This document shows positions 1-64,000 of a stretch of DNA of 64,000 nucleotides, piece by piece. The translations under genes and the position numbers were made by a program. Within the stretch, counting starts at the first letter, position 1. Each line of letters begins with the position of its first letter. Location: the NCBI GenBank assembly GCA_963669175.1, contig OY769902.1, positions 2,496,001 through 2,560,000 on the forward strand. Reading direction: 5' to 3'. The notes beneath the pieces are model-generated. The model was not told where the DNA came from and ran no database searches. It was given only the letters and a program-made list of their open reading frames with translations. This DNA comes from a bacterium (lineage in GTDB: Bacteria; Electryoneota; Electryoneia; Electryoneales; Electryoneaceae).

Positions 1-1
1 C

Positions 2-1321
2 CAGCTTCTCCAGCAGAAGATGCTCCAGCGCATTTCTTCCGGTGTACATGTTTCTGAGCAGGAAGCCAAGGAAAAGTATATTCGCAATAATACCCTTGCT
101 GAAGCGTCCTACATCCTGGTTGATTATCGTGATCTGGAAGTGGACAGCAATGCGGTTACGAATGCCATGATCCAGGCGGAATACCAGAAGCGTAAAGAGG
201 AATTCCTTCAGGTCGAACGTCGCAACGTGCAGTTTGTCCTGTTCGAGGACAAGCCCTCCACTGAAGATACCCTGTACGCGCGCCAGGATATTGAGCGCGT
301 TAAGGAACGGCTTGTCAACGGTGAATCCTTCGATGAACTGGCTGCTGATTTCAGCATGGATGCCGGTAATGCGGATAATGGCGGTGACCTTGGCTGGTTC
401 GGTGATGGCCGCATGGTGCAGGAATTCTGGGATGCGTCACGCACAGCCGAAATCGGCGAGATCGTTGGTCCGGTGCAGACTCGTTTTGGCTATCACCTGA
501 TCCGTGTCGATTCAACACGCGGCAAGGATGAATCTTACGAAGTTAAAGCACGTCATATCCTGATCAAGATCGAGCGCAGCCAGCAGACGCTTGGCGATTT
601 GCGTCGTGAAGCGGACGGTTTCCGTGACGAAGCTGAAGAATCCAATTTTGAAAAGGCCGCCCAGGTCTACGAAGTGAATGTAGACACACTGGAAGGTCTG
701 ACGCACGATGGCTTCATCCCTCAGTTCGGGCGCAACCAGGCAGCGACAGAATTCCTGTTTAACCGGCCCAAGGGTGATGTGTCCCCGGTGTACTACTTCC
801 GTCGTCAGGGCTTTGTTGTGATGCGTGTGATCGAAGTGGATCCTGAACATTACCGTCCGGTCGACGAAGTGCGTGAAACCCTGGTAAAAGACCTTGAGAA
901 GGAAAAGGCGCTGGAACTGGCTGGCGAAAAGGCGAAGGAAGTCTATGCCAAGGTGAAGTCTGCCGGATCCCTTGAAGCAGGCGCAGAAGCCAGTGGTGAG
1001 GAAGTCAAGAAGACAAAGCGCGCATTCAAGATTGACGATTTCGTTTCCGGTGTCGGACGTGATTATGCCTTCACAGCGACAGCTTTTTCGCTTGAACCCG
1101 ATGAGATTTCTGAACCGGTAGAAGGCAGCAAGGGCTGGTATATCATTCGATTGGATTCGAAGACGCCTGCGAACATCTCCCTGTGGGATCGCCAGAAGGA
1201 TTCCAAGATGGGCGAAATGTCTCGCGAATTGCAGCAACAGGTATTCCAGTCCTGGATTGATGCAGCTCGTGAACGAGCGAAGATAGAAGACTTCAGGTAT
1301 TTTTACTATACTGAGTTTTAG
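2..1321 (+). CDS. Parvulin-type peptidyl-prolyl cis-trans isomerase, SurA/PpiD-like (5'-truncated by window)
   Basis: Frame is open from base 2. Parvulin motifs GESFDELAADFS, GGDLGWF, GPVQTRFGYHLI, ARHILI, plus a second degenerate rotamase domain (EISEPVEGSKGWYIIRL). Confidence 0.85.
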   Translation, partial: QLLQQKMLQRISSGVHVSEQEAKEKYIRNNTLAEASYILVDYRDLEVDSNAVTNAMIQAEYQKRKEEFLQVERRNVQFVLFEDKPSTEDTLYARQDIERVKERLVNGESFDELAADFSMDAGNADNGGDLGWFGDGRMVQEFWDASRTAEIGEIVGPVQTRFGYHLIRVDSTRGKDESYEVKARHILIKIERSQQTLGDLRREADGFRDEAEESNFEKAAQVYEVNVDTLEGLTHDGFIPQFGRNQAATEFLFNRPKGDVSPVYYFRRQGFVVMRVIEVDPEHYRPVDEVRETLVKDLEKEKALELAGEKAKEVYAKVKSAGSLEAGAEASGEEVKKTKRAFKIDDFVSGVGRDYAFTATAFSLEPDEISEPVEGSKGWYIIRLDSKTPANISLWDRQKDSKMGEMSRELQQQVFQSWIDAARERAKIEDFRYFYYTEF

Positions 1322-1329
1322 GTGTTCCG

Positions 1330-1365
1330 GAACAACGACCTCATGATTTCATGAGGTCGTTGTTC
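1330..1365. terminator. Perfect 17-bp inverted repeat just after the PPIase stop; probable terminator/stabilising hairpin
   Basis: GAACAACGACCTCATGA-tt-TCATGAGGTCGTTGTTC; no strong U-tract follows. Confidence 0.55.
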
Positions 1366-1478
1366 ATGGTTCCTTCCACAAACCCGAGAGTGACCTGGTA
1401 TTGTGTCGCCAGGTGTAGTGAGAGTCAGCACTTCCGACGCGCTGCGAGACCTTTTGCCACGCAGAACAGAGGAGTAGC

Positions 1479-2378
1479 ATGCGTCCCATCGTTATTACCG
1501 GTGTCAGTGGTTTTTTAGGCGGACATGTCTGGCAAAGACTGGCTGTGCTGGAAAATGTCGTCGGGTTGGTGGGGTCACGTGGGAAAGTGCCTTTCTGTAC
1601 AAGCCAGCAGTATCACATCGATTTGACAGATCCCGACAGTATCGAAACCTGCTTCTCCGAACTAAAACCCCGATGCATCATTCATTTCGCAGCCATTGGC
1701 AGTGTCAGCATGTGTAGCCAGCAACCGCTCATGGCCTGGCGGATCAATCATGCAGCGACACGCCTGATCTCAAAACTGGCGCAGGATTTCGGGACAAGGC
1801 TGATATTTATATCAACTGACCAGGTTTTCGATGGAAGAAAGGGACTATACACTGAGCTGGATACGCCATCACCATTGCATACGTATGGTGAGAGCAAACG
1901 TGCGGCTGAACGGGTTGTCCTGAACCAGGTTGAAGACAGCGTTGTCGTGCGCATTAATAATAGTTTCGGGCCACCCGCTTTCTTTGGAACATCCTTCAGC
2001 GAATGGGTGCTGGGAAAGGAACGAGCGGGCGAGCCTATCACGCTGTTTTATGACCAGTATAGAAGTTTCCTGGATATGTCCACGCTGGCCGATGTGATGA
2101 TCGAATTGATCAATCATCAGTTCATGGGCACACTGCATCTTGGTGGCGCAAGTCGTTTGAACAGGGTCGAGTTCGGCCGACTTTTACTCCAGCATTGTGG
2201 CGTGGAACAGACCGGCATTCTGGAAATGTCACAAATGAAAATGGATCCGGAAGGGAAGTTGCCGCTGGACACATCATTTGATGTTTCCCTGGCGACTCAG
2301 ATCCTGGATACACACATTCCCACAATAGATGAAGGTTTGTATTTGGCGTACGGGCCGAGCAAAAAGAAGAAAGTTTGA
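1479..2378 (+). CDS. dTDP-4-dehydrorhamnose reductase (RmlD)-like SDR
   Basis: GVSGFLG Rossmann motif, ISTDQVFDG, YGESK (YxxxK), LFYDQYRS; RBS GAGGAG upstream. Confidence 0.85.
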   Translation: MRPIVITGVSGFLGGHVWQRLAVLENVVGLVGSRGKVPFCTSQQYHIDLTDPDSIETCFSELKPRCIIHFAAIGSVSMCSQQPLMAWRINHAATRLISKLAQDFGTRLIFISTDQVFDGRKGLYTELDTPSPLHTYGESKRAAERVVLNQVEDSVVVRINNSFGPPAFFGTSFSEWVLGKERAGEPITLFYDQYRSFLDMSTLADVMIELINHQFMGTLHLGGASRLNRVEFGRLLLQHCGVEQTGILEMSQMKMDPEGKLPLDTSFDVSLATQILDTHIPTIDEGLYLAYGPSKKKKV

Positions 2379-2450
2379 CGTCCATCACTACGAAGCAGGG
2401 TGAACGTATACACATTTGCGCAAAACCGGATTTTACTGTTTGGAGGGGAA

Positions 2451-2687
2451 GTGTTACGTGTGTTGACCAGCCGTCTGGCGCCACAATGCCCGTTATGTAA
2501 ATCACGGCGTATCCGTAGAAAGCCCAGGCGTGGCTTCATGCAGAAGCATATCTATCCCTTGTTTCTCGGGTATCCCTATCACTGCGGAAGTTGTCAGTCC
2601 AACTTCATTTTATTCATTGGTCGCGCATTGAAGAAGCCCAATGCTGAAAAGCATGCCCGCAAGAGAAGAACCAGCGAGATTTACTAG
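2451..2687 (+). CDS. Small Zn-ribbon protein (CPxC...CxxC), paralogue of 3318-3560
   Basis: GTG at 2451 follows GGAGG; QCPLCKSRRIRR...GYPYHCGSC aligns with the 3318 ORF. Confidence 0.7.
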   Translation: MLRVLTSRLAPQCPLCKSRRIRRKPRRGFMQKHIYPLFLGYPYHCGSCQSNFILFIGRALKKPNAEKHARKRRTSEIY

Positions 2688-2720
2688 TCGCTGTACAGCA
2701 AGTGTTTTTTCGGAGTTTCG

Positions 2721-3272
2721 ATGATGAACAGAATTGTCCTGGAGAAAACAACTGAACAGGGTTGCCGGGTACAATTGGTTCAGGGTGATCTTACTGAAGA
2801 AGCTGTTGATGCCATCGTAAATGCAGCCAATTCACAGTTGGCGCATGGTGGTGGGGTTGCTGGCGCAATTGTCCGAAAAGGTGGACAAGTTATCCAGGAG
2901 GAATCCTGGAGAGTAGCGCCGGTCCCAGTTGGTCACGCAGTTATAACATCCGCTGGTTCTCTCAAAGCGCGCTATGTGATTCATACTGTTGGGCCTCGTG
3001 GGGGCGAGCCGCAACGAGAAGACAAACTCTCTTCTGCCGTGCAATCCTCACTCGAGTTGGCTGATAGCAAAGGGTTGACCACAATTAGTTTGCCTGCGAT
3101 TTCTACAGGAATTTTCGGTTACCCGATGGATGAAGCAGCCGAGGTCATTTTGCGGACAATCAGTAACTTTTTAGCTTATGAGCAAAACCGGTCAATAGAA
3201 GCAGTTCGTATTTGTATATTTGATGAGAATGCAGTTGATGTTTTCAGCCGGATCTGGGATTCAGCCTTTTAG
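2721..3272 (+). CDS. MacroD-type macrodomain protein (ADP-ribose / O-acetyl-ADP-ribose hydrolase)
   Basis: GDLT, AIVNAAN, GGGVAGAI, VIHTVGP and PAISTGIFG motifs. Confidence 0.92.
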   Translation: MMNRIVLEKTTEQGCRVQLVQGDLTEEAVDAIVNAANSQLAHGGGVAGAIVRKGGQVIQEESWRVAPVPVGHAVITSAGSLKARYVIHTVGPRGGEPQREDKLSSAVQSSLELADSKGLTTISLPAISTGIFGYPMDEAAEVILRTISNFLAYEQNRSIEAVRICIFDENAVDVFSRIWDSAF

Positions 3273-3317
3273 CGGATTCAACCATTGTTTTAAAAGTAAA
3301 CTGACGATAGTTGTACC

Positions 3318-3560
3318 ATGGCAAAAAAACATTACAGCAGATCAGAGCGTCAGTGCCCCAAGTGTGGTTCCAAGACGATCAGACGTGATCATCGCAAAGG
3401 GTGGATGCAGAAATATGTTTTCCCGATTTTCGATGGTTATCCCTGGCACTGCAGGAAGTGTAAGGCCACATTCATCCTGTTCGTAGGGGAAGAGCTGCCG
3501 CCACCCCCGGCGCCACCCTTGATTCACATGCCTGATTTTCCAAAGGACAAGAAACAATAG
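3318..3560 (+). CDS. Small Zn-ribbon protein with Pro-rich tail, paralogue of 2451-2687
   Basis: QCPKCGSKTIRR...GYPWHCRKCKATFILF. Confidence 0.7.
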   Translation: MAKKHYSRSERQCPKCGSKTIRRDHRKGWMQKYVFPIFDGYPWHCRKCKATFILFVGEELPPPPAPPLIHMPDFPKDKKQ

Positions 3561-3584
3561 CTGCCCGGGAAGTCCCTGCGCACT

Positions 3585-4907
3585 TTATCCGCGTACGGTT
3601 CCACGCAGGGTGAATCCACGCAGCTCATTGATTCTTACTGGTACAATTTGTCCTGGTGAAACCGGTCCGGGAACTACGACAACATGTCCCGCTGGGGTGC
3701 GCCCCATGTATTCGGACGGGTCTTTGGCGCTGGGGGTCTCGATCAAGACTTCCAGTTCACGGCCTATTTGCGCTTCCCTTTTCTTTCGTCCGCTTTCCCG
3801 CACAATCTTGCCCAATTTGGTCAAGCGTTCTATTTTGACCTGGTTGGGGACGTCATCCTCCAGCTTTGATGCTGCCGTACCGGGACGTTCTGAATAGCGA
3901 TAGACAAACGCATCATCATAGTCCGCCCAGCGTACCAGCGCTTCCGTAGCCTGGTAATCCTCATCCGTCTCTCCGGGGAATCCTACGATGATATCCGTAC
4001 TGAGGTAGAGGTCCGGAATTTTGCGGGCGGCTTCGACGAGGCAACGATAATGCGCATTGGTATACCCACGCCCCATTCGTTTGAGAATACGGTCGCTTCC
4101 GGCTTGCATCGGAAGATGAAGCTCCGGACATACCGGAGAACCGGAACCGAGAACATCCAGCAGTTTGGACGACAGGTCTTTGGGGTGGGACGTGATAAAA
4201 CGCAGTCGTTTTACTCCGTCTACACGAGCGGCCTGTTCCAGCAGCCAGCCGAAATCCTGACCGTCATCATGCCAGGAATTAACATTCTGGCCCAACAGGG
4301 TGACCTGTGGAAATCCCTGCGCAACGGCGTCTTCGATTTCGCGCAGGATCGCTTCAGCTTTCCGGTATCGTTCACGTCCTCGAGCATACGGCACCACGCA
4401 ATACGTGCAGAAGTTGTTGCAGCCCCGAGTAATCACGACCCAGGCATTAACACCGTCACGCCTCGCCGGGGCCAGCTCCTCATACAATTCATCCGATGGG
4501 CCTTCGGTCAGAACGACCGGGCCTTTGCGGTCAGACAGCGTGTTTAACAGTCCGGGCATGCTGCGGTAGGTATCAGGACCAAGCACCCAGTCCAGGAAAG
4601 GCAGACGTTCCGCGACCATGTCGCCGGTGTGTGAGGCCATGCAGCCAATTACACCGATGCGTACATCCGGGTTGGCATCTTTGTACTTCTGGAACTGGGA
4701 TATGTTGGTGATAGCACGTTCCTGCGCGTGTTCACGTACGATACAGGTGTTCACCAGGATGATTCCCGCTTCATCGGGATTCTCAGTACGTTGATACCCG
4801 TTTTCCTCGAGCATGGTGAGTACCAGCTCGCTATCGGCGAGGTTCATCTGGCATCCGTAGGTCTTGATGAAGACCTTACCGCTGTCTTGCTGTTGTATGC
4901 TGTTCAT
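3585..4907 (-). CDS. miaB: tRNA-2-methylthio-N6-dimethylallyladenosine synthase
   Basis: TYGCQMN, NTC, GC UPF0004 cysteines; radical SAM CNNFCTYC; C-terminal TRAM domain. Confidence 0.95.
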   Translation of the reverse strand: MNSIQQQDSGKVFIKTYGCQMNLADSELVLTMLEENGYQRTENPDEAGIILVNTCIVREHAQERAITNISQFQKYKDANPDVRIGVIGCMASHTGDMVAERLPFLDWVLGPDTYRSMPGLLNTLSDRKGPVVLTEGPSDELYEELAPARRDGVNAWVVITRGCNNFCTYCVVPYARGRERYRKAEAILREIEDAVAQGFPQVTLLGQNVNSWHDDGQDFGWLLEQAARVDGVKRLRFITSHPKDLSSKLLDVLGSGSPVCPELHLPMQAGSDRILKRMGRGYTNAHYRCLVEAARKIPDLYLSTDIIVGFPGETDEDYQATEALVRWADYDDAFVYRYSERPGTAASKLEDDVPNQVKIERLTKLGKIVRESGRKKREAQIGRELEVLIETPSAKDPSEYMGRTPAGHVVVVPGPVSPGQIVPVRINELRGFTLRGTVRG

Positions 4908-4989
4908 GGGGGCAAGGTAAGAAAACAGGACAAGAGAATGAGACGGAGAGAGCTGAACAGGGGAGGCCGGGAGCGCTCCACTTTTTCAC

Positions 4990-5341
4990 TGAATTTACAG
5001 GATGCACAGGATATCAAGGATGGACTGAATATTTCTCATTGTATAACAATCTGGGAAAATGGGGACTGCCACACTTTTCGCTTACGAATTGCGAGGAACA
5101 TTAACAGTATATCATTTTTCTGCATAGTCATTGCCTGCTGGAATTTTTTGCGAAAAGGTGGCTGTCCCAACATTTTCCTGTCCGGGATCATTCTGTAGCT
5201 GCAGGCGAAAAATCTGGTACAGTTACCTTTTCATTAATAATGGTTTGACTGTCCTGTATCCGAAGACATGAAAAGGTAACAGTCCCAATTTTCACCTGCT
5301 TTTCTACGCCTTCTTCCTTGTCCTGTTCATCCTGTATATTC
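4990..5341. repeat. AGGAT-type long inverted repeat (arms 4990-5024 and 5311-5341) enclosing two REPIN-like palindromes (5055-5177, 5205-5293)
   Basis: GAATTTACAGGATGCACAGGAT pairs with TCCTGTTCATCCTGTATATTC; inner units have GGGACTG/CAGTCCC-type arms. Confidence 0.75.
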
Positions 5342-5367
5342 TGCTATCAGGTGTGTACACTCGAGAG

Positions 5368-5397
5368 TTGAAATCGACAGCGAGAAGTGAGTATACT
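5368..5397 (+). promoter_or_regulatory. Putative sigma70 promoter for the ABC-F leader
   Basis: TTGAAA (5368-5373), 18-nt spacer, TATACT (5392-5397). Confidence 0.55.
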
Positions 5398-5408
5398 ATC
5401 CATACCAC

Positions 5409-5511
5409 AAGGAGGAGAGCGATGATAAACTGACAGTCCATTCAGTAAAAGGTAAACAGGATAGCCGGATTTGATCCGGTTATGTGGTGTTGTTTCCCGG
5501 AGGACTGTCGT
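5409..5511 (+). promoter_or_regulatory. Leader with tripeptide uORF Met-Ile-Asn and SD-sequestering pairing (putative translational attenuator)
   Basis: AAGGAGGA (5409-5416) precedes ATG ATA AAC TGA (5422-5433). GACAGTCC (5432-5439) is the reverse complement of GGACTGTC (5502-5509), which overlaps the main SD GGAGG (5499-5503). Inner hairpin at 5461-5483. Confidence 0.7.
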
Positions 5512-7014
5512 ATGTCTGCTCAACTTATTCTTACCGATTTGCATTTTTCCTATACCAGCGCTGTGGATGTCCTGGCAGATGTGTCCGTATGTCTGTCAAC
5601 CGGATGGACCGGTGTGATTGGACCCAACGGTAGCGGCAAGAGTACGTTGTTACGTATCCTGGCTGACGAGTTATCCGTTGCCCCCGGCATGCTGCAGAGA
5701 GTCCCGTCCGATATGGTAATCCGTTACTGCCCGCAACGAGTCAGCGAACTTGATGATGAGATTCGCACATTCTCGGAAAGCTGGGATGGACTGGCGCTAC
5801 GGATGATGGCCCAACTGGAGCTGGAACCTGATGACCTGGAGCGATGGGATACGCTTTCGCCGGGGGAACGCAAACGCTGGCAAATCGCTGCGGCGTTGCA
5901 TGTCCAACCGGAACTTCTTCTTCTGGATGAGCCGACCAACCATCTCGATACAGAGGCACGTAAACTCCTGTACAACACGCTGTCCGGGTACCGAGGTGTC
6001 GGTTTGCTGGTGTCGCATGACCGTGAATTTCTGGACAACTTGACGTATTCGACTATTCGTGTGCAACCCGGCGGGAAAGTGCAGCACTATTCCGGCTGCT
6101 ACAGCGATGCTCGCGAACAATGGCTGGCGGATGAGGCACATATTCGAAGTACACGTGAGCAATTGCAGTCCGAACGTCGCAAGCTGCGTAGACGTCTGGA
6201 AACGGCAAGCCGTTCGCGCGAGAAAGCGGAATCCAGCGTGAGTACCGGAAAGCGCATGAAGGGTAAACATGACACCGATGCCCGAAGCGTGATGGCAAAG
6301 GGAAGGGTGAAAAACGCCGAACAGAAACTGGCGCGTGGCATGTCCGTCGTGCGAGGGAAACTTGAACGTACTGAACGTGAAGTTGAGCAGTATCGTGTTG
6401 AAAAACAGATCGGACGTTCCGTGTTCGTGCTGGAAGAATCTGCCCCGAAACAGGACTTATTGACTCTGAGGCAGGACTTTGTATCGGTGGGTGATACTAT
6501 CCTGCTGCATAATGTGGATGTCCAGATTCAGCGCGACAGCCGTATTCACCTTCGTGGACCCAACGGATGCGGCAAAACGACCCTGATCAAAGAGTTGATA
6601 CAGGCGTCACAACTGCCGGAAAACCGGATACTCTTTCTCCCGCAGGAGCTTTCTGAAGATCAGATTGATGAAATGCTTCATGATGTCGCCCATATACCCG
6701 GGCAGGAAAAGGGACGCCTGATGCAGATTGTTGCGGCGTTGGGTGTGCCGCCGGAACGGTTGATGCTGTCGGGACGTCCTTCGCCGGGAGAAGCAAGGAA
6801 ATTGCATCTGGCGGTAGGGTTATCACGTCAGGCGTGGTTGCTGATTCTGGATGAACCGACCAATCACCTGGATCTGCCCAGCATAGAACGACTGGAAGAA
6901 GCGCTGGTGGACTACGCCGGCGCTATCCTGCTGGTGAGTCATGACGAGCGGTTTGCCCGGGGCATCACGGATTCAAACTGGAGTATCTATGGCAGGGCGC
7001 TGCACTTGGGGTAA
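5512..7014 (+). CDS. ABC-F family ATPase (two ABC domains, no TM segments), possibly ribosome-protection type
   Basis: Walker A GPNGSGKS and GPNGCGKT, two LDEPTNHLD, two VSHD, long basic helical linker. ATG 5512 follows GGAGG. Confidence 0.9.
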   Translation: MSAQLILTDLHFSYTSAVDVLADVSVCLSTGWTGVIGPNGSGKSTLLRILADELSVAPGMLQRVPSDMVIRYCPQRVSELDDEIRTFSESWDGLALRMMAQLELEPDDLERWDTLSPGERKRWQIAAALHVQPELLLLDEPTNHLDTEARKLLYNTLSGYRGVGLLVSHDREFLDNLTYSTIRVQPGGKVQHYSGCYSDAREQWLADEAHIRSTREQLQSERRKLRRRLETASRSREKAESSVSTGKRMKGKHDTDARSVMAKGRVKNAEQKLARGMSVVRGKLERTEREVEQYRVEKQIGRSVFVLEESAPKQDLLTLRQDFVSVGDTILLHNVDVQIQRDSRIHLRGPNGCGKTTLIKELIQASQLPENRILFLPQELSEDQIDEMLHDVAHIPGQEKGRLMQIVAALGVPPERLMLSGRPSPGEARKLHLAVGLSRQAWLLILDEPTNHLDLPSIERLEEALVDYAGAILLVSHDERFARGITDSNWSIYGRALHLG

Positions 7015-7021
7015 GATCTCT

Positions 7022-7175
7022 GGTTGAATTTACAGGATGATAAGGATGAAAAGGATAGCAAGGATAACAGAATAATTTTTACGATTATACATTACGAAAA
7101 TGAAAGGATGTTATCCTTAGAATTTGTTTTATCCTGTTTAATCCTTCCTATCCTGTTCATCCTGTGAATTCAACC
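7022..7175. repeat. AGGAT-type long inverted repeat between convergent genes
   Basis: GGTTGAATTTACAGGATGA ... TCATCCTGTGAATTCAACC with repeated AGGAT/ATCCT units; same family as 4990-5341. Confidence 0.8.
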
Positions 7176-7186
7176 TGTTGCGAGCA

Positions 7187-8401
7187 TCACGTTCTGAACA
7201 GGACATTTTCCTTCTTGAAAGTCCGCACGGTCAGCATGATTCCCACTGCTGCCCAGACCGTAGACGACAGAAGTGTATTCAGGATCATGGTCATGTCCGG
7301 GTTGCTCTCGATGATGTTCTTCATCGCCAGTGAAACATTCAGCACCGGAATCCAGGCTTCCTGGGCAGACATCTCCTTGCCGGGCGCCATGGACATCATG
7401 GCTGGGATGAAGATCAGCATCATCAGGGGGGAGAGGTAGGATTGCGCCTCACGCATGGACTTGGCGTAAATCGAGATTGTCATGAGCAGGGAAGAGAGGA
7501 ATGCCGTCAATGGAATCATCAGCAACAGGATCAGCAGGATACTGGTCATATCCAGCGAGAACGTGATGCCTTCCGGGATTTCCGAGGAAATGAGCATATC
7601 CATGCCGTAAGCCAGGGATATGGTCAGCGAGAAAATTGCGATCACAACGGTAATCAGGGAAACTGTCATGATGGTAAAGAACTTCCCGAGAACAATTTCC
7701 AGCCGTGATGCCGGGCTTACCAGCAATGTTTCCAGCGTGGACCGTTCCTTTTCACCCGCAGTAAGGTCCATGGCTGCATACATACCGCCGGTCAGAGTCA
7801 GCAGGATAATCATGTAGGGCATGAGTATTCCAAGCAGCCTGCCGGACATTTCTTTATCCGAAGCGGTGTTAATAATGGACCACTGGAAGGGCTCGAGTAT
7901 GGTTTGCGGCGCGCCGATGGCGTCCAGCTTCTGCTTGGACATCTCCTGCCGGATCAGCTCCAGAGCGTCTTCAACCCGTTCCCTGGCGATTAATGCCTGG
8001 TCATCACTTTTGTTTACGTAAAGTTTCAGACGGTCGCTGGTCGATTCAAGTATACCGACCGGACGTTCCGGCAGAATCAGCAATACCTGCAACGCGCCAT
8101 CTGCCAGCAGCATATGCGCGGCATCTTCCTGGGCCGGGTTAAAATCCTGGACCGTGGTATTGGGCGCAAGCATTTGCAGCTTCTGAACCAAAGCGGGTGA
8201 ATAGTTACCGTTGATGACACCGACTGTGTAGGTCCGCGATTCCAGGTCTTCCATGCTCTTGGTCATCACCAGACCCATGACCAGGTACACCAGTGGAATG
8301 GTAACCAGTGGCGCTACGATCATGGACAGCAGGGTGCGACGGTCACGCAGAATATCCAGAATCTCTTTTTTGTAGATTAAGACAAGGTTGGCAAACTTCA
8401 T
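7187..8401 (-). CDS. NatB-like ABC-2 transporter permease
   Basis: KKEILDILRDRRT N-terminus, GEKERSTLETLLVSP, one TM + large loop + further TMs. Confidence 0.85.
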   Translation of the reverse strand: MKFANLVLIYKKEILDILRDRRTLLSMIVAPLVTIPLVYLVMGLVMTKSMEDLESRTYTVGVINGNYSPALVQKLQMLAPNTTVQDFNPAQEDAAHMLLADGALQVLLILPERPVGILESTSDRLKLYVNKSDDQALIARERVEDALELIRQEMSKQKLDAIGAPQTILEPFQWSIINTASDKEMSGRLLGILMPYMIILLTLTGGMYAAMDLTAGEKERSTLETLLVSPASRLEIVLGKFFTIMTVSLITVVIAIFSLTISLAYGMDMLISSEIPEGITFSLDMTSILLILLLMIPLTAFLSSLLMTISIYAKSMREAQSYLSPLMMLIFIPAMMSMAPGKEMSAQEAWIPVLNVSLAMKNIIESNPDMTMILNTLLSSTVWAAVGIMLTVRTFKKENVLFRT

Positions 8402-8406
8402 CAGGT

Positions 8407-9819
8407 CTATTTCCCGTTCTGTCCGTTTCCGTTGTAATGCTCTTCCAGCGCTTTTTCACGCTTTTTGGGATTGATCCGGCTTTCCAGTTCGTTGATTATA
8501 TCTTCCAGTGTTTCAATCCCGGCCGCACGACGTGAGGCTTCGCTACGTTTCCGCATCCATTTCTTCAGCCATATCCATGTCTTTTCACCCGGCCATTCCC
8601 ATTCAGTTCCCGACGCGCCGGCAAGGACATCGTCCACTTCCTGCAATGAGATAGTCGCCGGATCTCGCGACAAGAGAATCGTCATCTCATTATCGCCGGC
8701 CCTTTGGATCAAATGACCACAACGCAGTTTTTCCGCGATTTCTTCTGCAACTTTCGGAGGAACACTGAACCGTGCGCTCCATTCGCCCAGCATCACATCA
8801 CGCCTGATACCACGAAAAGCGGAGGTCGCTTCGGTCAGCATAAGATAAGCCAGCGCGTCATGCTGGTTCCGTGAGAAAGTATAGTTCTTTCTCTTGGTGA
8901 GCAGGAGGGAGTAATGCTGTGTAACGAAACTGATCTCGACACCAATGAGCAGCACTTGCCAGGCGAGATTGATCCAGATCAGGATCAGGGGAAGCACTGC
9001 CATGGAACCGTAGATGACGTCGTACTGAACCAGACGTCCGGTATAGGCAATGAACCCCTGCTTCACGGTTTCGTATAACACACCGGCTACAATAGCGCCG
9101 AGCAGAGCTGCCCGGTTTCGGACAGAGGTCTTCGGCAGAAACCGGTATAACAGGAAGAAGCTCAATGTGACCAGCAGAAACGGTACCAACTGGTTTAATA
9201 ATGACTGGGCAAAGGTTATTCGCTCTACTGCCTGGTGAACCATGGGTAAGGCGCGTATATAAGTTGAAACGGCAAAGGAACCGACGATAAAAATTGGAAT
9301 GATTGTAACCAGTCCCCAGTAAACCGGCAGACGTTTTAATCCACCAGTTTTGGCGTTGATGCCCCAAATGCTGTTAAAGGTGGATTCAATCCCGGAGAAG
9401 ATGGCATAGACAGCCACAACCAGCATGACCACACCAATCCCGCCGAGGGTAGCGCTGCCTGCGTTGTCGATGACCTGTTCAATCGTTTCAACAACCTTCG
9501 GGCCACTGCCCGGGGCGAGGGTCGCCAGAATGAACGGGCGAATTGATTCATCGAACCACTTGGACCCGCCAAAAAGTTTGAAAACACTGAAGGAAATGAC
9601 CAGCAGCGGGATTAACGATAACAGGGTAGCGTAAGTCAGCCCCATGCTGCGTAGCATCAGACGGTCGGCGATGAACTCGCGTGCCGTTATCACAATAAAA
9701 CGGACCACACGAATGAGTACTCGTGAGAACGGTGACGAAACATTATCGTGGGTTTCGTCAAAGATGTTGATCGAGCGTAACGCTCCAACTTTGTCTTTTA
9801 GCAGCATGGACACACTCAT
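8407..9819 (-). CDS. YihY/virulence factor BrkB family membrane protein with C-terminal Rrf2-like wHTH
   Basis: LTYATLLSLIP, IESTFNSIWG, IYGSMAVLPLILIWI; C-terminal LSRDPATISLQEV. Confidence 0.85.
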   Translation of the reverse strand: MSVSMLLKDKVGALRSINIFDETHDNVSSPFSRVLIRVVRFIVITAREFIADRLMLRSMGLTYATLLSLIPLLVISFSVFKLFGGSKWFDESIRPFILATLAPGSGPKVVETIEQVIDNAGSATLGGIGVVMLVVAVYAIFSGIESTFNSIWGINAKTGGLKRLPVYWGLVTIIPIFIVGSFAVSTYIRALPMVHQAVERITFAQSLLNQLVPFLLVTLSFFLLYRFLPKTSVRNRAALLGAIVAGVLYETVKQGFIAYTGRLVQYDVIYGSMAVLPLILIWINLAWQVLLIGVEISFVTQHYSLLLTKRKNYTFSRNQHDALAYLMLTEATSAFRGIRRDVMLGEWSARFSVPPKVAEEIAEKLRCGHLIQRAGDNEMTILLSRDPATISLQEVDDVLAGASGTEWEWPGEKTWIWLKKWMRKRSEASRRAAGIETLEDIINELESRINPKKREKALEEHYNGNGQNGK

Positions 9820-9858
9820 ACCGGAACATGCACTGTTAAGGCGTCTGATTGCAAGGGA

Positions 9859-11127
9859 TCAGGCCGATTTATCCACACGGTCGAACATGATCACCGCCGA
9901 CTCCCGAGCATGAGCGATAATCTCCTCTTCGCCTTCGATTTCGCGATGCCGCATAAGCAACGCGCCATCACAAACAACACTGTCCACCACAGAACCACCG
10001 GCAGCGTATACGAGCTGGCTGGTCAGGTTGTGAAGCGGCACCATCTCGGGACGGTTCTGGTCAATCAGGATGAAGTCCGCAGCAGCGCCAACCTTGATCT
10101 CATGGTTGTTCAAGCCGAAGAACTCGGACGATGCTTCAGTAGCCATGCGAATGGCTTCTGTTGCGGGCAGTGCGGTGGGATCGACATCAACCTGCTTTTG
10201 CAGTAGCGCCGCGACCTTCATGGTCTCGAACATGTCCAGGTTATTGTTTGAACCTGCCCCGTCCGTAGCCAATGCCATCCGGGCTCCGGCTTTTTGCAGT
10301 CGGGCATGGGGGAATGCGCCACCGACGGCCAGTTTCATGTTGCTGATCGGGTTGTGGGCGCAAAGGACACGGTTCGCCGCCAGTAACTCAACATCCTCAT
10401 CGGTCAGGTTTACCGTATGGGCCGCGACCATCCGTTCCGACAGGCAACCCAGGGTCTGGAGATATACGACCGGAGTCAGCCCATGTTTCGCCTGGCAGTC
10501 GCTGACTTCCTGTGTTGTTTCAGACAGGTGGATGTGCAGCGGAATGTTCTTATCTGCCGTAAACTCAGCCGCCCAGCGAAGTGAATCACCTGAAACCGTA
10601 TAAATGGCATGCGGCGCAACCGCAAACTGAATACGGTTTGAGTATTGCGAGGATTCCTCGTAAAGACGTTGGTTCAGTTCGCGTTGTTTTTTCGCCTGTT
10701 CCGGGTTGTCCATGTCGAGAAATACAGCAGACAGGCAGGCTTTCATGCCCATTTCGTCAACGGCCTTTGCCACTGCACGCAGATCCCAGTACATATCGTT
10801 AAAGAATACGGTACCTGAACGGATCATCTCGAGCATGGCCAGTTTTGTGCCCCAATAAATCTCTTCCGCCTGAATCCTGGTTTCGTAGGGCCAGACACGA
10901 TTCTGTAACCATTCCATAAGGGGAAGGTCATCTCCGTTGCCACGAAACAACGTCATGGCGGCGTGGGTGTGAGCGTTGTTCATGGGCGGGTGGGCGATCA
11001 TTCCATGACCGTCAAAAACCTCATCTGCGGCCAGCTCTTCACCAATCGCCGTAATTTTTCCGTCATGGCAGAAGATGCTAGTCTTCTTCCCATCTAACAG
11101 TATGTTATCAACACGTAATGTCGGCAT
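9859..11127 (-). CDS. MtaD-like amidohydrolase (MTA/SAH deaminase family)
   Basis: NAHTHAAM, PHAIY, HIHLSET, ATDGAGSNN metal-binding motifs; start moved to MPTLRV. Confidence 0.88.
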   Translation of the reverse strand: MPTLRVDNILLDGKKTSIFCHDGKITAIGEELAADEVFDGHGMIAHPPMNNAHTHAAMTLFRGNGDDLPLMEWLQNRVWPYETRIQAEEIYWGTKLAMLEMIRSGTVFFNDMYWDLRAVAKAVDEMGMKACLSAVFLDMDNPEQAKKQRELNQRLYEESSQYSNRIQFAVAPHAIYTVSGDSLRWAAEFTADKNIPLHIHLSETTQEVSDCQAKHGLTPVVYLQTLGCLSERMVAAHTVNLTDEDVELLAANRVLCAHNPISNMKLAVGGAFPHARLQKAGARMALATDGAGSNNNLDMFETMKVAALLQKQVDVDPTALPATEAIRMATEASSEFFGLNNHEIKVGAAADFILIDQNRPEMVPLHNLTSQLVYAAGGSVVDSVVCDGALLMRHREIEGEEEIIAHARESAVIMFDRVDKSA

Positions 11128-11324
11128 GGTTGTTTTCCCGGTACGTATCGTTGGTTGTGTAAACTGGAGACGATTCAGGATAGCTGTTGTCTTTTGTTCA
11201 ATCGGACTGCTGCGCACCTTGAATGGTCAATTCCCAAATATCCCGAATATAGGCCGAAGAGAAGGATAGAAAAAGGAGTAGCTCCTGATCGGATAAGGTT
11301 ATGTTCGAAAGCGGTTTCAGTTTA

Positions 11325-11409
11325 TCGCTGAGATACTGCCTTTTACCTCTATGATACTGCCTTTTGCCGCTGAGGTTATTGCCCTATACTGCTGAACCAT
11401 TGCCTTTTG
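11325..11409. repeat. Four degenerate 21-22 bp tandem repeats
   Basis: tcgctgagatactgcctttta / cctctatgatactgccttttg / ccgctgaggttattgccctata / ctgctgaaccattgccttttg. Confidence 0.65.
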
Positions 11410-11411
11410 AT

Positions 11412-11437
11412 GTCATCCCCGAGCATGACCGGGGATC
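11412..11437. repeat. GTCATCCCC...GGGGATC palindromic REP-like unit
   Basis: Related copies at 41146-41191, 45912-45938, 49711-49737, 49873-49913, 50448-50473, and half-sites at 56786 and 57209. Confidence 0.7.
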
Positions 11438-11445
11438 GCACTGAC

Positions 11446-11765
11446 GCGAAAAATGGGACTGTTACCTTTTCATGTCTTCGAATACAGGACACTCAAACCA
11501 TTATTAATGAAAAGGTAACTGTACCAGATTTTTCGCATGTATTCCAATTGATGCCAAGACTGGGTGGCCCGAGCCGCAAGTGATTCAATTCCCACTTCAT
11601 CGTTGTCAGTGAGTATTCCACTGATCCCAAGTTGGAAAATGTCGGTACAGCTACCTTTTCCGCTTATTCCTGAGGCCGCGGTTATGTATTACTCACAGAC
11701 AGCATGCGTAATTCACAATTGTCTACTTCTATACAAGCGGAAAAGAGTAGCAGTCCCCATTTTCC
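11446..11765. repeat. Two REPIN-like palindromes (11446-11536, 11634-11765), inverted copies of those at 5055-5293
   Basis: 11448-11536 equals the reverse complement of 5205-5293 with 3 mismatches in 89 nt; arms of 11634-11765 resemble the reverse complement of the 5055-5177 arms. Confidence 0.85.
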
Positions 11766-11781
11766 GCCAGGAAGCGCGTCT

Positions 11782-14700
11782 TTACTTCAAATACACCATC
11801 CGTTGCGTGTATATCCCGTGTCCTTCCACCCTCATCTGGATGAAATAGATGCCGCTGGCGATGTTGCTTTCCGTTGTGAACAGCACATCGTGATAGCCGG
11901 ATGTCACCTGCCGGTTGATCAGCGTGGTGACCTCACGTCCCAGGATATCATAGACAACCATGCGTACATCCGCTGTCTCGGGCAGATAATAGGGGATACG
12001 AGTGACCGAGTTGAACGGATTCGGCCAGGGAGTATTCAGGATACAGGTTTGAGGAAGTGATGTTGTATTCTTTATCTCTTCAACCGGAGTATGGTGTCTG
12101 ACATGAAGCGAGATTTCAGTTTCCATTTCCAGGGTGTTGTGTTCCAACAGTACTTTGCCCCAGGAGTTGCGTAAATCAAAGCAGTAGAAGGTGATCGGAA
12201 CAGTAGCGGATTCATCCGGTGCAAGGCTTAGGTGACTGGTTCCCAGGCTTGCCCAGGGAAACCACACACCCAGGTTCCAGTATTGCAAACGACACGGTAT
12301 GGAATCCGTTTCGCTTTGAAGCAAACCTGCAAGGATGAATTGCATTGGAAAGTCATCATGGCGTTGTTCAATCACAGTCAGGTCAATAACATTGAATTCA
12401 TCATCCACTTCCGGTAGGAGTCCCAAATCGATGATGTCATGTGTAAACGGACTGTACTTGTAAAGTCTGTTACTGACACTATCCGTTGTGGAACCCACCA
12501 TATAAAGCGGGTACCCGTCAGGATCGCCCCAAAGCCAGGCAAGGCCGTCTATGTACAGATCGAGATCATGCTGCGTCAGGATTGTTCCAGTATCATCAAA
12601 TCGAACAAGTATGCCGTTCTCCTGAATTCCCCAGAACAAGTCTCGACCGCCCCTGTAGCCGGGAGAATCAATTTCGCAGACTGCGCGAAGTGGTGTCTCC
12701 AGGTTTATTTCGGTTGTACGGCTATAATCATACAAGTACACACCGAACAATCCAAAGGAGGTCAATGCATACGAATAGCATCCATTGTTTGTCATATCCT
12801 TTCCGCCCAGCGGCCAGGTTTGATAGTCGGGAAGCTCAAACATGCGACCTGCTATATTGATGTAATCCGGTCCATTTTCATATCCCATGGCAAAATTAGA
12901 GATATAGGATCGGCTGCAATCGATACCGCGAATAACCGCTGAATCAAGTACAACGTCTTCCTGGTACAATACTTCCAGAAAATCAAACGTGTCATTTGCG
13001 ACTGAGGAGATTGAAAGTGCTACTTCAAGTTGTGAAGAACCCGGATTTGAGATTTCCAGATTCTCGATTGTCTCCTCAGGATAGTAGTCATAGAAATGAG
13101 CTTCAAGACTTTCCGGTTCAACTTCAATCAAAGCCCCTGCGATTTCCGCATTGGCATTGGCTGTCTGCCCTTCAGAAATATTGATATTATTGACAATTAC
13201 TTCCGGCAGGGGGGGGATTATAAAACGGACAGAATAGCCGCCGGTTTGCGCTTCGAAAGAGTAGTGTCCATCGGCATCGGTATAGGCATGACGTCTGGGG
13301 CGCTGAACCATCTCCACCCGTACACCTTCCATACCTTCGCCCGTGTTCACGTCAATAACGGTACCACTCAGGGTTCCCATGGGAACCGGGATCGCGTCCA
13401 GCGCAGCGATGACATCAATCAACCCCGCGCCGAACGTGTTGTCTTTGCCCTCGTCGCCAAGGTCAACCGCGTAGGTTTCAAGCAGAGAATCCAGCTCAAC
13501 CGGGGTAAGGTCCGGGTTCTTGGACAACAACAGGGCGCAGGCTCCAGCGCCATGCGGGCAGGCCATGGAGGTCATGCCGAAAGTGGTATATCCCTGGTCA
13601 TTGTTTCGCGCAATGGTTCTGCCGCTGGATGCCGGCGCTCCGAGGTCAGGTTTGATCAGGCCGTCATGTACATCGTCCAGCAGATAATCAAAAAACGGAT
13701 CAACTGTCTGCCAGGTAACGGGACCACGGCTTGAAGCTGCCAGAACCTCGTTGCTTTGCGTGGTGCCGCCTATGGTAATCAGGCCGCTTCGCGTACCCTG
13801 TTCAGTCTCTGAGGGATGACGCCAGGGTGACGGTACATCACCGGGAACCGAGATGGAACCCGGCGGATCAATGTCACTCCTGTTGCCGGCTGATTTCACG
13901 CTGATAATCCCGCCTGCGAGAAGTGTGTTGTAATTATTTCGCCAGACAGGACGATCCTCCGGGTTAGGATTCCCCCAGCCAAGTGACATACTGGAAACAT
14001 CAACGCCGTGCTGAAGCTCAAAATCCTGCGCCAGCCATGTATCTGTCACGACACCGGAACCGAGATTGCTGCGAACACGCAGGACCATCAATGTCGCTCC
14101 CGGGGCAACGCCTGTCGTATCGCCCGCGCTGCCATCACCACAAAGAATCCCTGCCGCTGAGCTTCCATGACCATCGGTGTCGGTAGGGTCATTGTCGTCA
14201 TCGAAAAAATCCCAGCCGTGGCACGGGTATTCTTCGCCGCCGTCCCAAAGATGGTTAATCATATCATCGTGATCCCAGTTGACACCGGTATCGATGATCG
14301 CAACCAGGATTCTTGCACCGGTATAGCCGTCACGCCGCGCTTCAACCGCGCCAATACGTTCAAGGTTCCAGCTTGGTTCATCCAGTTCATCCAGATCGTC
14401 GCAGACAACCGGTTCCTCAACCGGGTAAGTGCGCAGAGCGTTGTCGTTGACCTGGTACACATCTTCACGTTGTGCGATCTGTTGAAGGACTTCAGGATCG
14501 GCACGAAGTGCAATCCCATTGCAGATGCGGATACTCTCAATCTCCGCGACACGCCCCGCTGCTTCCATGTCTCCCAGGTAAAAAAGCAGGTCCGCCTGGC
14601 TCCGCCTGGCCAGCTTATCAAGCTCATGCCAGACAATAGCGGAACGGTCGTTGCGGGTGAGGTGGTTCACGAGAGATGACAGGTATTCCGGATCAGGACG

Positions 14701-14853
14701 TTCACGCATCAGGATATAGGCAGGGACCAGCTCTTCAGGTTGCGCTGTTTGAAGCGCCCGTTGCAGAGCAGGGCTGATACTTCCTGCGCAAGCCGAAGAT
14801 ACTGTAATGAAGATGAGTATCAGCGTAATAAAGGTTGTCGAAAGACGTGCCAT
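11782..14853 (-). CDS. Secreted S8 (subtilisin-like) peptidase with carboxypeptidase-regulatory-like domain and C-terminal sorting domain
   Basis: Signal peptide; IIDTG, GHGS, SAGN, TSMACPH; WPNPFNS...YDILGR CTD. ATG 14853 follows GGAGG. Confidence 0.88.
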   Translation of the reverse strand: MARLSTTFITLILIFITVSSACAGSISPALQRALQTAQPEELVPAYILMRERPDPEYLSSLVNHLTRNDRSAIVWHELDKLARRSQADLLFYLGDMEAAGRVAEIESIRICNGIALRADPEVLQQIAQREDVYQVNDNALRTYPVEEPVVCDDLDELDEPSWNLERIGAVEARRDGYTGARILVAIIDTGVNWDHDDMINHLWDGGEEYPCHGWDFFDDDNDPTDTDGHGSSAAGILCGDGSAGDTTGVAPGATLMVLRVRSNLGSGVVTDTWLAQDFELQHGVDVSSMSLGWGNPNPEDRPVWRNNYNTLLAGGIISVKSAGNRSDIDPPGSISVPGDVPSPWRHPSETEQGTRSGLITIGGTTQSNEVLAASSRGPVTWQTVDPFFDYLLDDVHDGLIKPDLGAPASSGRTIARNNDQGYTTFGMTSMACPHGAGACALLLSKNPDLTPVELDSLLETYAVDLGDEGKDNTFGAGLIDVIAALDAIPVPMGTLSGTVIDVNTGEGMEGVRVEMVQRPRRHAYTDADGHYSFEAQTGGYSVRFIIPPLPEVIVNNINISEGQTANANAEIAGALIEVEPESLEAHFYDYYPEETIENLEISNPGSSQLEVALSISSVANDTFDFLEVLYQEDVVLDSAVIRGIDCSRSYISNFAMGYENGPDYINIAGRMFELPDYQTWPLGGKDMTNNGCYSYALTSFGLFGVYLYDYSRTTEINLETPLRAVCEIDSPGYRGGRDLFWGIQENGILVRFDDTGTILTQHDLDLYIDGLAWLWGDPDGYPLYMVGSTTDSVSNRLYKYSPFTHDIIDLGLLPEVDDEFNVIDLTVIEQRHDDFPMQFILAGLLQSETDSIPCRLQYWNLGVWFPWASLGTSHLSLAPDESATVPITFYCFDLRNSWGKVLLEHNTLEMETEISLHVRHHTPVEEIKNTTSLPQTCILNTPWPNPFNSVTRIPYYLPETADVRMVVYDILGREVTTLINRQVTSGYHDVLFTTESNIASGIYFIQMRVEGHGIYTQRMVYLK

Positions 14854-15026
14854 GAGTCCCTCCACTCCTGAACAGTCAGACAAAGCATGTGACCCTGATT
14901 TTCGGCAGTCAAGGAAAGCGCGTATAGAAAGTAGCGCCTGGATCAGGCATTTGACGGCAGAGATAACCTGTTACCAGTAAAATAGCATAAAGGAAAGGGG
15001 GAGGGGCAAGTCGGACAGGGAGCGAA

Positions 15027-15572
15027 TTACAATCCGACAATCTTCATGAGGTGCGGAAAGACACGCACGATTTCCAAATCAATGATATCGGCAATTTCAC
15101 GGAAAGTACGATCACTCCCGATGGTCGGGTCCGGAATATCGCCGAGCGGGTTGGGATCACCATTGCGTTTAAAGTCGGTCAGACGGAAAACACGTCCGCG
15201 GGTTCTTGGAAAACGCTCCATGACCCTTTCAGTGTGTCGGTTTTCCATGGTAAGGATGAGATCAGCCTGACGTTCCATCTTGATGTTGAATGGCACGGCA
15301 ACGAATCCCCGGATATCCAACGCTCGTTCCCAGGCGACCCTGTTGATCTCAGGCAGCGGAGTAGACCCTTTCATGGTATGAATGCCTGCGCCAAGAATCT
15401 GGAAGGGGATGGTATCTTTCCGGGGTGAATTTCCGTTAAAAAACCACTCGTCCAGTAGCAGCGACTCGAGCCGGGAAACAGCATAGGGACTGCGTGCACG
15501 GTTGGCCGTACAAACGATGACAATCCTGAAGGGGCGATGGCGACGAACTACTTTTGAAAAGAAATTGACCAT
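15027..15572 (-). CDS. Low-molecular-weight protein phosphatase / ArsC-fold protein
   Basis: P-loop VCTANRARSP, ADLILTME, DIPDP. Confidence 0.85.
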   Translation of the reverse strand: MVNFFSKVVRRHRPFRIVIVCTANRARSPYAVSRLESLLLDEWFFNGNSPRKDTIPFQILGAGIHTMKGSTPLPEINRVAWERALDIRGFVAVPFNIKMERQADLILTMENRHTERVMERFPRTRGRVFRLTDFKRNGDPNPLGDIPDPTIGSDRTFREIADIIDLEIVRVFPHLMKIVGL

Positions 15573-15778
15573 TTATGTCTTGTATGTATCTTACGTAAGC
15601 GAAACCCATAATAAGGAAAAAGGACGAAGAATTCTAGATTTACAGTTGAGCGAGGCTCTTGAAGAACCTGCCATGAGCCACTATACTCTCTTGTATCCTA
15701 TTTGCTTGCATCCTATTTTGCCGTCTATCCTCAGTTGATTCCATGTGAAAAGATACCATACCGATCAACATACGCAAG

Positions 15779-17827
15779 ATGGAGGGAATTTTGGAACGAT
15801 CTAAAAAGCTGTGGCGGTCATTACTGTTGCTGGTGCTGCCGCTACTTCCCATCATTGCCCTGGCGCAAAACCTGCCTCCGGGCGAAACCCCACCGCTGAC
15901 TGCAATTGACCTGATTGAACAGGCAGGTTGTGCGGATGATTACGATGCGGATTACCTGATTGTAAAGGATGAAGCGATCAACCGGATGAAGGACACCGGT
16001 GTTACCTATGTTGACAGCTATATCCTTTATAAGGTATTAACACCGGAAGGCGCAAAGAATCTTTCCGTGCTGCGCTGGAATTACGATCCGCAATCCAGCT
16101 TTGTCCGGGTTGAGGAAGTGAACATCATCCGTAATGGCGAGAAGATTCCGGTTGATATCACTACCGTACATGACCTCCCTGCGCCACAACGCTCCATTTA
16201 CTGGTCGGACCGGATGCAGGCGCTGCAATTGCCGAGGTTGTACCCTGGCGACGGCATTGAGATCAAGGTCTTCAAGAAGGGGTATACGTACGCGTTGCTC
16301 GATAACAGCGCTCCAAGCGATGACAAGTACATCCCGCCAATGCGTGGCGAATACTTCGATATCGTGCTGTTCGAGGCAGATGTGCCGACCCTGGAAAAGA
16401 AGTACATGCTGGTGATGCCACGTAAGCGTGAAGGCAATGGCGAAGACCGCAGGCTACAGGCTGAAGTATACAACGGCACTGTCTACAGCAGTGTTCGTTA
16501 CACCGCTGACAGCACGTACTATGCATGGTGGGATTTTGATATTGCTCCCACGGTACATGAACCTCGCCAGCCTGATCAAGCGGATTACGGCACCAAGGTT
16601 GTCATGTCCACAGCCGAAAGCTGGGAAGCGAAAAGCCGCTGGTTCTTCGGCGTAAACCAGAACCAGTTCGACCCGGATCAAGCGATTATCGACAAGGTAA
16701 ATGAGATCTTCGCCGAAGCCGGGATTAGCAACGGCACAGAAGAACAGAAAGCATTTGCGCTGGTTCACTGGGTAGCGCAGAACATCCGCTACAGTGGGCA
16801 GACCATGGGCGCCGGTGAAGGTTTCACCCTTCATGCCGGGACAATGGTGTTTGAACAACGTCATGGTGTCTGCAAGGATATCGCATCCATGCTGATTACG
16901 ATGATGCGCGCTGCCAACATGGACAGCTACGCAGCCATGACCATGGCCGGAAGCCGTATCGAAGACCTCCCGGCCGACCAGTTCAACCACAGTGTCTGCG
17001 CCTTGCGAAAGGCAGATGGCAGTGGATTTGAGATGTACGATCCTACCTGGGTGCCTTACAACCATAATATCTGGTCACGTCTTGAGACCGAACAGAACTA
17101 CCTGATCGGCACGCCTGAAGGCGAGGACATGGACACCATCGCCTACAGTCCGCCGAACGAATCGCCGCTGCATGTCAAGCACACGGCGAAAATCCTTGAA
17201 GATGGCACCCTGGAAGGTTCTTTCCGCTTTGATGGGGAAGGGGCGCTGGATTCACGTCTGCACCGTCTTGTGAACCGTAAGCTTACTTCACTTCAGGATT
17301 ATCTGGGCAGTATACTTGCACCTATCAGTGACAAGATCGAAAATGTTTCCTGGAAGTATCACGGCTTGGAAGACTTCAGCCGTGGCATGTGGGTGGAGAT
17401 GAGCTACCGTGTGCCTCAGTTTGCGCTTCCGATTGAAGACGGTTTTGAGTTCAAGAGTCCGATGATGCAGGTTATCCCCGGTCATACCTATTTGTTCCGT
17501 GCGGCTGAAACGCATTGGGATGAAGAACGTACCACCGATGTATTCCTTTATTATACCCAGTATGTTGACGCGGAAGAAAACATCTCGCTGCCAAAGGGGT
17601 ACAGCCTGGCCGATACACCGATGGCGGAAGAGCTGGATGAGACCTTCGCGTCCTTCAAGGGATGGAGTGAAACCAGCCGTAAAAAAGGTATGACCGTGCA
17701 TATGCAGGCCAAGGTCAAACGACGTCAGATCCCACCGGATCAATTCCCCGGATTCTACAAGGTGATGGAGGCTATTGGAGACTGGTCCGATCAAGTATAC
17801 CGCATTGAGAAAGGAGGTGCGCGATGA
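15779..17827 (+). CDS. DUF3857 + transglutaminase-like protein, catalytic triad intact
   Basis: Signal peptide; WVAQNIRY, GVCKD (Cys), FNHS (His), YDPT (Asp). Confidence 0.85.
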   Translation: MEGILERSKKLWRSLLLLVLPLLPIIALAQNLPPGETPPLTAIDLIEQAGCADDYDADYLIVKDEAINRMKDTGVTYVDSYILYKVLTPEGAKNLSVLRWNYDPQSSFVRVEEVNIIRNGEKIPVDITTVHDLPAPQRSIYWSDRMQALQLPRLYPGDGIEIKVFKKGYTYALLDNSAPSDDKYIPPMRGEYFDIVLFEADVPTLEKKYMLVMPRKREGNGEDRRLQAEVYNGTVYSSVRYTADSTYYAWWDFDIAPTVHEPRQPDQADYGTKVVMSTAESWEAKSRWFFGVNQNQFDPDQAIIDKVNEIFAEAGISNGTEEQKAFALVHWVAQNIRYSGQTMGAGEGFTLHAGTMVFEQRHGVCKDIASMLITMMRAANMDSYAAMTMAGSRIEDLPADQFNHSVCALRKADGSGFEMYDPTWVPYNHNIWSRLETEQNYLIGTPEGEDMDTIAYSPPNESPLHVKHTAKILEDGTLEGSFRFDGEGALDSRLHRLVNRKLTSLQDYLGSILAPISDKIENVSWKYHGLEDFSRGMWVEMSYRVPQFALPIEDGFEFKSPMMQVIPGHTYLFRAAETHWDEERTTDVFLYYTQYVDAEENISLPKGYSLADTPMAEELDETFASFKGWSETSRKKGMTVHMQAKVKRRQIPPDQFPGFYKVMEAIGDWSDQVYRIEKGGAR

Positions 17828-19782
17828 GAAAACTTTCAACGCTTCTGTTCGCCGCAGTCCTGACACTCATGTGCGGTAACCTGGTACTGGCGCAGCCGGT
17901 ATCCTACGATGAGGCTTACGATATCGGCGAGCTGATGATAGTCGCCGAGAATACCTTCAAGTTTAACCCGGATCAACGTCATGCCGACCAGGACGCGGTC
18001 ATCCTGCTTGACAAGCAGTCCGTGGAATGGCTCGAAGATGGACGTTGCCGGACAACCATACACCAGATTGTCTGGATCAGTTCCGAGTACGCGATTGACG
18101 AATATGCTGATCTTCGTATTCCTTACGATGACTCACGCACAACCTTCGAAACCCTGTCGCTGCGTACCTGGCGTGAAAACAAGTGGTGGGAAGATCCCGG
18201 CACCAACACCGGTGGCGACACCATTCGCTATACCAGCCGTGTGGAAACCCTGCCGTTTGCGGTGGCGGAAGCTTACGACTACCAGGATATGCGTGAAATC
18301 ATGCTGCTGCACGACGGGATTGAGCTTCCCTGCATCATGGAAACAGCGTATGTCATCGAAGACAAGGAGCCTTTCCGTGGTGGCGCTGACGGGCTTCGTT
18401 TCTTAACGGCTAGCGATCCGGTGGTAAAGAGTGTATTCAGCTTCTCCGCACCACGCAGCACCAAGGCAAGGTTCGAGACATCTGATGATGTTGCCGATGC
18501 CGAAGAAGGCGTATCCGGAAATATCAAGACCTGGACCTGGACCCATGGGCCGGTAGCGGAAGGTCGCATGCCGAATATCGCGGATATGGCAACCTGCACA
18601 CCGTACGTTGCCTGGTCAACCTGGAGTTCCTGGCAGGCCTTCGGCGATCACCTGAACAAGGTGTGGACTGGCGCCATGACACTGGAACAGGATGTGAAGG
18701 ACAGTGTCGCCAACCTGGTAAAATATGCCTCCAACGATATCGCCAAAGCCAAAGCGATTGCAGCCTTCGTTGACCGGAACACTCGTCCGGTAACCTACGA
18801 CTGGCAGTTCTGGATGGAAAACCCACGCAGCGCGCAGCAAACGTGGGAAACCGCATACGGGCATGCGCTGGATCGTACCGTTCTGGCCGGGGCTTTGTTC
18901 ACAGAAGCCGGTCTTGAGGTTTTCCCGATGTTCCGCAGCAATACCTACACGGACGTAAACGGTGAAGCGCCGACAGTGGCACGTATGGATGCACCGGGCG
19001 TATGGGTAAGCGGCAAAGGCCTGGAAGCTTACTTCGACGCGGAACGCTGCAAACTGTCTAACGGTCTTTCACCGATATTCGGCCGTAGTGTCTGGCTGCC
19101 CAGCCGAGATGCGACACCGGTAGTCCGCTGGTCCGGCCAGGGTGAAGAAAACTCGCTGACAGTCACGCTGCCGCTTTCCTTCTGCCATGATTCCGATAAA
19201 TGGTATGGCGCCGGGTATTATGCCGCTGCTGGCGGGATGTGCGCCTATGATGCCATGGAAGGCTTCAAGGGCGAAGCTGAAAAGTATGTCGGCAAGGTCG
19301 TCGGCGGGGTTCTTTCCGGCAGTGACGTGGAGAACTTCAGCCCGTTGACATTTGACCGTTTCTCGGTAGAAGCCGGTTTCAAATTCAGCGCTTCTGTTGA
19401 AGATGCGGACGAGTTCGGACGTATTCCGGTGCATTTCGGTGAACCGAAGGGTGGCATTATTGACAGGCTTCCTTCAGACGTGCATCTTTACGATGAAAAA
19501 CGTGGTTCAACCGTATTCCTTCCGGGCGCCCTGACACAGACAGTACAGGTACGGCTGGAAGTTGGACATGGCGAAATCGTTTATAAGCCGGAAGATGTAA
19601 TTCTGGATAACCTGGCAGGTAAATTCACCATTAAATGTGAAATGGATGGTGATGTCCTTGTGATCACCAGGAAGCTGGAACTTCGCCAGAGTAACTATAT
19701 TGGTGAAGAATGGTCAGCATTACGGAACCTTCTGCTGGCGGAGACTGACCAGAGAAACAGCATGGTTCTGTTGAAATTCTAA
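17824..19782 (+). CDS. DUF3857 + degenerate transglutaminase-like protein
   Basis: ATGA overlap with the upstream gene; signal peptide; DAVIL, ADLRIPYD; GHALD replaces GxCKD. Confidence 0.8.
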   Translation: MRKLSTLLFAAVLTLMCGNLVLAQPVSYDEAYDIGELMIVAENTFKFNPDQRHADQDAVILLDKQSVEWLEDGRCRTTIHQIVWISSEYAIDEYADLRIPYDDSRTTFETLSLRTWRENKWWEDPGTNTGGDTIRYTSRVETLPFAVAEAYDYQDMREIMLLHDGIELPCIMETAYVIEDKEPFRGGADGLRFLTASDPVVKSVFSFSAPRSTKARFETSDDVADAEEGVSGNIKTWTWTHGPVAEGRMPNIADMATCTPYVAWSTWSSWQAFGDHLNKVWTGAMTLEQDVKDSVANLVKYASNDIAKAKAIAAFVDRNTRPVTYDWQFWMENPRSAQQTWETAYGHALDRTVLAGALFTEAGLEVFPMFRSNTYTDVNGEAPTVARMDAPGVWVSGKGLEAYFDAERCKLSNGLSPIFGRSVWLPSRDATPVVRWSGQGEENSLTVTLPLSFCHDSDKWYGAGYYAAAGGMCAYDAMEGFKGEAEKYVGKVVGGVLSGSDVENFSPLTFDRFSVEAGFKFSASVEDADEFGRIPVHFGEPKGGIIDRLPSDVHLYDEKRGSTVFLPGALTQTVQVRLEVGHGEIVYKPEDVILDNLAGKFTIKCEMDGDVLVITRKLELRQSNYIGEEWSALRNLLLAETDQRNSMVLLKF

Positions 19783-19801
19783 GTTTAACTCAAACTAATC
19801 T

Positions 19802-19850
19802 GCGGTCACATTCACGAGAGATGTTCTCTCACGGATGTGGCCGCTTTTTA
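19802..19850 (+). terminator. Intrinsic terminator
   Basis: GCGGTCACATTC..GAGAGA-tgt-TCTCTC..GGATGTGGCCGC followed by TTTTT. Confidence 0.75.
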
Positions 19851-19915
19851 TTTCTATACCTTGTTTGTGAATCCCTTTTGAAATATTTTGAAATGGGGGA
19901 AAACAGGAGTTATAG

Positions 19916-20551
19916 ATGATTCATGTACTTGTCGCAGATGACATGCTGGTCGTTCGCGAAGGATTGAAGACAATACTCAACAGAACGGGAGATATTCGAG
20001 TAGCAGGGACCAGCCGTACTTGCAAGGAAACCCTGGAAAAACTCAAAAGGGAATCCTTTGATATCTTGATTCTGGACCTTATCATGCCGGACAGGAGTGG
20101 GTTGGGACTGCTGATTGATATCAAACAGGCGGGCATTACTCTGCCTATTCTGGTCTATACCGGAAAAGAAGAATTCCAGTTTGGTATCGCTTGTTTTCAG
20201 GCTGGCGCCAAAGGGTATTTGACAAAAGAGGACGGCGATCTGACCAAGTTGCCCGATGCTATTCGTAACCTGCATACCGGAGGAACCTGGTGGAGTTCTG
20301 AACTCACTCATCGAATTCGATTAATGATCGAGAATCCTGATCTGCTGTCACCACATGAAAAACTGTCAGCAAGGGAATTCGAGGTTTTCTACATGATTGC
20401 AAGCGGCAAGGAAGTTAAAGAAATTGCTAACGCGCTTGATATTAAAAATGGTACTGTGCGAACGTATCGCGCGAGGATTGCCGAGAAAACAGGCCTGGAT
20501 TCTGACTACAAGATCATTCAATACTGCTTCCGAAGAGGCATCGTTGAATAG
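19916..20551 (+). CDS. NarL/FixJ family response regulator (REC + LuxR HTH)
   Basis: VADD, LILDLIMP, GAKGYLTK; LSAREFEV...KEIANAL...TVRTYRARI. Confidence 0.93.
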   Translation: MIHVLVADDMLVVREGLKTILNRTGDIRVAGTSRTCKETLEKLKRESFDILILDLIMPDRSGLGLLIDIKQAGITLPILVYTGKEEFQFGIACFQAGAKGYLTKEDGDLTKLPDAIRNLHTGGTWWSSELTHRIRLMIENPDLLSPHEKLSAREFEVFYMIASGKEVKEIANALDIKNGTVRTYRARIAEKTGLDSDYKIIQYCFRRGIVE

Positions 20552-20595
20552 CTATATAAGCAACGCCACCGGATCCGGTGGCGTTGCTTATATAG
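20552..20595. terminator. Perfect 44-bp palindrome between convergent genes (probable bidirectional terminator)
   Basis: CTATATAAGCAACGCCACCGGA|TCCGGTGGCGTTGCTTATATAG. Confidence 0.7.
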
Positions 20596-20629
20596 ATAAA
20601 AGGTATTGAATCGGAGTCTTGCACTTCGG

Positions 20630-22321
20630 CTAAAAATGCGCTTTCCGGAAAGGTTTCTGTTCCATACTGAAATACTCTTCTTTCCATTTCTGAACCTTCT
20701 TGGCCAGGAAGAGCAGGGCGATCAGGTTTGGGATAGCCATGAAGGAAAGGGCAACATCCCCGAATCCCCACGCCGCTTCCAATTTCAGATTAGCGCCGAT
20801 AAACAGTACAACGACAAACACCAGCCGGTATACAATCAGGCCTTTTTCACCGAACAGGTATATGGTTGCGCGGTCCCCGTAATAACTCCAGGAAATCGCT
20901 GTAGAAACGGCGAACAGGAAAACCCCAAACGTGATGATGTACCCGCCCCATTTTCCCGGCAATGCAGTTTCAAATGCCATTGAGGTCAACAACGATCCGT
21001 TTAAGAGGGTGTTGCCTGTTACTCTGACATCTTCATCATGCCCGCTGGGAGTATATAATACCAGCCTTTGTTCTTTCGATGCTTCATCTTCCTTGAAAAC
21101 CAATTCACCTTCAGCAACAGGATGCCAGTCACCGTTTTCATCGCAGGTTTCGAAGACATGCCCCATCAGGAAACCCTGTCCATGAAGGATGTCGTGATTA
21201 ACCAGCTTTCCGTCATGGATCGAGATGTTATCCTGCGCAATTGCTTCCGTGGTGACCTGGATACCATCCATGCTGGGAGTGGGTTGGGTATTTCTCTGGA
21301 TGATCTGGATGTCACCCAGCTCCAGCTCTGTGGGGAAATGCTTTGTATACACACCCGAAGTAATGATGGTCAAACCGGTCAGGGTACAAATGACAAGTGT
21401 GTCGATGAACGGCCCGATCATGGCGACGGTACCTTCACGAACGGACTTGTCTGTCTTGGCTGCAGCATGGGCGATAGGGGCGCTGCCTTGCCCCGATTCG
21501 TTGGAGAAAAGGCCACGTTTCACGCCCCACAACAGGGCCATCATGAATGTGGAACCCAGGAAACCACCGGTTCCGGCCTGAGGAGTGAAAGCGGATTTTA
21601 CGATCACTGCAAATGCGGAGGGAATCGCAGCATAATTCGTGATCAAAACATAAAGGGAAGCGAGGATGTATACGGCCGCCATGAAGGGCACCAGCCGACT
21701 GGCTACAAGGCCGATACGTTTGATCCCACCAAGGATGACCATGCCGACCAGGAGAGCCAGGATAATCCCTGTGGCCACTTTCGGGATGCCGAAATCATGC
21801 AGGAATGAATCGCTGACTGTGAAAGCCTGCACTGTATTTCCGGAACCAAATGAACTGATAATGGTACAGAACGCAAAGAGAATAGCCAACGGCTTCCAGT
21901 TTTCACCCAGTCCACGCTGGATGTAATACATCGGGCCGCCGGAAGAACTGCCATCCTTATGAATAGTGCGATATTTGATGGCGAGGGTGGCCTCAGTGAA
22001 TTTTGTGGCCATACCCAGGAAAGCTGTTACCCACATCCAGAACAGGGCGCCCGGACCACCGAAGTAGATTGCCGTGGCGACACCGGCAATGTTCCCGATA
22101 CCGATTGTAGCGGACAAGGCAGCCGAAAGAGCCTGAAGGTGGTTGATATCGCCTTCATCATCCGGATTGTCATAGATCCCTGCAATAACTCGCCAGGAAT
22201 GCCCAAAATGAAGCATCTGAACCAGTTTCAGGCGAATCGTGAGGTAAATACCGGTTCCGATCAACGGGAGGATGATGACCATCCCCATAATACTCGAAGC
22301 TTTGTCGATGAGTGCTTGCAT
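20630..22321 (-). CDS. Alanine/glycine:cation symporter (AGCS family)
   Basis: ATIGIGNIAGVA, GGPGALFWMW, GGPMYYI, RGLFSNESGQGS, DTLVICTLT. Confidence 0.93.
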   Translation of the reverse strand: MQALIDKASSIMGMVIILPLIGTGIYLTIRLKLVQMLHFGHSWRVIAGIYDNPDDEGDINHLQALSAALSATIGIGNIAGVATAIYFGGPGALFWMWVTAFLGMATKFTEATLAIKYRTIHKDGSSSGGPMYYIQRGLGENWKPLAILFAFCTIISSFGSGNTVQAFTVSDSFLHDFGIPKVATGIILALLVGMVILGGIKRIGLVASRLVPFMAAVYILASLYVLITNYAAIPSAFAVIVKSAFTPQAGTGGFLGSTFMMALLWGVKRGLFSNESGQGSAPIAHAAAKTDKSVREGTVAMIGPFIDTLVICTLTGLTIITSGVYTKHFPTELELGDIQIIQRNTQPTPSMDGIQVTTEAIAQDNISIHDGKLVNHDILHGQGFLMGHVFETCDENGDWHPVAEGELVFKEDEASKEQRLVLYTPSGHDEDVRVTGNTLLNGSLLTSMAFETALPGKWGGYIITFGVFLFAVSTAISWSYYGDRATIYLFGEKGLIVYRLVFVVVLFIGANLKLEAAWGFGDVALSFMAIPNLIALLFLAKKVQKWKEEYFSMEQKPFRKAHF

Positions 22322-22555
22322 GACATCTCTTCTGTATGGTTCAATGTCTTAATGTGTTTTCAAAAAGCAATTGGAGATATACGAGTTGATTGAGCTGAAA
22401 GGTTTAAGAAGAAAATGAATAATCGAGTGTTAACAAGAGCTTCTATCTCGTCTTATGGCAAATTGGAGTGTGTGAAGTTGCTAACTTCTCCGTATAGCTC
22501 CTGTTGAGAGAATTGCTTCATCTATTGAGTGAGCCCTTTGAGCTAACTGCTCTTA

Positions 22556-23968
22556 CTATAACCATTTCGTGAGAAGGATGGTCAGGGTGGCAATCGGGGC
22601 TACAATCCGTACCATCCAGATCCAAATCGAGAACAGGCTGAGTTTTTCGTTGCCGTCCTTAATTTCTGCTTTAACCTTCTTCGCTCCCCAAGCCCATCCG
22701 ACAAACAGCGCGATCATGATTCCACCAACAGGAAGCAGCACATTGGCGCTGAGGAAATCGGCAAAGTCAAAGAAGTTCAGACCGAACAGTTTTTTATCAC
22801 CCCACGCTCCAAAACTCATGGCTGAGGGAATGCCCAACAGGAATGCTACAATGGCCATGATGATGGTGGAGCGTTTACGGTTCCAGTGCCATTCATCCGT
22901 GGCAAAACTAACCAGCACTTCCAACAGGCTGATGGCAGATGTTACAGCGGCAATGGTCAACAACAGGAAGAAAAGTGTTGCGAGGAATGAACCGAAAGGC
23001 AACTCACCAAATACTGCCGGCAACACGATATAGGTCAATCCCGGCCCGCTTGACGGGGCAAGCCCGACAGAAAACAGGGCGGGGAAGATGGCAATGCCGG
23101 CCATGACGGCGATAGATGCATCCAGTCCCGCTACCCATCCGGCGCTGATAAAAATGTCTGTGTTCCGGTCCAGGTAGGAACCATAGGTGATCATTACGCC
23201 CATGCCAAGGCTGAGACTGTAAAAGGCCTGTCCCATAGCCAGCAGGATCACTTCAAACGTAAGCTTTGAAAAATCAGGTTTGAACAGGAATGCCAACCCC
23301 TCAGCGCTACCCGGGAGGGTCACAGAACGGAAAATCAACAGAACAAGTAATCCCAGCAGGGTTGGCATCAGGATCTTGGAATACCTTTCAATGCCCTTTT
23401 CAACGCCCTGACCAACCACCAACAGGCACAAAAGCATGAATATGAGATGAAATAACACCACCAGGCCTGAGTTGCTGACAAAGCCGGTGAACAGGGAACC
23501 TGTCATATGCTGACCGAACTGAATATGTATTCCCTGCGAAACAAGTGTCACGGCTGAAATGATGTCACCGGCAATGGTGGGGAGCAGGATTTCGCCCGTT
23601 GCGGACTGCTTGAGATAGAACAGCGTCCACCCGGCAAGCACTGAGTAGTAAGACAGGATAATAAAACCGGTTAGAATGCCGATCGCGCCGACAATCCACC
23701 AGGCGCTTTTTGGCATCAGGGCCTTGAACGCTCCTACCGGATTACGCTTGCTGGCGCGCCCCAAAGCGATTTCTGCCCCCATGATGGGCAATCCGACAAC
23801 AACAACGCAGGCAAGGTAGGCAATGAGAAAGGCGAAACCACCGTTTTCGCCGACTACATAAGGAAATCGCCAGATGTTACCTAAACCGATGGCGCTCCCC
23901 GCAGCCGCCAGAACGAAACCGAATTTACTGCCCCAGGTCTCACGACTCGAGTCACCGGATTGCATCAT
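22556..23968 (-). CDS. Sodium-dependent transporter, NSS/SNF family
   Basis: RETWGSKFGFVLAAAGSAIGLGNIWRFPY, QAFYSLSLG; start at MMQSG after GGAGG. Confidence 0.93.
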   Translation of the reverse strand: MMQSGDSSRETWGSKFGFVLAAAGSAIGLGNIWRFPYVVGENGGFAFLIAYLACVVVVGLPIMGAEIALGRASKRNPVGAFKALMPKSAWWIVGAIGILTGFIILSYYSVLAGWTLFYLKQSATGEILLPTIAGDIISAVTLVSQGIHIQFGQHMTGSLFTGFVSNSGLVVLFHLIFMLLCLLVVGQGVEKGIERYSKILMPTLLGLLVLLIFRSVTLPGSAEGLAFLFKPDFSKLTFEVILLAMGQAFYSLSLGMGVMITYGSYLDRNTDIFISAGWVAGLDASIAVMAGIAIFPALFSVGLAPSSGPGLTYIVLPAVFGELPFGSFLATLFFLLLTIAAVTSAISLLEVLVSFATDEWHWNRKRSTIIMAIVAFLLGIPSAMSFGAWGDKKLFGLNFFDFADFLSANVLLPVGGIMIALFVGWAWGAKKVKAEIKDGNEKLSLFSIWIWMVRIVAPIATLTILLTKWL

Positions 23969-24350
23969 ACGAAGCTTTCCTCCCTGGAAAGATGAGTGAA
24001 GCGTTACGGTAAAGGTCAAAAGTAGTCCGATAATGCTTTTCACGCAACCGGAAAGGCTCACTTGAGAAAAATCAAGACGTAAGCGGGTTCTTTGCTGAGA
24101 ATGTGTGTTCGCTGGTGGAACGAAAGGGAATGATGCAAAAAACCATTCAAGTGAAATGCGAGATAAAAAGCGCAACCCCGAGAAATCGCTCCATTTCCAA
24201 CCACCGTCTCTCCAGTCTCGCACAGAGAGACGTGATGATGAAAAATAGCCACAGAATAGCCTTTGCAAGCTATTGATTTTCTTTAAGGTGCAAACCTGTC
24301 TAAGTCTTTACTGAACAAATGTTTAATTTCATATATAAGGGTATTAGTAT

Positions 24351-24379
24351 TTGACAAACTGGGGTGAGAAGGTTACATT
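24351..24379 (+). promoter_or_regulatory. sigma70 promoter of the dcw operon
   Basis: TTGACA (24351-24356), 17 nt, TACATT (24374-24379). Confidence 0.85.
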
Positions 24380-24419
24380 GTGGGCGAAAAGGGAGCGAAG
24401 TGGGGCAAAGTGGAGCGAA
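24380..24419 (+). promoter_or_regulatory. MraZ-binding repeats
   Basis: GTGGG/AGGGA/GTGGG/GTGGA at 10-bp period (24380, 24390, 24400, 24410) directly after the -10 box, upstream of mraZ. Confidence 0.85.
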
Positions 24420-24545
24420 CTTCGGAATGAGTGATCGAGGTGGAAGAAGACAGGTCGCCGGATTGGACAGGGCGATACTTTTCACGCTTCGCATGCTTCC
24501 ATCGACTCGCACGGGGAGTGCAATCGTGTTCACGATGGCGGGATT

Positions 24546-25025
24546 GTGAGTTACTTCTACGAAACCCATCAAAACACCCTTGACGATAAAGGCCGTCTGG
24601 TAATCCCGGCGGCATTCAGGCGTGATGCGCCCCCGGAGATCCTCGCGGCAGACATGATGGTCACCCCGCACAAGGAGGGGTACCTGGAAGTCCGCCCTGA
24701 TGAAGAATGGCAAAAATACATCGAGTTTGTCAAGCAACAACCTGTGAGTGCGAAAGTCAAGCGGGAATACCTGCGAGCTCTTTACAGCACTTCACAGCGT
24801 GTTCGTATAGACCGTCAGAATCGCCTCATGCTTTCGCCCCGTTTGCGCAAGGTGGTAACCGGCACAGAAGATCCGGGCAAAGCAGAGGTCATCCTGCTGG
24901 GCGCCGGAACCTATTTCGAGATTCGTCCGACTGATTCCTTTGAGGGCGAAGATGCGATGATCGAGAAGGTTACGGACTTGCGGGATCAGGTCGAGGAAGC
25001 GATCGGGGAAGGGTTTTTCGGATGA
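24546..25025 (+). CDS. mraZ: Transcriptional regulator MraZ
   Basis: LDDKGRLVIPAAFR and IDRQNRLML motifs; first dcw gene. Confidence 0.92.
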   Translation: MSYFYETHQNTLDDKGRLVIPAAFRRDAPPEILAADMMVTPHKEGYLEVRPDEEWQKYIEFVKQQPVSAKVKREYLRALYSTSQRVRIDRQNRLMLSPRLRKVVTGTEDPGKAEVILLGAGTYFEIRPTDSFEGEDAMIEKVTDLRDQVEEAIGEGFFG

Positions 25026-25954
25026 GCGGGGTGGGGTGGAGTCCCCACGACCCGGTGTTGTGCGAACCGGTGATGGATCTACTGGTTCATGACTTGTCCG
25101 GCTCCTACCTGGATGCCACCGCCGGCGGCGGTGGCCACACCCAAGCACTGCTGAGACGATTGAACGAAAACGGACGGGTTATCGCTCTCGATCGTGACAG
25201 TGACGCCATCAGGCAGTTGAAACAGCGGTTTGAGTCAGATTCTCGGGTTACGGTTGTTCATTCCCCATTTGGCGAGTTGGATCAGGTTGGTGAAATCTTT
25301 GACCATTTACCGCTCGCCGGGGTTTTGTTCGATTACGGGGTATCCAGTCACATGTTGGATGTCGGCGAAAGAGGATTCAGTCATCGCGAAGAGGGTCCGT
25401 TGGATATGCGGATGGACCGTCGTAGCGGACTGACTGCGGCCGATGTCGTGAACGAATATGACCTGCACCGGCTGGTGAAGATTCTTTCGCAATATGGCGA
25501 AGAGCCGAGGTCGAAAAAGGTTGCTCGCAGCCTGGTGGAAGCGAGGCCGGTTCATACAACGACAGAGCTGGCAAATGTGCTCCGTCAGGCGGTTCCACAG
25601 CGTGACGAGGCGAAAACAGTCGCCCGTGTATTTCAGGCTATTCGTATCGAAGTGAACGGCGAGCTGGATGAAATCAAGGACGCGCTTCCACTGGCCGAGC
25701 AACGACTGGCGATTGGTGGCCGGATTGTTTGCATGGCCTATCACAGCCTGGAAGACAGGATTGTAAAACGCTATTTCGCGCAGCAGTCTCGTGATTGTTT
25801 CTGCGATCCGCATCAGCCGTTTTGTACCTGTGGTGGGGAAAACGCAACCCTGAAGCCGATCACACGCAAGGCCATCCAGGCGGATGATGCCGAAATCGCA
25901 AAGAATGTCCGGGCTCGCAGTGTCCGGGTACGTGCAGCGGAGAGGATACGATGA
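25022..25954 (+). CDS. rsmH: 16S rRNA m4C1402 methyltransferase
   Basis: HDPVL, DATAGGGGH, GVSS, PLDMRMD, FQAIRIEVN, YHSLEDR. Confidence 0.96.
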   Translation: MSGVGWSPHDPVLCEPVMDLLVHDLSGSYLDATAGGGGHTQALLRRLNENGRVIALDRDSDAIRQLKQRFESDSRVTVVHSPFGELDQVGEIFDHLPLAGVLFDYGVSSHMLDVGERGFSHREEGPLDMRMDRRSGLTAADVVNEYDLHRLVKILSQYGEEPRSKKVARSLVEARPVHTTTELANVLRQAVPQRDEAKTVARVFQAIRIEVNGELDEIKDALPLAEQRLAIGGRIVCMAYHSLEDRIVKRYFAQQSRDCFCDPHQPFCTCGGENATLKPITRKAIQADDAEIAKNVRARSVRVRAAERIR

Positions 25955-26421
25955 ACAAGCCGTCGACCTCAAAGACCATTATCCGGGATTATTACCGTGC
26001 GGCTGACCGTAAGCCCAGTCAACGTGTGCCGGTAAAGAAGTCGTCCCGTGGGTTCATGCTGATGCTGCTGATTCTTGGTTTCGTTCTTTCTGTGGCAAGT
26101 GTGTATATCGGCGTTGCACGGGTTTCCTATGGACGGAACATTCATCGCTTGCGTTCGGAAGTAAGCGAGCTGCGCAATGAAGTGCGTGACCTTGAAACTC
26201 AAAAAGCGCGTTTGTCTTCGTACTCGAATATTCAGGAAATAGCGGAATCGATGGGGATGAATTTTCCCCGTCAGGCTCCGAGAACTCTCCGGGTGAAGGT
26301 GCCGGGACATGCGGTTCCGCCGACCTGGAGCCGTGAATCGCTGGAAGCCAAATACGCCTATCGCAGTACAATCGCACCACCTCAAAACCTGTTGGCCCGG
26401 AAGGAGAAGGAAACGCCATGA
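25951..26421 (+). CDS. ftsL: Cell division protein FtsL-like
   Basis: Between rsmH and ftsI; one TM followed by a coiled coil and IQEIAESMGM. Confidence 0.75.
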   Translation: MNKPSTSKTIIRDYYRAADRKPSQRVPVKKSSRGFMLMLLILGFVLSVASVYIGVARVSYGRNIHRLRSEVSELRNEVRDLETQKARLSSYSNIQEIAESMGMNFPRQAPRTLRVKVPGHAVPPTWSRESLEAKYAYRSTIAPPQNLLARKEKETP

Positions 26422-28673
26422 AGCTGGATCGCCGGTGGAACACAAGACCCACTTTACCTGTGCCGATGTCACGGGGGCGGGTGCTTACGGTTCTTTCCGG
26501 GCTGCTGATCCTTGCTGGCGCAATCCTTTTCCGGTTGGGCGATATCCAGTTGGTCAAGCATTCGCAGTTTACCGAACGGGCAGAAAAGCAGTACCGCAAC
26601 CGCAGGCCGATCGAACCGCTCCGGGGACGCATCCTGGATCGTTGCGGCAATGAGCTGGTTGCCAACCTGCCGAACTACTACTCGGTAGGAGTTCGTCCCT
26701 CGGATGTGCGTGATGTGAATGGCCTGTCCAGGAAGCTGGCAACGATTCTGGAAGAGCCGGTCACGGCCATACGTGCGCAGATCGAAGGCGGCCGTTCATT
26801 TGTCTGGATCGAACGCAAGGTTCGTTCGCACCTGGCGCAGCAGATTGCGGCGCTGGGCGATTCTTCACTGGTGATTCAGCGTGAGACCAAGCGTGAGTAC
26901 ACCTACGGTCCCGTTGGCGGTCAGGTACTCGGCTTTGTCGATGTAGACAACAAGGGCCGTAGTGGAATTGAACATCAGTTTGAAACCGTCCTTGCCGGTG
27001 AACCCGGTTGGGAAGTGCTTCAGAAATACGGCAGCTATCGCCAGTTGATCAACCCGGATTATCCTCGTCAGGAAGCGGTGGATGGCGGTACGGTTGTTCT
27101 TTCCATCGATGTGAACGCCCAGGCCATTGCCGAGGAAGAGCTGGAAGAAGCGGTCGAGAAATACCATGCCGCAAACGGGATGATCATTGTGACCCGTCCT
27201 TCGACCGGGGAGATCCTGGCGATGGCATCCACCCCCCGGTACGATCCGAACGATCCCGGCGACTTCAGCGCCCTGGCACGTAAGAACCGCGTAGTTACCG
27301 ACGGCTACGAGCCCGGCTCAACCTTCAAGATTGTCACCTTTGCCGCGTTGGTTGAGCAGGATCGCATGAAGATTGACGAAGTGATCAATTGCGAAAATGG
27401 GCGTTATCAGGTAGCTGACAGGGTCATTCGCGACAGTCACCCGTACGACAGGCTGACGGCGGAAGGTGTCCTGGCGAAGAGCAGTAACATCGGTACGGCA
27501 AAACTGGCCGCGCGTCTCGAGCCCAAGGAATTCTACACGGCGATCCGTGATTTCGGCTTCGGTTCAGAGACCGGGATTGAATTGACAGGTGAGACCAACG
27601 GTATTCTGCTTCCGCCGAACAAGTGGAGTGGGGTTTCCCAGGCCAATATGTCCATCGGGCAGGGGATAACTGTTACAGCGCTTCAGCTTGCCATGGCGTA
27701 CGGCGCAGTGGCCAATAACGGCATGCTGATGAAGCCACTCCTGGTTCTTTCGGTGACTCATCCTGACGGGACCACGGAATTGCGTGAGCCGCAGCCGATT
27801 CGCCGGGTGGTGCGGCCCTCGACTGCTCGCATGCTACGCCTGATGCTGGAAGAAGCGGTAATCAACGGAACCGGCGGTAATGCAAAGATCGAAGGGATTC
27901 GCGTATCGGGCAAAACCGGTACGGCGCAGAAAGTGGATCACAAGAACAGGATGTACTACCAGGACCGTTACGTGTCCTCTTTCATCGGCATGACACCGAC
28001 CGAACATCCCGAGTACCTGTGCCTGGTGGTGATCGATGATCCCCGGGGGAATATCTACTATGGCGGTTCTATTGCCGCCCCGGTTTTCAAAAGTGTTATG
28101 GAGCGCTTGCTGGTTATCCTGCCACGGCAGGATGCCATGATGGCTGACTTGCCGGATATGGATGAACACGAACCGGCTTACCAGGGAATAGAAGTTCCTC
28201 ACCTGGTAACCCTGACTCGTCGAGAAGCCAACAATAGTCTTGGCAAACTTGGCCTGAAGCCTGAATGGCTGGGTGAAGGCGACGTGGTAATCGGGCAGGG
28301 AATTCCGCCGGGAACGTCCCTGCTGGAAGGGGCTACGGTGCAGGTCGTGCTTGGTCCCTGTGCGGTTCAGGAAGGGCGTGTGATGATTCCGGATCTGTCC
28401 GGACTCGATCTTCGAGAAGCCATAGCCACGCTTTCACGAATCGGAATTCGTGCTGTAGTGGATGGGAGCGGCCCGGTGACATGGCAGAATCCGGCACAAG
28501 GCGAATTCCTGGCTGTCGGTTCGGATTGTCATCTCTATGCAGGCGAAACAGGCGAACGTAAAAAACAGCAGAACCATAAAGCGGCGGAACGTCGCAGGCT
28601 GGCACAAGCAACACCGGAAGTCCAGAAAGATGAACCGGAAACCACAACCGAACCGGGAGGGCAGGCGCAATGA
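26418..28673 (+). CDS. ftsI: Class B penicillin-binding protein (FtsI/PBP3) with two PASTA domains
   Basis: RGRILDR, EPGSTFK, SSN, KTGT; two C-terminal VP/IPDL-type PASTA repeats. Confidence 0.93.
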   Translation: MKLDRRWNTRPTLPVPMSRGRVLTVLSGLLILAGAILFRLGDIQLVKHSQFTERAEKQYRNRRPIEPLRGRILDRCGNELVANLPNYYSVGVRPSDVRDVNGLSRKLATILEEPVTAIRAQIEGGRSFVWIERKVRSHLAQQIAALGDSSLVIQRETKREYTYGPVGGQVLGFVDVDNKGRSGIEHQFETVLAGEPGWEVLQKYGSYRQLINPDYPRQEAVDGGTVVLSIDVNAQAIAEEELEEAVEKYHAANGMIIVTRPSTGEILAMASTPRYDPNDPGDFSALARKNRVVTDGYEPGSTFKIVTFAALVEQDRMKIDEVINCENGRYQVADRVIRDSHPYDRLTAEGVLAKSSNIGTAKLAARLEPKEFYTAIRDFGFGSETGIELTGETNGILLPPNKWSGVSQANMSIGQGITVTALQLAMAYGAVANNGMLMKPLLVLSVTHPDGTTELREPQPIRRVVRPSTARMLRLMLEEAVINGTGGNAKIEGIRVSGKTGTAQKVDHKNRMYYQDRYVSSFIGMTPTEHPEYLCLVVIDDPRGNIYYGGSIAAPVFKSVMERLLVILPRQDAMMADLPDMDEHEPAYQGIEVPHLVTLTRREANNSLGKLGLKPEWLGEGDVVIGQGIPPGTSLLEGATVQVVLGPCAVQEGRVMIPDLSGLDLREAIATLSRIGIRAVVDGSGPVTWQNPAQGEFLAVGSDCHLYAGETGERKKQQNHKAAERRRLAQATPEVQKDEPETTTEPGGQAQ

Positions 28674-30130
28674 TGCTGCGTGAGATAGTTTCCCGGATTG
28701 AGAACGCAACATTGACCGGGCAGGGAAACGCTGAAATCACCGGTGTGCAATATGACAGCCGGAAGGTAAAGCCGGGTGACCTGTTCTGTGCGGTTGTGGG
28801 TGGAAAGTCTGATGGAAACAAGTTCATTCCGACGGCAATAGAAAAGGGCGCTGCCGCTATCCTGACCTCTAAGCCAGATGCGGTTCCGGCTGGTGTGGAA
28901 GCAATCCTTGTGGACAATGACCGCCTGGGAATGGCGCTGGCGGCGCATGCGCTGCATTATAAATTGCTTGAAAAAGTAGATATAATCGGCATCACCGGGA
29001 CCAATGGGAAAACCACCTGCAGCATCCTGGTGCAGTCTATCCTGAAGCATGCCGGGGCGAAAGTCGGGCGAATCGGGACTCTCGGCTGGGAATTTGAAGA
29101 CGATATCGAAGATGGCAAGCTGACAACCCCGGAAGCGCCGGACCTGGTGGCACGGATCGCCGAATGGGCCGAGAAGGGCGCAACCCATATCGTGATGGAA
29201 GTGACTTCCATCGCCCTCGACATGCACCGTGTGGCCGGGTTCAACTTCGTTGGAGGACTTTTCACCAACCTGAGCCAGGATCATCTCGACCTGCACGGAA
29301 CCATGGAAGCCTATTTCCAGGCCAAGAAGCAGTTCTTTGACAACATGGACAGCGACAGCCGTGCGGTGACCAACAGCCTGGACGATTACGGGCTGCGCAT
29401 GGTGGAGGGGATCACAGTGCCAGCGGTTGGTTTCGGTTTCAATCCTTTCTGCGATATCTGGGGAGTGCTGGAAGAAGAAACCGCGCGTGGTATGAAGATT
29501 CATGTCGGCGGAGTTTACGGTGAGTTGACTGTCAACGCGCCGTTGATCGGTCGTTTCAACGCGGAAAATGTGCTGGGTAGTGTATCCCTTATGCTGGCGT
29601 TGGGAATTCCGAAGGATGCCATTGTCGCTGGGATGGCAAATGTTCCGCAGGTACGTGGACGCATGGAACGTCTGCCACTCGAAGGAAACGTGACAGCGGT
29701 AATCGATTACGCCCACACACCGGAAGCCCTGCGGAAAGCGCTGGAAGCGCTTCGTCCAGCGACGCAAGGACAGTTGATCGTTGTGTTCGGAGCCGGTGGG
29801 GATCGTGACCGTGACAAACGCCCCAAGATGGGACGCGCTGCGGTTGAGCTGGCGGATCGTGTGTTTGTTACCAGCGATAATCCTCGTACAGAAGAACCCG
29901 CCACCATCGTAGAAGAAGTACTTAAAGGCGCAACGGGTGACAAAGTGACTGCTGTGGTTGATCGTCTTGAGGCCATTCGTGCTGCGCTTGATGAGGCTAA
30001 GCCTGGCGATACAGTTCTGATAGCAGGTAAAGGGCACGAAACCTATCAGGAGGTCAATGGCGTTCGTCACCATTTCGATGATCGTGAAGAGGTGTTGAAC
30101 TATCGCAATGCAGTCGCGGAGGTGAAATAA
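28670..30130 (+). CDS. murE: UDP-MurNAc-tripeptide synthetase (meso-DAP type)
   Basis: GITGTNGKTT, DHLDLH, DYAHTP, SDNPR, AGKGHE. Confidence 0.96.
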   Translation: MMLREIVSRIENATLTGQGNAEITGVQYDSRKVKPGDLFCAVVGGKSDGNKFIPTAIEKGAAAILTSKPDAVPAGVEAILVDNDRLGMALAAHALHYKLLEKVDIIGITGTNGKTTCSILVQSILKHAGAKVGRIGTLGWEFEDDIEDGKLTTPEAPDLVARIAEWAEKGATHIVMEVTSIALDMHRVAGFNFVGGLFTNLSQDHLDLHGTMEAYFQAKKQFFDNMDSDSRAVTNSLDDYGLRMVEGITVPAVGFGFNPFCDIWGVLEEETARGMKIHVGGVYGELTVNAPLIGRFNAENVLGSVSLMLALGIPKDAIVAGMANVPQVRGRMERLPLEGNVTAVIDYAHTPEALRKALEALRPATQGQLIVVFGAGGDRDRDKRPKMGRAAVELADRVFVTSDNPRTEEPATIVEEVLKGATGDKVTAVVDRLEAIRAALDEAKPGDTVLIAGKGHETYQEVNGVRHHFDDREEVLNYRNAVAEVK

Positions 30131-31542
30131 TGAAGATCAGTAAAAAAGTCCTCCGTGATGCCAAGATTGAAGTCTTCGGGAACTGGGATAACAACCTGCC
30201 GAAGGTTACCCAGGATAGCCGTGAAGTAGTTGAGGGTGGCCTGTTCTGGGCGTTGGTTGGTGAGAACAGTGATGGTCATGCCTATGTCGAAGCCGCATTG
30301 AAGGACAAGAAGGCTGGGATTGTAGCTGTTAATTATAACTGGTACGATAAATCAAAAGACCTGCTCGAAGGCCATACTGTCTTTGTCATGGAAGACACGC
30401 TGGTTGGTTTGCAGAGCCTGGCAACGCAGGTCCGCAAGTCCCTTGGATCAATTGTTGTGGCTATAACCGGCTCGAATGGCAAGACAACCACACGTGAGAT
30501 GATTGCGACTGCCTTGAGCGCTGCAGGTAAGACCGGGAAAAATATCAAGAATTACAACAATCACATCGGTCTGCCGCTTTCTATCCTGAACCTGGATGGT
30601 GACGAGAAGTATGTGGTGCTGGAGCTGGGCGCGAATCATATCGGCGAAATTGAAGAATTGAGCGCAATCGCACAGCCTGGAATCGGGCTGATTACCAATA
30701 TCGGTTCGGCGCACCTGGGCGAGTTTGGCGGAATTGACGAAGTTCAGAAAGCCAAGGGTGAGTTGTTTGAGTATGTATCCACTCGTGGCATGGCAGTGGT
30801 CAATCTTGACGATGACCGCGTTGTGCAAGCTGCTTTCAGTTGTCCACAGAAGGTTGGCTTCACCCTGAGTGAAACGCCTGCCAGCTGGTCTTCATCCATC
30901 TATTCCGGGAAGATCATCAGCCAGGACAAGTGGGGACGGCCTACACTGGCAGTTGAGGGAATGACCCTGAAGCTGAAACTGCCGGGACGCCATTTCGCAT
31001 CCGGCGCATTGGCTGCGTATACGGTCGGCATAGAAGCTGGTGTAGATCCCGGAACACTCATCCAGGCGTTGGAAACAGTTGAACCGCTGGCCGGACGCGG
31101 GATGATCATCGGGCTGGATCGTGGCATTGAACTGATGGACGAGAGCTATAACGCAAACGCGTCCTCAATTGAAACAGCATTGAATAGCCTGGCCCGTCAT
31201 GACGGGTATACAATCGCAGTACTGGGGGATGTGTTCGAGCTTGGTGCGTACGAAGAGGAAGAGCATCGTAGAATCGGACGGTTTCTGAGCCTGGAAGATG
31301 TGGATCGTGTGTACTTCGTAGGATCGCGGATGGCATGGGCAGCCGAGGAGGCGGACCTGTCCGGTCATCCCTGGGTGGAACGGATGGAAGCGGAAGATGT
31401 CGCTGATGTAGCGGCGCAAATCGCTGAAGATTGCCCGGATAACACCGCGATCCTGGTGAAGGGTTCACGCGCCATGGGGCTTGAACGTGTGGTGCTCGGC
31501 CTGGCAAGGAAGTTCAAGCCAAAGGCGGAGGGCGGCGCATGA
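30130..31542 (+). CDS. murF: UDP-MurNAc-pentapeptide ligase
   Basis: ITGSNGKTTT, NYNNHIGLP, ESYNAN, LVKGSR. Confidence 0.95.
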   Translation: MKISKKVLRDAKIEVFGNWDNNLPKVTQDSREVVEGGLFWALVGENSDGHAYVEAALKDKKAGIVAVNYNWYDKSKDLLEGHTVFVMEDTLVGLQSLATQVRKSLGSIVVAITGSNGKTTTREMIATALSAAGKTGKNIKNYNNHIGLPLSILNLDGDEKYVVLELGANHIGEIEELSAIAQPGIGLITNIGSAHLGEFGGIDEVQKAKGELFEYVSTRGMAVVNLDDDRVVQAAFSCPQKVGFTLSETPASWSSSIYSGKIISQDKWGRPTLAVEGMTLKLKLPGRHFASGALAAYTVGIEAGVDPGTLIQALETVEPLAGRGMIIGLDRGIELMDESYNANASSIETALNSLARHDGYTIAVLGDVFELGAYEEEEHRRIGRFLSLEDVDRVYFVGSRMAWAAEEADLSGHPWVERMEAEDVADVAAQIAEDCPDNTAILVKGSRAMGLERVVLGLARKFKPKAEGGA

Positions 31543-32909
31543 ACCCGGTTTATTCAAGTGGTGAACTGAAGGACAAGATGGCCTGGGTGATCGGTCTGGC
31601 GAGAAGCGGTTTTGCTGCAGCAAAGCTACTACGTTTGACCGGGGCTGAAGTTTTTGTGACTGAACGCAGTGATGCGTCCAATCTCGGCGACATGATCGCC
31701 GAACTCGAAGCGATGGGTGTGGAAGTTCAGGTCGGCGGGCATGACCTGAAGGGGAAAACGCCGCCGGATTTTGCGGTGGTAAGCCCTGGAATTCCGTTGA
31801 GTGCACCCGTTATCCAGTGGTTACGGGATCGTGGCCGTCCGGTGTACAGCGAAATCGAAGTGGCCTACTGGTTCTATTACGGGACAACCGTAGCGATCAC
31901 CGGAACCAACGGCAAGACCACCGTCACACGCTGGCTGACCCATATGCTGCGTGAAGCGGGGCTGGATGCTCGCGCGGCGGGGAACATCGGCTATCCTTTC
32001 TGTGACCTGGTACGTGAAAAACCACGCACAACCCACGCAATCACCGAAGTAAGCAGCTATCAGCTTGAATCGATTGCGTCGTTCCATCCGCATGTATCCG
32101 TGCTGACCAACATCACGGCGGATCACCTGGAACGTCATGGCAGCATGAAAAACTACGCGGCTGCCAAGGGACGGGTCTTTGAGAACCAGGAAGCGGAAGA
32201 CTTTGCGGTCATGCCCTATGGCGGTGAGCTGGTCGCCACGATTTCCTCCTGTGTTCGTGCCAGGAAACTGCTGGTCAGTATGGACCGGGTTCCGCATGAC
32301 GGCACAGGGTTCAAGGATGGTTTCCTGTGGTTGAGCCACGATGGCAAAAAAGTCCAGTTGATGGAAGCATCCGATTTACCGATTCCGGGCATGCATAATG
32401 TGGCGAATGCGTTGTGTGCATCGGCCGCGGCATGGGCGCTTCAACTGAGTGTGGATGAGATTCGTAAGGGCCTGCTCACCTTCAAGGGTGTGGAACACAG
32501 GCTGGAAACGATAAAAAGCAATGGCCGTATCTGGATCAATGATTCCAAAGCGACCAATGTGGATAGCCTGAAGGTTGCGCTAGAAGCCGTGAAAGGCAAA
32601 GTCTGGCTGATCGCGGGTGGTAAGGATAAGGGCGCTCCCTATGAACCGCTTCGCAACCTGGTGAAGGAAAAGGTAAAGCGTCTGCTGCTTATCGGTGAAG
32701 GCGCGGATCGTATTCAGGACGAACTTGGTGACCTGGTTCAGGCCGAAATGTGTGCAACGCTCGATAACGCTGTAAAGCTGGCGAATCTTCAGGCGGAACA
32801 TGGTGATACGGTCCTGTTGTCCCCGGCCTGCGCAAGCTTTGATCAATACGAGAACTTCGAAGTTCGTGGGGAAGCGTTCCGGAAACTGGTTGAGGAGGTA
32901 ACAGCCTGA
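31539..32909 (+). CDS. murD: UDP-MurNAc-L-Ala:D-Glu ligase
   Basis: GLARSG, SPGI, EVSSYQL, NDSKATN, LSPACASFD. Confidence 0.96.
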   Translation: MNPVYSSGELKDKMAWVIGLARSGFAAAKLLRLTGAEVFVTERSDASNLGDMIAELEAMGVEVQVGGHDLKGKTPPDFAVVSPGIPLSAPVIQWLRDRGRPVYSEIEVAYWFYYGTTVAITGTNGKTTVTRWLTHMLREAGLDARAAGNIGYPFCDLVREKPRTTHAITEVSSYQLESIASFHPHVSVLTNITADHLERHGSMKNYAAAKGRVFENQEAEDFAVMPYGGELVATISSCVRARKLLVSMDRVPHDGTGFKDGFLWLSHDGKKVQLMEASDLPIPGMHNVANALCASAAAWALQLSVDEIRKGLLTFKGVEHRLETIKSNGRIWINDSKATNVDSLKVALEAVKGKVWLIAGGKDKGAPYEPLRNLVKEKVKRLLLIGEGADRIQDELGDLVQAEMCATLDNAVKLANLQAEHGDTVLLSPACASFDQYENFEVRGEAFRKLVEEVTA

Positions 32910-34117
32910 TGGGAACGACCGTCCGCATAAAAAGCCAGGGAGGACGCCGCGAGGGTGGATCGCAGGCAGTGCCGCTCACTGCGCCACCGCAGGCGAATCA
33001 AGGCATTGATCATGTGTTGCTGGCCATCATCCTGGTGCTGACGGTTGTCGGGTTGGTATCGGTGTATTCGGCCTCAAGCGAACGCTCTATCGCACAATAC
33101 GGCAGCGCACACGCGATGTTCATTCGCCAGGCGGCGCGTGCAATGGCAGGGTTGGCCATTATGGGCGTGATGGCGTGGATGCCCTACCGTTTCTGGCGCA
33201 AGCTGGGAATCCCGGCTGTGGTGGTAAGCGCGTTTTTGTTGATCCTGGTGTTCTTTGGTAACCTGGGGCATTCCAGCCACGGTGCTCAGCGCTGGCTGAC
33301 CCTTGGCCCGGTTCGTTTCCAGCCTTCAGAGCTGGCGAAGTTTTCGATCGTTCTGTTTATCGCTTCCTGGGCGTATTCACGCGGCGACCGGATGAAGAAG
33401 GCCGGTACCGGAATGCTGATTCCGTTGGGTGTTGCTATACTGTTGGCCGGGATGATTGCCTGGCAGCCTGACTTTTCCACGGCAGCCCTGCTGATGGTGA
33501 TTTCGCTGGCAACGGTGTTTGTTTCCGGAGCCAATATCGTCCATCTCGGCATCCTCGTCGGGCCGCTCAGCCTGGCGGCGGGGATGTTTGCCTGGATGGA
33601 ACCTTATCGTCGCGCACGGATCATGAGTTTCCTGTCGCCATTTGCCGATCCGGAATCCGCCGGATACCAGATCCTCCAATCCTGGATCGGGTTTGGGCGT
33701 GGCGGTCTGTTCGGTGTCGGCGCAGGGGCAAGCCGTCAGAAGCTGTTTTTCCTGCCGGACTCGCACACGGACTTCATCTTCAGCGTGGTTGGAGAAGAGT
33801 GGGGCTTTTTCGGGGCGACGATCCTTGTGGTTCTGTTCCTCGCACTGGCATGGCGTGGTTTCCGGATCGGGATGCGCTGCCCGGACGCCTTCGGAAGTTA
33901 CCTGGCTGTAGGATTCACCTTTGTCATCGGTTTATACGCTCTGTTCAACATGGGAATTGCGGTGGGGGTACTTCCGACCACGGGATTGCCGCTTCCCTTT
34001 ATCAGCTACGGCGGTACATCACTGCTGTTAACCTATGCCGCTATGGGAGTGGTGTTGAGTATTTCAAGATATGGTCATCCACGGATGCAAGCACGGCAAC
34101 ACGGAGAAGAAGATTGA
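32909..34117 (+). CDS. ftsW: Peptidoglycan glycosyltransferase FtsW
   Basis: GAQRW, FQPSELAK, QPDF, HTDFIF, LPFISYGG. Confidence 0.95.
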   Translation: MGTTVRIKSQGGRREGGSQAVPLTAPPQANQGIDHVLLAIILVLTVVGLVSVYSASSERSIAQYGSAHAMFIRQAARAMAGLAIMGVMAWMPYRFWRKLGIPAVVVSAFLLILVFFGNLGHSSHGAQRWLTLGPVRFQPSELAKFSIVLFIASWAYSRGDRMKKAGTGMLIPLGVAILLAGMIAWQPDFSTAALLMVISLATVFVSGANIVHLGILVGPLSLAAGMFAWMEPYRRARIMSFLSPFADPESAGYQILQSWIGFGRGGLFGVGAGASRQKLFFLPDSHTDFIFSVVGEEWGFFGATILVVLFLALAWRGFRIGMRCPDAFGSYLAVGFTFVIGLYALFNMGIAVGVLPTTGLPLPFISYGGTSLLLTYAAMGVVLSISRYGHPRMQARQHGEED

Positions 34118-35559
34118 CACACCTGCAACGAAAGATGAAACGCATTCACTTTGTCGGTATCGGCGGTATCGGCATGAGCGGTATTGCTGAGTCGCTGGCT
34201 GCGCAGGGATTTGAGATTACCGGCAGCGATCTGAGCGAATCCGCGATTACCGAACACCTGGTGGAGTGCGGTTGCACGGTGTACAAGGGGCACAAGGCGG
34301 AAAACGTGCAGGATGTGAACGCTTTGGTCTACAGCAGCGCTGTGGATCGTGAGAATCCTGAAATCGTGGAAGCCCGCCGTTTGGGTATCCCGGTGATCCG
34401 TCGTGCGGAGATGCTGGCAGAATTAATGAGACTGAAATCCGGAATCGCGGTTGCCGGAACACATGGCAAGACCACAACCACTTCCATGATCGGTCACATT
34501 CTGACCGAAGCGGGACTTGATCCTACGGTTATCGTGGGCGGTGTTGTACGTGGGCTGGGCACCAACGCCCGTCTGGGTAACAGTGAATTGCTGGTGGCCG
34601 AAGCGGACGAGTATGACCGCAGTTTCCTGAAGCTGACCCCGGTGCTGGCGGTGTTGACCACGCTGGAGGCAGAGCATCTGGATACCTACGGCACCTATGA
34701 AGCCTTGCGCGAGGCGTTCCTCACGTATGCCAACTCGGTTCCGTTCTATGGACTGGTTGCGGTTTGCACCGACGAGCCGAACCTGGTTGATCTTCTGCCG
34801 GAACTGGATCGCCCGGTAATCACTTATGGCACCAATCCTCATGCCGATCTGCGTATCAGTGATCTTGAATCAGGTGTAATGAGCAAATGCACAATCTGGC
34901 GCGGCGCGGAAAAGCTGGGAATACTGGAACTGCCGCTTCCCGGCTTGCACAACCTGAGAAATGCTTTGGGCGCTTTATCCGTCGCGCTTGAATTGGATGT
35001 GCCGTTTGATTCTGCCGTTGCAGCCCTACGGGGATTCAGTGGAGTGAAGCGTCGGTTTGAGCTGCGTGGTGAGGAACTGGGTGTGGCGGTTTATGATGAT
35101 TACGCCCATCACCCGACAGAGGTGAAGGCGACATTGACCGCTGCACGAGAAGCGTTTAACGGTCGCCGTATCGTGGGAATTTTTCAGCCGCACCTGTATT
35201 CACGAACCCAGACTTTTTACAAGGAATTTGCACAGGCGCTGCTACTGGCAGACCTGTTGATGGTGTCTGATGTCTACCCGGCACGGGAAAAGCCGATTGA
35301 AGGGGTGACCGGGCGGATGATTGTAGAGCAGGCGCAGAAATTCGGGCATCGCAATGTTCATTACCTGCGCCGTCGTGAAGAGATCGTTCATAAACTGTCG
35401 CCCATGCTGGAAGAAGGCGACCTGGTGATTACCCTTGGCGCAGGTGACATCTACAAGACCAGCGATGAAGTGCTGGAAGCGCTTCGCAAGCGGGAAGAGG
35501 AAAAGAATCGTGGTCCAAACCGACCTTATGGTGTCTATCGCCCGGACAGCCAGGGGTAA
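34114..35559 (+). CDS. murC: UDP-MurNAc:L-Ala ligase
   Basis: IHFVGIGGIGMSG, GTHGKTTT, EADEYD, DDYAHHP, FQPH. Start probably TTG 34114 (or ATG 34135), not 33799. Confidence 0.95.
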   Translation: MTHLQRKMKRIHFVGIGGIGMSGIAESLAAQGFEITGSDLSESAITEHLVECGCTVYKGHKAENVQDVNALVYSSAVDRENPEIVEARRLGIPVIRRAEMLAELMRLKSGIAVAGTHGKTTTTSMIGHILTEAGLDPTVIVGGVVRGLGTNARLGNSELLVAEADEYDRSFLKLTPVLAVLTTLEAEHLDTYGTYEALREAFLTYANSVPFYGLVAVCTDEPNLVDLLPELDRPVITYGTNPHADLRISDLESGVMSKCTIWRGAEKLGILELPLPGLHNLRNALGALSVALELDVPFDSAVAALRGFSGVKRRFELRGEELGVAVYDDYAHHPTEVKATLTAAREAFNGRRIVGIFQPHLYSRTQTFYKEFAQALLLADLLMVSDVYPAREKPIEGVTGRMIVEQAQKFGHRNVHYLRRREEIVHKLSPMLEEGDLVITLGAGDIYKTSDEVLEALRKREEEKNRGPNRPYGVYRPDSQG

Positions 35560-36427
35560 GGTGCGGACGGACGTCCCCCTTGCGCCCTATACGTCCTACA
35601 AAATCGGCGGCCCGGCTGCGGTGCTGTTCGAACCGGAAACGGAAGAATCCGTGGGGCAACTGCTGCATGATGCTGCCGAAGCGGAAGTTCCGGTACTGGT
35701 GATCGGTGGCGGCTGCAACATGCTGATCGCTGATTCGGGATGGCATGGGATTGCGCTTCACATGGGCGAAGGTTTGGCGTCATTGGACTTTGATCAGGAT
35801 CACGTCTCAGTTCAGGCCGGGGCAAAACTGATGAACCTGGTGCGTGAATCGGTGCGTCACGGCTTCAGCGGAATGGAATTGATGGCTGGCATCCCGGGTA
35901 CGGTTGGCGGCGCGCTAAGGATGAATGCCGGCGCTTTCGGGCAGGAAATTGAAGCGACTGTGACAACAGTACGTGGTTTCGGTCTGTGGGGTAAGCCCTT
36001 TGAATTGAAACGGAAGCGGATCGCGTTCGGTTATCGAACGGCTCCGGAACTGGACGACAAGGTTATTACATCGGCAGAATTCAGCTACACACAGGAAAAT
36101 CCTGAATTCCTGGTAAACCGGATGAATGAAGTGTTAAAGGTCCGCAATCAAAAGCAGCCATTGGAGCATCCGTCCTGCGGCAGCGTTTTCAAGCGTCCCC
36201 CAGGCTATTTCGCCGGGTCGTTGATTGAGGAATCGGGATTGAAGGGCAAGCGGGTCGGTGGCGCAGTAGTCAGCGAGAAACACGCGGGATTCATTCTGAA
36301 TGATCGTAACGCCACGGCCGCAGATGTTCGTGAACTGATTTGGATTGTTGAAGAGACGGTAAACAAGAAGTTCGGAGTCAGGCTGGAGCGTGAAGTCAAG
36401 TTAATCGGATTTGATGATGCGATTTGA
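35510..36427 (+). CDS. murB: UDP-N-acetylenolpyruvoylglucosamine reductase
   Basis: IGGPA, GIPGTVGGALRMNAGA, GSVFKRP, SEKHA, LEREV; start approximate. Confidence 0.94.
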   Translation: MVQTDLMVSIARTARGKVRTDVPLAPYTSYKIGGPAAVLFEPETEESVGQLLHDAAEAEVPVLVIGGGCNMLIADSGWHGIALHMGEGLASLDFDQDHVSVQAGAKLMNLVRESVRHGFSGMELMAGIPGTVGGALRMNAGAFGQEIEATVTTVRGFGLWGKPFELKRKRIAFGYRTAPELDDKVITSAEFSYTQENPEFLVNRMNEVLKVRNQKQPLEHPSCGSVFKRPPGYFAGSLIEESGLKGKRVGGAVVSEKHAGFILNDRNATAADVRELIWIVEETVNKKFGVRLEREVKLIGFDDAI

Positions 36428-37541
36428 ACCGACGAAAAGCAGTCGCAAGCGGCGTCAGAAGGTGTCTGCACGTCCTTCCTCGCGGAGGGTGTACAGCTCT
36501 ATCGCCTCGTCGCAACCGCGTACTGGTCGGAAAAAGCGTAAAATCGGACGCAAACTGCTTGGCTTGATAGTGATTGGTGTAATCGGATGGCAGGGATACG
36601 CCAACAAGGACACAATCCTTGGCTGGTTCGACCGTCCGGAAAAACCAAACGTAGCCACTACAGAACAGGCAGCGCCGATTGACAGTATCGGGGTGAGTAA
36701 GCGGTTGGCGGAGACGATACGGCAGCATCGTGAGATCATGCTGGAAACACTGGAGTTGCCGGACACCACGGTTCTTTACAAGGCCAATACGGATACGGCA
36801 GCAGATGCGCCAACGCTGGTAAGCGTGTTAAATGATTCCGCTGATCTGACATTCTGGCAGCGGATCAATCCGACACGACTGATGAACAACCTGTTTTCCG
36901 TGCAGGATGTTCGCATTTCCGGCGTGTTGAGCATATCGCAGGATACGATTCAAACGCTGATTGGCGATGTGACTGATCAGGGCATGTTCGATCTGGACCT
37001 GGAAGCGCTTGCGGAACGGGTGAACCAGCATTCACGGGTACAACATACTGTTATTCGCCGACGCTTGCCCAGCACGTTGATGGTGGATGTACAGGAACGG
37101 CGTGAGATCATGCTGGTGGTAAGCAGTGGGAAACTGCTTGGCGTAGATCGTGAAGGTGTCGTACTTGGCGAACCGAATCCGGGCTGGCCGCTGGATGCGC
37201 CGGTTGTGACCGGGTATCACGGCAAACTGAATCCCGGTGAGATGGTAGAAGATCCCGGTTTGCTGTCAGCGTTGACCTGGGCGCGTCATGCGTCCAACCG
37301 TCCGCTGGTCGGCGACTGGATCAGTGAGATGCACCTTGATAACGGTATCGTAGACTTTGTGCAGGGTGCAGGCAATGTGCAGGTGCAGCCCGGCGATCAC
37401 GCGATCGTAGCACAGGTGGCGGCATTGCACGCTTTTCTCGCCGGATTAGGCGAGTCGAAAAACGAAAACAATATTGTTGATATGAGATTCCCCGGTTTCA
37501 TCATCCTGAAACATGATGAAGCGGACCGGCGGAAAGGGTAA
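36414..37541 (+). CDS. ftsQ: Cell division protein FtsQ/DivIB-like (extended)
   Basis: Basic N-tail, TM, POTRA (FSVQDVRISG...RRLPSTLMVDVQER), C-terminal VDMRF; lies directly before ftsA. Confidence 0.82.
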   Translation: MMRFEPTKSSRKRRQKVSARPSSRRVYSSIASSQPRTGRKKRKIGRKLLGLIVIGVIGWQGYANKDTILGWFDRPEKPNVATTEQAAPIDSIGVSKRLAETIRQHREIMLETLELPDTTVLYKANTDTAADAPTLVSVLNDSADLTFWQRINPTRLMNNLFSVQDVRISGVLSISQDTIQTLIGDVTDQGMFDLDLEALAERVNQHSRVQHTVIRRRLPSTLMVDVQERREIMLVVSSGKLLGVDREGVVLGEPNPGWPLDAPVVTGYHGKLNPGEMVEDPGLLSALTWARHASNRPLVGDWISEMHLDNGIVDFVQGAGNVQVQPGDHAIVAQVAALHAFLAGLGESKNENNIVDMRFPGFIILKHDEADRRKG

Positions 37542-37562
37542 AACAGACAGGGTGGAGGTCCC

Positions 37563-38816
37563 ATGGCTACAGGAAGCAACATGATTGTCGGCCTGGACCT
37601 GGGAACAACAAAGATTTCGACGATCATCGCGGAAATTGGCGAGTCCGGCACGCCGAACGTGGTAGGTGTCGGTTATTGCAAAGCCCAGGGCATGAAGCGC
37701 GGCGTGGTGATCAACATTGATAAGACGATCGAGGCCATCGAGAAATCGATTGCCGAAGCGGAACGTATGGCCGGTGTCCATGTGAGTTCGGTCTACACCG
37801 GAATCGCGGGCGACCATATCCGTTCGATCAACAGCAAGGGCGTGATTGCGATCAGCCGCGCCGGGGCGCGTGAACGCACCGGCATCATCACCCATGAGGA
37901 TGTGGACCGGGTGATCGAAGCGGCCAAGGCGGTCAACCTTCCGATGGATCAGGAAGTGCTTCATGTGCTGCCGCAGACGTTCACGGTTGATGATCAGACC
38001 AATATCCCCGAACCGGTAGGTATGGCCGGGGTGAGGCTGGAAGCGGATGTACACATCATCACCGGAGCGGTTGCCAGTGCGCAGAACATCTTCCGCTGTG
38101 TGAAACAGGCGGGGATTTCCATTCAGGATCTCGTACTGGAACCACTGGCGTCTTCGTATTCCGTGCTGACACCTGATGAAAAGGAATTGGGTGTCTGCCT
38201 GATCGATATCGGTGGAGGTACATCGGATATCGCCGTGTTCCAGGAAAGCGCTATCCGGCATACCTCGGTCATCGGGCTTGGTGGTGAGAATGTGACCAAA
38301 GACCTGGGTGTGGGATTACGAACCCCGATTTCCCAGGCGGAACGGATCAAGGTGGAATACGGGCACTGTTACCTGCCGTATGTGGATACGGAAGAGCAGG
38401 TCGAGATTCCCGGCATCGGCGGACGTGCGCCGCAAGTCGTGCCGCGAACCCTGGTCGCTGAAATTATCCAGCCACGAATGGAAGAGATTTTCGAGCTTTC
38501 CGCTGCACAGATCCGTAAAGCGGGTGTCTGGGACAAAATGACCTGCGGTATTGTGCTTACCGGTGGCGGTTGTCAGCTCGAAGGCACGGTGGAACTGGCG
38601 GAACAGATTTTCGAATTGCCGGTCAAGATCGGTTACCCGACAGGTTTGGGCGGCCTGATGCAATCGGCGAACAATCCTACGCACGCAACCGGAGTCGGAC
38701 TGGTGTTGTTTGGCCTCGATCAGGAGGGTACTACTGATCCGCTCCGTGGAGACGATACGACGATTTTCAAGAAGATAGGCAGGAGGATGAAAGAATGGTT
38801 CGAAGACTTTTTCTAG
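37563..38816 (+). CDS. ftsA: Cell division protein FtsA
   Basis: GLDLGTTKI, IDIGGGTSD, AERIKVEYG, VLTGGG, C-terminal amphipathic MKEWFEDFF. Confidence 0.97.
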   Translation: MATGSNMIVGLDLGTTKISTIIAEIGESGTPNVVGVGYCKAQGMKRGVVINIDKTIEAIEKSIAEAERMAGVHVSSVYTGIAGDHIRSINSKGVIAISRAGARERTGIITHEDVDRVIEAAKAVNLPMDQEVLHVLPQTFTVDDQTNIPEPVGMAGVRLEADVHIITGAVASAQNIFRCVKQAGISIQDLVLEPLASSYSVLTPDEKELGVCLIDIGGGTSDIAVFQESAIRHTSVIGLGGENVTKDLGVGLRTPISQAERIKVEYGHCYLPYVDTEEQVEIPGIGGRAPQVVPRTLVAEIIQPRMEEIFELSAAQIRKAGVWDKMTCGIVLTGGGCQLEGTVELAEQIFELPVKIGYPTGLGGLMQSANNPTHATGVGLVLFGLDQEGTTDPLRGDDTTIFKKIGRRMKEWFEDFF

Positions 38817-38896
38817 AGGTGAGAAACAAAGCGAGGCGGTCCACGGGGCCGGACGATTCACATAATGCTTCACCCCAGCAGGAGGGAGGCCAGGAG

Positions 38897-40981
38897 ATGG
38901 CAGACCAGTTTGAAAGACGTCAGGAAGACCAGCGCCCATTGAGCGTTCGGGACATCATGCAATCCGACCCCGCACTTGAAGACTCCTTTGACGGGGTGGA
39001 CGAAGGCACTCACGCCGCCGGTACCGAAGGGCACCTGCTTCAGCAGAAGATGCAGGCTGCAGCCGCCGCCAACCGTGCGTGGCTCGATGACAGCCCCTTC
39101 GACTTGAGCAAGCCGGAACCGCGCGCGCAGGTGGAGGAGAATGATTTTACCAGCGAAACTGAAGACTTCGGAGAGGTCGAGGAAGTCGAAGAGGAACAGG
39201 ATTTCGTGGGTGAGTTCGAAGAAGAAGAAACCACCGACGAAATCGAAGAACTTTCCTTTGACGAAGGCGACCTGTTCGAGTCTGAAGAAGACATGGACAA
39301 GGAATACCCGGTCGACGAGGATGACATCGACCTGGATATCACCTTGAGCGTGGGCGAAACGGAAGAAGAGGAAGAGGAAGTCCTCGACGCCGGTGAACTG
39401 GACACGGAAGACGATCTGGAAGCCTCACAGGAATTTGCGGACAGCCTGGAAGGCGATTTCACCGAAGCCGTAGAAGAAGCCGAACTGGAAGAAGAAGAGC
39501 TGGTCGAAGACGAGTTGGTTGAAGAAGAGGCCAGCGTTGCCGAGATCATGGAAAACGACGAAACGATTGAAGAAGAGCCGATGCCGGTTGATGAGATCAC
39601 TTCCCATGTGGAAGACGCGATGATGGGCCGTGTGGTGTCTCAGGACAGTTACATGACCGAAGAAGAGGAGAAAGAAGCGGTGGGCAATACTCTGCGTTTC
39701 GGATTCCAGGAGCAATCCGAGTACCGTGCACGGATGAAGGTGATCGGCGTGGGCGGCGCCGGGTCAAACGCCGTGGACAACATGATCTCCAGTAACCTGC
39801 TCGGGGTTGAATTCATCTGTCTGAACACCGACAGCCAGGCATTGGATGCCAGCCAGGCCTCCCGCAAAATGCAGATCGGCAAGGAAGTCACCCGTGGCCT
39901 GGGAGCCGGTGGCGATCCATGCGTAGGGCAGGCGGCTGCGGAAGAAGATGTGGAAATGATCAAGAAGATGCTGGAAGATACCGACATGGTCTTCGTCGCG
40001 GCGGGTATGGGCGGCGGCACCGGTACCGGCGCAGCCCCGATCGTAGCCGGACTGGCTCGTGAACGTGGTATCCTCACTGTCGGCATCGTAACCAAACCAT
40101 TCAGCTTCGAAGGCTCCAAGCGCACCAAGCGAGCCGTCGAAGGTATCAAGGCGATGAAGGACAATGTTGATACGCTGATCGTGATCCCGAACGACCGTCT
40201 GCTCCAGATCATCGATGAGAACGTGACCTTCAAGGCCGCGTTCCGTAAGGCGGACGAGGTCCTGTTCCAGGGCACCAAGGGCATCAGCGATATCATCAAC
40301 ACCCGTGGTCATGTCAACCTCGACTTCGCCGATGCCAAATCAGTCATGGCGAACAGTGGTGACGCCATCATGGGCATGGGAGTCGCGGAAGGCGAGAATC
40401 GTGCGGTCCTGGCGGCGGAAGCGGCCATCACCAGCCCATTGCTGGATAACCTGAGCATTGAAGGCGCGCAGGGCATCATTATCAATATTACCGGCAATGA
40501 GAAGCTGGGGATGCTGGAAGTCCAGAAGGCGGTTGACCTGGTGACACAGCGTGCCGGCGACAATGCGGACGTCTTCTTCGGTATCGTCAACGACGAAGGT
40601 ATGGGTGACAAGGTCAGCGTAACCGTAATCGCCACCGGTTTCGCCCGTAAGGATACCATCCGGACCAAGCGTGTCGATACAGAAGCGTCCGAGGGCTTTG
40701 GCCGTAGCCGCACCGAAACCACCTCCATCCATGACCGTTTCAACTTCGGGAACGGCAATGGTAACGGGAACGGAAATGGCAATGGCAACGGTAACGGAAA
40801 TGGTCACGGAAATGGCAACGGCCACAGCGAAAAGCCGACCAAGTTCCTCCGTGTCGAAGCGGACGAAGAAGATGTCGTTTTGGATGAAGTGGTCGATATC
40901 GATGTGGAAAACATGGATAAAGATGACCATGATCTGCCCGCTTTCCTGCGCCGGAATAAGAAGAACAACTGGAGAAGGTAG
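38897..40981 (+). CDS. ftsZ: Cell division protein FtsZ with long acidic N-terminal extension
   Basis: VIGVGGAGSNA, GGGTGTG, NLDFAD, C-terminal DLPAFLRR. ATG 38897 follows AGGAG; possible second start GTG 39680. Confidence 0.93.
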   Translation: MADQFERRQEDQRPLSVRDIMQSDPALEDSFDGVDEGTHAAGTEGHLLQQKMQAAAAANRAWLDDSPFDLSKPEPRAQVEENDFTSETEDFGEVEEVEEEQDFVGEFEEEETTDEIEELSFDEGDLFESEEDMDKEYPVDEDDIDLDITLSVGETEEEEEEVLDAGELDTEDDLEASQEFADSLEGDFTEAVEEAELEEEELVEDELVEEEASVAEIMENDETIEEEPMPVDEITSHVEDAMMGRVVSQDSYMTEEEEKEAVGNTLRFGFQEQSEYRARMKVIGVGGAGSNAVDNMISSNLLGVEFICLNTDSQALDASQASRKMQIGKEVTRGLGAGGDPCVGQAAAEEDVEMIKKMLEDTDMVFVAAGMGGGTGTGAAPIVAGLARERGILTVGIVTKPFSFEGSKRTKRAVEGIKAMKDNVDTLIVIPNDRLLQIIDENVTFKAAFRKADEVLFQGTKGISDIINTRGHVNLDFADAKSVMANSGDAIMGMGVAEGENRAVLAAEAAITSPLLDNLSIEGAQGIIINITGNEKLGMLEVQKAVDLVTQRAGDNADVFFGIVNDEGMGDKVSVTVIATGFARKDTIRTKRVDTEASEGFGRSRTETTSIHDRFNFGNGNGNGNGNGNGNGNGNGHGNGNGHSEKPTKFLRVEADEEDVVLDEVVDIDVENMDKDDHDLPAFLRRNKKNNWRR

Positions 40982-41082
40982 AATGGTAGTGGATCGTTTC
41001 ATTCGAACCGGTGAATAGATCCACTGAAGGATCGGCATGCGTGCCAGTTCCTGATTTTTCCTTCCTGCTGCTGGAAAAAGTC

Positions 41083-41114
41083 GGCACCCCATCTGAAAAG
41101 GTGGGGTGTTTTTT
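41083..41114 (+). terminator. Intrinsic terminator of the dcw operon
   Basis: GCACCCCATCT-GAAA-AGGTGGGGTGT followed by TTTTT. Confidence 0.85.
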
Positions 41115-41220
41115 AGTATTTCTTCTATCACTTCTACCTACATCTGTCATCCCCGACTTGATCCTGTCTCTTGGACTTGATCGGGGATCTCGAGGTGGGA
41201 GCGAGAATGCTGACTTCGAA

Positions 41221-41459
41221 CTGCTTTGTCTCATGCAAAGACGCGAAGGCAGAAAAACATGTCTCACGCAAAGACGCAAAGGCGCAAAGGAAAAGACGCA
41301 AAGGAAAAGAAAAGAAGGGAAAGGAGGGAAAGAAGGGAAAGAAGGGAAAGAAGGGAAAGAAGGGAAAGAAGTGAAAAGAATGAAAAACCTATTGGCCCCG
41401 CCGGCTTGAAGAACGCCGTAGCTTGCGGAGGCGGCTGCCCGGCGGTGGTCTATTTTAAA
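41221..41459. repeat. Composite repeat copy 1: CGCAAAG tract, purine microsatellite, ~65-nt structured core
   Basis: Near-identical to 45626-45844; core also at 50141-50200. Confidence 0.85.
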
Positions 41460-41658
41460 TGAAGCTAGTAGTCCACTTGTATTGAGGACTTGAAACGACT
41501 CGTCTCAAGCAAAGACGCAAAGGAAGAGACGCAAAGAACGCAAAGGAAGAAAAACATGTTTCACGTAGAGCCGCAAAGAACGCAAAGGAAAAGAAATGAA
41601 GACAATGTTCTTTTCCCGGACCGGAGGCGGTCCGGGAGACATTGCCATAATCCCTACC

Positions 41659-44600
41659 TTACTTCACCAGGATCGCCTTGTAGGATTCATTGATATTCGT
41701 ATCGGTCCTGATCGTAATGAAGTACACACCAGAAGATAAATCAGCCGCTGAATAATCAACATTCAGCCTGCCAACTTCCCGCACCATATTTTTTATCGTA
41801 TCAATTTTTTGCCCCAAGCTATTGTATACTTCTATGGTAACAGTTGACAATTTCGGTAAATCATATTGGATTTTTATGCTGCTGTTAAAAGGATTAGGAT
41901 ATAACGAACAATTATACACAAGGGGTAAATTGTGGTTATTGTCTGAAATGCCATCATCATAAGAATTTAAATAATGTATACTGCTACTTCTATAAGAATC
42001 TATCATGTCAGAGATGTAATCAAGGTTAATAAATTCTTCTTCAATATAATAAAACCAATCAATTTTTGTAACATAATTTTCTATTGTATCACTCACTCGA
42101 TTGTAAATTAAATTAGACATCATTATGCTCATATCTGAGTCAAGATTGAGTTCAGTGACATCATATGGTGGATAAATAAGATTGCCATCAATATAATAGC
42201 GCACTTTGTTGTTTTGATAGGATATGCCAAAATAATGATAATCATTGTCTAGAATGGAAATAGATGTATCGATATGTGAAAAATGATCTCCACTGGTTTC
42301 AATGAAGAGTATATTGTCTTCGATCTCGTTAAAACCATTGCTGTAAAACTCATAGTTTAATATAGAGCGTTGAAAGGTAACAGTATTATCATAATAAGCA
42401 AAAAGGTTTTGTGTGAATTCATCAGTATAATCATCGTTGGATTGGAAAGATGCTTTAAAGACATAAGTGCCACGACAGAAAGGACTTTCTAGTGTTCTTA
42501 TCATTGAATTGTAGGTGTCGTTATCATTAGTGCCGCTTGTAGACTTCAGATTGAGTACTCTATCTTCATTCTCTTCGGTTATATAAACATTGCTTTCTGA
42601 ATACAAATACCCACCTGCACCTGGATTATCGCTGGTGTTACAAACATGCCACCCGTGATCGGCTAGTTCTGAATAGGGATTGTCAATGTTGCAGTAGAAA
42701 TTATCATAAAATATGTTGGCCTCGTCGGGAGAATCATAGCAGAAAACATTGAAAAATTCTGTTGCGGATTCATCGAACGAATTAGCTGCTGTTGCAGTGA
42801 TGAGGTAGTTACCCTTTGCATTAAAGGTATGGGTGAAAGATGATTCAACAGAATCTTCACCACTAAAATCAGCGGTATCTTGTACTGCATTATCAATCGC
42901 CCAGGCGATCTCTTCGATGCCAAAGGGCGAAGACGCAGCAATATCGAATGTGATCTCAGTCCCTTCACTTACATTGACATACTTGTCCTGATTGTCCAAA
43001 CTGATGGAAAAGCAATCATAATCAATAACAGTAACTTCCCAGGATACAACGCTGTCCAGGCCTTCTTCATCATAGACAACCGTATGGACATCAAAAGTCC
43101 CTTCTGACTCGAACGTATACGACCAGACGTCCCTACTCCGCGCCCCTGCCGCCTCATGCTGGTCCATGAGTTCATCCTCAAGGTACCATTCGAAAGACAC
43201 GAGATTACTGTCCGAATCACTTGCGCCTACAGTAAAGGACAGGGATCTACCCATACCTGACGTTGTAGAAGAGGCTTCCGGTTCAACACGCCAGATTACA
43301 GGATTCGAGTTCTGGACCGTGATTTCCCAGGCAATCATCTCCGAACATTCATAACTGTCATAGACAATCGCGTGGACATCAAATGTTCCTTCTGACTCAA
43401 ATGTATACGACCAGGAGTCTACATCATCATCGCTCGTAACATTATGAGTTGCCATTACTTGATCACCTAGATACCATTGTATGAAATCCAGATTACCATC
43501 AACATCGCTGACGCCTGCGGTAAAAGTTGCAGAACAACCATAGCCTGAAGATGAGGCAAACTCTTCCGGCGCAATTCTCCAAATCTCAGGAGAGGTATTC
43601 TGGACATTGATTTCCCAGGTAAGTGAAACCTGTTCTTCCAAAGTGTCAAAGACATAAGCGTGGATGAAGTAAGTCCCTTCAAACATGAATGAAAGGGCCC
43701 ACGTATCTTCGTCTTCATCTCCAGTCGCGTTATGCGTACGCATCAGTTGGTCATTCAGGTACCATCTGAAGCAGTCGAGATTGCCCTCCAGATCACTGGC
43801 GCTGACGGTAAAAGTGAGTTCCTGCCCAGGAAACAGGTTGATGGATTCATCTTCAGGATTCACACGACAGATCTCGGGAGGAGTGTTTTGGACGTGGATT
43901 TCCCAGGAAATTGAAACCTGTTCTTCTAAAGTATCATAGATATAGGCGTGAATAGTGTAGGTTCCCTCAGTTTCAAACGTGTGCGACCAGGAATCTTCGT
44001 CTTCTGCACCTGCTGTCTCATGAGTGACCACAAGCTGATCATCCACGTACCATTCGAAGTTCTCAAGATTCCCGTCATCATCGCTTGCGCCAACCGTAAA
44101 GGTACACTCCTGGCCGGGTAACAAGTCCACATTGCCTTGTTCAGGATCAATCCGCCAAATCTCGGGCGCAACATTCTGGACAGTAACTTGCCAGGACGTC
44201 ATTAACTGATTATCCAAACCGTCATAAACATAGGCGTAGACAGTGTATGTGCCTTCATTCTCAAATGTTTGTGACCAGGAGTCTTCATCTTCATCGCCTG
44301 CGGCATCATGATTGGCCACCAATTCATCATCCAGGTACCATTCAAAGTGGTCAAGGGTACCTGTTTCAACACTTGCACCGGTAGTAAAAGAACACACCTG
44401 ACCGGGGATCAGTTGAACATTCCTTGATTCAGGATTTTCACGCCAGATTCTGAAGGGACGCTGTTCGACATTGATCTCCCAACAGGTTATTGCAACAGTA
44501 CTACCTTCAGAGTAAACATGAGTATAGACGTGTGTAACCTCTTCAGTATCAAATGTATGCGACCAGGTATCTTCAGCTTCATTCCCAGTTGCATCATGCC

Positions 44601-45384
44601 TGGCCATAGGAGTATAAAACAGATACCAGTCGAAGTAACAAAGCTCATGTTCATCAACGCTGGCAAGGGCAGTAAAACTGATCTCCTCACCGGGATTAAC
44701 ATCTACAGATGCTTCTACTGGATAGTCTCGAAGAACTACAGGGGAGTCGTCCTGGACGATGATCTCCCATCCATCGGTTTGACTCATACCCAAAGAATCA
44801 TAAGCATAAACATCAAGTTCATAGGTGCCCTCAGTATCAAAGGTTAAGGTCAGGGTATCATTCAAGGAGTATCGGTGCGTGAAGTCAGGAAGAGATGTAT
44901 GAATTAACTGCTCGTCCAGGTACCATTCGACGCGATCAATATTTCCGTCACCATCAACAGTCACTATTTCAAACATCATGGGTTGATCAGGTGCAAGGCT
45001 GAAAGTAGGCTCCATGGGCATTCCAACCATACAGTGAGGTGTGCCATTATGAATAACACTGACCCACCAGCTGGTTGAATCAGACTCGCCATTATCGTTG
45101 TATGCCATGCAGCATATTATTGGGATAGCAGTTTCGGTGAATGTGTGCGTCCAGCTATCCTGGTCATTGTTGCCACTAAGATCGTGATCCGCCTGTAAAT
45201 CACCATCAATATACCATTCGCAGTGGTCTAATCCGATCGCGTCACTTATGTTGACAGTAAAAGTGATTGGAACATTTTCGTAAAATAATGGATTTCCACT
45301 TAATGGATAAACCTTTGTAACCTCGGTACTGTAGACGGTAGAAGTAACGAAGAAAAGAAAAAGCAGGGTGAATAATTTACGCAT
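41659..45384 (-). CDS. Secreted protein: about nine tandem ~95-aa Ig/PKD-like repeats, GH16-like domain, C-terminal sorting domain
   Basis: Repeat FTVGASD.DGNL..FEWYLDD...SWS.TFE.EGTY.V.AYVYD...WEI.VQN; jelly-roll-like domain from NIFYDNF; YPNPFNS CTD. Confidence 0.8.
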   Translation of the reverse strand: MRKLFTLLFLFFVTSTVYSTEVTKVYPLSGNPLFYENVPITFTVNISDAIGLDHCEWYIDGDLQADHDLSGNNDQDSWTHTFTETAIPIICCMAYNDNGESDSTSWWVSVIHNGTPHCMVGMPMEPTFSLAPDQPMMFEIVTVDGDGNIDRVEWYLDEQLIHTSLPDFTHRYSLNDTLTLTFDTEGTYELDVYAYDSLGMSQTDGWEIIVQDDSPVVLRDYPVEASVDVNPGEEISFTALASVDEHELCYFDWYLFYTPMARHDATGNEAEDTWSHTFDTEEVTHVYTHVYSEGSTVAITCWEINVEQRPFRIWRENPESRNVQLIPGQVCSFTTGASVETGTLDHFEWYLDDELVANHDAAGDEDEDSWSQTFENEGTYTVYAYVYDGLDNQLMTSWQVTVQNVAPEIWRIDPEQGNVDLLPGQECTFTVGASDDDGNLENFEWYVDDQLVVTHETAGAEDEDSWSHTFETEGTYTIHAYIYDTLEEQVSISWEIHVQNTPPEICRVNPEDESINLFPGQELTFTVSASDLEGNLDCFRWYLNDQLMRTHNATGDEDEDTWALSFMFEGTYFIHAYVFDTLEEQVSLTWEINVQNTSPEIWRIAPEEFASSSGYGCSATFTAGVSDVDGNLDFIQWYLGDQVMATHNVTSDDDVDSWSYTFESEGTFDVHAIVYDSYECSEMIAWEITVQNSNPVIWRVEPEASSTTSGMGRSLSFTVGASDSDSNLVSFEWYLEDELMDQHEAAGARSRDVWSYTFESEGTFDVHTVVYDEEGLDSVVSWEVTVIDYDCFSISLDNQDKYVNVSEGTEITFDIAASSPFGIEEIAWAIDNAVQDTADFSGEDSVESSFTHTFNAKGNYLITATAANSFDESATEFFNVFCYDSPDEANIFYDNFYCNIDNPYSELADHGWHVCNTSDNPGAGGYLYSESNVYITEENEDRVLNLKSTSGTNDNDTYNSMIRTLESPFCRGTYVFKASFQSNDDYTDEFTQNLFAYYDNTVTFQRSILNYEFYSNGFNEIEDNILFIETSGDHFSHIDTSISILDNDYHYFGISYQNNKVRYYIDGNLIYPPYDVTELNLDSDMSIMMSNLIYNRVSDTIENYVTKIDWFYYIEEEFINLDYISDMIDSYRSSSIHYLNSYDDGISDNNHNLPLVYNCSLYPNPFNSSIKIQYDLPKLSTVTIEVYNSLGQKIDTIKNMVREVGRLNVDYSAADLSSGVYFITIRTDTNINESYKAILVK

Positions 45385-45625
45385 GGTAGCCTCCCAAGAA
45401 TGATATCAATAAATAAGTGTAAATATGATCCTGAGATAAAAAGAGTGATAAATATCACAACATGAACAAAATCTACATCATGCTTTCAAAGAGAGTCATT
45501 CGTAACCCTTTAGCATGATAAAGCTTTTCCGCGCTGACAACGTGATGAATGCTCAAGCTGAACATCAAAGGTAGCTTTATCCGCTATTCCCGGGCAGTTC
45601 AAGATTGCCCAGAATTGTTTTCAGT

Positions 45626-45844
45626 CTGCTTTATCTCACGCAAAGACGCGAAGGCAGAAAAAAATGTCTCACGCAAAGACGCAAAGGCGCAAAGGAAAAG
45701 ACGCAAAGGAAAAGAAAAGAAAAGAAGGGAAAGAATGGAAAAGAATGGAAAAGAATGAAAAAGAATGAAAAACCTATTGGCCCTGCCGGCTTGAAGAACG
45801 CCGTAGCTTGCGGAGGCGGCTGCCCGGCGGTGGTCTATTATAAT
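45626..45844. repeat. Composite repeat copy 2
   Basis: Same order and orientation as 41221-41459; differs mainly in the purine tract. Confidence 0.85.
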
Positions 45845-46165
45845 TCAACAAAGGAATAAGTCCACCTGTTTTGATCCACGCATATCAAACTGAAGTAGAA
45901 TTTTCCTTGCTCTCATTCCTTCGAAGGAAGGAATCCAGGCAAGCCGGAAAGAGCGGTGACCCCTGCATTTCCAGTTATACTGAATTAGCTGGATGTGACA
46001 CCAAGCATGTCCCCGGAAAGCACGCTGAAGCGCGCTCACAATAGTGAGGACCACAGGACACCCCGGCTGAAGCCGGGTGCTAAGAGGAGCAGGCTAAAGC
46101 CAGCTAATACAAGATGTTGAAGTGAAATTGCAGGTGAGTGATGGATACTGGTTAGAATGTTTGAG

Positions 46166-46264
46166 AAATTCTGCCACAGCTTGTAGCAGATTTAAGCCAT
46201 CCATTTCTGCAACAGGCTGTTGCAGTTTTCGTGTGGACATTCTGCAGCAACCTGCTGCAGAATT
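46166..46264. repeat. Three ~26-bp CTGCAACAG-type palindromes
   Basis: ATTCTGCCACAGCTTGTAGCAGAT, CTGCAACAG-G-CTGTTGCAG, ATTCTGCAGCA-ACC-TGCTGCAGAAT. Confidence 0.7.
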
Positions 46265-46348
46265 GTAAGATCTTGTGAAAAAAAGATATAGGGGGCGTTT
46301 GGCCCGACTGCTTGCTGTCGGGATCGCCCACATTTAATACACTGCTGG

Positions 46349-47074
46349 TTAGTTATCTCTTTCTTCACTTTTTTCACTGCCTACTTTTTTCACTCTTTTC
46401 ACTCCGCAGTACAACAGAAGGAAGGAGAGCGCCGCCGCCGTACCGATAGTCGCGCCCAATTCCACGCTCGTAGCCAGCCAGCCCAGTACCCCCAGCGTAA
46501 CCGTGATCACCAGCCCGGCAACCAGGGATTGCGCCACACGTGTTCCCATCCCACACGCCACCCCGATCGGAATGCCGAACGCCATGCCAGTCGCTGACCC
46601 AAGGATCAGATTGCCAAGAGTACTCTCTACCACGATCCCCGATACGCTGGCAAGCACGCTAAAGACCACGCCAAACGTCACACATCCGACCACGCTGAAC
46701 GCGATCCCGGCCATCACGCCACGCACCCGTCCCAACGCCACGCTCACCAGGCTGATAACCACGCCCACCGTCATCCCGAACGCCATGCCCCACAACGCGC
46801 CCCGGACCATCTCACGGAATGTATGCACCCACCCGAACTGATGCCCGATACTCAATACGACAGCGCTGATCAGTATCGTCACCACAAAAGGAGTAATGGT
46901 CTGATGCTTGATGAAGGACACCCATAGCGCGAACAGTTCTTTCCTGTTCCCATGCGGATGGGTTGCAAGGAATGCTTCTGGCTGAAGCAGCAGGTGAAGT
47001 AGAGGATGGTTGGATGGTGGTTGCAATACGGTTTTATCCTCGATCATGTAGATCCTGAAATTCTGAATGTCCAA
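46349..47074 (-). CDS. Gly-rich multi-pass membrane protein, possibly 3'-truncated
   Basis: Repeated GMAFG/GIAF/GVTFG hydrophobic segments; tail encoded by a low-complexity GTGAAAA tract; alternative start ATG 47047. Confidence 0.55.
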   Translation of the reverse strand: MDIQNFRIYMIEDKTVLQPPSNHPLLHLLLQPEAFLATHPHGNRKELFALWVSFIKHQTITPFVVTILISAVVLSIGHQFGWVHTFREMVRGALWGMAFGMTVGVVISLVSVALGRVRGVMAGIAFSVVGCVTFGVVFSVLASVSGIVVESTLGNLILGSATGMAFGIPIGVACGMGTRVAQSLVAGLVITVTLGVLGWLATSVELGATIGTAAALSFLLLYCGVKRVKKVGSEKSEERDN

Positions 47075-47082
47075 ACTTTACT

Positions 47083-47844
47083 TTATTCTTCAATTTCTTT
47101 TTCATCATCCATATATGAATATCGCCATGATAGATGTCTACAAAGTCCTGTTAGATCAGGATAAATAACAGAATTATTAATACCCATCATGTGTAAATTC
47201 TTTCGGAATATCCAATGATCAGATTTGTTAATTTTAATTTTTATCATCTTGCTAGAAAACTTTTTATGTCTTTCTAAACGTACAATTTTTCCAGATTCAC
47301 TTATTTTATGTACTGTAAAAAGACCAGATTGCGAAGATATTCTATTTGTTATTATTTTTGGTCTTACAATTTTTGTCGTTTTTTTATTTGCCAGTGGATT
47401 ATCTTCCGAAGGATCTTCTATCCAGTCGCTATGATCTGACTTCAGCATCCATACGACTCCATATTCAGTGCCTTCAAAAAAGTCAGGACTGTCACAAACT
47501 GCAAACCATAATGCAACAAGAGAACTGTATGTCCAATCCAATAATCTTGTTGGTAATCCATAGTGTTGTGCTAACGCTAGTGAATCCCAGTCATCGTTAA
47601 TATGATTAGGTAAAAATGGAAGACTTGTTCTAATAAATTCTTTAAACATAATCTTTTCAACTTCAAATATCTCTCCTCTTGGTTTCATTCGTGCTAATTT
47701 AGGTAATAATGGCCAGTCTGAGCTCTGTCCTCTGAAAATAAAATCTACATGATTTCCTTTACTGGATTCCTTGCTTTTTTCAGATTCACATAATTCAATA
47801 AAATCTGCAATTGAATCGACGTCTTCTTCTTTGTAAAAAATCAT
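47083..47844 (-). CDS. FRG domain protein (AT-rich)
   Basis: FIFRGQS, LLPKLAR, AQHYGLPTRLLDWT, ALWFA, RISSQSGLF, IYPDL. Confidence 0.92.
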   Translation of the reverse strand: MIFYKEEDVDSIADFIELCESEKSKESSKGNHVDFIFRGQSSDWPLLPKLARMKPRGEIFEVEKIMFKEFIRTSLPFLPNHINDDWDSLALAQHYGLPTRLLDWTYSSLVALWFAVCDSPDFFEGTEYGVVWMLKSDHSDWIEDPSEDNPLANKKTTKIVRPKIITNRISSQSGLFTVHKISESGKIVRLERHKKFSSKMIKIKINKSDHWIFRKNLHMMGINNSVIYPDLTGLCRHLSWRYSYMDDEKEIEE

Positions 47845-48045
47845 GTTAAGCCCTTTCTAATCTTGTTGTTGTCAATTATCCATGATGAAAGATAGTTCTG
47901 TGGAATAGTGCTGAATCACTATCTTATCAACAATGTATTTATGTTCTGGTCAGACTAGCAACGGAATCCGCTAAAGTATCTTCTTTATGTGTCAACTGAT
48001 GGTTAGTCACTAAAAGGTTCAACCTAATACCGGTTTCAACCAGAA

Positions 48046-48070
48046 AACCCGGCCAGGCATGGCCGGGCTA
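48046..48070 (-). repeat. GTAG-type REP hairpin just 3' of a gene
   Basis: Minus strand GTAGCCCGGCCATGCCTGGCCGGG; related copy at ~57245-57268 preceded by the same GTTGGAAA. Confidence 0.65.
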
Positions 48071-48095
48071 CCCTCCAGCTTTCCAACATGCGAAC

Positions 48096-49649
48096 TTATA
48101 AAGGTATATTCCCATGCTTTTTCTTGGGATTGTAGTCTACTTTGGATTCCAGCATACCCAGGGCGGTGATTAGTTTGGGACGGGTTTGTTGGGGCTCGAT
48201 GACCTCATCGACATAACCACGCGCGGCGGCGATATAGGGGCTGGCGAAACGGTCACGGTAGAGCTCGATATATTCCTGGATCTTCTTCTGCTGTTCGTCG
48301 GGGTCTTTGATCTCGGCGAGTTCTTTCCGGTACACGATTTCCACCGCACCTTCCGCGCCCATGACTGCGATTTCAGCGCTGGGCCAGGCGAAGTTCAGGT
48401 CGCCGCGGACGTGTTTCGAGTTCATGACGTCATACGCGCCGCCGTACGCCTTACGGGTGATGACGGTGATTTTCGGGACAGTCGTTTCCGAGTAGGCGTA
48501 GAGCAGCTTGGCGCCGTTAGCGATGATGCCGCCCCATTCCTGGTCGGTGCCGGGGAGGAAGCCGGGCACGTCCTCAAAGGTGATGATCGGGATGTTGAAG
48601 GCGTCGCAGAAACGGATGAAACGTGCGCCCTTCTTTGAGCTGTTGATATCGAGTACACCTGCCAATACCGACGGCTGGTTGGCGATGATTCCCACACTGC
48701 GTCCGCTCAGGCGCGCAAAGCCGACGATGATGTTTTCCGCGTAATCCTTGTGCACTTCCAGCAGGACACCGTCATCCACAATATGCCCGATGACCTCTTT
48801 CATGTCGTAGGGCTTGTTCGGGTTCTCCGGGATGATGGTCGTCAGCTCGTTGTCCATACGGTCGGCCGGGTCGGTACACTTGAGGAGCGGCGGGTCTTCC
48901 AGGTTGTTCTGAGGCATGTAGGAGAGCAGACGTTTTACCGTATCCAGCGTCTCCATCTCGTCATCACAGGCGAAATGGGCTACGCCTGATTTGGAGGCAT
49001 GGGTGTCCGCGCCGCCCAGGTCCTCGCTGCTGACCTCTTCGTGAGTGACTGTCTTCACCACCTTCGGCCCGGTCACGAACATGTAGGAAGTGCCACGGGT
49101 CATGACCACGAAATCCGTGATCGCCGGGGAATAGACCGCGCCGCCCGCGCAGGGGCCCATGATCGCGCTGATCTGCGGGACCACGCCGCTGGTCAGGGTG
49201 TTGCGGAGGAAGATGTCAGCGTATGCGCCCAGGCTGACGACGCCTTCCTGCACACGTGCACCGCCGGAATCGTTCAGCCCGATTACCGGAGCGCCCACCT
49301 TGGTCGCCATGTCCATGAGCTTGCAGATCTTTGCGCCGTGGGCCTCGGATAGTGTGCCGCCGACCACGGTAAAGTCCTGGCTGAACACGCAGACCGTACG
49401 GCCATTGATCTTGCCGTAGCCTGTCACCACACCGTCGCCCGGGATCTTCGGCTGATCAAAGCCGCTTTCGGGGGTACGCGCCTGCACCAGCATGTCAAGC
49501 TCCTGGAACGTGCCAGGGTCGATGAGAAGGTCGATACGTTCACGGGCGGTGAGTTTGCCCTTCTTGTGCTGGGCTTCGATGCGTTTCTCGCCGCCGCCGA
49601 GACGGGCCTGGTCCTTGAGTTCACGGAGTTTGGTGACACGCGGGTCCAT
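48096..49649 (-). CDS. Acyl-CoA carboxylase carboxyltransferase subunit (propionyl-CoA carboxylase beta / methylmalonyl-CoA type)
   Basis: [54 protein letters not shown]. Confidence 0.93.
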
Positions 49650-49710
49650 CGATTCGCCTCCCATGGCTGGTTGGTGGGGCTGAGCGTTGCTCGAAAAATC
49701 GTCACGTCAT

Positions 49711-50560
49711 GTCATCCCCAGCGAAAGCGGGGATCTCGTGATACTAAGAGTCAACTGATTTGTTTCACGCAAAGCCGCAAAGACCGCAAAGGAAAAGATT
49801 CAAGAATTATTGGACGTGCGGCCGAGTTGTCCTTCTTCTTTTTCACTGTCGACTTTTTTCACTTTCCTACATGTCATCCCCTCCTCACGCAAACGGGGAT
49901 TAAACAGGGATCTCTCTGTATTACGCTACCAGGTGCATTTCGTGATATTATGATCGAACCTGAAAAGTATACACCAGAACCCGGCAGGATTCAAGCAGAA
50001 GGTGTCATCCTGATGATAAAACAGGCGGGGTGGAGGTCGGGATTGGGTTACATCAGAAAAGAGATGTTTCACGCAAAGACGCGAAGACGCTAAGGAAAAG
50101 AACGCAAAGAAAGAAATAAAAGAAATGGGTGAAACCTTTTGGCCCCGCCGGCTTGAAGTACGCTGTAGCTTGCGAAGGCGTCTGCCCGGCGGTGGTCTAT
50201 TCTAATTCATTCCAAGAAGTTAGACCTCATGTTTTGTACCCTTACAACTGTATCAAAAGATTAATCCTCTAATGAATGGATATTGCACAACCGCCCGGGT
50301 GCCAGCACACCGGGCCACGAAATAGGGCCACGCATCTGTGCGCTGTAACATTTTCTTCATTCTTTTCTTTGCTTTCTTTTCCTTTGCGCCTTTGCGTCTT
50401 TGCGTGAAACAAATCGGGTGAAAGGAAGGAGTTGCGCATGATCCTCGAGATCCCCGATCAAGTCGGGGATGACATGTGGTCGGGGATGACATGTGGTCGG
50501 GGATGACATATGGTCGGGGATGACATGTGGTCGGGGGGGGGGGGGCGTGAAACAAATCAG
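49711..50560. repeat. Nested repeat cluster: GTCATCCCC units, CGCAAAG arms, composite repeat copy 3, four 17-bp tandem units, poly-G
   Basis: 16-bp IR at 49755-49770 / 50545-50560; core at 50141-50200; GTCGGGGATGACATGTG x4 (50462-50529); G13 (50533-50545). Confidence 0.8.
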
Positions 50561-50566
50561 TGAGAA

Positions 50567-52048
50567 TCAAAATCTGAAACCAACCGTCACACGGTGCAGG
50601 CCGCCACCATATTCGTTGTCCCCGGGACCGCCTTTGGGGCGTTTTGAACCATCCCCGGATTGTTTCGTCGGGTCACGGTACCAGGCTCGCACCGGGAAGA
50701 ACTGTTCAACACTGTAGCCGACTTCCCAACGGCCTGGCGTCCAGGTCAGGCTGAGCCCGAGCAGGCCCGCAAGTTGACGTTCCAGCAGGATTTCGTGCAT
50801 CTGCAAATCTTCAACCCCAAAGATAAGCCAACTGGGCCGCCAATGAGTAAACTCACCCTCCAGATAGATGTCAAACGCCTGCAGGGAAGCGGAGAACTGG
50901 AGTTGTGGATGCAGCTTGCGTGTATGCCCGAGGTTGAATCGCCAGAACGTCCCATGTGTTTCCCCGATGAAATAACGTCGATACCCGAGCAGATCAATCC
51001 AGCCGCTGGTCCAGGGCCAGATCTCGGCATGACCACGCAGTTTCCCGGTCCAATGCGAGCGTTCAACCTCAAACAGCCAGCGTGTCGAACGGGAAAGCGA
51101 AGGCTGCCATTCAGCGCCCGCGAAAAGGCCATCAAGGGTCAGTTTCAGAGTGGTCAGTTTGGCGTAAGCCAGTGCGCCTTTGAATCCATAGGCCATGCCA
51201 TCCATCGCGAGCCCACGTGTCCCGGTGTACACGGCCCAGTTTTGCTCAGCGAACTCAACACGGGCGGCGTATTTCGCGCCATCGCCCCAGGGTTGCAACG
51301 AGGGATCATCCGTATACAGCGAATCCCGTCTGAAATGGTACTGTGTCCAGTAGCCGGAAGCTGAAATGGTAGAACAGGGCTGCACTTCTCCCCAGCAGGT
51401 GGTGTGATCAGAACGTAACAGGAGATCTACCGTCCCGCTTTCGCCCTGCCACTCAGCGGCAATACGTCCACGGTCATAGTCCAGTCCAGCCTCAAATCCC
51501 AAAGCAATCTGTGGTACAGGATCGATGCGCAACGCTATAAATGAGCCGGGTTCCTCTTCATCAATCCAATATCCGCCATAGGAGAGCTGGATCATACGGT
51601 ATTGCGCGGTGGCTGTAACCTCTGCTGTCTGTCGATTCGCACGGAAATCGCTTTGCTGGTCATGATCTCCGGCAAGGATGGAAACCCGTTGCTGACGGTC
51701 GGCAAGGGTTGCATCAAAGCGGAACCGGATCGGAGTGTTCCGTTGCACATAAGCGTGTGTAGCCAGTTTCCGGTAAAAGCAGGCGTCGCCGGTTTCCATT
51801 GCTTCGGAACGGAAATAGTCCGAGTAATCCAGCGATGAACGGAACCCGACACTTGCAGAATTGTCAGCAAGCAAAATAAAGCGAGCCGGGGTATCATCTC
51901 TGATAGAACAGAGTAATCCAGTGCGGGAAGAGGAAGACTTCCCGGTGAGGTAGCCCATGAAAGGATCAGCATGGACAAGGGTAGAAAACAATACGGTGAG
52001 CAGCAATGTCGCCGTCCACCGTACATATGTATCAAACTTCCTGTTCAC
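50567..52048 (-). CDS. Putative outer-membrane beta-barrel protein
   Basis: Signal-peptide-like N-terminus from GTG 52048, amphipathic aromatic-rich strands, C-terminal VTVGFRF. Confidence 0.6.
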   Translation of the reverse strand: MNRKFDTYVRWTATLLLTVLFSTLVHADPFMGYLTGKSSSSRTGLLCSIRDDTPARFILLADNSASVGFRSSLDYSDYFRSEAMETGDACFYRKLATHAYVQRNTPIRFRFDATLADRQQRVSILAGDHDQQSDFRANRQTAEVTATAQYRMIQLSYGGYWIDEEEPGSFIALRIDPVPQIALGFEAGLDYDRGRIAAEWQGESGTVDLLLRSDHTTCWGEVQPCSTISASGYWTQYHFRRDSLYTDDPSLQPWGDGAKYAARVEFAEQNWAVYTGTRGLAMDGMAYGFKGALAYAKLTTLKLTLDGLFAGAEWQPSLSRSTRWLFEVERSHWTGKLRGHAEIWPWTSGWIDLLGYRRYFIGETHGTFWRFNLGHTRKLHPQLQFSASLQAFDIYLEGEFTHWRPSWLIFGVEDLQMHEILLERQLAGLLGLSLTWTPGRWEVGYSVEQFFPVRAWYRDPTKQSGDGSKRPKGGPGDNEYGGGLHRVTVGFRF

Positions 52049-52097
52049 CGCTTTGATCCGTTTAAACCGATCCTGTCGAGAACGCAGAGTTTTGCCA

Positions 52098-53729
52098 TCA
52101 ATACTCCAGCGTAAATCGTTTTGACCAGGAGGATTCATCGATCTGCATCATCTCTTTGATGCGTGAATCAGTCATACCCGGCAATGCACCATTCAAGGTG
52201 GGATCGGGAAGAATCCAATCATCCACGGTGTCTGCTTGCCAAATCAGAACTGGTTCAGCCACCAGATTGCCAGCCTCACGCCATTCAATATAGAAGTTCA
52301 AATATGGCCAGTCCCAATACGATTCAGCTTCCAGACACACACTCATATATACATAGGATAGCGTTGGGTCAACATAATCTTCTACCAAACCATCCCAGTA
52401 TGTGTTAAAATAATCTAAAACATTACCATAGCCATATTCATCAGAAACGACAACGGTTCCATAATGCCATTCCATTTCTCTCTGATAGTACCCAGTCACG
52501 GAATCCGGTATGTCATAAACATAATAAGAGTTGTATAAATATTCCGAATCGCCTTCCAGAAAAGTGCTGTCATAGGTGACAGTATAAGATGGCAGCAAAG
52601 CCTTGAAATTATCAATGGGGGTATAGAAGAAAGCATTGAGGGAAATTGTAAGTTCTTCGCCAGTGTCAGGATTAATGACCCAGTCGCTTTGCGATGTAAG
52701 AGTCTGGCGGACTTTGGGAATGTAATTCAGCAGACTGTCGAGATCCGCCTGCGCCATACCATCGTAAGGATCAATGCGGATGAGGTCGTTGGATTGAGGG
52801 TCTGTCTCACCTTCAAGCAGGTGAATCGCAGTTTCCAGGTGCGTCAGGGCGCTTTGCCAGGAATTGCCAGCAGAGTACATGTATTCAGCTCCACCCGGTG
52901 CAAGTGCGGCGAAGTCAGATTGCTGTTCCAGCGCAGCCATTAACTCTTCCACAGAATAGTCACCGAGGTCGAAATCATATGCGATGGATTGATAGCCGAT
53001 TGCACGCATGGAATAGAGTCCGGCCATAAGTGCATGGACATCTGTATTGTCAATTTCGATCGCATCTTCATTGGCATCACCCTGCATGCGAGGAGTGACG
53101 GTGAAGGCGAAGTCTGCATCCTGAAGAGTAAGTTCCAGCCGGTCAATCGCCGTATTCAGAGCGGGGAGGAAGGTATCCCTGACCAGGCTTTGCATTTCTC
53201 CGATGGTGACAATGTCCTCGCTGAAAATGACCAGTGGGTTCCCGGTCAACTTCGGGGAGAGGGCGGGAATTTCTGCCCAGTTTTTACCTGGGACAGGTGT
53301 AGTGCCCGGCAAAGAGGTGGGACTATCCTCTATAATGATTTCAAAGGGAATGAAATCCTCCATTGCGGCAAAACGATCAAACATGGTCTGGATTTCTTCA
53401 TTCTGGGTCAACATGGCAATGCCAAGGATACCGGCGCCAAAGTTTGCCGTGGGATGATCAACATCTTTATCCAGTGCATCCAGGTACAGATTATAGGGAT
53501 AGGTCATGTCAATGTCATTGGGTTCTTGAACACCATCATTCGCTATTGAATTAATCAGGTTTAGCATGATGGTTTCAAAAGCGTCATTGGCTTCGACCAC
53601 AATGTCATCGGCCGCATCTTTGTCATTGGGGGTGATTGGGTTATCACCATCATCATCACCACAGGAAACAAACAGGAAAAACAAGCCAAACAGGAAAACC
53701 AGTGGAGAAATCCGAAGGAACTTCTGCAT
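52098..53729 (-). CDS. Acidic lipoprotein of unknown function, paralogue 2
   Basis: Lipobox-like FVSC then GDDD; ATG 53729 follows GGAGG; aligns with 53972-55606. Confidence 0.8.
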   Translation of the reverse strand: MQKFLRISPLVFLFGLFFLFVSCGDDDGDNPITPNDKDAADDIVVEANDAFETIMLNLINSIANDGVQEPNDIDMTYPYNLYLDALDKDVDHPTANFGAGILGIAMLTQNEEIQTMFDRFAAMEDFIPFEIIIEDSPTSLPGTTPVPGKNWAEIPALSPKLTGNPLVIFSEDIVTIGEMQSLVRDTFLPALNTAIDRLELTLQDADFAFTVTPRMQGDANEDAIEIDNTDVHALMAGLYSMRAIGYQSIAYDFDLGDYSVEELMAALEQQSDFAALAPGGAEYMYSAGNSWQSALTHLETAIHLLEGETDPQSNDLIRIDPYDGMAQADLDSLLNYIPKVRQTLTSQSDWVINPDTGEELTISLNAFFYTPIDNFKALLPSYTVTYDSTFLEGDSEYLYNSYYVYDIPDSVTGYYQREMEWHYGTVVVSDEYGYGNVLDYFNTYWDGLVEDYVDPTLSYVYMSVCLEAESYWDWPYLNFYIEWREAGNLVAEPVLIWQADTVDDWILPDPTLNGALPGMTDSRIKEMMQIDESSWSKRFTLEY

Positions 53730-53869
53730 ACTTCCTCCCAAAGTGGACGTCATCTTTGAAAAGCATGAGGATGCTGTAGTAAATAATGTGATTCAAATTA
53801 CGCTGAATTCCTTTACAATACAAGCGTTCAGGGGTACTGTAACGATTTGACCAGATAATCAACCGTTTC

Positions 53870-53920
53870 AAAAAACAAGGGCACGATGAGCAGCAACTTC
53901 GCCGCTGACCGTGCCCGTTG
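53870..53920 (-). terminator. Intrinsic terminator between the two lipoprotein genes
   Basis: Minus strand GGGCACG..CAGCGGCGAAGTTGCTG..CGTGCCC-TTGTTTTTT. Confidence 0.7.
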
Positions 53921-53971
53921 GGGATGTGAACCGAATGAGAAGCTTCAATAAGCCAAATTGTTTGAAATCAT

Positions 53972-55606
53972 CTACCTGGACCAGTCAAACACCATAGTTT
54001 TTTCCCAATCCTCTGCTTCCATATCCCAGAGTTCCTTCAAGCGTGCATCAGTCATGTCAGGGAATACACCTCCAAAGGTCGGGTCCGGGAATGTCCATTC
54101 TTCGTACGAATCAGCTTCCCATGTGATGACAGGGACTGCGATATAAGAAGTCGCCTGTTCCCAGTACACACTTACTTCTGCATCCGCTTCGTCCGTTTGA
54201 GTCCATGATTTGTTTATGTAAATGTTGATGCCAACATAGATGTTTTCTTCGATGACATAGGTCGAAACCAACTCGTTCCACAAGGCAGTCCCCGGTCCAG
54301 GATCAAGCCCGTAACCATCTTCATAATAGCCAACAAGCTCGCCATCGTCCCACTCGGCCCAGCAGTACCAATACCCGGTGGCGTCCTGATCATATCCATA
54401 TACAGTGATTTCTTCATAGCTGTCGAACTCTTCCGTATCCCAGGCGCCTGCCTGGTAGGATACGGTATAGCCCGGTAGCATGGCCTTCAGGTCCTGGGGA
54501 GGATTCGTGTAATAATTATAGAGTGAAACGGTTATTTCATCGCCTGTCTCGTCATCGATCACCCAGGTTGACTGACTGTTCAGTGTCTGGCGGATTTTCG
54601 GGATGTAAGTCATGGCTGTATCAAGGTCGGCCTGTGAGGGGCCATCGTAAGGGTCCAGGCGTATGAGGTCATTCGACTGGTTATCTGTCTCAGCCTCAAG
54701 GGAGTTGATAGCAGCTTCAAGCCTGTCCAGCGCATACAACCAGGCCGTACGCGTCTCGGCCAGATGCTGGGCGCCATCATCATGCAGGGTCGCGAAGTCA
54801 GATCCCTGCGACAGCATCTCCACAAGATCATCCGGCGTGTTTTCACCCATGTCATAATTGTACGCCAACATATCATTGGTAATCGCCTGGATCCCATAGA
54901 ATCCGGACAACATGGCGAGGATATCGGTATGATCGATCTCGATCGCGTCCTCGTTCTCGTCGCCCTGCATCTCCGGTGTGATCGAAAAGATGAAGTCAGC
55001 ATCATAAGCGGTGATTTCAAGTCGGCTGATCGCAGTTGTCAGGCGTGGCAGGAACGAGTTTATGATCAGATTACGCATTTCATCGTATTCAACAGGATCA
55101 TCGTCGAACAAGCTTACGCCACTGTTCAGGAACTTGGGCGCTGTCAAGGGAAGCTTTGTCCAACCTTTTTGTGGTAACGGTTGCGTTCCCGGGAGGGTAG
55201 TGACTTCAGCGCTGTCGATGATAAACGGCATGAACTGATCCATTTCCATCATCCGGTCAAACATGTCCTGCACATCAGCGTCCTGTGTCAGCATTACAAT
55301 CTCAAGGATTCCGGCGCCGAAATTGGCGGTTGGATGTTCTGCATCCTGATCGATGGCTTCAAGGAAGAGCGAGTACGGTTCAGTCATATCAACGTCGCCC
55401 GGTTCCTGGATGCTGTCCTGTTCCATGGACTCGATCAGGTTGATCATGACGGTTTCAAGGGCGTTGTTTGCAAGGTTGACCAGTGAATCGGCTACTGCTG
55501 TGTTGTTGGGTGTTGGGGTTACTGTTTCTTCTTCATCTGTGCAGGAAACGATAAAAAACGCCAGGCAGAAAAGAACTGCAAAAGCGCACCAGGTCACATG
55601 TTTCAT
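53972..55606 (-). CDS. Acidic lipoprotein of unknown function, paralogue 1
   Basis: Lipobox-like IVSC then TDEEE; shared HPTANFGAGIL, MQGD.NEDAIEID, QSNDLIR.DPYDG, PDPT. Confidence 0.8.
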   Translation of the reverse strand: MKHVTWCAFAVLFCLAFFIVSCTDEEETVTPTPNNTAVADSLVNLANNALETVMINLIESMEQDSIQEPGDVDMTEPYSLFLEAIDQDAEHPTANFGAGILEIVMLTQDADVQDMFDRMMEMDQFMPFIIDSAEVTTLPGTQPLPQKGWTKLPLTAPKFLNSGVSLFDDDPVEYDEMRNLIINSFLPRLTTAISRLEITAYDADFIFSITPEMQGDENEDAIEIDHTDILAMLSGFYGIQAITNDMLAYNYDMGENTPDDLVEMLSQGSDFATLHDDGAQHLAETRTAWLYALDRLEAAINSLEAETDNQSNDLIRLDPYDGPSQADLDTAMTYIPKIRQTLNSQSTWVIDDETGDEITVSLYNYYTNPPQDLKAMLPGYTVSYQAGAWDTEEFDSYEEITVYGYDQDATGYWYCWAEWDDGELVGYYEDGYGLDPGPGTALWNELVSTYVIEENIYVGINIYINKSWTQTDEADAEVSVYWEQATSYIAVPVITWEADSYEEWTFPDPTFGGVFPDMTDARLKELWDMEAEDWEKTMVFDWSR

Positions 55607-55883
55607 GGTACAACTCCTTCTAAAAAGAGCACACTTCAGGTGAGAAAAAGCGACTCAAAGCAATACTGGTATAAATATACATCTAATTTTGTTCTATAGT
55701 GCGTTTTATATTCTGAAATCACTAATCTCTCGCAGTCTTTTACCGTAAATTGACGCCTCGCTGTGGTGCGGGGGAGAGTATCCACTAGTCCCACGGCAAC
55801 TGGTTTTATCGTCACGTGGCGATTTGGATGGGTGTTTCTCTTTGAATCGTTGTATATTTGCAGGAACGAACAGGGAGGAAGGT

Positions 55884-56741
55884 ATGAAGGTCAAGCGCAT
55901 CATTTTTACCATTGTCGCACTGCTGGTGATTGCGATTGTCGGACAGTTCCGTTTCATGACGCTGTTCATCACCAACCCCGGCGCGAAGCATTTTCCTACT
56001 ACCAACAACCTGACCGAGGCGGTGTCAACGCTGATTAACGGTATCGAGACACGGTTGGCGAATACTCCCGCTACGGCCGGCGACGTTATCAATGGACGAA
56101 TGTTTGTCACGTATGACGGAGAAGAGCTGAAAACTCCAATCGTGTTGGACTCGGCGCTGGAGTTGAGTGTACGTGACCAGTTGGCCGGGTGGCGTGCCAG
56201 CAAGGCGATGGAGGACTTCCGTCAGGCGCATCACGCGATTACGTCGGGCGATCGTGCCTATATCCTCAGCGGGCAGGTACGTTTCAGCGGAGACAAGAAA
56301 CTGGTCTACGCTTACCTGACATCGTTGGAGTATTTTCACAACGTCGCCCCGGTCTGGACAAAGGATATCGTTCAGAACGGGATGCTGGATTATTTCATCG
56401 GGGATCGTGGGATGTTCCTGAAGGGACGCCCCCTCAGCTTCAATATCCTGCAGGAATCAACCGGGCAGAAGACACAGATTTTTACTCAAAATGTTGATGC
56501 CGATGAAACGGTTGAGACGATTGTAAACCGACCGTTCCGTCATATTCAGGGTATGGCCTTGTCGCTTGAAGGAACGCCGACACTGGATGGCGCCGTGAGC
56601 AAAAGTGCGAACTTCATGCTCATCCTGGCGGCGGTGCTGGTGATTGTGCTGGTGGTTCTGTACATGATGGATGCACGGAAGAAGACGGCGAAAGAGGCAA
56701 CGCCATCAGAATCGACGGCAAAAGAGACGACAGAACAGTAG
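55884..56741 (+). CDS. Hypothetical membrane protein (N- and C-terminal TM segments)
   Basis: ATG 55884 follows GGAGG; two hydrophobic segments bracket a soluble domain; no family recognised. Confidence 0.65.
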   Translation: MKVKRIIFTIVALLVIAIVGQFRFMTLFITNPGAKHFPTTNNLTEAVSTLINGIETRLANTPATAGDVINGRMFVTYDGEELKTPIVLDSALELSVRDQLAGWRASKAMEDFRQAHHAITSGDRAYILSGQVRFSGDKKLVYAYLTSLEYFHNVAPVWTKDIVQNGMLDYFIGDRGMFLKGRPLSFNILQESTGQKTQIFTQNVDADETVETIVNRPFRHIQGMALSLEGTPTLDGAVSKSANFMLILAAVLVIVLVVLYMMDARKKTAKEATPSESTAKETTEQ

Positions 56742-56785
56742 TTTTCGGTATTTCACGCTGATTAGTAGATGTAGTAGCAGGGCAG

Positions 56786-57220
56786 CGAGATCCCCGGTTT
56801 ATCCGCTGTCTCTTACTCACATCTTCGTGTTTCTGCCACCCCAGAGGGGGTGGTATATTTTAGCGTAGGGTTGACGCTGTCTGTTTAGCGTCTACCCTAC
56901 GAAAAAGATCAAACCTTATCTCAACCCTGGAAGGGTTGCATAACGTATAATTTACACCCAATTGGTTTGTATAGAATATAAAATGCGTTATTTCCTGTAT
57001 TTATTGAACGTACTAATATGAATCGCGTATTATGCAACCCTTCCAGGGTTGATTATTCGTTAGAATACCTGACATAGTGTACAGGCCAAACAGACGGCCT
57101 GTACACTATGCTAAAATAGGGAATCCCGCCGGGATTCTAAAAATGCTATGTCCACAACTCTTTTACTGATACAGCTTTCAGAAGATGTGGGTAAGAGACA
57201 GGGTTTATCCGGGGATCTCG
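56786..57220. repeat. Nested multi-hairpin palindromic element between convergent genes
   Basis: Outer IR 56786-56826 / 57181-57220; inner TCAACCCTGGAAGGGTTGCATAA copies in inverted orientation (~56922 and ~57030). Confidence 0.8.
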
Positions 57221-57289
57221 TGTTATCAATAGACTCGTACCCTTCCGGCCATTCATGGCCGGGCTACCTGATGTTTCCAACCTTACCGG

Positions 57290-60187
57290 TTATTTCAACA
57301 GCAATACACGCTGTACCTGTGTAGTGGCGCCTGTTTTCATCACGATAAAATAGGCGCCATTGGCATACTCACGAGCGTTCCAGGTGATGCGGTGTGTACC
57401 AGCATCAAGGGGTGTTTGATCTATCAGCACTGCTACCCGTTGACCTAGAAGGTTGTACACATAAAGGTTGACCTGCGTCGAAGTTGCCAGTTCAAGCACA
57501 AGAGTGGTGGTCGCATTGAACGGATTTGGATAGGCTGATGCCAGACGTGTTGTCATTGGGAGGGAACCAGGTTTCTCCTCCGTGGAATTCATAGCGTACC
57601 CGGCCAGCTCGAGGGTACGTGGGCTGTTCAGATTTGGGTCATTATGATACAGGGATAGTGTGTTTCCAGTGAGTTCCATTTCATTTGCCGGTGCCCAGTA
57701 AACGAGGACAGTGTCTGTGTCGCCGGGCGCCAGTACAAATGTGGTCGGTTCCCACCAGAGTACTGAATCGGGCAATAAACAAGCCAGGCTGTCAATGCTC
57801 AGCGTGCAATTCCCTTCGTTGGCCACCCGTACCATCTGCGGTGGAATGCTGTCGCCAATGGTGATTTCTCCAAAATCGAGCAGGGTATCAAAGATGTGCA
57901 AGCAGGGCGCCTGGTAGGGACGATAATAGCGTCCGATGTCCGAAATAGTATCGTCCGGATCGAAGGGAAGCGCAGGATCACCGGCATTAATACAGGGTGA
58001 ACCGGCCTGGAGATGAACATCGCCATGTTCCGGATCTACCAGTAAAGGATTCAGGCTCAGGTTCCCGTATGCATCACACGAATCCCCATTCACATTGACC
58101 GTGGTTCGAAGGCCCATTCCATCCGGCAGGATACCGTTAAAATCGCTTTCTTCACTGTCCCAAACCAGCGAATAGGTGACTGCTGCATCGTCGCTTTCTT
58201 CGATAAAGATCCCAACCGGATCACTGGCGGCCACAAGGGTACTATTCACAAGAGCATCTGAATCATTGAAGATGTGTACACCACCAGCGCCTGTACCGGC
58301 TGAATTATCATACAAGGTAGTATTCGTTACTTGCATGCTTGAGTTGCGGATGTTGATGCCGCCGCCCCCAAGATCAGCATGGTTGCCTGAAAACACGCTC
58401 CTGGTCGTTGTTCCCTGGTCCTGGTAACAATACATGCCGCCACCGTACCAGTCGGCATAATTATCACGCACAAGGGTGCCAGTCAGGGTCACATCGGCTG
58501 AGTTGGCGTAGATTCCTCCTCCAAACGAGGACGCATTATTCTGAATGATACAATCAATGATTTTCGCATCAGCGCCGTTCATGCAGTAGACACCACCGCC
58601 ATCCAACTCGCCATAATTGTCTGAAATGACGCACCGTTCAATATGCGCAGCAGCATCCTGCATCAGGTTGAAAGCGCCACCACGTTGCGAAAGGCTGATA
58701 TTGTGTGACAGCCTGCTGTCGAAGATTCGCGGCGAAACCTGATAAGCCTGGATTGCGCTGGAACGACTTTCCGTAATCACGCAATACTGGAAAAGGGTGC
58801 TGTCCGATGCGCCTGAACGCATATCGATACCTTCCCAACCGAGTGTGCCCGTGTCAGTAAAGATGATGCTATCACCCGGAGCGCCATTGGCACGCAACTC
58901 TCCATTTATAACCAGCGCCCCTTCTTCTGCAAAGCGGAAAATGGAGCCGGATTCCAGTGTCAGGGTGTTGTTCGCGGGAACCGTGATACTGTCGGCAATG
59001 AGATAGTTGGCGGCTTCAAGCGCGCCGGATTGTTCCCCTGACAAACGAACCTGTGGGAACCATGTCGAGCCGATTTCCACAACCGTACTGTCAGGATCCT
59101 GGGGGAGTTCAGGATCACCAGCGTCAACTGCCGGGCTGGCCCATATGGGCATCAAGTCATTTGCCTGTGGATTTGTCAGCAAGGGGGGAAAAAACAGGTT
59201 ATGGAACACATCACAGGAATCCCCCAATGCGTTTACCTGGTTCACTTCACCGAGCATCGCGGGAAGGAGATCTTCGCCAAGAAGATCGCCACCTTCGTTT
59301 CCGTAAAACAAGTTGTAGCGCACAATTCCGTCAAATGGGGCTACATATACTCCAAATCCTCCATTGATGTTTTCCAGGAAGATATTGTTCACAAGTTCCG
59401 GTCCGAAATGAAAACTGAGCATTCCACCACCCATTTCACCAGCAATGTTCTGGTAAAATGTACAATTGGTCACTGTTGGCGCGGAGGCGTATGCGTAGAT
59501 CCCACCGCCAAGGTAGGTTGCCTGGTTGCCGACAAAAGTGCAGTGCTCAATGATTGGTGTGCTGCTTGTAGTGTAGATGCCACCGCCAAAACTGGTTACT
59601 CCACCTTCAATCCAGCAATGATGAATGTGGGCTGAGCTGTACTGGTAGATGTAGATGTTGCCCCCGTCCAGGTTGCCTTCATTGTTGCGCAACGTACACC
59701 ACGCGACTTCCGGCGAAGAAGAATTGCGGATGGAGATGGCGCCCCCACGAATCTGACCTGGATTATTCTCAAGAGTACAATGAGTTATGGTAGCATAGAC
59801 TTCATCAATATCTATGGCGCTGGTGTGAGAAGCGGTGATGTAACAATAACTGATAATGGATGAATCCGTGGCTGATGACGTGATGTCAATTCCACCCCAC
59901 GTTTCATCGTGAAGACCTCCCAGGAAGTAGATCGAGTCTTCTTCGGTGCCAATCGCACGCAAAGTTCCGCTTATCCCGAACCCCTGACCGGATGCAAAAT
60001 GAAAAACGGCTCCAGGTTCAATGACAAGAGTTTGCCCGGATAGCACGAAGATTGAATCTGTCACGACATATGTGGTGTCCTGGAGAGTTCCTTCTAATGG
60101 GCCAGCCAGTTCCAACTGTGACCAGGCTGTTGTGATCAAACCAAAGCTCAACAGGATAGACAAGTATAGTTTTCGGGGTACAAACAT
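57290..60187 (-). CDS. Secreted right-handed beta-helix protein (duplicated module) with Ig-like domain and C-terminal sorting domain
   Basis: GGAI/GGGIY + FxxN repeats; module repeated twice (QLELAGPLEG... / QVRLSGEQSG...; SPAVDAGDP / SPCINAGDP); LDFGEI Ig domain; YPNPFNA CTD. Confidence 0.85.
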   Translation of the reverse strand: MFVPRKLYLSILLSFGLITTAWSQLELAGPLEGTLQDTTYVVTDSIFVLSGQTLVIEPGAVFHFASGQGFGISGTLRAIGTEEDSIYFLGGLHDETWGGIDITSSATDSSIISYCYITASHTSAIDIDEVYATITHCTLENNPGQIRGGAISIRNSSSPEVAWCTLRNNEGNLDGGNIYIYQYSSAHIHHCWIEGGVTSFGGGIYTTSSTPIIEHCTFVGNQATYLGGGIYAYASAPTVTNCTFYQNIAGEMGGGMLSFHFGPELVNNIFLENINGGFGVYVAPFDGIVRYNLFYGNEGGDLLGEDLLPAMLGEVNQVNALGDSCDVFHNLFFPPLLTNPQANDLMPIWASPAVDAGDPELPQDPDSTVVEIGSTWFPQVRLSGEQSGALEAANYLIADSITVPANNTLTLESGSIFRFAEEGALVINGELRANGAPGDSIIFTDTGTLGWEGIDMRSGASDSTLFQYCVITESRSSAIQAYQVSPRIFDSRLSHNISLSQRGGAFNLMQDAAAHIERCVISDNYGELDGGGVYCMNGADAKIIDCIIQNNASSFGGGIYANSADVTLTGTLVRDNYADWYGGGMYCYQDQGTTTRSVFSGNHADLGGGGINIRNSSMQVTNTTLYDNSAGTGAGGVHIFNDSDALVNSTLVAASDPVGIFIEESDDAAVTYSLVWDSEESDFNGILPDGMGLRTTVNVNGDSCDAYGNLSLNPLLVDPEHGDVHLQAGSPCINAGDPALPFDPDDTISDIGRYYRPYQAPCLHIFDTLLDFGEITIGDSIPPQMVRVANEGNCTLSIDSLACLLPDSVLWWEPTTFVLAPGDTDTVLVYWAPANEMELTGNTLSLYHNDPNLNSPRTLELAGYAMNSTEEKPGSLPMTTRLASAYPNPFNATTTLVLELATSTQVNLYVYNLLGQRVAVLIDQTPLDAGTHRITWNAREYANGAYFIVMKTGATTQVQRVLLLK

Positions 60188-60626
60188 GCTTTCTCCTTAC
60201 CATTTTCATTCTAAAGCTAGTTTATTCATCCTGTTGTTTCAAACAGAAGACTTCGGTTTCCTGCTAATAACCGAGCACAATCAATGAACGTATAGCGGGA
60301 GAAGTTCTACCACCTCTGATATACGCTGTGCCTTCTCTAAGTGATGCTCGGAAATAATGTATCATCTTCACTATTGAACGCTAGTTCTATAGGAATTCCT
60401 GAATGTTTTTGCTGATTCGAATAGTTATCAGCCTGCTAAAGCCCGCTGAAATTGTCAAATGGCAGATATACATGGCAGATATACGATAATCTAAATCCAT
60501 GAAATATCAGGGCTAAACAGACGGGATACCGCAAGCTTCGGTTCCCATCCTCGACCACTGCTTTCGGGGACAGGCTCTTCGTGAGAATAAATACTTCGTA
60601 CTCATGAGATATCCGGGTTAGAACGG

Positions 60627-60662
60627 AAAAAAGCGGGTGACCGTGAATCACGATCACCCGCT
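60627..60662 (-). terminator. Intrinsic terminator
   Basis: Minus strand AGCGGGTGATCGTGA-T-TCACGGTCACCCGCT-TTTTT. Confidence 0.85.
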
Positions 60663-60706
60663 GAAAAGTCTTTTCTACTGCCATCGAGGGCAGTTAGTCA
60701 CACTAT

Positions 60707-63700
60707 TTATTTCATCAGGACCATCTTGCGTACGAGCTGGTTGCCATCATGCTCGAGACGGTAGAAGTAGGTGCCTGAAGCGACCTGGCGGCCACCAAAA
60801 TCGGTGCCGTCCCAGGTAATCATGTGACGGCCGGCATCAAAGGTGCCGTTCACAAGCTGCTTCACCTGGCGTCCCAACACGTCGTAAACCGTAAGGCTCA
60901 CGTTCATGTTGTTCGGCAGGAAGAAACCGATCTGGGTTGACGGGTTGAACGGGTTCGGATAGGCTGCGCTCAGTTCCCACTCCTGTGGGGTAGCTGCTGT
61001 CAGTTCCTCACCAACACCAGTCCACAACGGAATACGCTGACCGTAGATATTGATCAGGAATTCCTTACCGGTTGCGCGCAAGTCCTGCCATGTTGCGAGG
61101 GCGCCATTCTCACCATCGCTGGCCAGATCAATAATGCTCTGGATATGGTAAGCATCACACAGGATGCCGCCATCCATTTCCTGGTAGCCATCTTCCGTTA
61201 CGACAGTACCATCGGACCGGATATGAGTCGCATACAGATCAATATGCGAAGCGCCGGCAGCGGATTCCCAGGCAAAGCTTGCACCGACCTGGTTATCAAC
61301 AATCAACCGCGGACGCTGCTTATCGTATGCGTCTGCTGTGAGCTGCTTCCCATCAGCCGGTGTCATCTGCGGTTCACCATTGACATTAAACCATTGTGCG
61401 TAAATGTCGTTTGTTTCGTTACGAGTATCTTCCCAGACCAGCCAGATATAGTTGCCATCCAACGCCTGGAGTTCGAAATTGAACTGCGACGCCTCGTTGT
61501 CAATCAACAGACGACCATTCTCTTCCCAACGGAGTGTACCATCAGCATTGATGATCTGACCGTAAAGGTTAATGTCTGTAGTGCTGACGCGCTGATCTTC
61601 CCAGACAATCAGGATACCGTCATTGACGATAGCCACCTGGGCATTGGACTGACGACGTTCCACGGTACAAATATCAACAACATACTTCACCGAGTCATCT
61701 ACTGTGGAATAGATGGCTGCATGCAAGTCTGTGTTCCCTGCACCGGCATTGCGCTGATAAACCATCAGGATGTCGGAGTCTTCGTTGTCGAAATAGCTAA
61801 AGGCTTCGACACGATTGTCGCGGCTGTCTTCTGTGATCCAGATGCCGTGGCTGTCTTCTTCACCCGGCCAGCCAATGGTGCCATCAGAATCGATCTTCTC
61901 CAGCTTGACATTCATGATGAAGCCATCGCTTTCCTCATCATGGAATGAATAAAGCCCACCTTCAGGGCGCGCCAGAAGGCTTGGACGATACTGACCGAAG
62001 AACTCGTTGGGTTCAAAGGCAAGACCTTCATCGGACCACTGCAGTTCACCGTCAGCATTCACGTACTGGAACGCCAGCACTGTGGAATAGGGGGCACGAC
62101 TGTCTTCCCAACCGGCATAGAAACCACCGTTGCCGTCCGGGATAATGGCGAGCGAGTCAACTGAAACTGCACTGACTTCATCACCGGCGAACGGGTAACG
62201 TGGGATCAAGCTCATGCCGTTGTCTTCCAACAACGCTTCACCACTCGCTTTGTCTATCTTCTGCATGAAGGGAACACGACCCAGGCTGCCCCAACGGCCA
62301 TCTACCCATGCGAGCCAGGCATAATCCGAATAATCCGGATCGTAAATAATTGATGGCGTCTTCGCATTGCCGTCAATACCGAACACAATCTGAACACCAT
62401 TGTCATCCAGAAGTGTAGATCCCGATGTCATGGAAACATACTGGTAATACAAACCGGGACTTCCTCTACGGTAGTCTTGCCAGACAACAGCGAAATTGTC
62501 ACCGACCACACGGCCAATCTCGCCATTCTGCGGCTGGATTGCATCACAAATGACGATTCCATTCGGGTCGCCCCATACCGGATCACCATCTACATCAAGT
62601 CGCTGTGCGAAGATATTCTGGATGCTTTCATTGCCATCACGTTCATCTTCCCACACGAATACAGCGCCGCCTGAACCATCCGGGCTGAGACGAACAACTT
62701 CCTGGTTGTCAGTTGCGTCGCAAAGCACAGTGCCACGGTTTTCCGAACCATTCGCACCCCAGTTCAAGACCAGCGCATTGTCCTGACCAAGGCTCAAACG
62801 CTGTGCATGAAGATCATAAATCTGATCATTGACCCGGGTTTCAGTCCAGACGATGATAGCTTCGCCTTCACCGGAATTGACAATACGAACGTCAGCAGGA
62901 TCCATTGCAGTGGAATCCGCATGTTCATAAACGACCAATTCGCCATCTACGGTCCAGTCGACTGTTCCGTCAGCCTGGACATGCTGGCCATAAATATCGG
63001 GGTTGTTTACATCCCGCTGATCACGCCACATGAAATAGGCGCCGCCGAGACCATCTGGCGCCATCCTGAATTTACCCTGGTCGCCTTCTGAGATGCAGAT
63101 CGGAATACCGCTGCTATCGGCCCAAACCAGTTCACCATCGGCATTAATACGGTTCGCGTACAAACCCGCATTATTGGGATTCCGTTCATCAACCCAACCA
63201 GCAATAATACCACCATTGCCGTCTGTATCAGCAGTATAAAGAATACTCTCAATATTACCCTGGTTTTCCGGGCCACCGGCAAGCATGTTGCCGTTTTCGT
63301 CCCAGTCAGGATCCGGCGTACCATCAGACTGCATGTGCATGGCATAGATATCGCCGTTGGAGTTACGGTTCGTAACCCATACAGATACCGCACCGCCTTC
63401 ACCATCATCAAAGGACTGCACCGCGATTTCAACTGTGCCTTCGATCGCGCAGACCGGTACACCACCGTAATCTGGATCGCCTACCGGCCACAGGATGTTG
63501 CCATCCATGTCAATTTTCTGCATGAAGACATCACCATATTCGAGGATGTCATAGTCATAGCGATAGTCAATCCATGTGAGAATCCAATTGCCATCACTGG
63601 TCGGCATCACATGAGGATCTTCCTGACGAGTAACTGGCATCTGTGCAATGAGGACACCTTCATCTGCCCACTGCGCTGTGCCCGATTCGTCAATCAGTTG

Positions 63701-63934
63701 TGCGTAGATATCACGGTCGCCACTACGTGTATCTGACCATGCTACCAGGGAATAACCGTCACCGTTCACATCACTACTCGTCATGCTGCGGAACCATTCC
63801 ACATGATACCCTTGGCGATATGGAACACCGTTTTCCGGATCCCATTCGCGAGGTGCGTACTGTGCCACAGCCATACCGACAACACCAAGAATCAGCGCAA
63901 CGAGCAGGATCCCGCGACCCATGCTGGTTCTCAT
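60707..63934 (-). CDS. Secreted repeat protein (probable beta-propellers) with FlgD-like/T9SS-type C-terminal domain
   Basis: Many W.D.R...DIYAQ.I...G...W...G repeats; YPNPFNP...WDGTD..G..VASGTYFY; ATG 63934 follows GGAGG. Confidence 0.85.
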   Translation of the reverse strand: MRTSMGRGILLVALILGVVGMAVAQYAPREWDPENGVPYRQGYHVEWFRSMTSSDVNGDGYSLVAWSDTRSGDRDIYAQLIDESGTAQWADEGVLIAQMPVTRQEDPHVMPTSDGNWILTWIDYRYDYDILEYGDVFMQKIDMDGNILWPVGDPDYGGVPVCAIEGTVEIAVQSFDDGEGGAVSVWVTNRNSNGDIYAMHMQSDGTPDPDWDENGNMLAGGPENQGNIESILYTADTDGNGGIIAGWVDERNPNNAGLYANRINADGELVWADSSGIPICISEGDQGKFRMAPDGLGGAYFMWRDQRDVNNPDIYGQHVQADGTVDWTVDGELVVYEHADSTAMDPADVRIVNSGEGEAIIVWTETRVNDQIYDLHAQRLSLGQDNALVLNWGANGSENRGTVLCDATDNQEVVRLSPDGSGGAVFVWEDERDGNESIQNIFAQRLDVDGDPVWGDPNGIVICDAIQPQNGEIGRVVGDNFAVVWQDYRRGSPGLYYQYVSMTSGSTLLDDNGVQIVFGIDGNAKTPSIIYDPDYSDYAWLAWVDGRWGSLGRVPFMQKIDKASGEALLEDNGMSLIPRYPFAGDEVSAVSVDSLAIIPDGNGGFYAGWEDSRAPYSTVLAFQYVNADGELQWSDEGLAFEPNEFFGQYRPSLLARPEGGLYSFHDEESDGFIMNVKLEKIDSDGTIGWPGEEDSHGIWITEDSRDNRVEAFSYFDNEDSDILMVYQRNAGAGNTDLHAAIYSTVDDSVKYVVDICTVERRQSNAQVAIVNDGILIVWEDQRVSTTDINLYGQIINADGTLRWEENGRLLIDNEASQFNFELQALDGNYIWLVWEDTRNETNDIYAQWFNVNGEPQMTPADGKQLTADAYDKQRPRLIVDNQVGASFAWESAAGASHIDLYATHIRSDGTVVTEDGYQEMDGGILCDAYHIQSIIDLASDGENGALATWQDLRATGKEFLINIYGQRIPLWTGVGEELTAATPQEWELSAAYPNPFNPSTQIGFFLPNNMNVSLTVYDVLGRQVKQLVNGTFDAGRHMITWDGTDFGGRQVASGTYFYRLEHDGNQLVRKMVLMK

Positions 63935-64000
63935 CTCAACCTCCTGCAATGTGTTCAAACCTATTTTCAAGGAATCTCGTTTCTTGCCTGCAAATGTTGT

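Follow-up and report, generated by a model that had tools for sequence, protein, structure and literature searches.

A Met-Ile-Asn upstream ORF and a helix burying the ribosome-binding site as a putative translational attenuator of an ARE-like ABC-F gene

Inducible ribosome protection by ABC-F proteins has so far been worked out in Firmicutes and Actinomycetota. The LSAP-inducible ABCFs described there include several with an upstream ORF (uORF) of only three codons, which is MIN for vmlR in the available text of PMC9226507, and MR[I/M] for cplR, MK[L/Q] for vmlR2 and MLV for are5sc in the published text at hand. According to the accessible part of PMC9226507, the vmlR leader of Bacillus subtilis (ARE2), whose uORF is printed as AUGAUUAAC, has a separate SD for the uORF, a main SD within a hairpin and, downstream, an Arm-less ABC-F with a long linker, and its trigger is a ribosome that lincomycin or retapamulin has stopped on the uORF. 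Besides an intrinsic terminator, its control depends on NusG pausing and on an anti-antiterminator/antiterminator pair. The cplR leader of Clostridioides difficile (uORF MRI), as the available text of PMC10201436 presents it, combines a three-codon uORF with a sequestered SD, and translational attenuation alone is enough to keep the gene off; the SD-sequestering hairpin doubles as a terminator with a poly-U tract. The ARE5 genes tiaA and are5sc of Streptomyces, in the available text of PMC12421871, encode chromosomal intrinsic factors with the short uORFs MVGDDDISG and MLV. Drugs of the lincosamide, pleuromutilin and streptogramin A classes induce them, their expression is subject to feedback by their own products, and the mechanism is described as an anti-terminator one. 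The ermC, cat and cmlA attenuators work without a terminator: in the part of PMC5418344 at hand, their leader ORF has its own SD, and a drug-stalled ribosome exposes the RBS. These leaders encode 8-19 residues with drug-specific nascent-peptide arrest, and regulate a methylase, acetyltransferase or exporter rather than an ABC-F.

Here we compare with these systems a leader found in the window, i.e. the whole stretch of 64,000 nucleotides that was analysed; all its elements lie on the plus strand. A promoter proposed in the preliminary description is present as a consensus match only, composed of TTGAAA (5368-5373) and TATACT (5392-5397) separated by an 18-nt spacer. This promoter-like pair (5368-5397) has 10 of 12 consensus matches and is the top site in 4900-7400, where the scan returned 4 sites compared to 2.2 ± 1.3 in shuffles. 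From the usual sigma-70 geometry, we infer that this predicted promoter would start the transcript at about 5403-5407. The uORF reads ATG ATA AAC TGA (Met-Ile-Asn-stop, 5422-5433), and its SD AAGGAGGA (5410-5417), 4-5 nt 5′ of the uORF AUG, gives an anti-SD duplex energy of -11.4 kcal/mol; both the strong SD and the uORF had been correctly placed by the preliminary description. Downstream, the SD GGAGGA (5499-5504) and the AUG at 5512-5514 open the gene of the ABC-F ATPase, termed P0001 (5512-7014, 500 aa). Its start at 5512 rather than at the ATG at 5482 fits the N-termini of homologues and a 500-aa database entry. A look-alike mini-ORF, ATG AAA AGG TAA followed by CAGTCC (5268-5285), was rejected as part of the leader; it is without a usable SD and resides in a dispersed repeat, 89 nt long, which matches 11448-11536 at 96.6% identity. 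For the minus-strand ORF at 5347-5544, a Pfam match was sought and none was found.

The window therefore shares with vmlR a MIN uORF equipped with its own SD. MIN had been proposed beforehand as the leader peptide of vga(A)/vmlR; the available text of PMC9226507 bears this out for vmlR, as does the uORF ATG ATT AAC TAA of a vmlR-type locus from Peribacillus (L028), whereas the fetched vga(A)-LC locus has MKIL. Beyond the uORF, the two leaders differ: L028 shows a terminator hairpin with a U-tract, but no vmlR-type terminator with alternative hairpins was found between the uORF and the gene in the window, where it is the uORF itself that pairs with the main RBS. P0001 and VmlR share about 28% identity and do not group robustly. 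Given the missing terminator and this low identity, the window and vmlR leaders are analogous rather than homologous.

The predicted fold of the leader is dominated by a long helix that buries the RBS of the ABC-F gene. At its core, GACAGTCC (5432-5439) and GGACTGTC (5502-5509) are complementary at every position, and thus the perfect pairing over the ABC-F SD claimed earlier is real. The complete helix has 27 pairs with small bulges between a 5′ strand (5417-5443) spanning the uORF with its stop codon plus 10 nt 3′ of it, and a 3′ strand (5499-5521) holding the main SD, the main AUG and codons 2-4. With this 5′ strand paired to the main SD, AUG and first codons, the free RNA would hide the main RBS, and the uORF SD stays mostly outside the helix. 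The helix is closed by an inner hairpin of about 10 pairs with a GCCGGA/UCCGGU core (5459-5485), 3′ of which there is no U-tract. The segment 5398-5530 folds with an MFE of -43.3 kcal/mol, compared to -31.5 ± 3.6 kcal/mol in shuffles (z -3.27), and 1 of 200 shuffles folded as well. When the leader alone (5398-5485) was shuffled 2000 times, 124 shuffles contained a uORF no longer than 15 codons preceded by an SD at least as strong as -8 kcal/mol, and only 7 also showed main-RBS pairing at -20 kcal/mol or better. As stated in the preliminary description, the leader has no terminator with a U-tract; terminator-like sites in 4900-7400 numbered 0, with 2.6 expected. Transcription attenuation at this leader was rejected on this ground, and control would lie at translation only. 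No Rfam family reached gathering score in the whole window, the sole match within 5200-5650 being a chance-level miRNA (E 6.4).

A similar leader was found in an orthologue from Sorangium (L001, 49% identity), the one locus of this clade among the 80 ABC-F loci listed. These loci were drawn from genome contigs by two peptide patterns, one of them common to all ABC-Fs, and comprise the matches listed only. The uORF of L001 (2863-2880) follows the SD AAGAGGAGA, starts with GTG and has five codons encoding MKISS. Its helix, 2862-2883 paired with 2980-3005, covers the main SD and AUG and includes a 12-nt perfect complement; it has no sequence in common with the helix of the window, but the same layout. 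The uORF, SD and pairing criteria were matched by 25 of 2000 L001 shuffles. Conservation of the uORF upstream of homologues, which the preliminary description had named as a check, is thus seen in one orthologue among the matches listed, together with the RBS pairing. Both uORFs end in UGA. As the peptide of L001 differs, conservation within the clade does not extend to MIN itself, whose presence in the window leader may be a coincidence. Short ORFs, like complements of 8 nt, occur frequently, the promoter scan does not exceed background and Rfam recognizes no family here, so an accidental mini-ORF with accidental complementarity in a 5′ UTR had to be weighed; the two shuffle counts, the fold z-score and the recurrence of the layout in L001 make such an accident highly improbable.

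The association was further assessed in a survey of 86 ABC-F loci for a strong-SD uORF of ≤15 codons within 260 nt upstream. Such a uORF precedes the gene in 2/2 loci of this clade, 2/2 ARE5 TiaA orthologues (L044 and L080) and four of the five plasmid AREs, compared to 2/39 YheS, EttA, Uup and YbiT loci and two of 31 unclassified ones. The scan found the published tiaAL peptide MVGDDDISG blind.

Placing a ribosome footprint over the uORF costs about 16 kcal/mol of structure, the MFE changing from -43.3 to about -27 kcal/mol. In the window, the probability of being unpaired rises from 0.05 to 0.23 for the main SD and from 0.35 to 0.67 for the main AUG. Both sites are thus more open in the footprint fold that had been suggested as a check, but the SD is freed in part only, owing to competition from a weak local hairpin. 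In L001, the main SD goes from 0.00 to about 0.4, and the AUG shows no gain (0.67 to 0.58-0.63). An alternative pairing of 5401-5409 was also put forward in the preliminary description. The complementarity is real, with 5402-5409 forming 8 pairs, including one G-U, with 5483-5490, but it is seen only in constrained folds that block the uORF region. A functional role is doubtful, as this arm lies at or before the implied transcript start, would also be partly beneath the stalled ribosome and has no counterpart in L001.

On balance, we lean towards the view that the region is a ribosome-dependent translational attenuator before an ARE-like ABC-F gene. A three-codon uORF would hold a ribosome very briefly, after which the helix would re-form and leave the ABC-F gene nearly silent. 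By contrast, a ribosome arrested on the uORF start codon or immediately beyond it would cover about 5407-5443 and make the 5′ strand of the helix unavailable, and with this strand masked the main SD and AUG would be free and the ABC-F protein made. Since the ORF has three codons, arrest would fall at or right after initiation; candidate stallers are lincosamides, pleuromutilins and streptogramin A, which reportedly trap ribosomes at start codons. The ABC-F protein would then bind the ribosomal E site, with its long linker reaching towards the peptidyl-transferase centre, and release the block, which would also reset its own leader as a negative feedback. In cat and cmlA, a hairpin buries the RBS of the resistance gene in a two-strand design, and ermC has a four-segment design. 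The window would follow the two-strand design rather than that of ermC, and by predicted folds a leader ORF with a sequestered RBS, as in ermC, cat and cmlA, occurs in both the window and L001.

One feature that argues against an attenuator is the strong uORF SD, as ribosome loading might keep the helix open and basal expression high. The same SD, very strong at its duplex energy and mostly outside the helix, would also suit a hairpin that hides the RBS with a mini-ORF that is no stall sensor, acting instead as a constitutive enhancer or standby site, or with a response to temperature, a protein or a small RNA. The different peptides of the two orthologues point the same way, and because the design has only two strands, any uORF-bound ribosome would free the main RBS. 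However, a strong SD and a very short ORF lie on the sequestering strand in two distant lineages of different sequence, and experimentally proven ABCF attenuators show the same association, so we regard a mini-ORF without sensor function as rather improbable.

P0001 consists of two ABC domains, matched twice by Pfam ABC_tran with no other domain, which places it among the ABC-F ATPases; it has no Arm, a long linker and no C-terminal extension. In 41 sequences, G37-K43, D139-E140, H169, G349-K355, D447-E448 and H477 are invariant. The linker comprises about residues 200-305, and its tip (residues about 243-264) is the most conserved part, with R248, D254, D256 and R258 invariant in the 41 sequences. 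The distance between the Walker-B1 Glu and the Walker-A2 Lys is 215 residues in P0001 and 212-227 (median 215) in 21 of 22 clade rows. Housekeeping proteins span 174-177 (174-176 in 7 EttA loci, 176 in Uup, with YbiT and most YheS in the overall range), and the ARE proteins Msr(A), Msr(E) and Vga(A)-LC span 206-210; the linker of the clade is thus about 39 residues longer than that of EttA and other housekeeping ABCFs. The NBD1 distance from the Walker-A1 Lys to the Walker-B1 Glu is 97 in all 21 clade rows, i.e. Arm-less, whereas it is 137-145 in EttA, 132-139 in YheS and 132-145 over EttA, YheS and YbiT; in Vga(A)-LC, Msr and L028 it is 62-88. The same Arm-less, long-linker build is present in 127 of 149 further cluster representatives (median linker span 214). 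According to PMC6723617, the linkers of ARE1-5 are about 30 aa longer than that of EttA, though not universally, and loss of the Arm is most drastic in ARE1/2. P0001 shares both of these features, linker length and reduced Arm, with the ARE1/ARE2 build.

Compared to the ARE1 proteins Msr(A), Msr(E) and Vga(A)-LC, encoded by the plasmid loci L081-L083, the domain plan of P0001 is almost identical: NBD1 span, linker span, tail and total length are 97, 215, 53 and 500 aa in P0001, 84, 209, 54 and 488 aa in Msr(A), and 82, 210, 58 and 491 aa in Msr(E). These loci also have a short SD-led leader ORF upstream. However, the proteins are only 27-30% identical to P0001, full trees do not nest the clade among them, the leader peptides are longer than or other than MIN (MTASMRLK for msr(A), MKIL for vga(A)-LC), and the vga(A)-LC leader has a terminator. 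The nearest named relatives are the ARE5 proteins, with 32% identity over the full length and a sister position in two trees, but alignment gaps show that they keep the Arm insertion; their hosts are Gram-positive Actinomycetota, as that of cplR is a Firmicute, and their anti-terminator differs from the leader of the window. Judged by sequence, the build of P0001 is ARE1-like, with no Arm, a long linker and no C-terminal tail.

Membership of P0001 in a named ARE subfamily is not supported: the NCBIfam cut-offs are unreached and the clade is separate in trees. Its scores are 325 bits for NF000355 (cut-off 380), 225 for Msr (680) and 200 for Vga (725). The best match, to the “ribosomal protection-like” model NF000355, was rejected as evidence for an ARE; this model is unspecific, and is uninformative here because YheS, EttA and Uup loci score about 330-515 bits, most of them above P0001. 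Sequence scores against the PDB did not separate AREs from housekeeping proteins either (YheS 151, ExpZ 150, Uup 149 bits), and the supplement of PMC6723617 labels myxobacterial orthologues “YdiF”, its catch-all group. In our trees, the clade forms a group of its own (support 100) on a very long stem of 1.4-2.0 and is sister to ARE5 with supports of 96 and 99. With ARE5 removed, it lies beside the set of Vga, Msr and VmlR type, and once the clade is left out, ARE5 groups with the ARE4-like proteins. As the stem is long and the sister shifts with the taxa removed, long-branch attraction among fast-evolving ABCFs may be behind this placement. The deep position is unstable, but the clade is never beside housekeeping groups in any tree; P0001 falls outside the EttA, Uup, YheS and YbiT clades; a place in a housekeeping clade had been named beforehand as grounds for giving up the resistance reading.

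The clade is a large unnamed ABC-F group with at least 149 further clusters at 50% identity, found in Myxococcota (many myxobacterial genera), Gemmatimonadota and candidate phyla of the FCB group. The gene is chromosomal, and its GC of 0.544 and GC3 of 0.575 are like those of neighbouring genes, so composition gives no sign of recent horizontal transfer. The window and L001 have no conserved neighbourhood, with miaB and an ABC-2 permease in the former and DJ-1/PfpI and a peptidase S46 in the latter, and no mobile or biosynthetic-cluster context was found around the gene. A tblastn search of a plasmid collection returned no orthologue, the best match being 32.5% identical and from Streptomyces. 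Two copies of one palindromic, MITE-like element bracket the gene in this genome, and may mark it as a movable cassette. A literature search, with subscription journals and bioRxiv supplements outside its scope, found nothing on the clade, nor on leaders of ABC-F genes from Myxococcota or Gemmatimonadota.

Chromosomal location, native composition and presence in many myxobacterial genera fit a core physiological role as well as intrinsic resistance. The same RNA switch could thus serve another signal, with the protein acting in ribosome rescue or first-peptide-bond formation as a housekeeping ABC-F, and the uORF reporting trouble in initiation, early elongation or termination (e.g. UGA/RF2 shortage or starvation) for homeostatic autoregulation. 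This would agree with a clade that extends to Gemmatimonadota and lacks shared synteny and a mobile or biosynthetic-cluster setting, with the earlier YdiF catch-all label, with a conserved linker tip suggestive of one conserved target, and with two uORFs that both stop at UGA; in the published text available, moreover, housekeeping ABCFs are reported to resolve stalls. Nevertheless, such leaders are rare in the surveyed housekeeping loci, the linker exceeds theirs by 39 aa, the Arm is absent as in ARE1/2, and the three-codon uORFs documented so far, in the accessible literature, belong to drug-inducible ABCFs. We therefore consider a housekeeping switch unlikely, though less so than a mini-ORF without sensor function. 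Under the preferred attenuator reading, we infer that the gene would be induced by antibiotics and would have a resistance effect.

A wider reading, which we offer only tentatively, is that the unnamed clade represents a native ARE-type ribosome-protection family of diderms with a minimal, terminator-free uORF-RBS sensor. Within it, and no more firmly than the reading as a whole, MIN before an unrelated clade would have arisen by convergence, as a tripeptide ORF matched to the class of PTC antibiotics that vmlR responds to. If true, soil and sediment diderms would be a large reservoir of such factors, as yet unannotated, among them the Myxococcota, prolific antibiotic producers themselves. Current resistance-gene models miss these genes, which do not reach the NCBIfam cut-offs and fall into a catch-all in the published classification. 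With one helix, one three-codon ORF and no terminator, the leader would be close to the smallest design of a drug sensor, and well suited to finding out how a tripeptide ORF comes to respond to initiation-stalling drugs and whether MIN is special. Should the housekeeping explanation be true instead, the leader would provide a handle on the physiological role of one uncharacterised ABC-F group.

Reading of the sequence at 5100-5700 revealed all the elements that the preliminary description had proposed for the ABC-F leader, each lying on the forward strand. A −35-like TTGAAA (5368-5373) and a −10-like TATACT (5392-5397), separated by an 18-nt spacer, are followed by the SD AAGGAGGA (5410-5417) and the three-codon uORF ATG ATA AAC TGA encoding Met-Ile-Asn (MIN, 5422-5433). 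At the uORF stop, GACAGTCC (5432-5439) is the exact reverse complement of GGACTGTC (5502-5509), which overlaps the second SD of the leader, GGAGGA (5499-5504), that serves the main gene. The open frame of 500 codons runs from ATG 5512 to 7014; the ORF listing puts its start at an earlier ATG (5482), but the start at 5512 fits both the homologue N-termini (consensus MSxQxxLSxLSFSYSS) and the 500-aa database copy. The promoter-like pair has 10 of 12 consensus matches, the best within 4900-7400; nevertheless, it is a plausible guess only, because the scan of this region gave four sites compared to 2.2 ± 1.3 in shuffles. Within 4900-7400, the scan detected no terminator-like site, against 2.6 expected, in line with the proposed absence of a leader terminator.

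The segment 5398-5530 has a minimum free energy of −43.3 kcal/mol, compared to −31.5 ± 3.6 kcal/mol for dinucleotide shuffles (z −3.27; 1 of 200 shuffles folded equally well). In the predicted fold, the 8-mer pairing lies at the heart of a helix of 27 pairs (5417-5443 × 5499-5521), which is closed by an inner hairpin (5459-5485). The 5′ strand contains the entire uORF, its stop codon and ten further bases, with the SD of the uORF lying just beyond the helix edge, and the 3′ strand contains the SD, AUG and codons 2-4 of the main gene. The description had suggested folding the leader with and without a ribosome footprint. With pairing barred over 31 nt on the uORF (P site on the AUG or the Asn codon), the minimum free energy rises from −43.3 to about −27 kcal/mol, and the mean unpaired probability increases from 0.05 to 0.23 for the main SD and from 0.35 to 0.67 for the main AUG. 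The predicted release is partial, as a weak local hairpin competes.

A ribosome anywhere on the uORF would free the main RBS, and the second alternative to attenuation is that the uORF acts as a constitutive helix-opener. A uORF of three codons would be occupied briefly, except by a ribosome held at or just after initiation, and lincosamides, pleuromutilins and streptogramin A hold ribosomes at this stage, according to PMC9226507 and PMC12421871.

Scanning of genome contigs with a pattern common to all ABC-Fs gave 80 loci among the matches listed, of which the sole orthologue is that of Sorangium cellulosum So ce26 (L001, 49% identity). Its leader repeats the layout of the window in different letters: the SD AAGAGGAGA (2846-2854) precedes a five-codon uORF with a GTG start (MKISS, 2863-2880), and a predicted helix (2862-2883 × 2980-3005) with a core of 12-nt perfect complement holds both the main SD (2984-2988) and the main ATG (2995) in its 3′ strand. 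Under the footprint, the unpaired probability of the SD increases from 0.00 to about 0.4, without a rise for the AUG. Thus, in the one orthologue examined, the expected conservation holds for layout and pairing but not for the peptide.

When the window leader alone (5398-5485) was shuffled 2000 times, 124 shuffles gave a uORF of at most 15 codons whose SD reached −8 kcal/mol or better, and 7 additionally paired with the main RBS at −20 kcal/mol or better; 25 of 2000 shuffles of the Sorangium leader meet the same criteria. A chance origin of the uORF and the pairing is unlikely, because the layout occurs independently in the window and in Sorangium.

The preliminary description had also noted that an arm at 5401-5409 can alternatively pair with 5483-5490. 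The complementarity exists at 5402-5409 and forms in constrained folds, but it is unsupported as a functional element. The proposed promoter implies a transcript start at about 5403-5407, which leaves most of the arm absent or at the extreme 5′ end; the footprint of a ribosome whose P site holds the uORF AUG would begin at about 5407, and the Sorangium leader has no comparable counterpart.

The remaining 79 loci were used as controls, with starts assigned by a simple rule, 260 nt upstream scanned and classes taken from the best NCBIfam match; L006 was dropped as no start codon was found, and six annotated plasmid genes were added, giving 86 loci in total. A strong-SD uORF of at most 15 codons is present in 2/2 loci of this clade, 2/2 of ARE5 and 4/5 plasmid AREs, and in 0/5 ARE4-like, 0/2 Bacillota ARE-like, 2/39 YheS/EttA/Uup/YbiT and 2/31 unclassified loci. 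Strong pairing between the uORF and the main RBS was found in the clade (2/2), ARE5 (2/2) and one EttA locus (L062), whose near-identical twin L065 lacks it. Blind to published leaders, the scan recovered two of them: MTASMRLK before msr(A), and MVGDDDISG/CG before two tiaA orthologues (L044, 2834-2863; L080, 2822-2851), the latter being the tiaA leader peptide named in PMC12421871. It missed the leader of a Peribacillus vmlR-type locus (L028), whose SD AGAAGGG scores weakly; there, ATG ATT AAC TAA (MIN, 2850-2861) is followed by a hairpin and a U-tract, the vmlR arrangement described in PMC9226507.

The suggested identity of MIN with the vmlR leader peptide was borne out by PMC9226507 and PMC10201436, whereas that with the vga(A) leader was not: the vga(A)-LC locus (L083) reads ATG AAA ATT CTG TAG (MKIL, 64-78), followed by a hairpin and U-tract terminator. 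Other inducible ABC-F uORFs are equally short, including MR[I/M] of cplR, MK[L/Q] of vmlR2 and MAGN of lsaA (PMC10201436) and MLV of are5sc (PMC12421871). In the vmlR leader, MDN and MDK function as well as MIN, and MRK less well (PMC9226507); the identity of the peptide therefore has some effect, yet MIN is not unique in this respect. As the Sorangium uORF encodes MKISS, the clade is not characterised by MIN, whose recurrence in the window may reflect convergence or luck. The Sorangium and vga(A)-LC uORFs share an M-K-I start.

Pfam models matched only two ABC domains in P0001, the ATPase of the window, which keeps both catalytic glutamates. Its best NCBIfam match is the “ribosomal protection-like ABC-F” model NF000355, which it matches at 325 bits, below the cut-off of 380. 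This match was discounted as ARE evidence, as plain YheS, EttA and Uup loci among L002-L080 score about 330-515 bits, most above P0001. Many of these genes reach 380-515 bits, at or over the cut-off, so that names derived from the model are no evidence for a resistance function. Scores against PDB sequences were uninformative (YheS 151, ExpZ 150, Uup 149, EttA 141 and MsrE 129 bits); ExpZ is an old name for VmlR-type proteins.

The domain plan was compared by counting residues between named Walker motif residues, readable in 21 of 22 clade rows. From the Walker-A1 Lys to the Walker-B1 Glu, from there to the Walker-A2 Lys, and in the tail after NBD2, the clade has 97 (in all), 212-227 (median 215) and about 53 residues, respectively. 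The corresponding values are 84, 209 and 54 for Msr(A), 82, 210 and 58 for Msr(E), 62, 206 and 113 for Vga(A)-LC, 149, 176 and 168 for OptrA, 137-145, 174-176 and 86-91 for EttA, and 132-139, 176 (median) and about 180 for YheS. According to PMC6723617, the linkers of ARE1-5 exceed that of EttA by about 30 residues, and ARE1/2 show the most drastic loss of the Arm. The most conserved stretch of the clade linker is its tip, STGKRMKGxxDxDARSMAAKGR, with R248, D254, D256 and R258 invariant in 41 sequences.

The clade comprises at least 149 further 50%-identity cluster representatives at 315 bits or more, whereas the best plasmid-borne ARE-type proteins reach at most 191 bits by tblastn and the TiaA orthologue 182 bits; 127 of the 149 keep the domain plan, and the remaining 22 lacked a match to one or both motifs. 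The wide chromosomal distribution of the clade is the basis for the main alternative, in which the switch is kept, the signal would be physiological and the protein a housekeeping rescue factor. In all trees, the groups next to the clade are of ARE type, with EttA, Uup, YheS and YbiT never among them, so the housekeeping placement that would have counted against the original proposal was not observed. FastTree (100 rows) gave a monophyletic clade (support 100) with a stem of 1.4 and the ARE5 pair L044/L080, named via the supplement of PMC6723617, as sister (96); an IQ-TREE PMSF tree (56 rows) gave a stem of 2.0 and the same sister relation (99). Both runs warn of long branches meeting. When ARE5 is left out, the clade groups first with L067 and next with the Vga/Msr/L028 set (supports 85, 77 and 97), and when the clade is left out, ARE5 joins the ARE4-like group (94), so that the deep position of the clade is unstable. 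Tests placed P0001 and its clade in no named ARE subfamily; two myxobacterial proteins with the clade motif are labelled YdiF in the supplement of PMC6723617, a grouping of sequences resisting classification.

The base composition of the ABC-F gene is native and its neighbours are housekeeping genes; no synteny is shared with the Sorangium locus. The divergent neighbour is miaB, with closest named relatives in Candidatus Electryonea (63%), Calditrichota (60%) and KSB1 (about 47%), and the closest relatives of the ABC-F are in Gemmatimonadota MAGs (about 63%) and Myxococcota (about 49%), all of them diderm, non-Firmicute lineages. The miaB frame (3585-4907, reverse strand) is open for 440 codons. 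The database copy has 420 aa (95% of the query), which makes ATG 4847 the probable true start and leaves about 520 nt of intergenic sequence between miaB and the promoter-like site. The G+C content is 51% for the window and 0.44-0.46 in 40001-48000, compared to 0.55 on both sides; this segment may be a foreign island.

The gene and its leader lie between two copies of a palindromic, MITE-like element (4990-5344 and 7024-7173), the first ending 24 nt upstream of the predicted −35 hexamer. Identical 15-mers occur at the ends of both copies (4990-5004 and 7025-7039; 5321-5335 and 7151-7165), and the terminal inverted repeats (4991-5011/5321-5341) are 90% complementary. Across the 64 kb, the end motif with at most two mismatches occurs at the four element ends and at 7525 only, and with up to three mismatches 12 times, against 1.9 expected. 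The paired copies could mark a movable cassette or simply be intergenic repeats. Inside the first element lies one copy of an inverted, 89-nt dispersed repeat (5205-5293 and 11448-11536, 96.6% identical), with weaker flanking matches (5054-5079 to 11740-11765; 5152-5178 to 11634-11660) and a strong hairpin (5210-5234/5268-5292). A look-alike within it, ATG AAA AGG TAA followed by CAGTCC (5268-5285), was rejected for want of a usable SD; it shares 14 of 18 positions with the segment of the true uORF, about chance level for 750 nt. In addition, the palindromic element carries at its right end a pyrimidine stretch, CCTTCTTCCTTGT (5300-5321), with complementarity to the uORF SD region (5407-5428; about 12 of 13 positions counting G-U pairs), which would be relevant only for transcripts starting upstream of the predicted promoter.

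Altogether, two-strand translational attenuation of the ABC-F gene is the best-supported reading, on the basis of predicted RNA structure, statistics, the orthologue and the protein build; from these we infer uORF translation, a drug response, a resistance effect and feedback. The components are already known elsewhere: short uORF sensors precede other ABC-F genes, ermC, cat and cmlA rely on RBS sequestration (review PMC5418344), and a translational layer is likewise described for cplR (PMC10201436). The candidate leader would work in the manner of ARE leaders, and no published description of the clade with such a leader was found in the literature searched. The novelty lies in the family and its lineage, namely an unnamed, ARE-built ABC-F clade of diderms whose version of the sensor uses a single helix and no terminator.

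Follow-up and report, generated by a model that had tools for sequence, protein, structure and literature searches.

The window, i.e., the whole 64-kb stretch of DNA that was analyzed, contains a dcw cluster whose genes all lie on the plus strand, in the order mraZ-rsmH-ftsL-ftsI-murE-murF-murD-ftsW-murC-murB-ftsQ-ftsA-ftsZ. Gene identities were obtained with Pfam for the whole cluster and with NCBIfam for ftsI, murE, murF, murD, ftsW, murC, murB and ftsZ, and they bear out the order without mraY and murG that had been proposed in the sequence-only reading; every protein falls in a known family. A sigma-70-like promoter match (TTGACA-17-TACATT, 24351..24379, plus strand, best match 10/12) lies upstream of mraZ; promoter-like sites number 5 against 8.6 expected by chance, and what supports the mraZ promoter is its position alone. 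The cluster starts with mraZ (24546..25025; PF02381, E 1e-20), rsmH, also called mraW (25022..25954; PF01795, E 4e-88), and ftsL (25951..26421; PF19579 FtsL_2, E 3e-6). The ftsI product (26418..28673) is a class B PBP with two PASTA domains, in which SxxK at 301, SxN at 355 and KTG at 499 are intact, and murE (28670..30130) is of the meso-DAP type, with DNPR at 403 and EVTSI in place of the usual EVSSH. These are followed by murF (30130..31542; TIGR01143, 351 bits vs a cut-off of 288.6), murD (31539..32909; TIGR01087, 393 bits), ftsW (32909..34117; TIGR02614, 375 bits), which encodes a SEDS lipid II polymerase with its TDF catalytic motif at 287, and murC (34114..35559; TIGR01082, 525 bits).

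The 3' part of the cluster comprises murB (35510..36427; NF010480, 328 bits), for which a GTG start is inferred within a longest ORF from 35435, ftsQ (36411..37541), whose long product of 376 aa has its POTRA domain from residue 162, ftsA (37563..38816; Pfam), and ftsZ (38795..40981), with no ddl between murB and ftsQ. The FtsZ protein has 728 aa, with the GTPase domain from residue 314, and the start of its gene overlaps the 3' end of ftsA. A long, mostly acidic N-terminal extension, of about 300-310 aa here, is found in the FtsZ of the clade; AGGAGG lies 8 bases upstream of the ftsZ start, and the overlapped ATG is the start in six related FtsZ representatives as well. A terminator-like hairpin of 12 pairs with a T run (41083..41110, plus strand) lies 3' of ftsZ as a consensus match only.

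The genes by which a dcw cluster is defined (mraZ, rsmH, ftsL, ftsI, the mur ligases, ftsW, ftsQ, ftsA and ftsZ) are thus present, co-oriented and in conserved order. The usual site of mraY is between murF and murD, and that of murG is between ftsW and murC; neither gene is at its site, so this is not the complete form of the cluster. Their products link the wall precursor to its lipid carrier. At the murF/murD junction (31539..31542, plus strand), the murF end, ATGA, overlaps the murD ATG at 31539. At the ftsW/murC junction (34114..34135, plus strand), the ftsW stop TGA at 34115-34117 overlaps an in-frame TTG at 34114, and an alternative murC start, ATG at 34135, lies 17 bases on from the ftsW stop. 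With either start, the spacing is such that murG cannot fit.

To look for remnants, the 64-kb window was translated in six frames, and all fragments of 20 aa or more were searched (--max) with profiles built from fetched loci (62 sequences for MraY, 66 for MurG and 31 for Ddl). The window yielded no gene or remnant of mraY, murG or ddl, the best E values being 7.1 (MraY), 2.7 (MurG) and 0.62 (Ddl). As positive controls, the profiles recovered intact mraY and ddl in control loci and also picked up a piece of mraY of 34 aa where a contig ends (E 2e-11). The absence of mraY and murG applies to the window, which is part of a 5,447,365-base contig. Likewise, no glycosyl- or phosphoglycosyl-transferase family was found by Pfam among 45 window translations, a count that includes six repeats. 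Hence, the coordinates (murF/murD overlap at 31539-31542, ftsW/murC overlap at 34114-34117) and the profile search confirm the earlier claim of a clean gap with no remnant. The lack of ddl, a gene that the sequence-only reading had noted as often unlinked, is ordinary, since ddlB loss from the cluster is described as typical of the FBC superphylum (PMC8871954).

The sequence-only reading had also named mis-assembly as something that would undo it. Mis-assembly is refuted: the window is free of N, and an independent record from a second species, L001 (WJJA01000191.1), whose MurD is 55% identical, presents the same two junctions, each a 4-base overlap (murF/murD at 1164-1167, ftsW/murC at 3697-3700). 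FtsW is also 55% identical between the two, MurC about 68-69%, and the frames are open. At the DNA level, the clade layout is based on these two genomes, and no mraY or murG was seen in the sequence covered for either. The window's MurD falls in a clade of 26 rows with that of Ca. Electryonea clarkiae, with an SH value of 100 in a one-gene tree (FastTree only), and, judging by its sequence, the host is an uncultured, Electryonea-related Electryoneota lineage. In Ca. Tariuqbacter, which belongs to a different Electryoneota class, a single contig carries murF, mraY, murD, ftsW and murG in a row, numbered as ORFs 5 to 1 (PMC10439189 supplement). Given that another class of the phylum retains the standard order, the mraY/murG gap is considered derived. 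A GT28 protein is tabulated in 11 of 12 Electryoneota AABM5-125-24 genomes, the full-length ones having 360-372 aa, and the sole genome without it is 67% complete (PMC9727166 SD11/SD3); the tables give neither the assignment of these 12 genomes to the present clade nor the position of GT28 relative to dcw. The supplement tables of PMC9727166 present no rows for K01000, K02563, K01925, K00075, K00790, K01921, K03531, K01924 or K03438, and five wall terms had no match in the supplement of PMC9324843.

The rarity of the gap was assessed in the best 80 of 598 murC loci, which are not a random sample. Among these, mraY is absent in 2 of the 60 loci spanning murF to murD (L001 and L023), murG in 6 of the 75 spanning ftsW to murC (L001, L012, L017, L023, L044 and L079), and both in 2 of the 60 spanning both junctions. 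In three loci murG is gone and mraY is kept, at full length in L044 and L079 and as a fragment at a contig end in L017; hence, a gene may leave dcw without the pathway being lost. The sequence-only reading had argued that the loss of exactly these two genes points to one coupled cause. The gap itself is real and unusual, and the fact that murG is gone both times that mraY departs hints at coupling. However, L079 and L023 are sisters in MurD (SH 100), the former without murG only and the latter without both, and this contrast, in organisms unrelated to the window clade, looks like stepwise erosion and weakens the case for a single coupled cause.

UDP-MurNAc-pentapeptide, here of the meso-DAP type, is assembled by MurB through MurF, and FtsW-FtsI polymerize and cross-link lipid II. 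With a precursor supplied at one end and lipid II used at the other, pathway knowledge implies that the cell has to go on making lipid I and II. In sequence comparison, the catalytic motifs of the Mur ligases MurC-F, FtsW and FtsI are intact, so the lineage very probably continues to produce lipid II. The near-invariant columns are all kept in FtsW (26/26) and FtsI (35/35), and for 8 of the 9 proteins tested, the retention of conserved columns is inside the range that canonical loci give in a leave-one-out comparison. MurF, although above its NCBIfam cut-off, is the most divergent of these, with a retention of 0.843 and 0.841 in the two clade members vs a minimum of 0.882 among 52 canonical references. 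Both clade species have changes in common at its HNxxN and YNANP motifs; these are partly conservative, and each is also found in a few canonical loci.

The reading we favor, with a probability of about 0.72, is that ordinary mraY and murG were relocated elsewhere in the genome, perhaps as a pair. The dcw operon would be a working one, from which the two genes were cleanly removed after functional copies lay elsewhere, and putative MraY and MurG orthologues outside the window would make lipid I and II. Cells normally depend on mraY and on murG, so each deletion requires a second copy to have existed beforehand. In one economical scenario, a block from mraY through murD and ftsW to murG was duplicated or moved and reciprocal loss came afterwards; mraY and murG would then be expected side by side at another place in the genome. 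A history of two separate moves has roughly the same likelihood.

A single MraY-MurG fusion gene elsewhere in the genome would account for both gaps, and such a chimera is named in the discussion of PMC10214165, although the legend of its supplement gives MraY-MurD instead. A fusion was defined as one ORF with PF00953 and PF03033/PF04101, with candidate sets of at most 8000. None of the best 120 of 288 long MraY proteins carries MurG/GT28 domains, none of the best 120 of 164 long MurG proteins carries PF00953/MraY, and reciprocal HMM searches among these listed proteins came back empty; nor do any of them lie on the window's contig. The lack of a chimera among the 240 listed proteins argues mildly against this idea, which had been raised in the sequence-only reading and is now disfavored as highly unlikely. 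Displacement by homologous but non-orthologous enzymes, i.e., a distant GT28 paralogue (MglA-like or MurG-HEAT(-MurJ)) with an imported or paralogous MraY, followed by deletion of the dcw copies, is unlikely, although not without leads for MurG: MglA is reported to replace it in Kitasatospora and Streptomyces (PMC8092295), the long MurG proteins listed include a clade with 65 members, of which most contain HEAT repeats and 15 are MurJ fusions, and the GT28 proteins of the five class AABM5-125-24 genomes have no Hotpep MurG peptide matches in the tables and may be divergent. However, none of the best 120 of 164 long MurG proteins is encoded on the window's contig or on the 4,091,718-base contig of clade member P0014, and no comparable lead exists for a MraY substitute. 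The atlas look-alikes of the long MurG-HEAT clade are mostly Acidobacteriota and Latescibacterota; with these taxa pointing elsewhere and no contig match among those listed, there is no support for a link between that family and this genome.

Non-homologous synthesis, in which another phosphoglycosyl transferase/glycosyltransferase pair feeds FtsW-FtsI, e.g., by loading GlcNAc on the carrier first, would fit two species that lack precisely the two lipid-linked steps with upstream and downstream enzymes intact, and would also fit their deviant MurF and the EVTSI of MurE. We consider it very unlikely, as there is no candidate enzyme within the window, the MurF changes recur in canonical loci, and GT28 is tabulated in most of the Electryoneota genomes of PMC9727166. 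No precedent was found in the literature searched; Youssef 2019 or the dcw survey published in Nature Microbiology in 2022 may already tabulate these genes. The wider proposition, that the Electryonea clade has no MraY/MurG orthologue and produces lipid II or an altered lipid-linked precursor through a different phosphoglycosyl transferase and glycosyltransferase, is improbable. If true, the drift in the MurF/MurE motifs would stem from a different precursor or hand-off, and the acidic extension of FtsZ would reflect a rebuilt divisome. To our knowledge and in the literature searched, this would then be the first walled bacterium to depart, as a free-standing exception, from the nearly universal MraY/MurG route. 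Peptidoglycan genes are reportedly missing in LCP-89, a related group. Its atypical cell wall (Youssef et al. 2019, title), together with the oddly extended FtsZ and FtsQ, speaks for a true loss of lipid II, with a wall without peptidoglycan reached or approached and the remaining genes relics or repurposed. Nevertheless, the fully kept near-invariant columns of FtsW and FtsI, the open frames and identity of MurC and FtsW across the two species, the large genome (a 5.45 Mb contig) and the GT28 proteins tabulated across the phylum make such a loss very improbable.

If the genes were merely relocated, the gap marks the lineage cleanly and adds a little to what is known of dcw evolution; if they sit together elsewhere, they would form a lipid-cycle module worth a note. 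If they are absent, the rule that lipid II requires MraY and MurG would be broken, pointing to unknown wall enzymes and bearing on the disputed wall of Electryoneota/LCP-89.

In comparison with canonical FCB-type dcw clusters (L002 of Ignavibacteriota, L040 and Ca. Tariuqbacter arcticus), the window has the same genes and order from mraZ to ftsZ, with murB after murC and no ddl, yet mraY and murG are excised flush, and FtsZ and FtsQ have long N-terminal additions. The clusters without murG only (L012 and L044 of Rokubacteria, L017 and L079) resemble it in that murC directly follows ftsW. In contrast to the window, mraY is still in place between murF and murD in L044 and L079, and L017 has a mraY fragment before murD; L012 stops short of the murF/murD junction. 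L023, from a record labelled Enterobacterales with 68% GC, lacks both genes at the same junctions; however, it is unrelated to the window in the MurD tree. It still has ddl, which is not followed by ftsQ-ftsA-ftsZ, and its murB is degenerate, so its cluster is more generally eroded.

The reported MglA case (PMC8092295) is similar in that lipid II is made although the dcw murG is missing. There, a GT28 paralogue was proven experimentally after an engineered deletion, whereas here the window offers no candidate substitute and mraY is missing as well. The history of dcw is described as one of gene loss or delocalization, with the cyanobacterial genes present though dispersed (PMC8871954), and in Streptococcaceae mraY and murG are reported in separate sub-clusters (PMC8136486). 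As in the window, mraY and murG are away from some of their usual neighbors in these groups, where both are present; yet they exhibit sub-cluster breaks or full dispersal, whereas the window presents two single-gene excisions in an otherwise complete operon.

The ORF map and family scans place mraZ-rsmH-ftsL-ftsI-murE-murF-murD-ftsW-murC-murB-ftsQ-ftsA-ftsZ in this order at 24546-40981 (+ strand). At the murF/murD junction (31539-31542, + strand) the terminal ATGA of murF covers the murD start, and at the ftsW/murC junction, also on the + strand, the ftsW stop (34115-34117) is overlapped by a TTG at 34114 in frame with murC, for which an ATG at 34135 is the alternative start. Profiles built from 62 MraY, 66 MurG and 31 Ddl sequences matched no six-frame fragment of the window (best E-values of 7.1, 2.7 and 0.62, respectively), while the same profiles picked up the controls, including a 34-aa mraY fragment. 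Hence, the sequence-only reading was right to describe a dcw cluster with overlapping junctions from which mraY and murG are missing. That reading had also named mis-assembly as a possible refutation. In locus L001 (WJJA01000191.1), from a second species of the window's Electryonea-related clade with a 69% identical MurC, the order murF-murD-ftsW-murC-murB-ftsQ-ftsA-ftsZ is found with a 4-base overlap at each of the two junctions. Mis-assembly was therefore rejected, and an artefact as the source of the missing genes deserves practically no credence.

The gene-order variant is real, conserved and rare. Among the best 80 of at least 598 murC loci of a genome scan, a sample neither random nor complete, mraY is missing in 2 of the 60 loci spanning murF to murD, murG in 6 of the 75 spanning ftsW to murC, and both in 2 of the 60 spanning both junctions (L001 and L023), loci without one flanking gene or of insufficient length being excluded. 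Only murG has left the cluster in loci L044, L079 and probably L017. L079 and L023 are sisters, the former without murG and the latter without both genes, and their cluster is eroding more widely. L079:913-15259 also lacks ftsA, and L023:2-11921 has a degenerate murB (Pfam E-value of 0.002) and no ftsQAZ after ddl; its Enterobacterales label looks wrong (68% GC, MurD outside the gammaproteobacterial group). In the literature, delocalisation of dcw genes is described as common (passages of PMC8871954 and PMC8136486), and the lack of ddlB as typical of FBC (PMC8871954, same passages). No paper with the present layout was found among the open-access papers searched; Youssef et al. 2019 (LCP-89) and a 2022 Nature Microbiology dcw survey may bear on it.

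Besides the window's own MurD, which lies on a 5,447,365-base contig, a MurD search recovered 24 proteins with identities of 51-76%, one of them named Ca. Electryonea clarkiae; after these 25, the score falls sharply from 525 to 393 bits. In a FastTree phylogeny of 101 MurD rows, a quick method applied to one gene, the 25 rows and L001, within an FCB-like group, are set apart from the remainder by a branch with SH support of 100. Electryonea is assigned to the phylum Electryoneota, AABM5-125-24, in PMC9324843. In another class, Ca. Tariuqbacter, the KO rows in the supplement of PMC10439189 place murF, mraY, murD, ftsW and murG as ORFs 5, 4, 3, 2 and 1 of one contig. Given that both genes are kept in place there, the gap in the window is derived within Electryoneota. 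Since the clade is represented at the DNA level by two members, the window and L001, clade-wide absence from the dcw cluster is an extrapolation.

FtsI has its SxxK, SxN and KTG motifs, FtsW its TDF motif and MurE its DNPR motif, and near-invariant columns are retained in FtsI (35/35) and FtsW (26/26). Eight of nine proteins lie within the range of canonical loci in a leave-one-out test, with MurD and MurB close to its lower limit. The exception is MurF (30130-31542), at 0.843 in the window and 0.841 in L001 versus a minimum of 0.882 in 52 references. Among the changes common to both are N292G, P344A/G, K122R and M368V, some form of each being found in 1-4 of the 52 references; the MurF score exceeds the NCBIfam cut-off, and the alignment to solved MurF chains is end to end. 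MurE (28670-30130) reads EVTSI, where five of the six references printed have EVSSH and the sixth has no match. These deviations, which in MurF fall on conserved motifs in both clade members, may reflect a change of substrate.

Lipid II is the substrate of FtsW-FtsI, so something must make it; its true loss is very unlikely, and synthesis by non-homologous enzymes is equally so. We consider it most likely, with a probability of about 0.72, that transcription of the operon starts upstream of mraZ, that its genes are translationally coupled, and that lipid II synthesis is completed by ordinary MraY and MurG from elsewhere in the genome; the promoter-like match upstream of mraZ is not above chance. 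Relocation probably explains the gene-order variant. The genes being essential, a second copy would have had to precede deletion. Movement of an mraY-murD-ftsW-murG block followed by reciprocal loss would produce both gaps at once, in which case mraY and murG should lie side by side elsewhere; separate moves would be about as likely. Against relocation, no mraY or murG copy was seen in the 64-kb window searched, both sampled mraY losses coincide with murG loss, and MurF is deviant in the window and L001. In PMC9727166, SD11 lists 54 GT28 rows; the 30 covered here, headed by those of AABM5-125-24, include 11 of the 12 AABM5-125-24 genomes of SD3, which may or may not belong to the window's clade, and the genome without one is 67% complete. 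Displacement by paralogues or xenologues is unlikely, with a precedent in MurG, which a distant paralogue can replace (PMC8092295).

An MraY-MurG fusion elsewhere in the genome is slightly less probable still than loss of lipid II. An MraY profile run against proteins of 668-2000 aa found GT28 in none of the best 120 of 288 matches, nearly all MraY fused to Mur ligases, and a MurG profile run against proteins of 642-2000 aa found MraY in none of the best 120 of 164; both are weak negatives. Reciprocal HMM checks were empty, and none of the proteins listed lies on a contig as long as the window's. One clade of long MurG proteins (P0267-P0359, 65 of the best 120 of 164) mostly carries HEAT repeats, 15 members being additionally fused to MurJ and two named Ca. 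Aminicenantes; its atlas look-alikes are mainly Acidobacteriota and Latescibacterota. These may be stand-alone lipid II synthase-flippase modules and are not linked to the window's genome.

FtsZ has 728 aa, with the GTPase domain from residue 314. Its N-terminal extension (38795-39730) of ~310 aa is mostly acidic and common to L001 and six related FtsZ representatives (P0362-P0367); from 38897 on, D+E content is 38% over 275 aa (34% in L001). Before the core, the reading frame stays open for 324 codons in the window and 297 in L001, versus a median of 35 in 65 ftsZ loci. The six best single-domain FtsZ representatives (547-734 aa) scored 462-555 bits, the next 374, and all six start with M-V-x-x-x-F-L from an ATG overlapping the ftsA end, as does the window's. 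Given this shared ATG, an AGGAGG 8 bases upstream in the window and the L001 frame opening at the same position, the start at 38795 is probably real. The extension appears to be a clade trait, provided the six representatives belong to the clade; a literature search gave no description of it. The C-terminal linker contains an NG repeat, and an 840-aa representative (P0361) with two matched stretches may be a tandem FtsZ. FtsQ (36411-37541) exceeds its counterparts in the canonical FCB-type references L002 and L040 by ~120 aa; the additional sequence flanks the membrane segment on both sides, as in L001.

Elsewhere in the window, 50567-55606 (- strand) holds three ORFs without a significant Pfam match: two of 551 and 544 aa that resemble lipoproteins and look like paralogues, and one of 523 aa resembling an outer-membrane barrel. 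GC is lower (0.41-0.44) at 41.7-48 kb, which includes an FRG-domain gene. Several large secreted proteins, among them subtilase, PKD-repeat and right-handed beta-helix-like kinds, lie at 11782-14883, 41659-45384, 57290-60187 and 60707-63970; they carry type IX-like sorting domains at the C terminus, as expected for FCB bacteria. In comparison with the standard FCB dcw cluster, the window's cluster works alike, but departs from the complete cluster at two positions.

What the first reader, a model, noticed from the sequence alone, without database searches (positions are those of the whole stretch)
38897..39730. FtsZ with a ~260-aa hyper-acidic N-terminal extension and a possible internal start
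Seen: an uninterrupted frame from ATG 38897 (SD AGGAG) encodes a D/E-dominated low-complexity region (EEVEEEQD, EEAELEEEELVEDELVEEE) fused to an intact FtsZ core. An in-frame GTG at 39680, after GAGGAG, would give a normal-length FtsZ (VGNTLRFGFQE...). Known: bacterial FtsZ N-terminal segments are usually short and length variation is mostly in the C-terminal linker. Inference: a polyanionic disordered brush, analogous to tubulin tails, that tunes bundling, cation binding or nucleoid exclusion, possibly with long and short isoforms.
Basis: partly seen in the sequence, partly recalled or inferred. Interest (0 to 1): 0.75.

Follow-up and report, generated by a model that had tools for sequence, protein, structure and literature searches.

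The report
FtsZ with long acidic disordered N-terminus
The cell-division gene ftsZ of this uncultured bacterium, like those of its relatives, really does carry a long, acidic, floppy extra segment at its front end, and probably also a second internal start that would make a normal-length protein.

Summary
One open frame (38795-40981, +) joins about 286 codons of D/E-rich, unstructured sequence to an intact FtsZ. It is not chance: 0 stops in frame against 7 and 16 in the other + frames, no stop-free dinucleotide shuffle in 5000, and a codon score equal to the core's. It is not an assembly artefact: the 14 closest database FtsZs and one genome locus (Ca. Electryonea clarkiae, FCB group) form one clade (support 0.997). 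In 13 of those 14 the frame is open from an ATG inside the 3' end of ftsA to the core.

Two details change. The long form most likely starts at ATG 38795, which overlaps ftsA by 22 nt and has AGGAGG 8 nt upstream, rather than at 38897. The clade-conserved internal start is ATG 39653, not GTG 39680, although in this window the GTG has the stronger Shine-Dalgarno match.

The extension is net negative in 15 of 15 clade members; this window is the extreme (36% D/E, net -86). Its function is inferred, not shown: a cytoplasm-facing polyanionic spacer or assembly brake. FtsZ N-terminal regions of variable length are already in the literature, so this is a new variant of a known kind. Interest is moderate.

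The parts
37563..38816 (+). ftsA; its last 22 nt overlap the long ftsZ frame. The C-terminal peptide is GRRMKEWFEDFF.
   Evidence: ORF. Pfam FtsA 3.8e-48 and SHS2_FTSA 1.8e-29. 73% identical to FtsA of Ca. Electryonea clarkiae L076.
38781..38786 (+). AGGAGG Shine-Dalgarno-like site inside ftsA (two Arg codons AGG AGG), 8 nt before ATG 38795.
   Evidence: Sequence. AGG is only 7% of 822 Arg codons in 29 reference ORFs. Duplex energy with the canonical anti-SD is -10.3 kcal/mol and the local fold only -7.2. L076 has the same layout, GGGAGG then 8 nt then ATG.
38795..40981 (+). Full ftsZ open frame, 728 codons plus stop; ATG 38795 is the favoured start of the long form.
   Evidence: 13 of the 14 closest homologues begin MVR/MVQ at the equivalent ATG. 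The L076 orfX starts there too.
38880..38899 (+).
   Evidence: Sequence. SD duplex -11.4 kcal/mol.
38795..39652 (+). N-terminal extension: 286 aa, 36% D/E, 6% K/R, net charge -86, pI 4.05, predicted disordered.
   Evidence: Composition. AlphaFold2 pLDDT below 50 for residues 17-53, 55-80, 94-225, 230-235 and 238-308. No Pfam family. No solved structure covers it.
38942..38959 (+). Candidate short linear motif SVRDIM (residues 50-55); pattern [ST][VM]x[DE][IT]x at residues 24-68 of the extension.
   Evidence: A regex written after seeing the alignment, found at that place in 9 of 15 clade extensions. It also matches a second site in the window (residue 247), so treat it as a lead only.
39131..39600 (+). 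Hyper-acidic tract (about residues 113-269).
   Evidence: Translation. In the relatives P0013/P0014 the second, acidic half of the extension is the fastest-evolving part (61% identity against 99% in the core).
39473..39529 (+). 15-nt tandem repeat (GAAGAAGAAGAGCTG, 3.8 copies) inside the acidic tract, in phase with codons.
39642..39655 (+). AGGA, 7 nt, then ATG 39653: the clade-conserved internal Met (MTEEEEKEAVGNTLRFGF), candidate start of a 442-aa short form.
   Evidence: A Met at alignment columns 404-406 in 15 of 15 extended clade sequences. The NCBI-annotated P0003 starts at it. In L076 it has AAGGAG 8 nt upstream, -8.7 kcal/mol. In the window the SD is only -4.0.
39665..39682 (+).
   Evidence: Sequence. 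SD -9.1 kcal/mol. The Val is not conserved in the alignment.
39692..39706 (+). LRFGF, the short N-terminal peptide that precedes the core in ordinary FtsZ.
   Evidence: L300 is nearly invariant in the alignment. The non-extended outgroups P0017, P0018 and P0028 start one or two residues before it.
39734..40216 (+). Tubulin/FtsZ GTPase domain, including GGGTGTG.
   Evidence: Pfam PF00091 1.2e-50. Invariant G404 G406 G407 G408 T409 G412. pLDDT 85-97.
40358..40642 (+). FtsZ C-terminal domain.
   Evidence: Pfam PF12327 4.9e-26.
40747..40822 (+). Asn-Gly repeat (6-nt unit, 12.7 copies) within the disordered C-terminal linker.
   Evidence: N673 is invariant and G674 nearly invariant, in an NG-rich linker across the clade.
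40931..40954 (+). Conserved C-terminal peptide DLPAFLRR, followed by a basic tail NKKNNWRR.
   Evidence: P715 and R719 invariant.
41083..41110 (+). Terminator-like hairpin (12 pairs) followed by a T run, about 100 nt after the ftsZ stop.

Best explanation
This is the genuine ftsZ of an uncultured FCB-group bacterium close to Candidatus Electryoneota. In this lineage ftsZ acquired, once, a translated and intrinsically disordered N-terminal extension that is net acidic and evolves fast in sequence and length (70-309 aa in relatives, 286 aa and hyper-acidic here). Shown: the frame is coding and the architecture is clade-wide. Inferred: (1) the long form initiates at ATG 38795, inside the last 22 nt of ftsA, using an AGGAGG built from two rare Arg codons, so its synthesis is coupled to FtsA translation (ATG 38897 is the alternative). 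(2) A second initiation at the conserved internal Met (ATG 39653, or GTG 39680 in this genome) gives a canonical 442-aa or 433-aa FtsZ, so long and short forms would co-assemble. (3) The FtsZ N- and C-termini leave the filament on opposite faces and the C-terminus tethers it to the membrane through FtsA. The extension would therefore point into the cytoplasm as a polyanionic, space-filling tail. Such a tail would keep filaments apart (less lateral bundling) and, sitting next to the LRFGF peptide at the longitudinal interface, would bias the polymer towards disassembly. My estimates: translated extension 0.85; start at 38795 rather than 38897 0.6; two isoforms 0.45; spacer/brake mechanism 0.35. 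The overall confidence of 0.55 is for the statement as a whole, weighted towards its shown parts.
For: Coding signal in the window:
- 0 stops in 286 codons, against 7 and 16 in the other + frames; 0 of 5000 dinucleotide shuffles were stop-free.
- The codon score equals that of the core, and GAA:GAG is 0.71:0.29, identical to the 29 reference ORFs.

Clade-wide architecture:
- 13 of the 14 nearest homologues (47-65% identity) are 506-753 aa. All 13 start MVR/MVQ at the ATG embedded in the FtsA C-terminal codons, although extension length varies from 70 to 309 aa. Phase and openness are therefore kept through many indels.
- The 16 sequences are monophyletic (support 0.997), while other N-extended FtsZs fall elsewhere in the tree.
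- In P0013/P0014 the first half of the extension is 94% identical, as conserved as the C-terminal linker (92%). All gaps are in frame.
- Residues just past the ftsA stop are similar between distant members, with BLAST E-values of 0.001-0.009 over the first 20-40 aa.
- In L076 the orfX frame from the same ATG is open for 106 codons, while the other two frames hold 6 and 9 stops over the same span.

Start sites:
- The organism uses Shine-Dalgarno sites: 10 of 29 longest-ORF starts have one, against 6.3% background.
- ATG 38795 scores -10.3 and ATG 38897 -11.4 kcal/mol, like the dcw genes (-8.8 to -13.5).
- Internal Met: present in 15 of 15 extended clade sequences. It is followed by A/S/G/T/P in 13 of 15 and by K in 2.
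- In L076 the only three strong-SD in-frame starts are the ftsA-overlapping ATG, the ATG overlapping the orfX stop, and this Met.

Disorder and charge:
- pLDDT is below 50 over most of residues 17-308.
- The extension is net negative in 15 of 15 sequences.

Literature (passages read):
- E. coli FtsZ residues 1-10 act as a cis disassembly element at the longitudinal interface (PMC12137876).
- A membrane anchor placed at the N- or the C-terminus attaches opposite sides of the filament (PMC5979038).
Against: - There are no expression, ribosome-profiling or proteomic data for any member.
- The relatives' protein models come from automatic gene callers that favour long ORFs. NCBI's pipeline chose the short start for P0003.
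- Only one relative could be examined as DNA (L076). There the extension is not one frame: a 106-codon orfX ends in a TGA that overlaps the ATG of a 595-aa ftsZ. The fused long form is therefore not universal, or that assembly has an indel.
- The L076 extension is nearly neutral (net -2), so strong acidity is not a fixed feature of the clade.
- The acidic half diverges very fast (61% identity when the cores are 99% identical). This fits weak constraint, or tolerated slippage of GAA/GAG codons, as well as it fits function.
- In the window the conserved internal ATG has only an average SD (-4.0; the mean of all codon positions is -3.6).
- The conservation of the ATG at 38795 is itself forced by the FtsA Glu-Trp codons and is uninformative.
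- No sigma-70-like promoter was found on the + strand of 38400-41700, which includes the extension.
- The functional steps rest on analogy only.
Confidence: 0.55

Rival explanations
1. Short form only. The functional FtsZ starts at ATG 39653 (or GTG 39680). The 858 nt upstream form an untranslated or only incidentally translated leader between ftsA and ftsZ.
For: NCBI annotates P0003 from the internal Met. That Met is the only conserved residue of the region and has a strong SD in L076. GTG 39680 has a strong SD in the window and would give an N-terminus (M-GNTLRFGF) like the non-extended outgroups MNLRFNF and MSLTFDF. The extension has no detectable family or fold.
Against: A leader would not stay stop-free and in phase with the ftsA-embedded ATG in 13 of 14 relatives across lengths of 70-309 codons. 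It would not show codon periodicity and a codon score equal to the core. It would not be 94% identical at protein level over 152 residues between P0013 and P0014.
Confidence: 0.1
2. Long form only. The internal Met is a relic of the ancestral start with no present use. The extension acts mainly as an enlarged cis-acting assembly brake at the longitudinal interface (an oversized N-terminal disordered region), rather than as a lateral brush.
For: In the window the internal ATG has a weak SD (-4.0). [quoted passage not shown] The extension is attached directly to the equivalent LRFGF peptide.
Against: A relic Met would not be expected to persist in all 15 sequences of a region where nothing else is conserved, nor to keep a small second residue in 13 of 15 and a strong SD in L076. 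A 286-aa tail at every longitudinal interface might block polymerisation altogether.
Confidence: 0.2
3. The extension is a docking arm. Short linear motifs in its better-conserved first half recruit division partners, and the acidic tract is only a flexible linker.
For: The first half is much better conserved than the acidic half (94% against 61% in P0013/P0014; 50% against 35% in P0011/P0013). A [ST][VM]x[DE][IT]x motif lies at residues 24-68 in 9 of 15 extensions, and an LRF-like motif recurs in 7 of 15. AlphaFold2 gives short helices at residues 35-42, 51-56 and 79-97, the last at pLDDT about 60. In Anabaena, deleting the N-terminal peptide abolished the two-hybrid signal with SepF (PMC6175996 passages).
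Against: The motifs were defined after seeing the alignment and were not tested against shuffles. They are absent from the shortest extensions (P0009, P0010, P0012) and motif A is absent from P0002 and P0005. No partner is known.
Confidence: 0.15
4. Artefact: a sequencing or assembly error fused an upstream ORF to ftsZ in this window.
For: In L076 the equivalent region is in two frames.
Against: 13 independent database sequences from several sources have the same single frame. The first 120 aa have no stand-alone homologue of 66-210 aa: 1 candidate shared words and none scored.
Confidence: 0.02
5. Ribosomes slip by -1 on the TTT TTC (window) or T7 run (L076) just before the ftsA stop. This would make an FtsA-FtsZ fusion, which would also explain why the frame is open right up to ftsA.
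For: The ftsZ frame is the -1 frame of ftsA, and both loci end ftsA with a run of T before the stop.
Against: There is no canonical X XXY YYZ heptamer in the ftsA frame, and no stimulatory structure was looked for or seen. An ATG with a strong SD at the right spacing explains the same facts more simply.
Confidence: 0.02

Closest known systems
Canonical bacterial FtsZ (for example the solved Staphylococcus and Bacillus structures 4dxd, 3vo8, 2vam)
   Same: GTPase domain, C-terminal domain, GGGTGTG signature, NLDFAD loop, disordered linker and C-terminal DLPAFLRR peptide. It is the last gene of a dcw cluster, after ftsQ and ftsA. E-values to solved FtsZ chains are about 1e-107.
   Different: All solved chains align only to residues 270-620 of the 694-aa form. 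The core motif sits at a median position of 19.5 in 142 other representatives, against 318 here counted from ATG 38795.
[quoted passage not shown]
   Same: A lineage-specific N-terminal addition to FtsZ that annotation pipelines often cut off (20 of 97 cyanobacterial genomes, as stated there). Its removal increased lateral association.
   Different: The cyanobacterial peptide is about 60 aa and highly conserved in sequence. This one is 286 aa, hyper-acidic, poorly conserved in sequence, overlaps ftsA, and has a conserved internal Met. Sequence similarity to the cyanobacterial peptide was not tested here.
Extreme N-terminal disordered region of E. coli FtsZ as a cis disassembly element (PMC12137876, passages read)
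   Same: A disordered segment directly N-terminal of the core. The LRFGF peptide here is its positional equivalent.
   Different: 10 residues there against about 300 here. In the long form the peptide is internal, not terminal.
Amphipathic-helix N-terminal extensions of FtsZ in Atribacter (PMC7736352, passages read), and in Mycoplasma and Odinarchaeota (search listing and abstracts only)
   Same: Extra sequence N-terminal of the FtsZ core.
   Different: In Atribacter the N-terminal extensions found genome-wide are 10-73 aa. The one on FtsZ is predicted amphipathic, is proposed to bind membrane, and sits on a second FtsZ that has no adjacent ftsA. Here the gene is the only ftsZ seen in the window, is adjacent to ftsA, keeps its FtsA-binding C-terminal peptide, and its extension is polyanionic.
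Disordered C-terminal linker of FtsZ and the acidic C-terminal tails of tubulin (general knowledge, recalled; the linker papers only as search listing)
   Same: Charged disordered tails on a tubulin-fold polymer that tune spacing and lateral contacts.
   Different: The opposite end of the protein and, by the anchor-swap experiments (PMC5979038), the opposite face of the filament. No homology is implied.

Membership tests
FtsZ | Tubulin/FtsZ GTPase domain (PF00091) and FtsZ C-terminal domain (PF12327) | tested here: met
   E 1.2e-50 and 4.9e-26, both above the curated cut-offs.
FtsZ | Nucleotide-binding signature GGGTG(S/T)G | tested here: met
   GMGGGTGTGAAP in the translation. G404, G406-408, T409 and G412 are invariant in 18 sequences.
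FtsZ | T7 loop N-x-D-x-x-D that completes the GTPase site of the next subunit | tested here: met
   VNLDFAD. N508, D510 and D513 are invariant. The name of the loop is recalled.
FtsZ | Conserved C-terminal peptide that binds FtsA and other anchors | tested here: met
   DLPAFLRR is present and aligned with all relatives. Binding itself was not tested.
FtsZ | Position in the dcw cluster after ftsQ and ftsA | tested here: met
   ftsQ (POTRA_1) 36411-37541 and ftsA 37563-38816.
FtsZ | GTP-dependent polymerisation and ring formation | not testable with these tools
   Needs purified protein or cells.
FtsZ N-terminal variable or disordered peptide | Disordered segment directly preceding the core, variable between taxa | tested here: met
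   pLDDT below 50 for most of residues 17-308. Length is 70-309 aa across the clade.
FtsZ N-terminal variable or disordered peptide | Modulates polymer assembly or lateral contacts | not testable with these tools
   Known only for Anabaena and E. coli from papers.
Membrane-binding amphipathic N-terminal extension (Atribacter, Mycoplasma, Odinarchaeota type) | Conserved N-terminal amphipathic helix | tested here: inconclusive
   AlphaFold2 draws a helix at residues 2-16 at pLDDT 56-66. In relatives Pro or Gly follows residue 8-9, and only the 7 residues forced by the ftsA overlap are conserved. No hydrophobic-moment calculation was made.
Bacterial proteins made in two sizes from one gene by internal initiation | Conserved in-frame start codon with its own ribosome-binding site | tested here: inconclusive
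   The Met is conserved in 15 of 15. The SD is strong in L076 (-8.7) but weak in the window (-4.0), where the nearby GTG 39680 scores -9.1. DNA of the other 13 relatives was not obtainable.
Bacterial proteins made in two sizes from one gene by internal initiation | Two protein products observed | not testable with these tools
   Needs a western blot, proteomics or ribosome profiling.

The most novel reading that the evidence does not exclude
A whole phylum-level clade runs its Z ring on two FtsZ isoforms from one gene. A long form is initiated inside the ftsA stop region, and so is made in step with FtsA; it carries a cytoplasm-facing polyanionic tail of up to about 300 residues. A bulk canonical form is made from a conserved internal ribosome-binding site. 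The ratio of the two in the copolymer would set filament spacing, turnover and perhaps exclusion of the nucleoid from the ring.
Probability: 0.3. Interest if true: 0.75.

Novelty: new variant of a known kind. Interest (0 to 1): 0.55.

Why it matters
Work on the disordered parts of FtsZ has focused on the C-terminal linker. Only recently were the few N-terminal residues shown to control disassembly (PMC12137876).

This clade is a natural experiment. The N-terminal disordered region is 7 to 30 times longer than the E. coli one, is net acidic, has been kept since the origin of the clade, and may be switchable through a second start codon.

Comparing long, short and mixed forms in vitro would test directly how a charged tail on the membrane-distal face of the filament affects bundling, treadmilling and GTPase activity.

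There is also a practical point for annotation. Homology-guided pipelines trim such extensions (P0003), while ab initio callers keep them, so databases hold both versions of the same gene.

Tried and rejected
- Relatives' DNA. The first genome-contig scan, with the whole protein, used low-complexity peptide patterns and confirmed no relative. The allowed second scan used a DNA pattern for GGAGxNAV[DE]NMI, which marked 15 of 15 clade proteins and 0 of 106 others. Of 119 loci only L076 is a clade member. dN/dS and SD conservation in the other relatives therefore could not be computed.
- Family and look-alike searches on the extension were blank. Pfam on the window extension, the L076 orfX and the P0013 extension gave 0 families at E up to 1. 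The protein atlas search by features on residues 1-286 gave no usable hit.
- The search for stand-alone homologues of the first 120 aa (66-210 aa) found 1 word-sharing candidate and none scoring. This is limited to relatives that share 5-residue words.
- The sigma-70 promoter scan of 38400-41700 found no + strand site in the extension (1 site in total, on the - strand, against 1.4 expected). The consensus may not apply to this phylum.
- Rfam on the whole window gave 0 matches.
- Antisense ORFs over the extension (39040-39600, 186 aa, Ser-rich; 38316-38939) were rejected as mirror images of the Glu-rich frame and of ftsA.
- A halophile 'acidic proteome' explanation is not supported. The 29 ORFs have pI 4.1-10.1 with a median near 5.4, and the short FtsZ part is pI 4.9 against 4.05 for the extension.
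- Literature searches listed no paper on a long acidic N-terminal extension of FtsZ, or on bacterial FtsZ isoforms from internal initiation. Subscription journals are outside the library.
- Supplementary Fig. 9 of PMC7736352 (the Atribacter extension) was not seen.
Full report
**What is in the sequence**

The region lies at the end of a division and cell-wall (dcw) cluster on the + strand. A murB-like ORF (35435-36427) is followed by ftsQ (36411-37541, POTRA_1), ftsA (37563-38816, FtsA and SHS2 domains) and then one long frame, 38795-40981. Pfam places the Tubulin/FtsZ GTPase domain at residues 280-440 and FtsZ_C at 488-582, with no family in residues 1-279.

The frame is open for a further 34 codons, back to ATG 38795, which lies within the last 22 nt of ftsA. 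A 12-pair hairpin with a T run at 41083-41110 closes the operon.

**Is the open frame more than chance?**

- The 286 codons 38795-39652 hold no in-frame stop. The other two + frames hold 7 and 16 stops, and the three - frames hold 4-6.
- Stop-free shuffles were 1 in 20000 (mononucleotide) and 0 in 5000 (dinucleotide).
- The stretch has strong codon periodicity: G 0.545 at position 1 and A 0.458 at position 2.
- A codon log-odds score trained on 29 other ORFs of the window gives +0.49 per codon in frame, the same as the FtsZ core. It gives -0.47 and -1.01 in the other frames.
- The GAA:GAG ratio (0.71:0.29) equals that of the reference ORFs, and the synonymous-choice score (0.12) equals the gene mean (0.13).

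The extension therefore looks like ordinary coding sequence of this genome.

**Relatives**

A word-indexed search of 5.8 billion proteins scored 8000 candidates and listed the best 120.

- The 14 best (P0002-P0015; 462-582 bits, 47-65% identity) stand apart from the rest (396 bits and below).
- Thirteen of the 14 are 506-753 aa long and begin MVR or MVQ, followed by a hydrophobic FL-type stretch. This is the translation of the ATG embedded in the conserved FtsA C-terminal codons (...EWF-DFF stop).
- The fourteenth, P0003 (441 aa, an NCBI annotation), starts at an internal Met of its near-identical relative P0002.
- An exhaustive HMMER search of 1.84 billion cluster representatives gave the same picture. 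Six clade representatives score 462-555 bits, followed by a drop to 373 bits. P0122, the top hit at 611 bits, is a tandem double FtsZ of another kind.
- A FastTree of the core regions of the 16 clade sequences and 28 outgroups makes the 16 a clade with support 0.997. I picked the 28 outgroups by hand from the roughly 250 non-clade hits. Other N-extended FtsZs (P0142, P0174, P0183/P0247, P0197) fall elsewhere in the tree.

The extension therefore arose once at the base of this clade and was kept while the cores diverged to about 50% identity.

**DNA of a relative**

Only one clade member could be obtained as DNA: L076, from Candidatus Electryonea clarkiae (phylum Ca. Electryoneota, FCB group). 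Its FtsA is 73% identical to the window's and its FtsZ 57%. A neighbouring window gene carries a type-IX secretion sorting domain. The window therefore probably comes from that phylum or a close neighbour.

- L076 has the same ftsA end: GGGAGG, 8 nt, then an ATG inside Glu-Trp.
- The frame from that ATG (orfX, 106 codons) stops at a TGA that overlaps an ATG (ATGA) in the ftsZ frame, with AGGAGG 8 nt upstream. The ftsZ that follows still has a 130-aa extension, Lys/Glu-rich and nearly neutral.
- orfX is stop-free for 106 codons, while the other two frames have 6 and 9 stops in the same span. It looks translated.
- Whether the frame change is real or an assembly indel cannot be told from here.

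**Where does translation start?**

The organism uses Shine-Dalgarno sites. Ten of 29 longest-ORF starts have a core 4-mer at -16 to -8, against 6.3% at random positions.

| Candidate start | Duplex energy with canonical anti-SD (kcal/mol) | Note |
|---|---|---|
| ATG 38795 | -10.3 | Unusually unstructured surroundings (local fold -7.2; mean -14.7) |
| ATG 39653 | -4.0 | Clade-conserved internal Met |
| Other dcw genes | -8.8 to -13.5 | For comparison |

The anti-SD is assumed canonical because no 16S gene lies in the window.

I favour 38795 for the long form, at about 0.6, for four reasons:
- Its AGGAGG is made of two Arg codons that are rare here (AGG is 7% of 822 Arg codons).
- All 13 long relatives are open back to that ATG.
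- Residues just beyond the ftsA stop are similar between distant members, with BLAST E 0.001-0.009 over the first 20-40 residues.
- The L076 orfX is open from it.

The conservation of the ATG itself carries no weight, because the FtsA Glu-Trp codons force it. ATG 38897 remains a good alternative. Either start gives the acidic extension.

**The internal start**

In a region where nothing else is conserved, every extended clade sequence has a Met at alignment columns 404-406, 9-14 residues before the LRFGF peptide (15 of 15).

- The next residue is A, S, G, T or P in 13 of 15 and K in 2, typical of real N-termini.
- NCBI's P0003 starts there.
- In L076 this Met is preceded by AAGGAG at 8 nt (-8.7 kcal/mol). 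It is one of only three strong-SD in-frame starts in the whole ftsA-ftsZ interval; the other two are the orfX start and the ATGA start.
The Val at 39680 is not conserved.

Against this, the window's ATG 39653 has only AGGA. GTG 39680 has a strong site and would give an N-terminus like that of non-extended outgroups (MNLRFNF, MSLTFDF). That GAGGAG is also simply Glu codons. With 26 in-frame NTG codons in a Glu-rich stretch, one strong hit is not surprising (my estimate, from the 5% quantile of -8.0).

I conclude that a short isoform is plausible clade-wide (about 0.45). In this genome either site could serve.

**Properties of the extension**

- AlphaFold2, run with the 18-sequence alignment, gives pLDDT below 50 for residues 17-53, 55-80, 94-225, 230-235 and 238-308 of the 728-aa form, and 85-97 for the core. 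Weak helices appear at 2-16, 35-42, 51-56 and 79-97.
- No solved FtsZ chain aligns before residue 270 of the 694-aa form.
- The extension has no Pfam family, no atlas look-alike and no stand-alone homologue of its first 120 aa.
- It is net negative in 15 of 15 sequences, from -2 to -86. The window is the extreme: 36% D/E, 6% K/R, pI 4.05, against pI 4.9 for the short form.
- It evolves faster than the core and unevenly. In P0013/P0014 the first half is 94% identical, the acidic half 61%, the core 99% and the C-terminal linker 92%. In P0006/P0007 the figures are 66, 69, 91 and 81%.
- A 15-nt in-phase tandem repeat in the window's acidic tract suggests growth by slippage.
- Two post hoc motifs recur. 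[ST][VM]x[DE][IT]x lies at residues 24-68 in 9 of 15 extensions, and an LRF-like copy of the pre-core peptide occurs in 7 of 15. Neither was tested against a null model.

**How it most likely works**

Shown: the extension is translated sequence kept by selection in a clade, and it is disordered and acidic.

Inferred from papers (passages read):
- Moving a membrane anchor from the C- to the N-terminus of FtsZ attaches the opposite side of the filament and inverts curvature and chirality (PMC5979038). A tail on the N-terminus of a C-terminally tethered filament should therefore point away from the membrane.
- The ten N-terminal residues of E. coli FtsZ act as a cis disassembly element at the longitudinal interface (PMC12137876).

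A 286-residue polyanion attached to the equivalent peptide should therefore repel neighbouring filaments and DNA, and should weaken polymer contacts. Cations would be expected to screen this effect.

If the long form is coupled to FtsA translation and the short form has its own site, the cell would make a minority of tailed subunits that co-assemble with bulk FtsZ.

The main rivals are listed with their tests in the structured fields: short form only (0.1), long form only as an assembly brake (0.2), a docking arm for partners (0.15), an artefact (0.02) and an FtsA-FtsZ frameshift fusion (0.02).

**Comparison with what is known**

The protein passes every sequence-level test for FtsZ (see the membership table). 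Variable N-terminal peptides of FtsZ are in print, 'from a few to ca. 200 amino acids', along with the observation that annotation often removes them (PMC6175996).

Short amphipathic N-terminal extensions are described for a second FtsZ of Atribacter (PMC7736352), and for Mycoplasma and Odinarchaeota (listing and abstracts only).

In the present searches, long N-terminal regions are rare but not unique. The core motif lies at a median position of 19.5 in 142 non-clade representatives and at 120 or later in 5 of them. One of these, P0142, has an acidic 100-aa spacer between two copies of the FEF peptide.

Not found in three literature searches (open-access PMC and bioRxiv only):
- an extension of this size and charge;
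- its coupling to ftsA;
- a conserved internal start.

I therefore rate it a new variant of a known kind, of moderate interest.

**Limits**

- There are no expression data.
- DNA was available for one relative only.
- The motif calls were made post hoc.
- The anti-SD sequence is assumed.
- The outgroups of the tree were chosen by hand.

Noticed in passing
L076 2506-2826 (- strand): In Ca. Electryonea clarkiae the region after ftsA is split. A 106-codon orfX starts at the ftsA-embedded ATG and ends in a TGA that overlaps the ATG (ATGA) of ftsZ, with AGGAGG 8 nt upstream. This is either a real coupled pair or a one-base assembly error.
   Followed up: partly
window 40747-40822: Asn-Gly repeat (6-nt unit, 12.7 copies) in the FtsZ C-terminal linker. 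NG-rich linkers occur in all clade members and in the outgroup P0018.
   Followed up: partly
window 41266-41386: Purine-rich tandem repeats (AAAGAAGGG, 7.3 copies, 94% matches, and 8-18-nt variants) in the roughly 680-nt gap between the ftsZ terminator and the next gene. No Rfam match.
   Followed up: no
window 36411-36590: FtsQ begins with about 45 residues very rich in Arg and Lys before its membrane helix. This is a strongly basic cytoplasmic tail next to a strongly acidic FtsZ tail; the longest-ORF TTG start is unverified.
   Followed up: no
proteins P0142 and P0197 (one search hits): Unrelated FtsZ lineages with N-terminal extensions of 65-100 aa carry the FEF/FKF-type pre-core peptide twice: once at the extreme N-terminus and once next to the core, with an acidic spacer between.
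   Followed up: partly
proteins P0183 and P0247 (one search hits): Another lineage with Ala/Pro-rich N-terminal extensions of more than 200 aa shares an N-terminal LFDYL-AAR motif. This motif resembles the SVADIIAAC / SVRDIM motif of the present clade.
   Followed up: no
protein P0122 (one search hit): An 840-aa protein made of two complete FtsZ units in tandem, joined by a Pro-rich linker. It scored highest only because it matches twice.
   Followed up: no
loci L001-L119: The motif GGAGxNAV[DE]NMI marked only the clade among 121 proteins, but it is also common in FtsZ of Hyphomonadaceae, Rhodobacteraceae and other Alphaproteobacteria. This is why the genome scan filled up with them.
   Followed up: yes
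window 41659-45384 (- strand): A 1241-aa protein with repeated Ig/PKD-like domains and a type-IX secretion C-terminal sorting domain. It is very acidic, with near-identical internal repeats.
   Followed up: no
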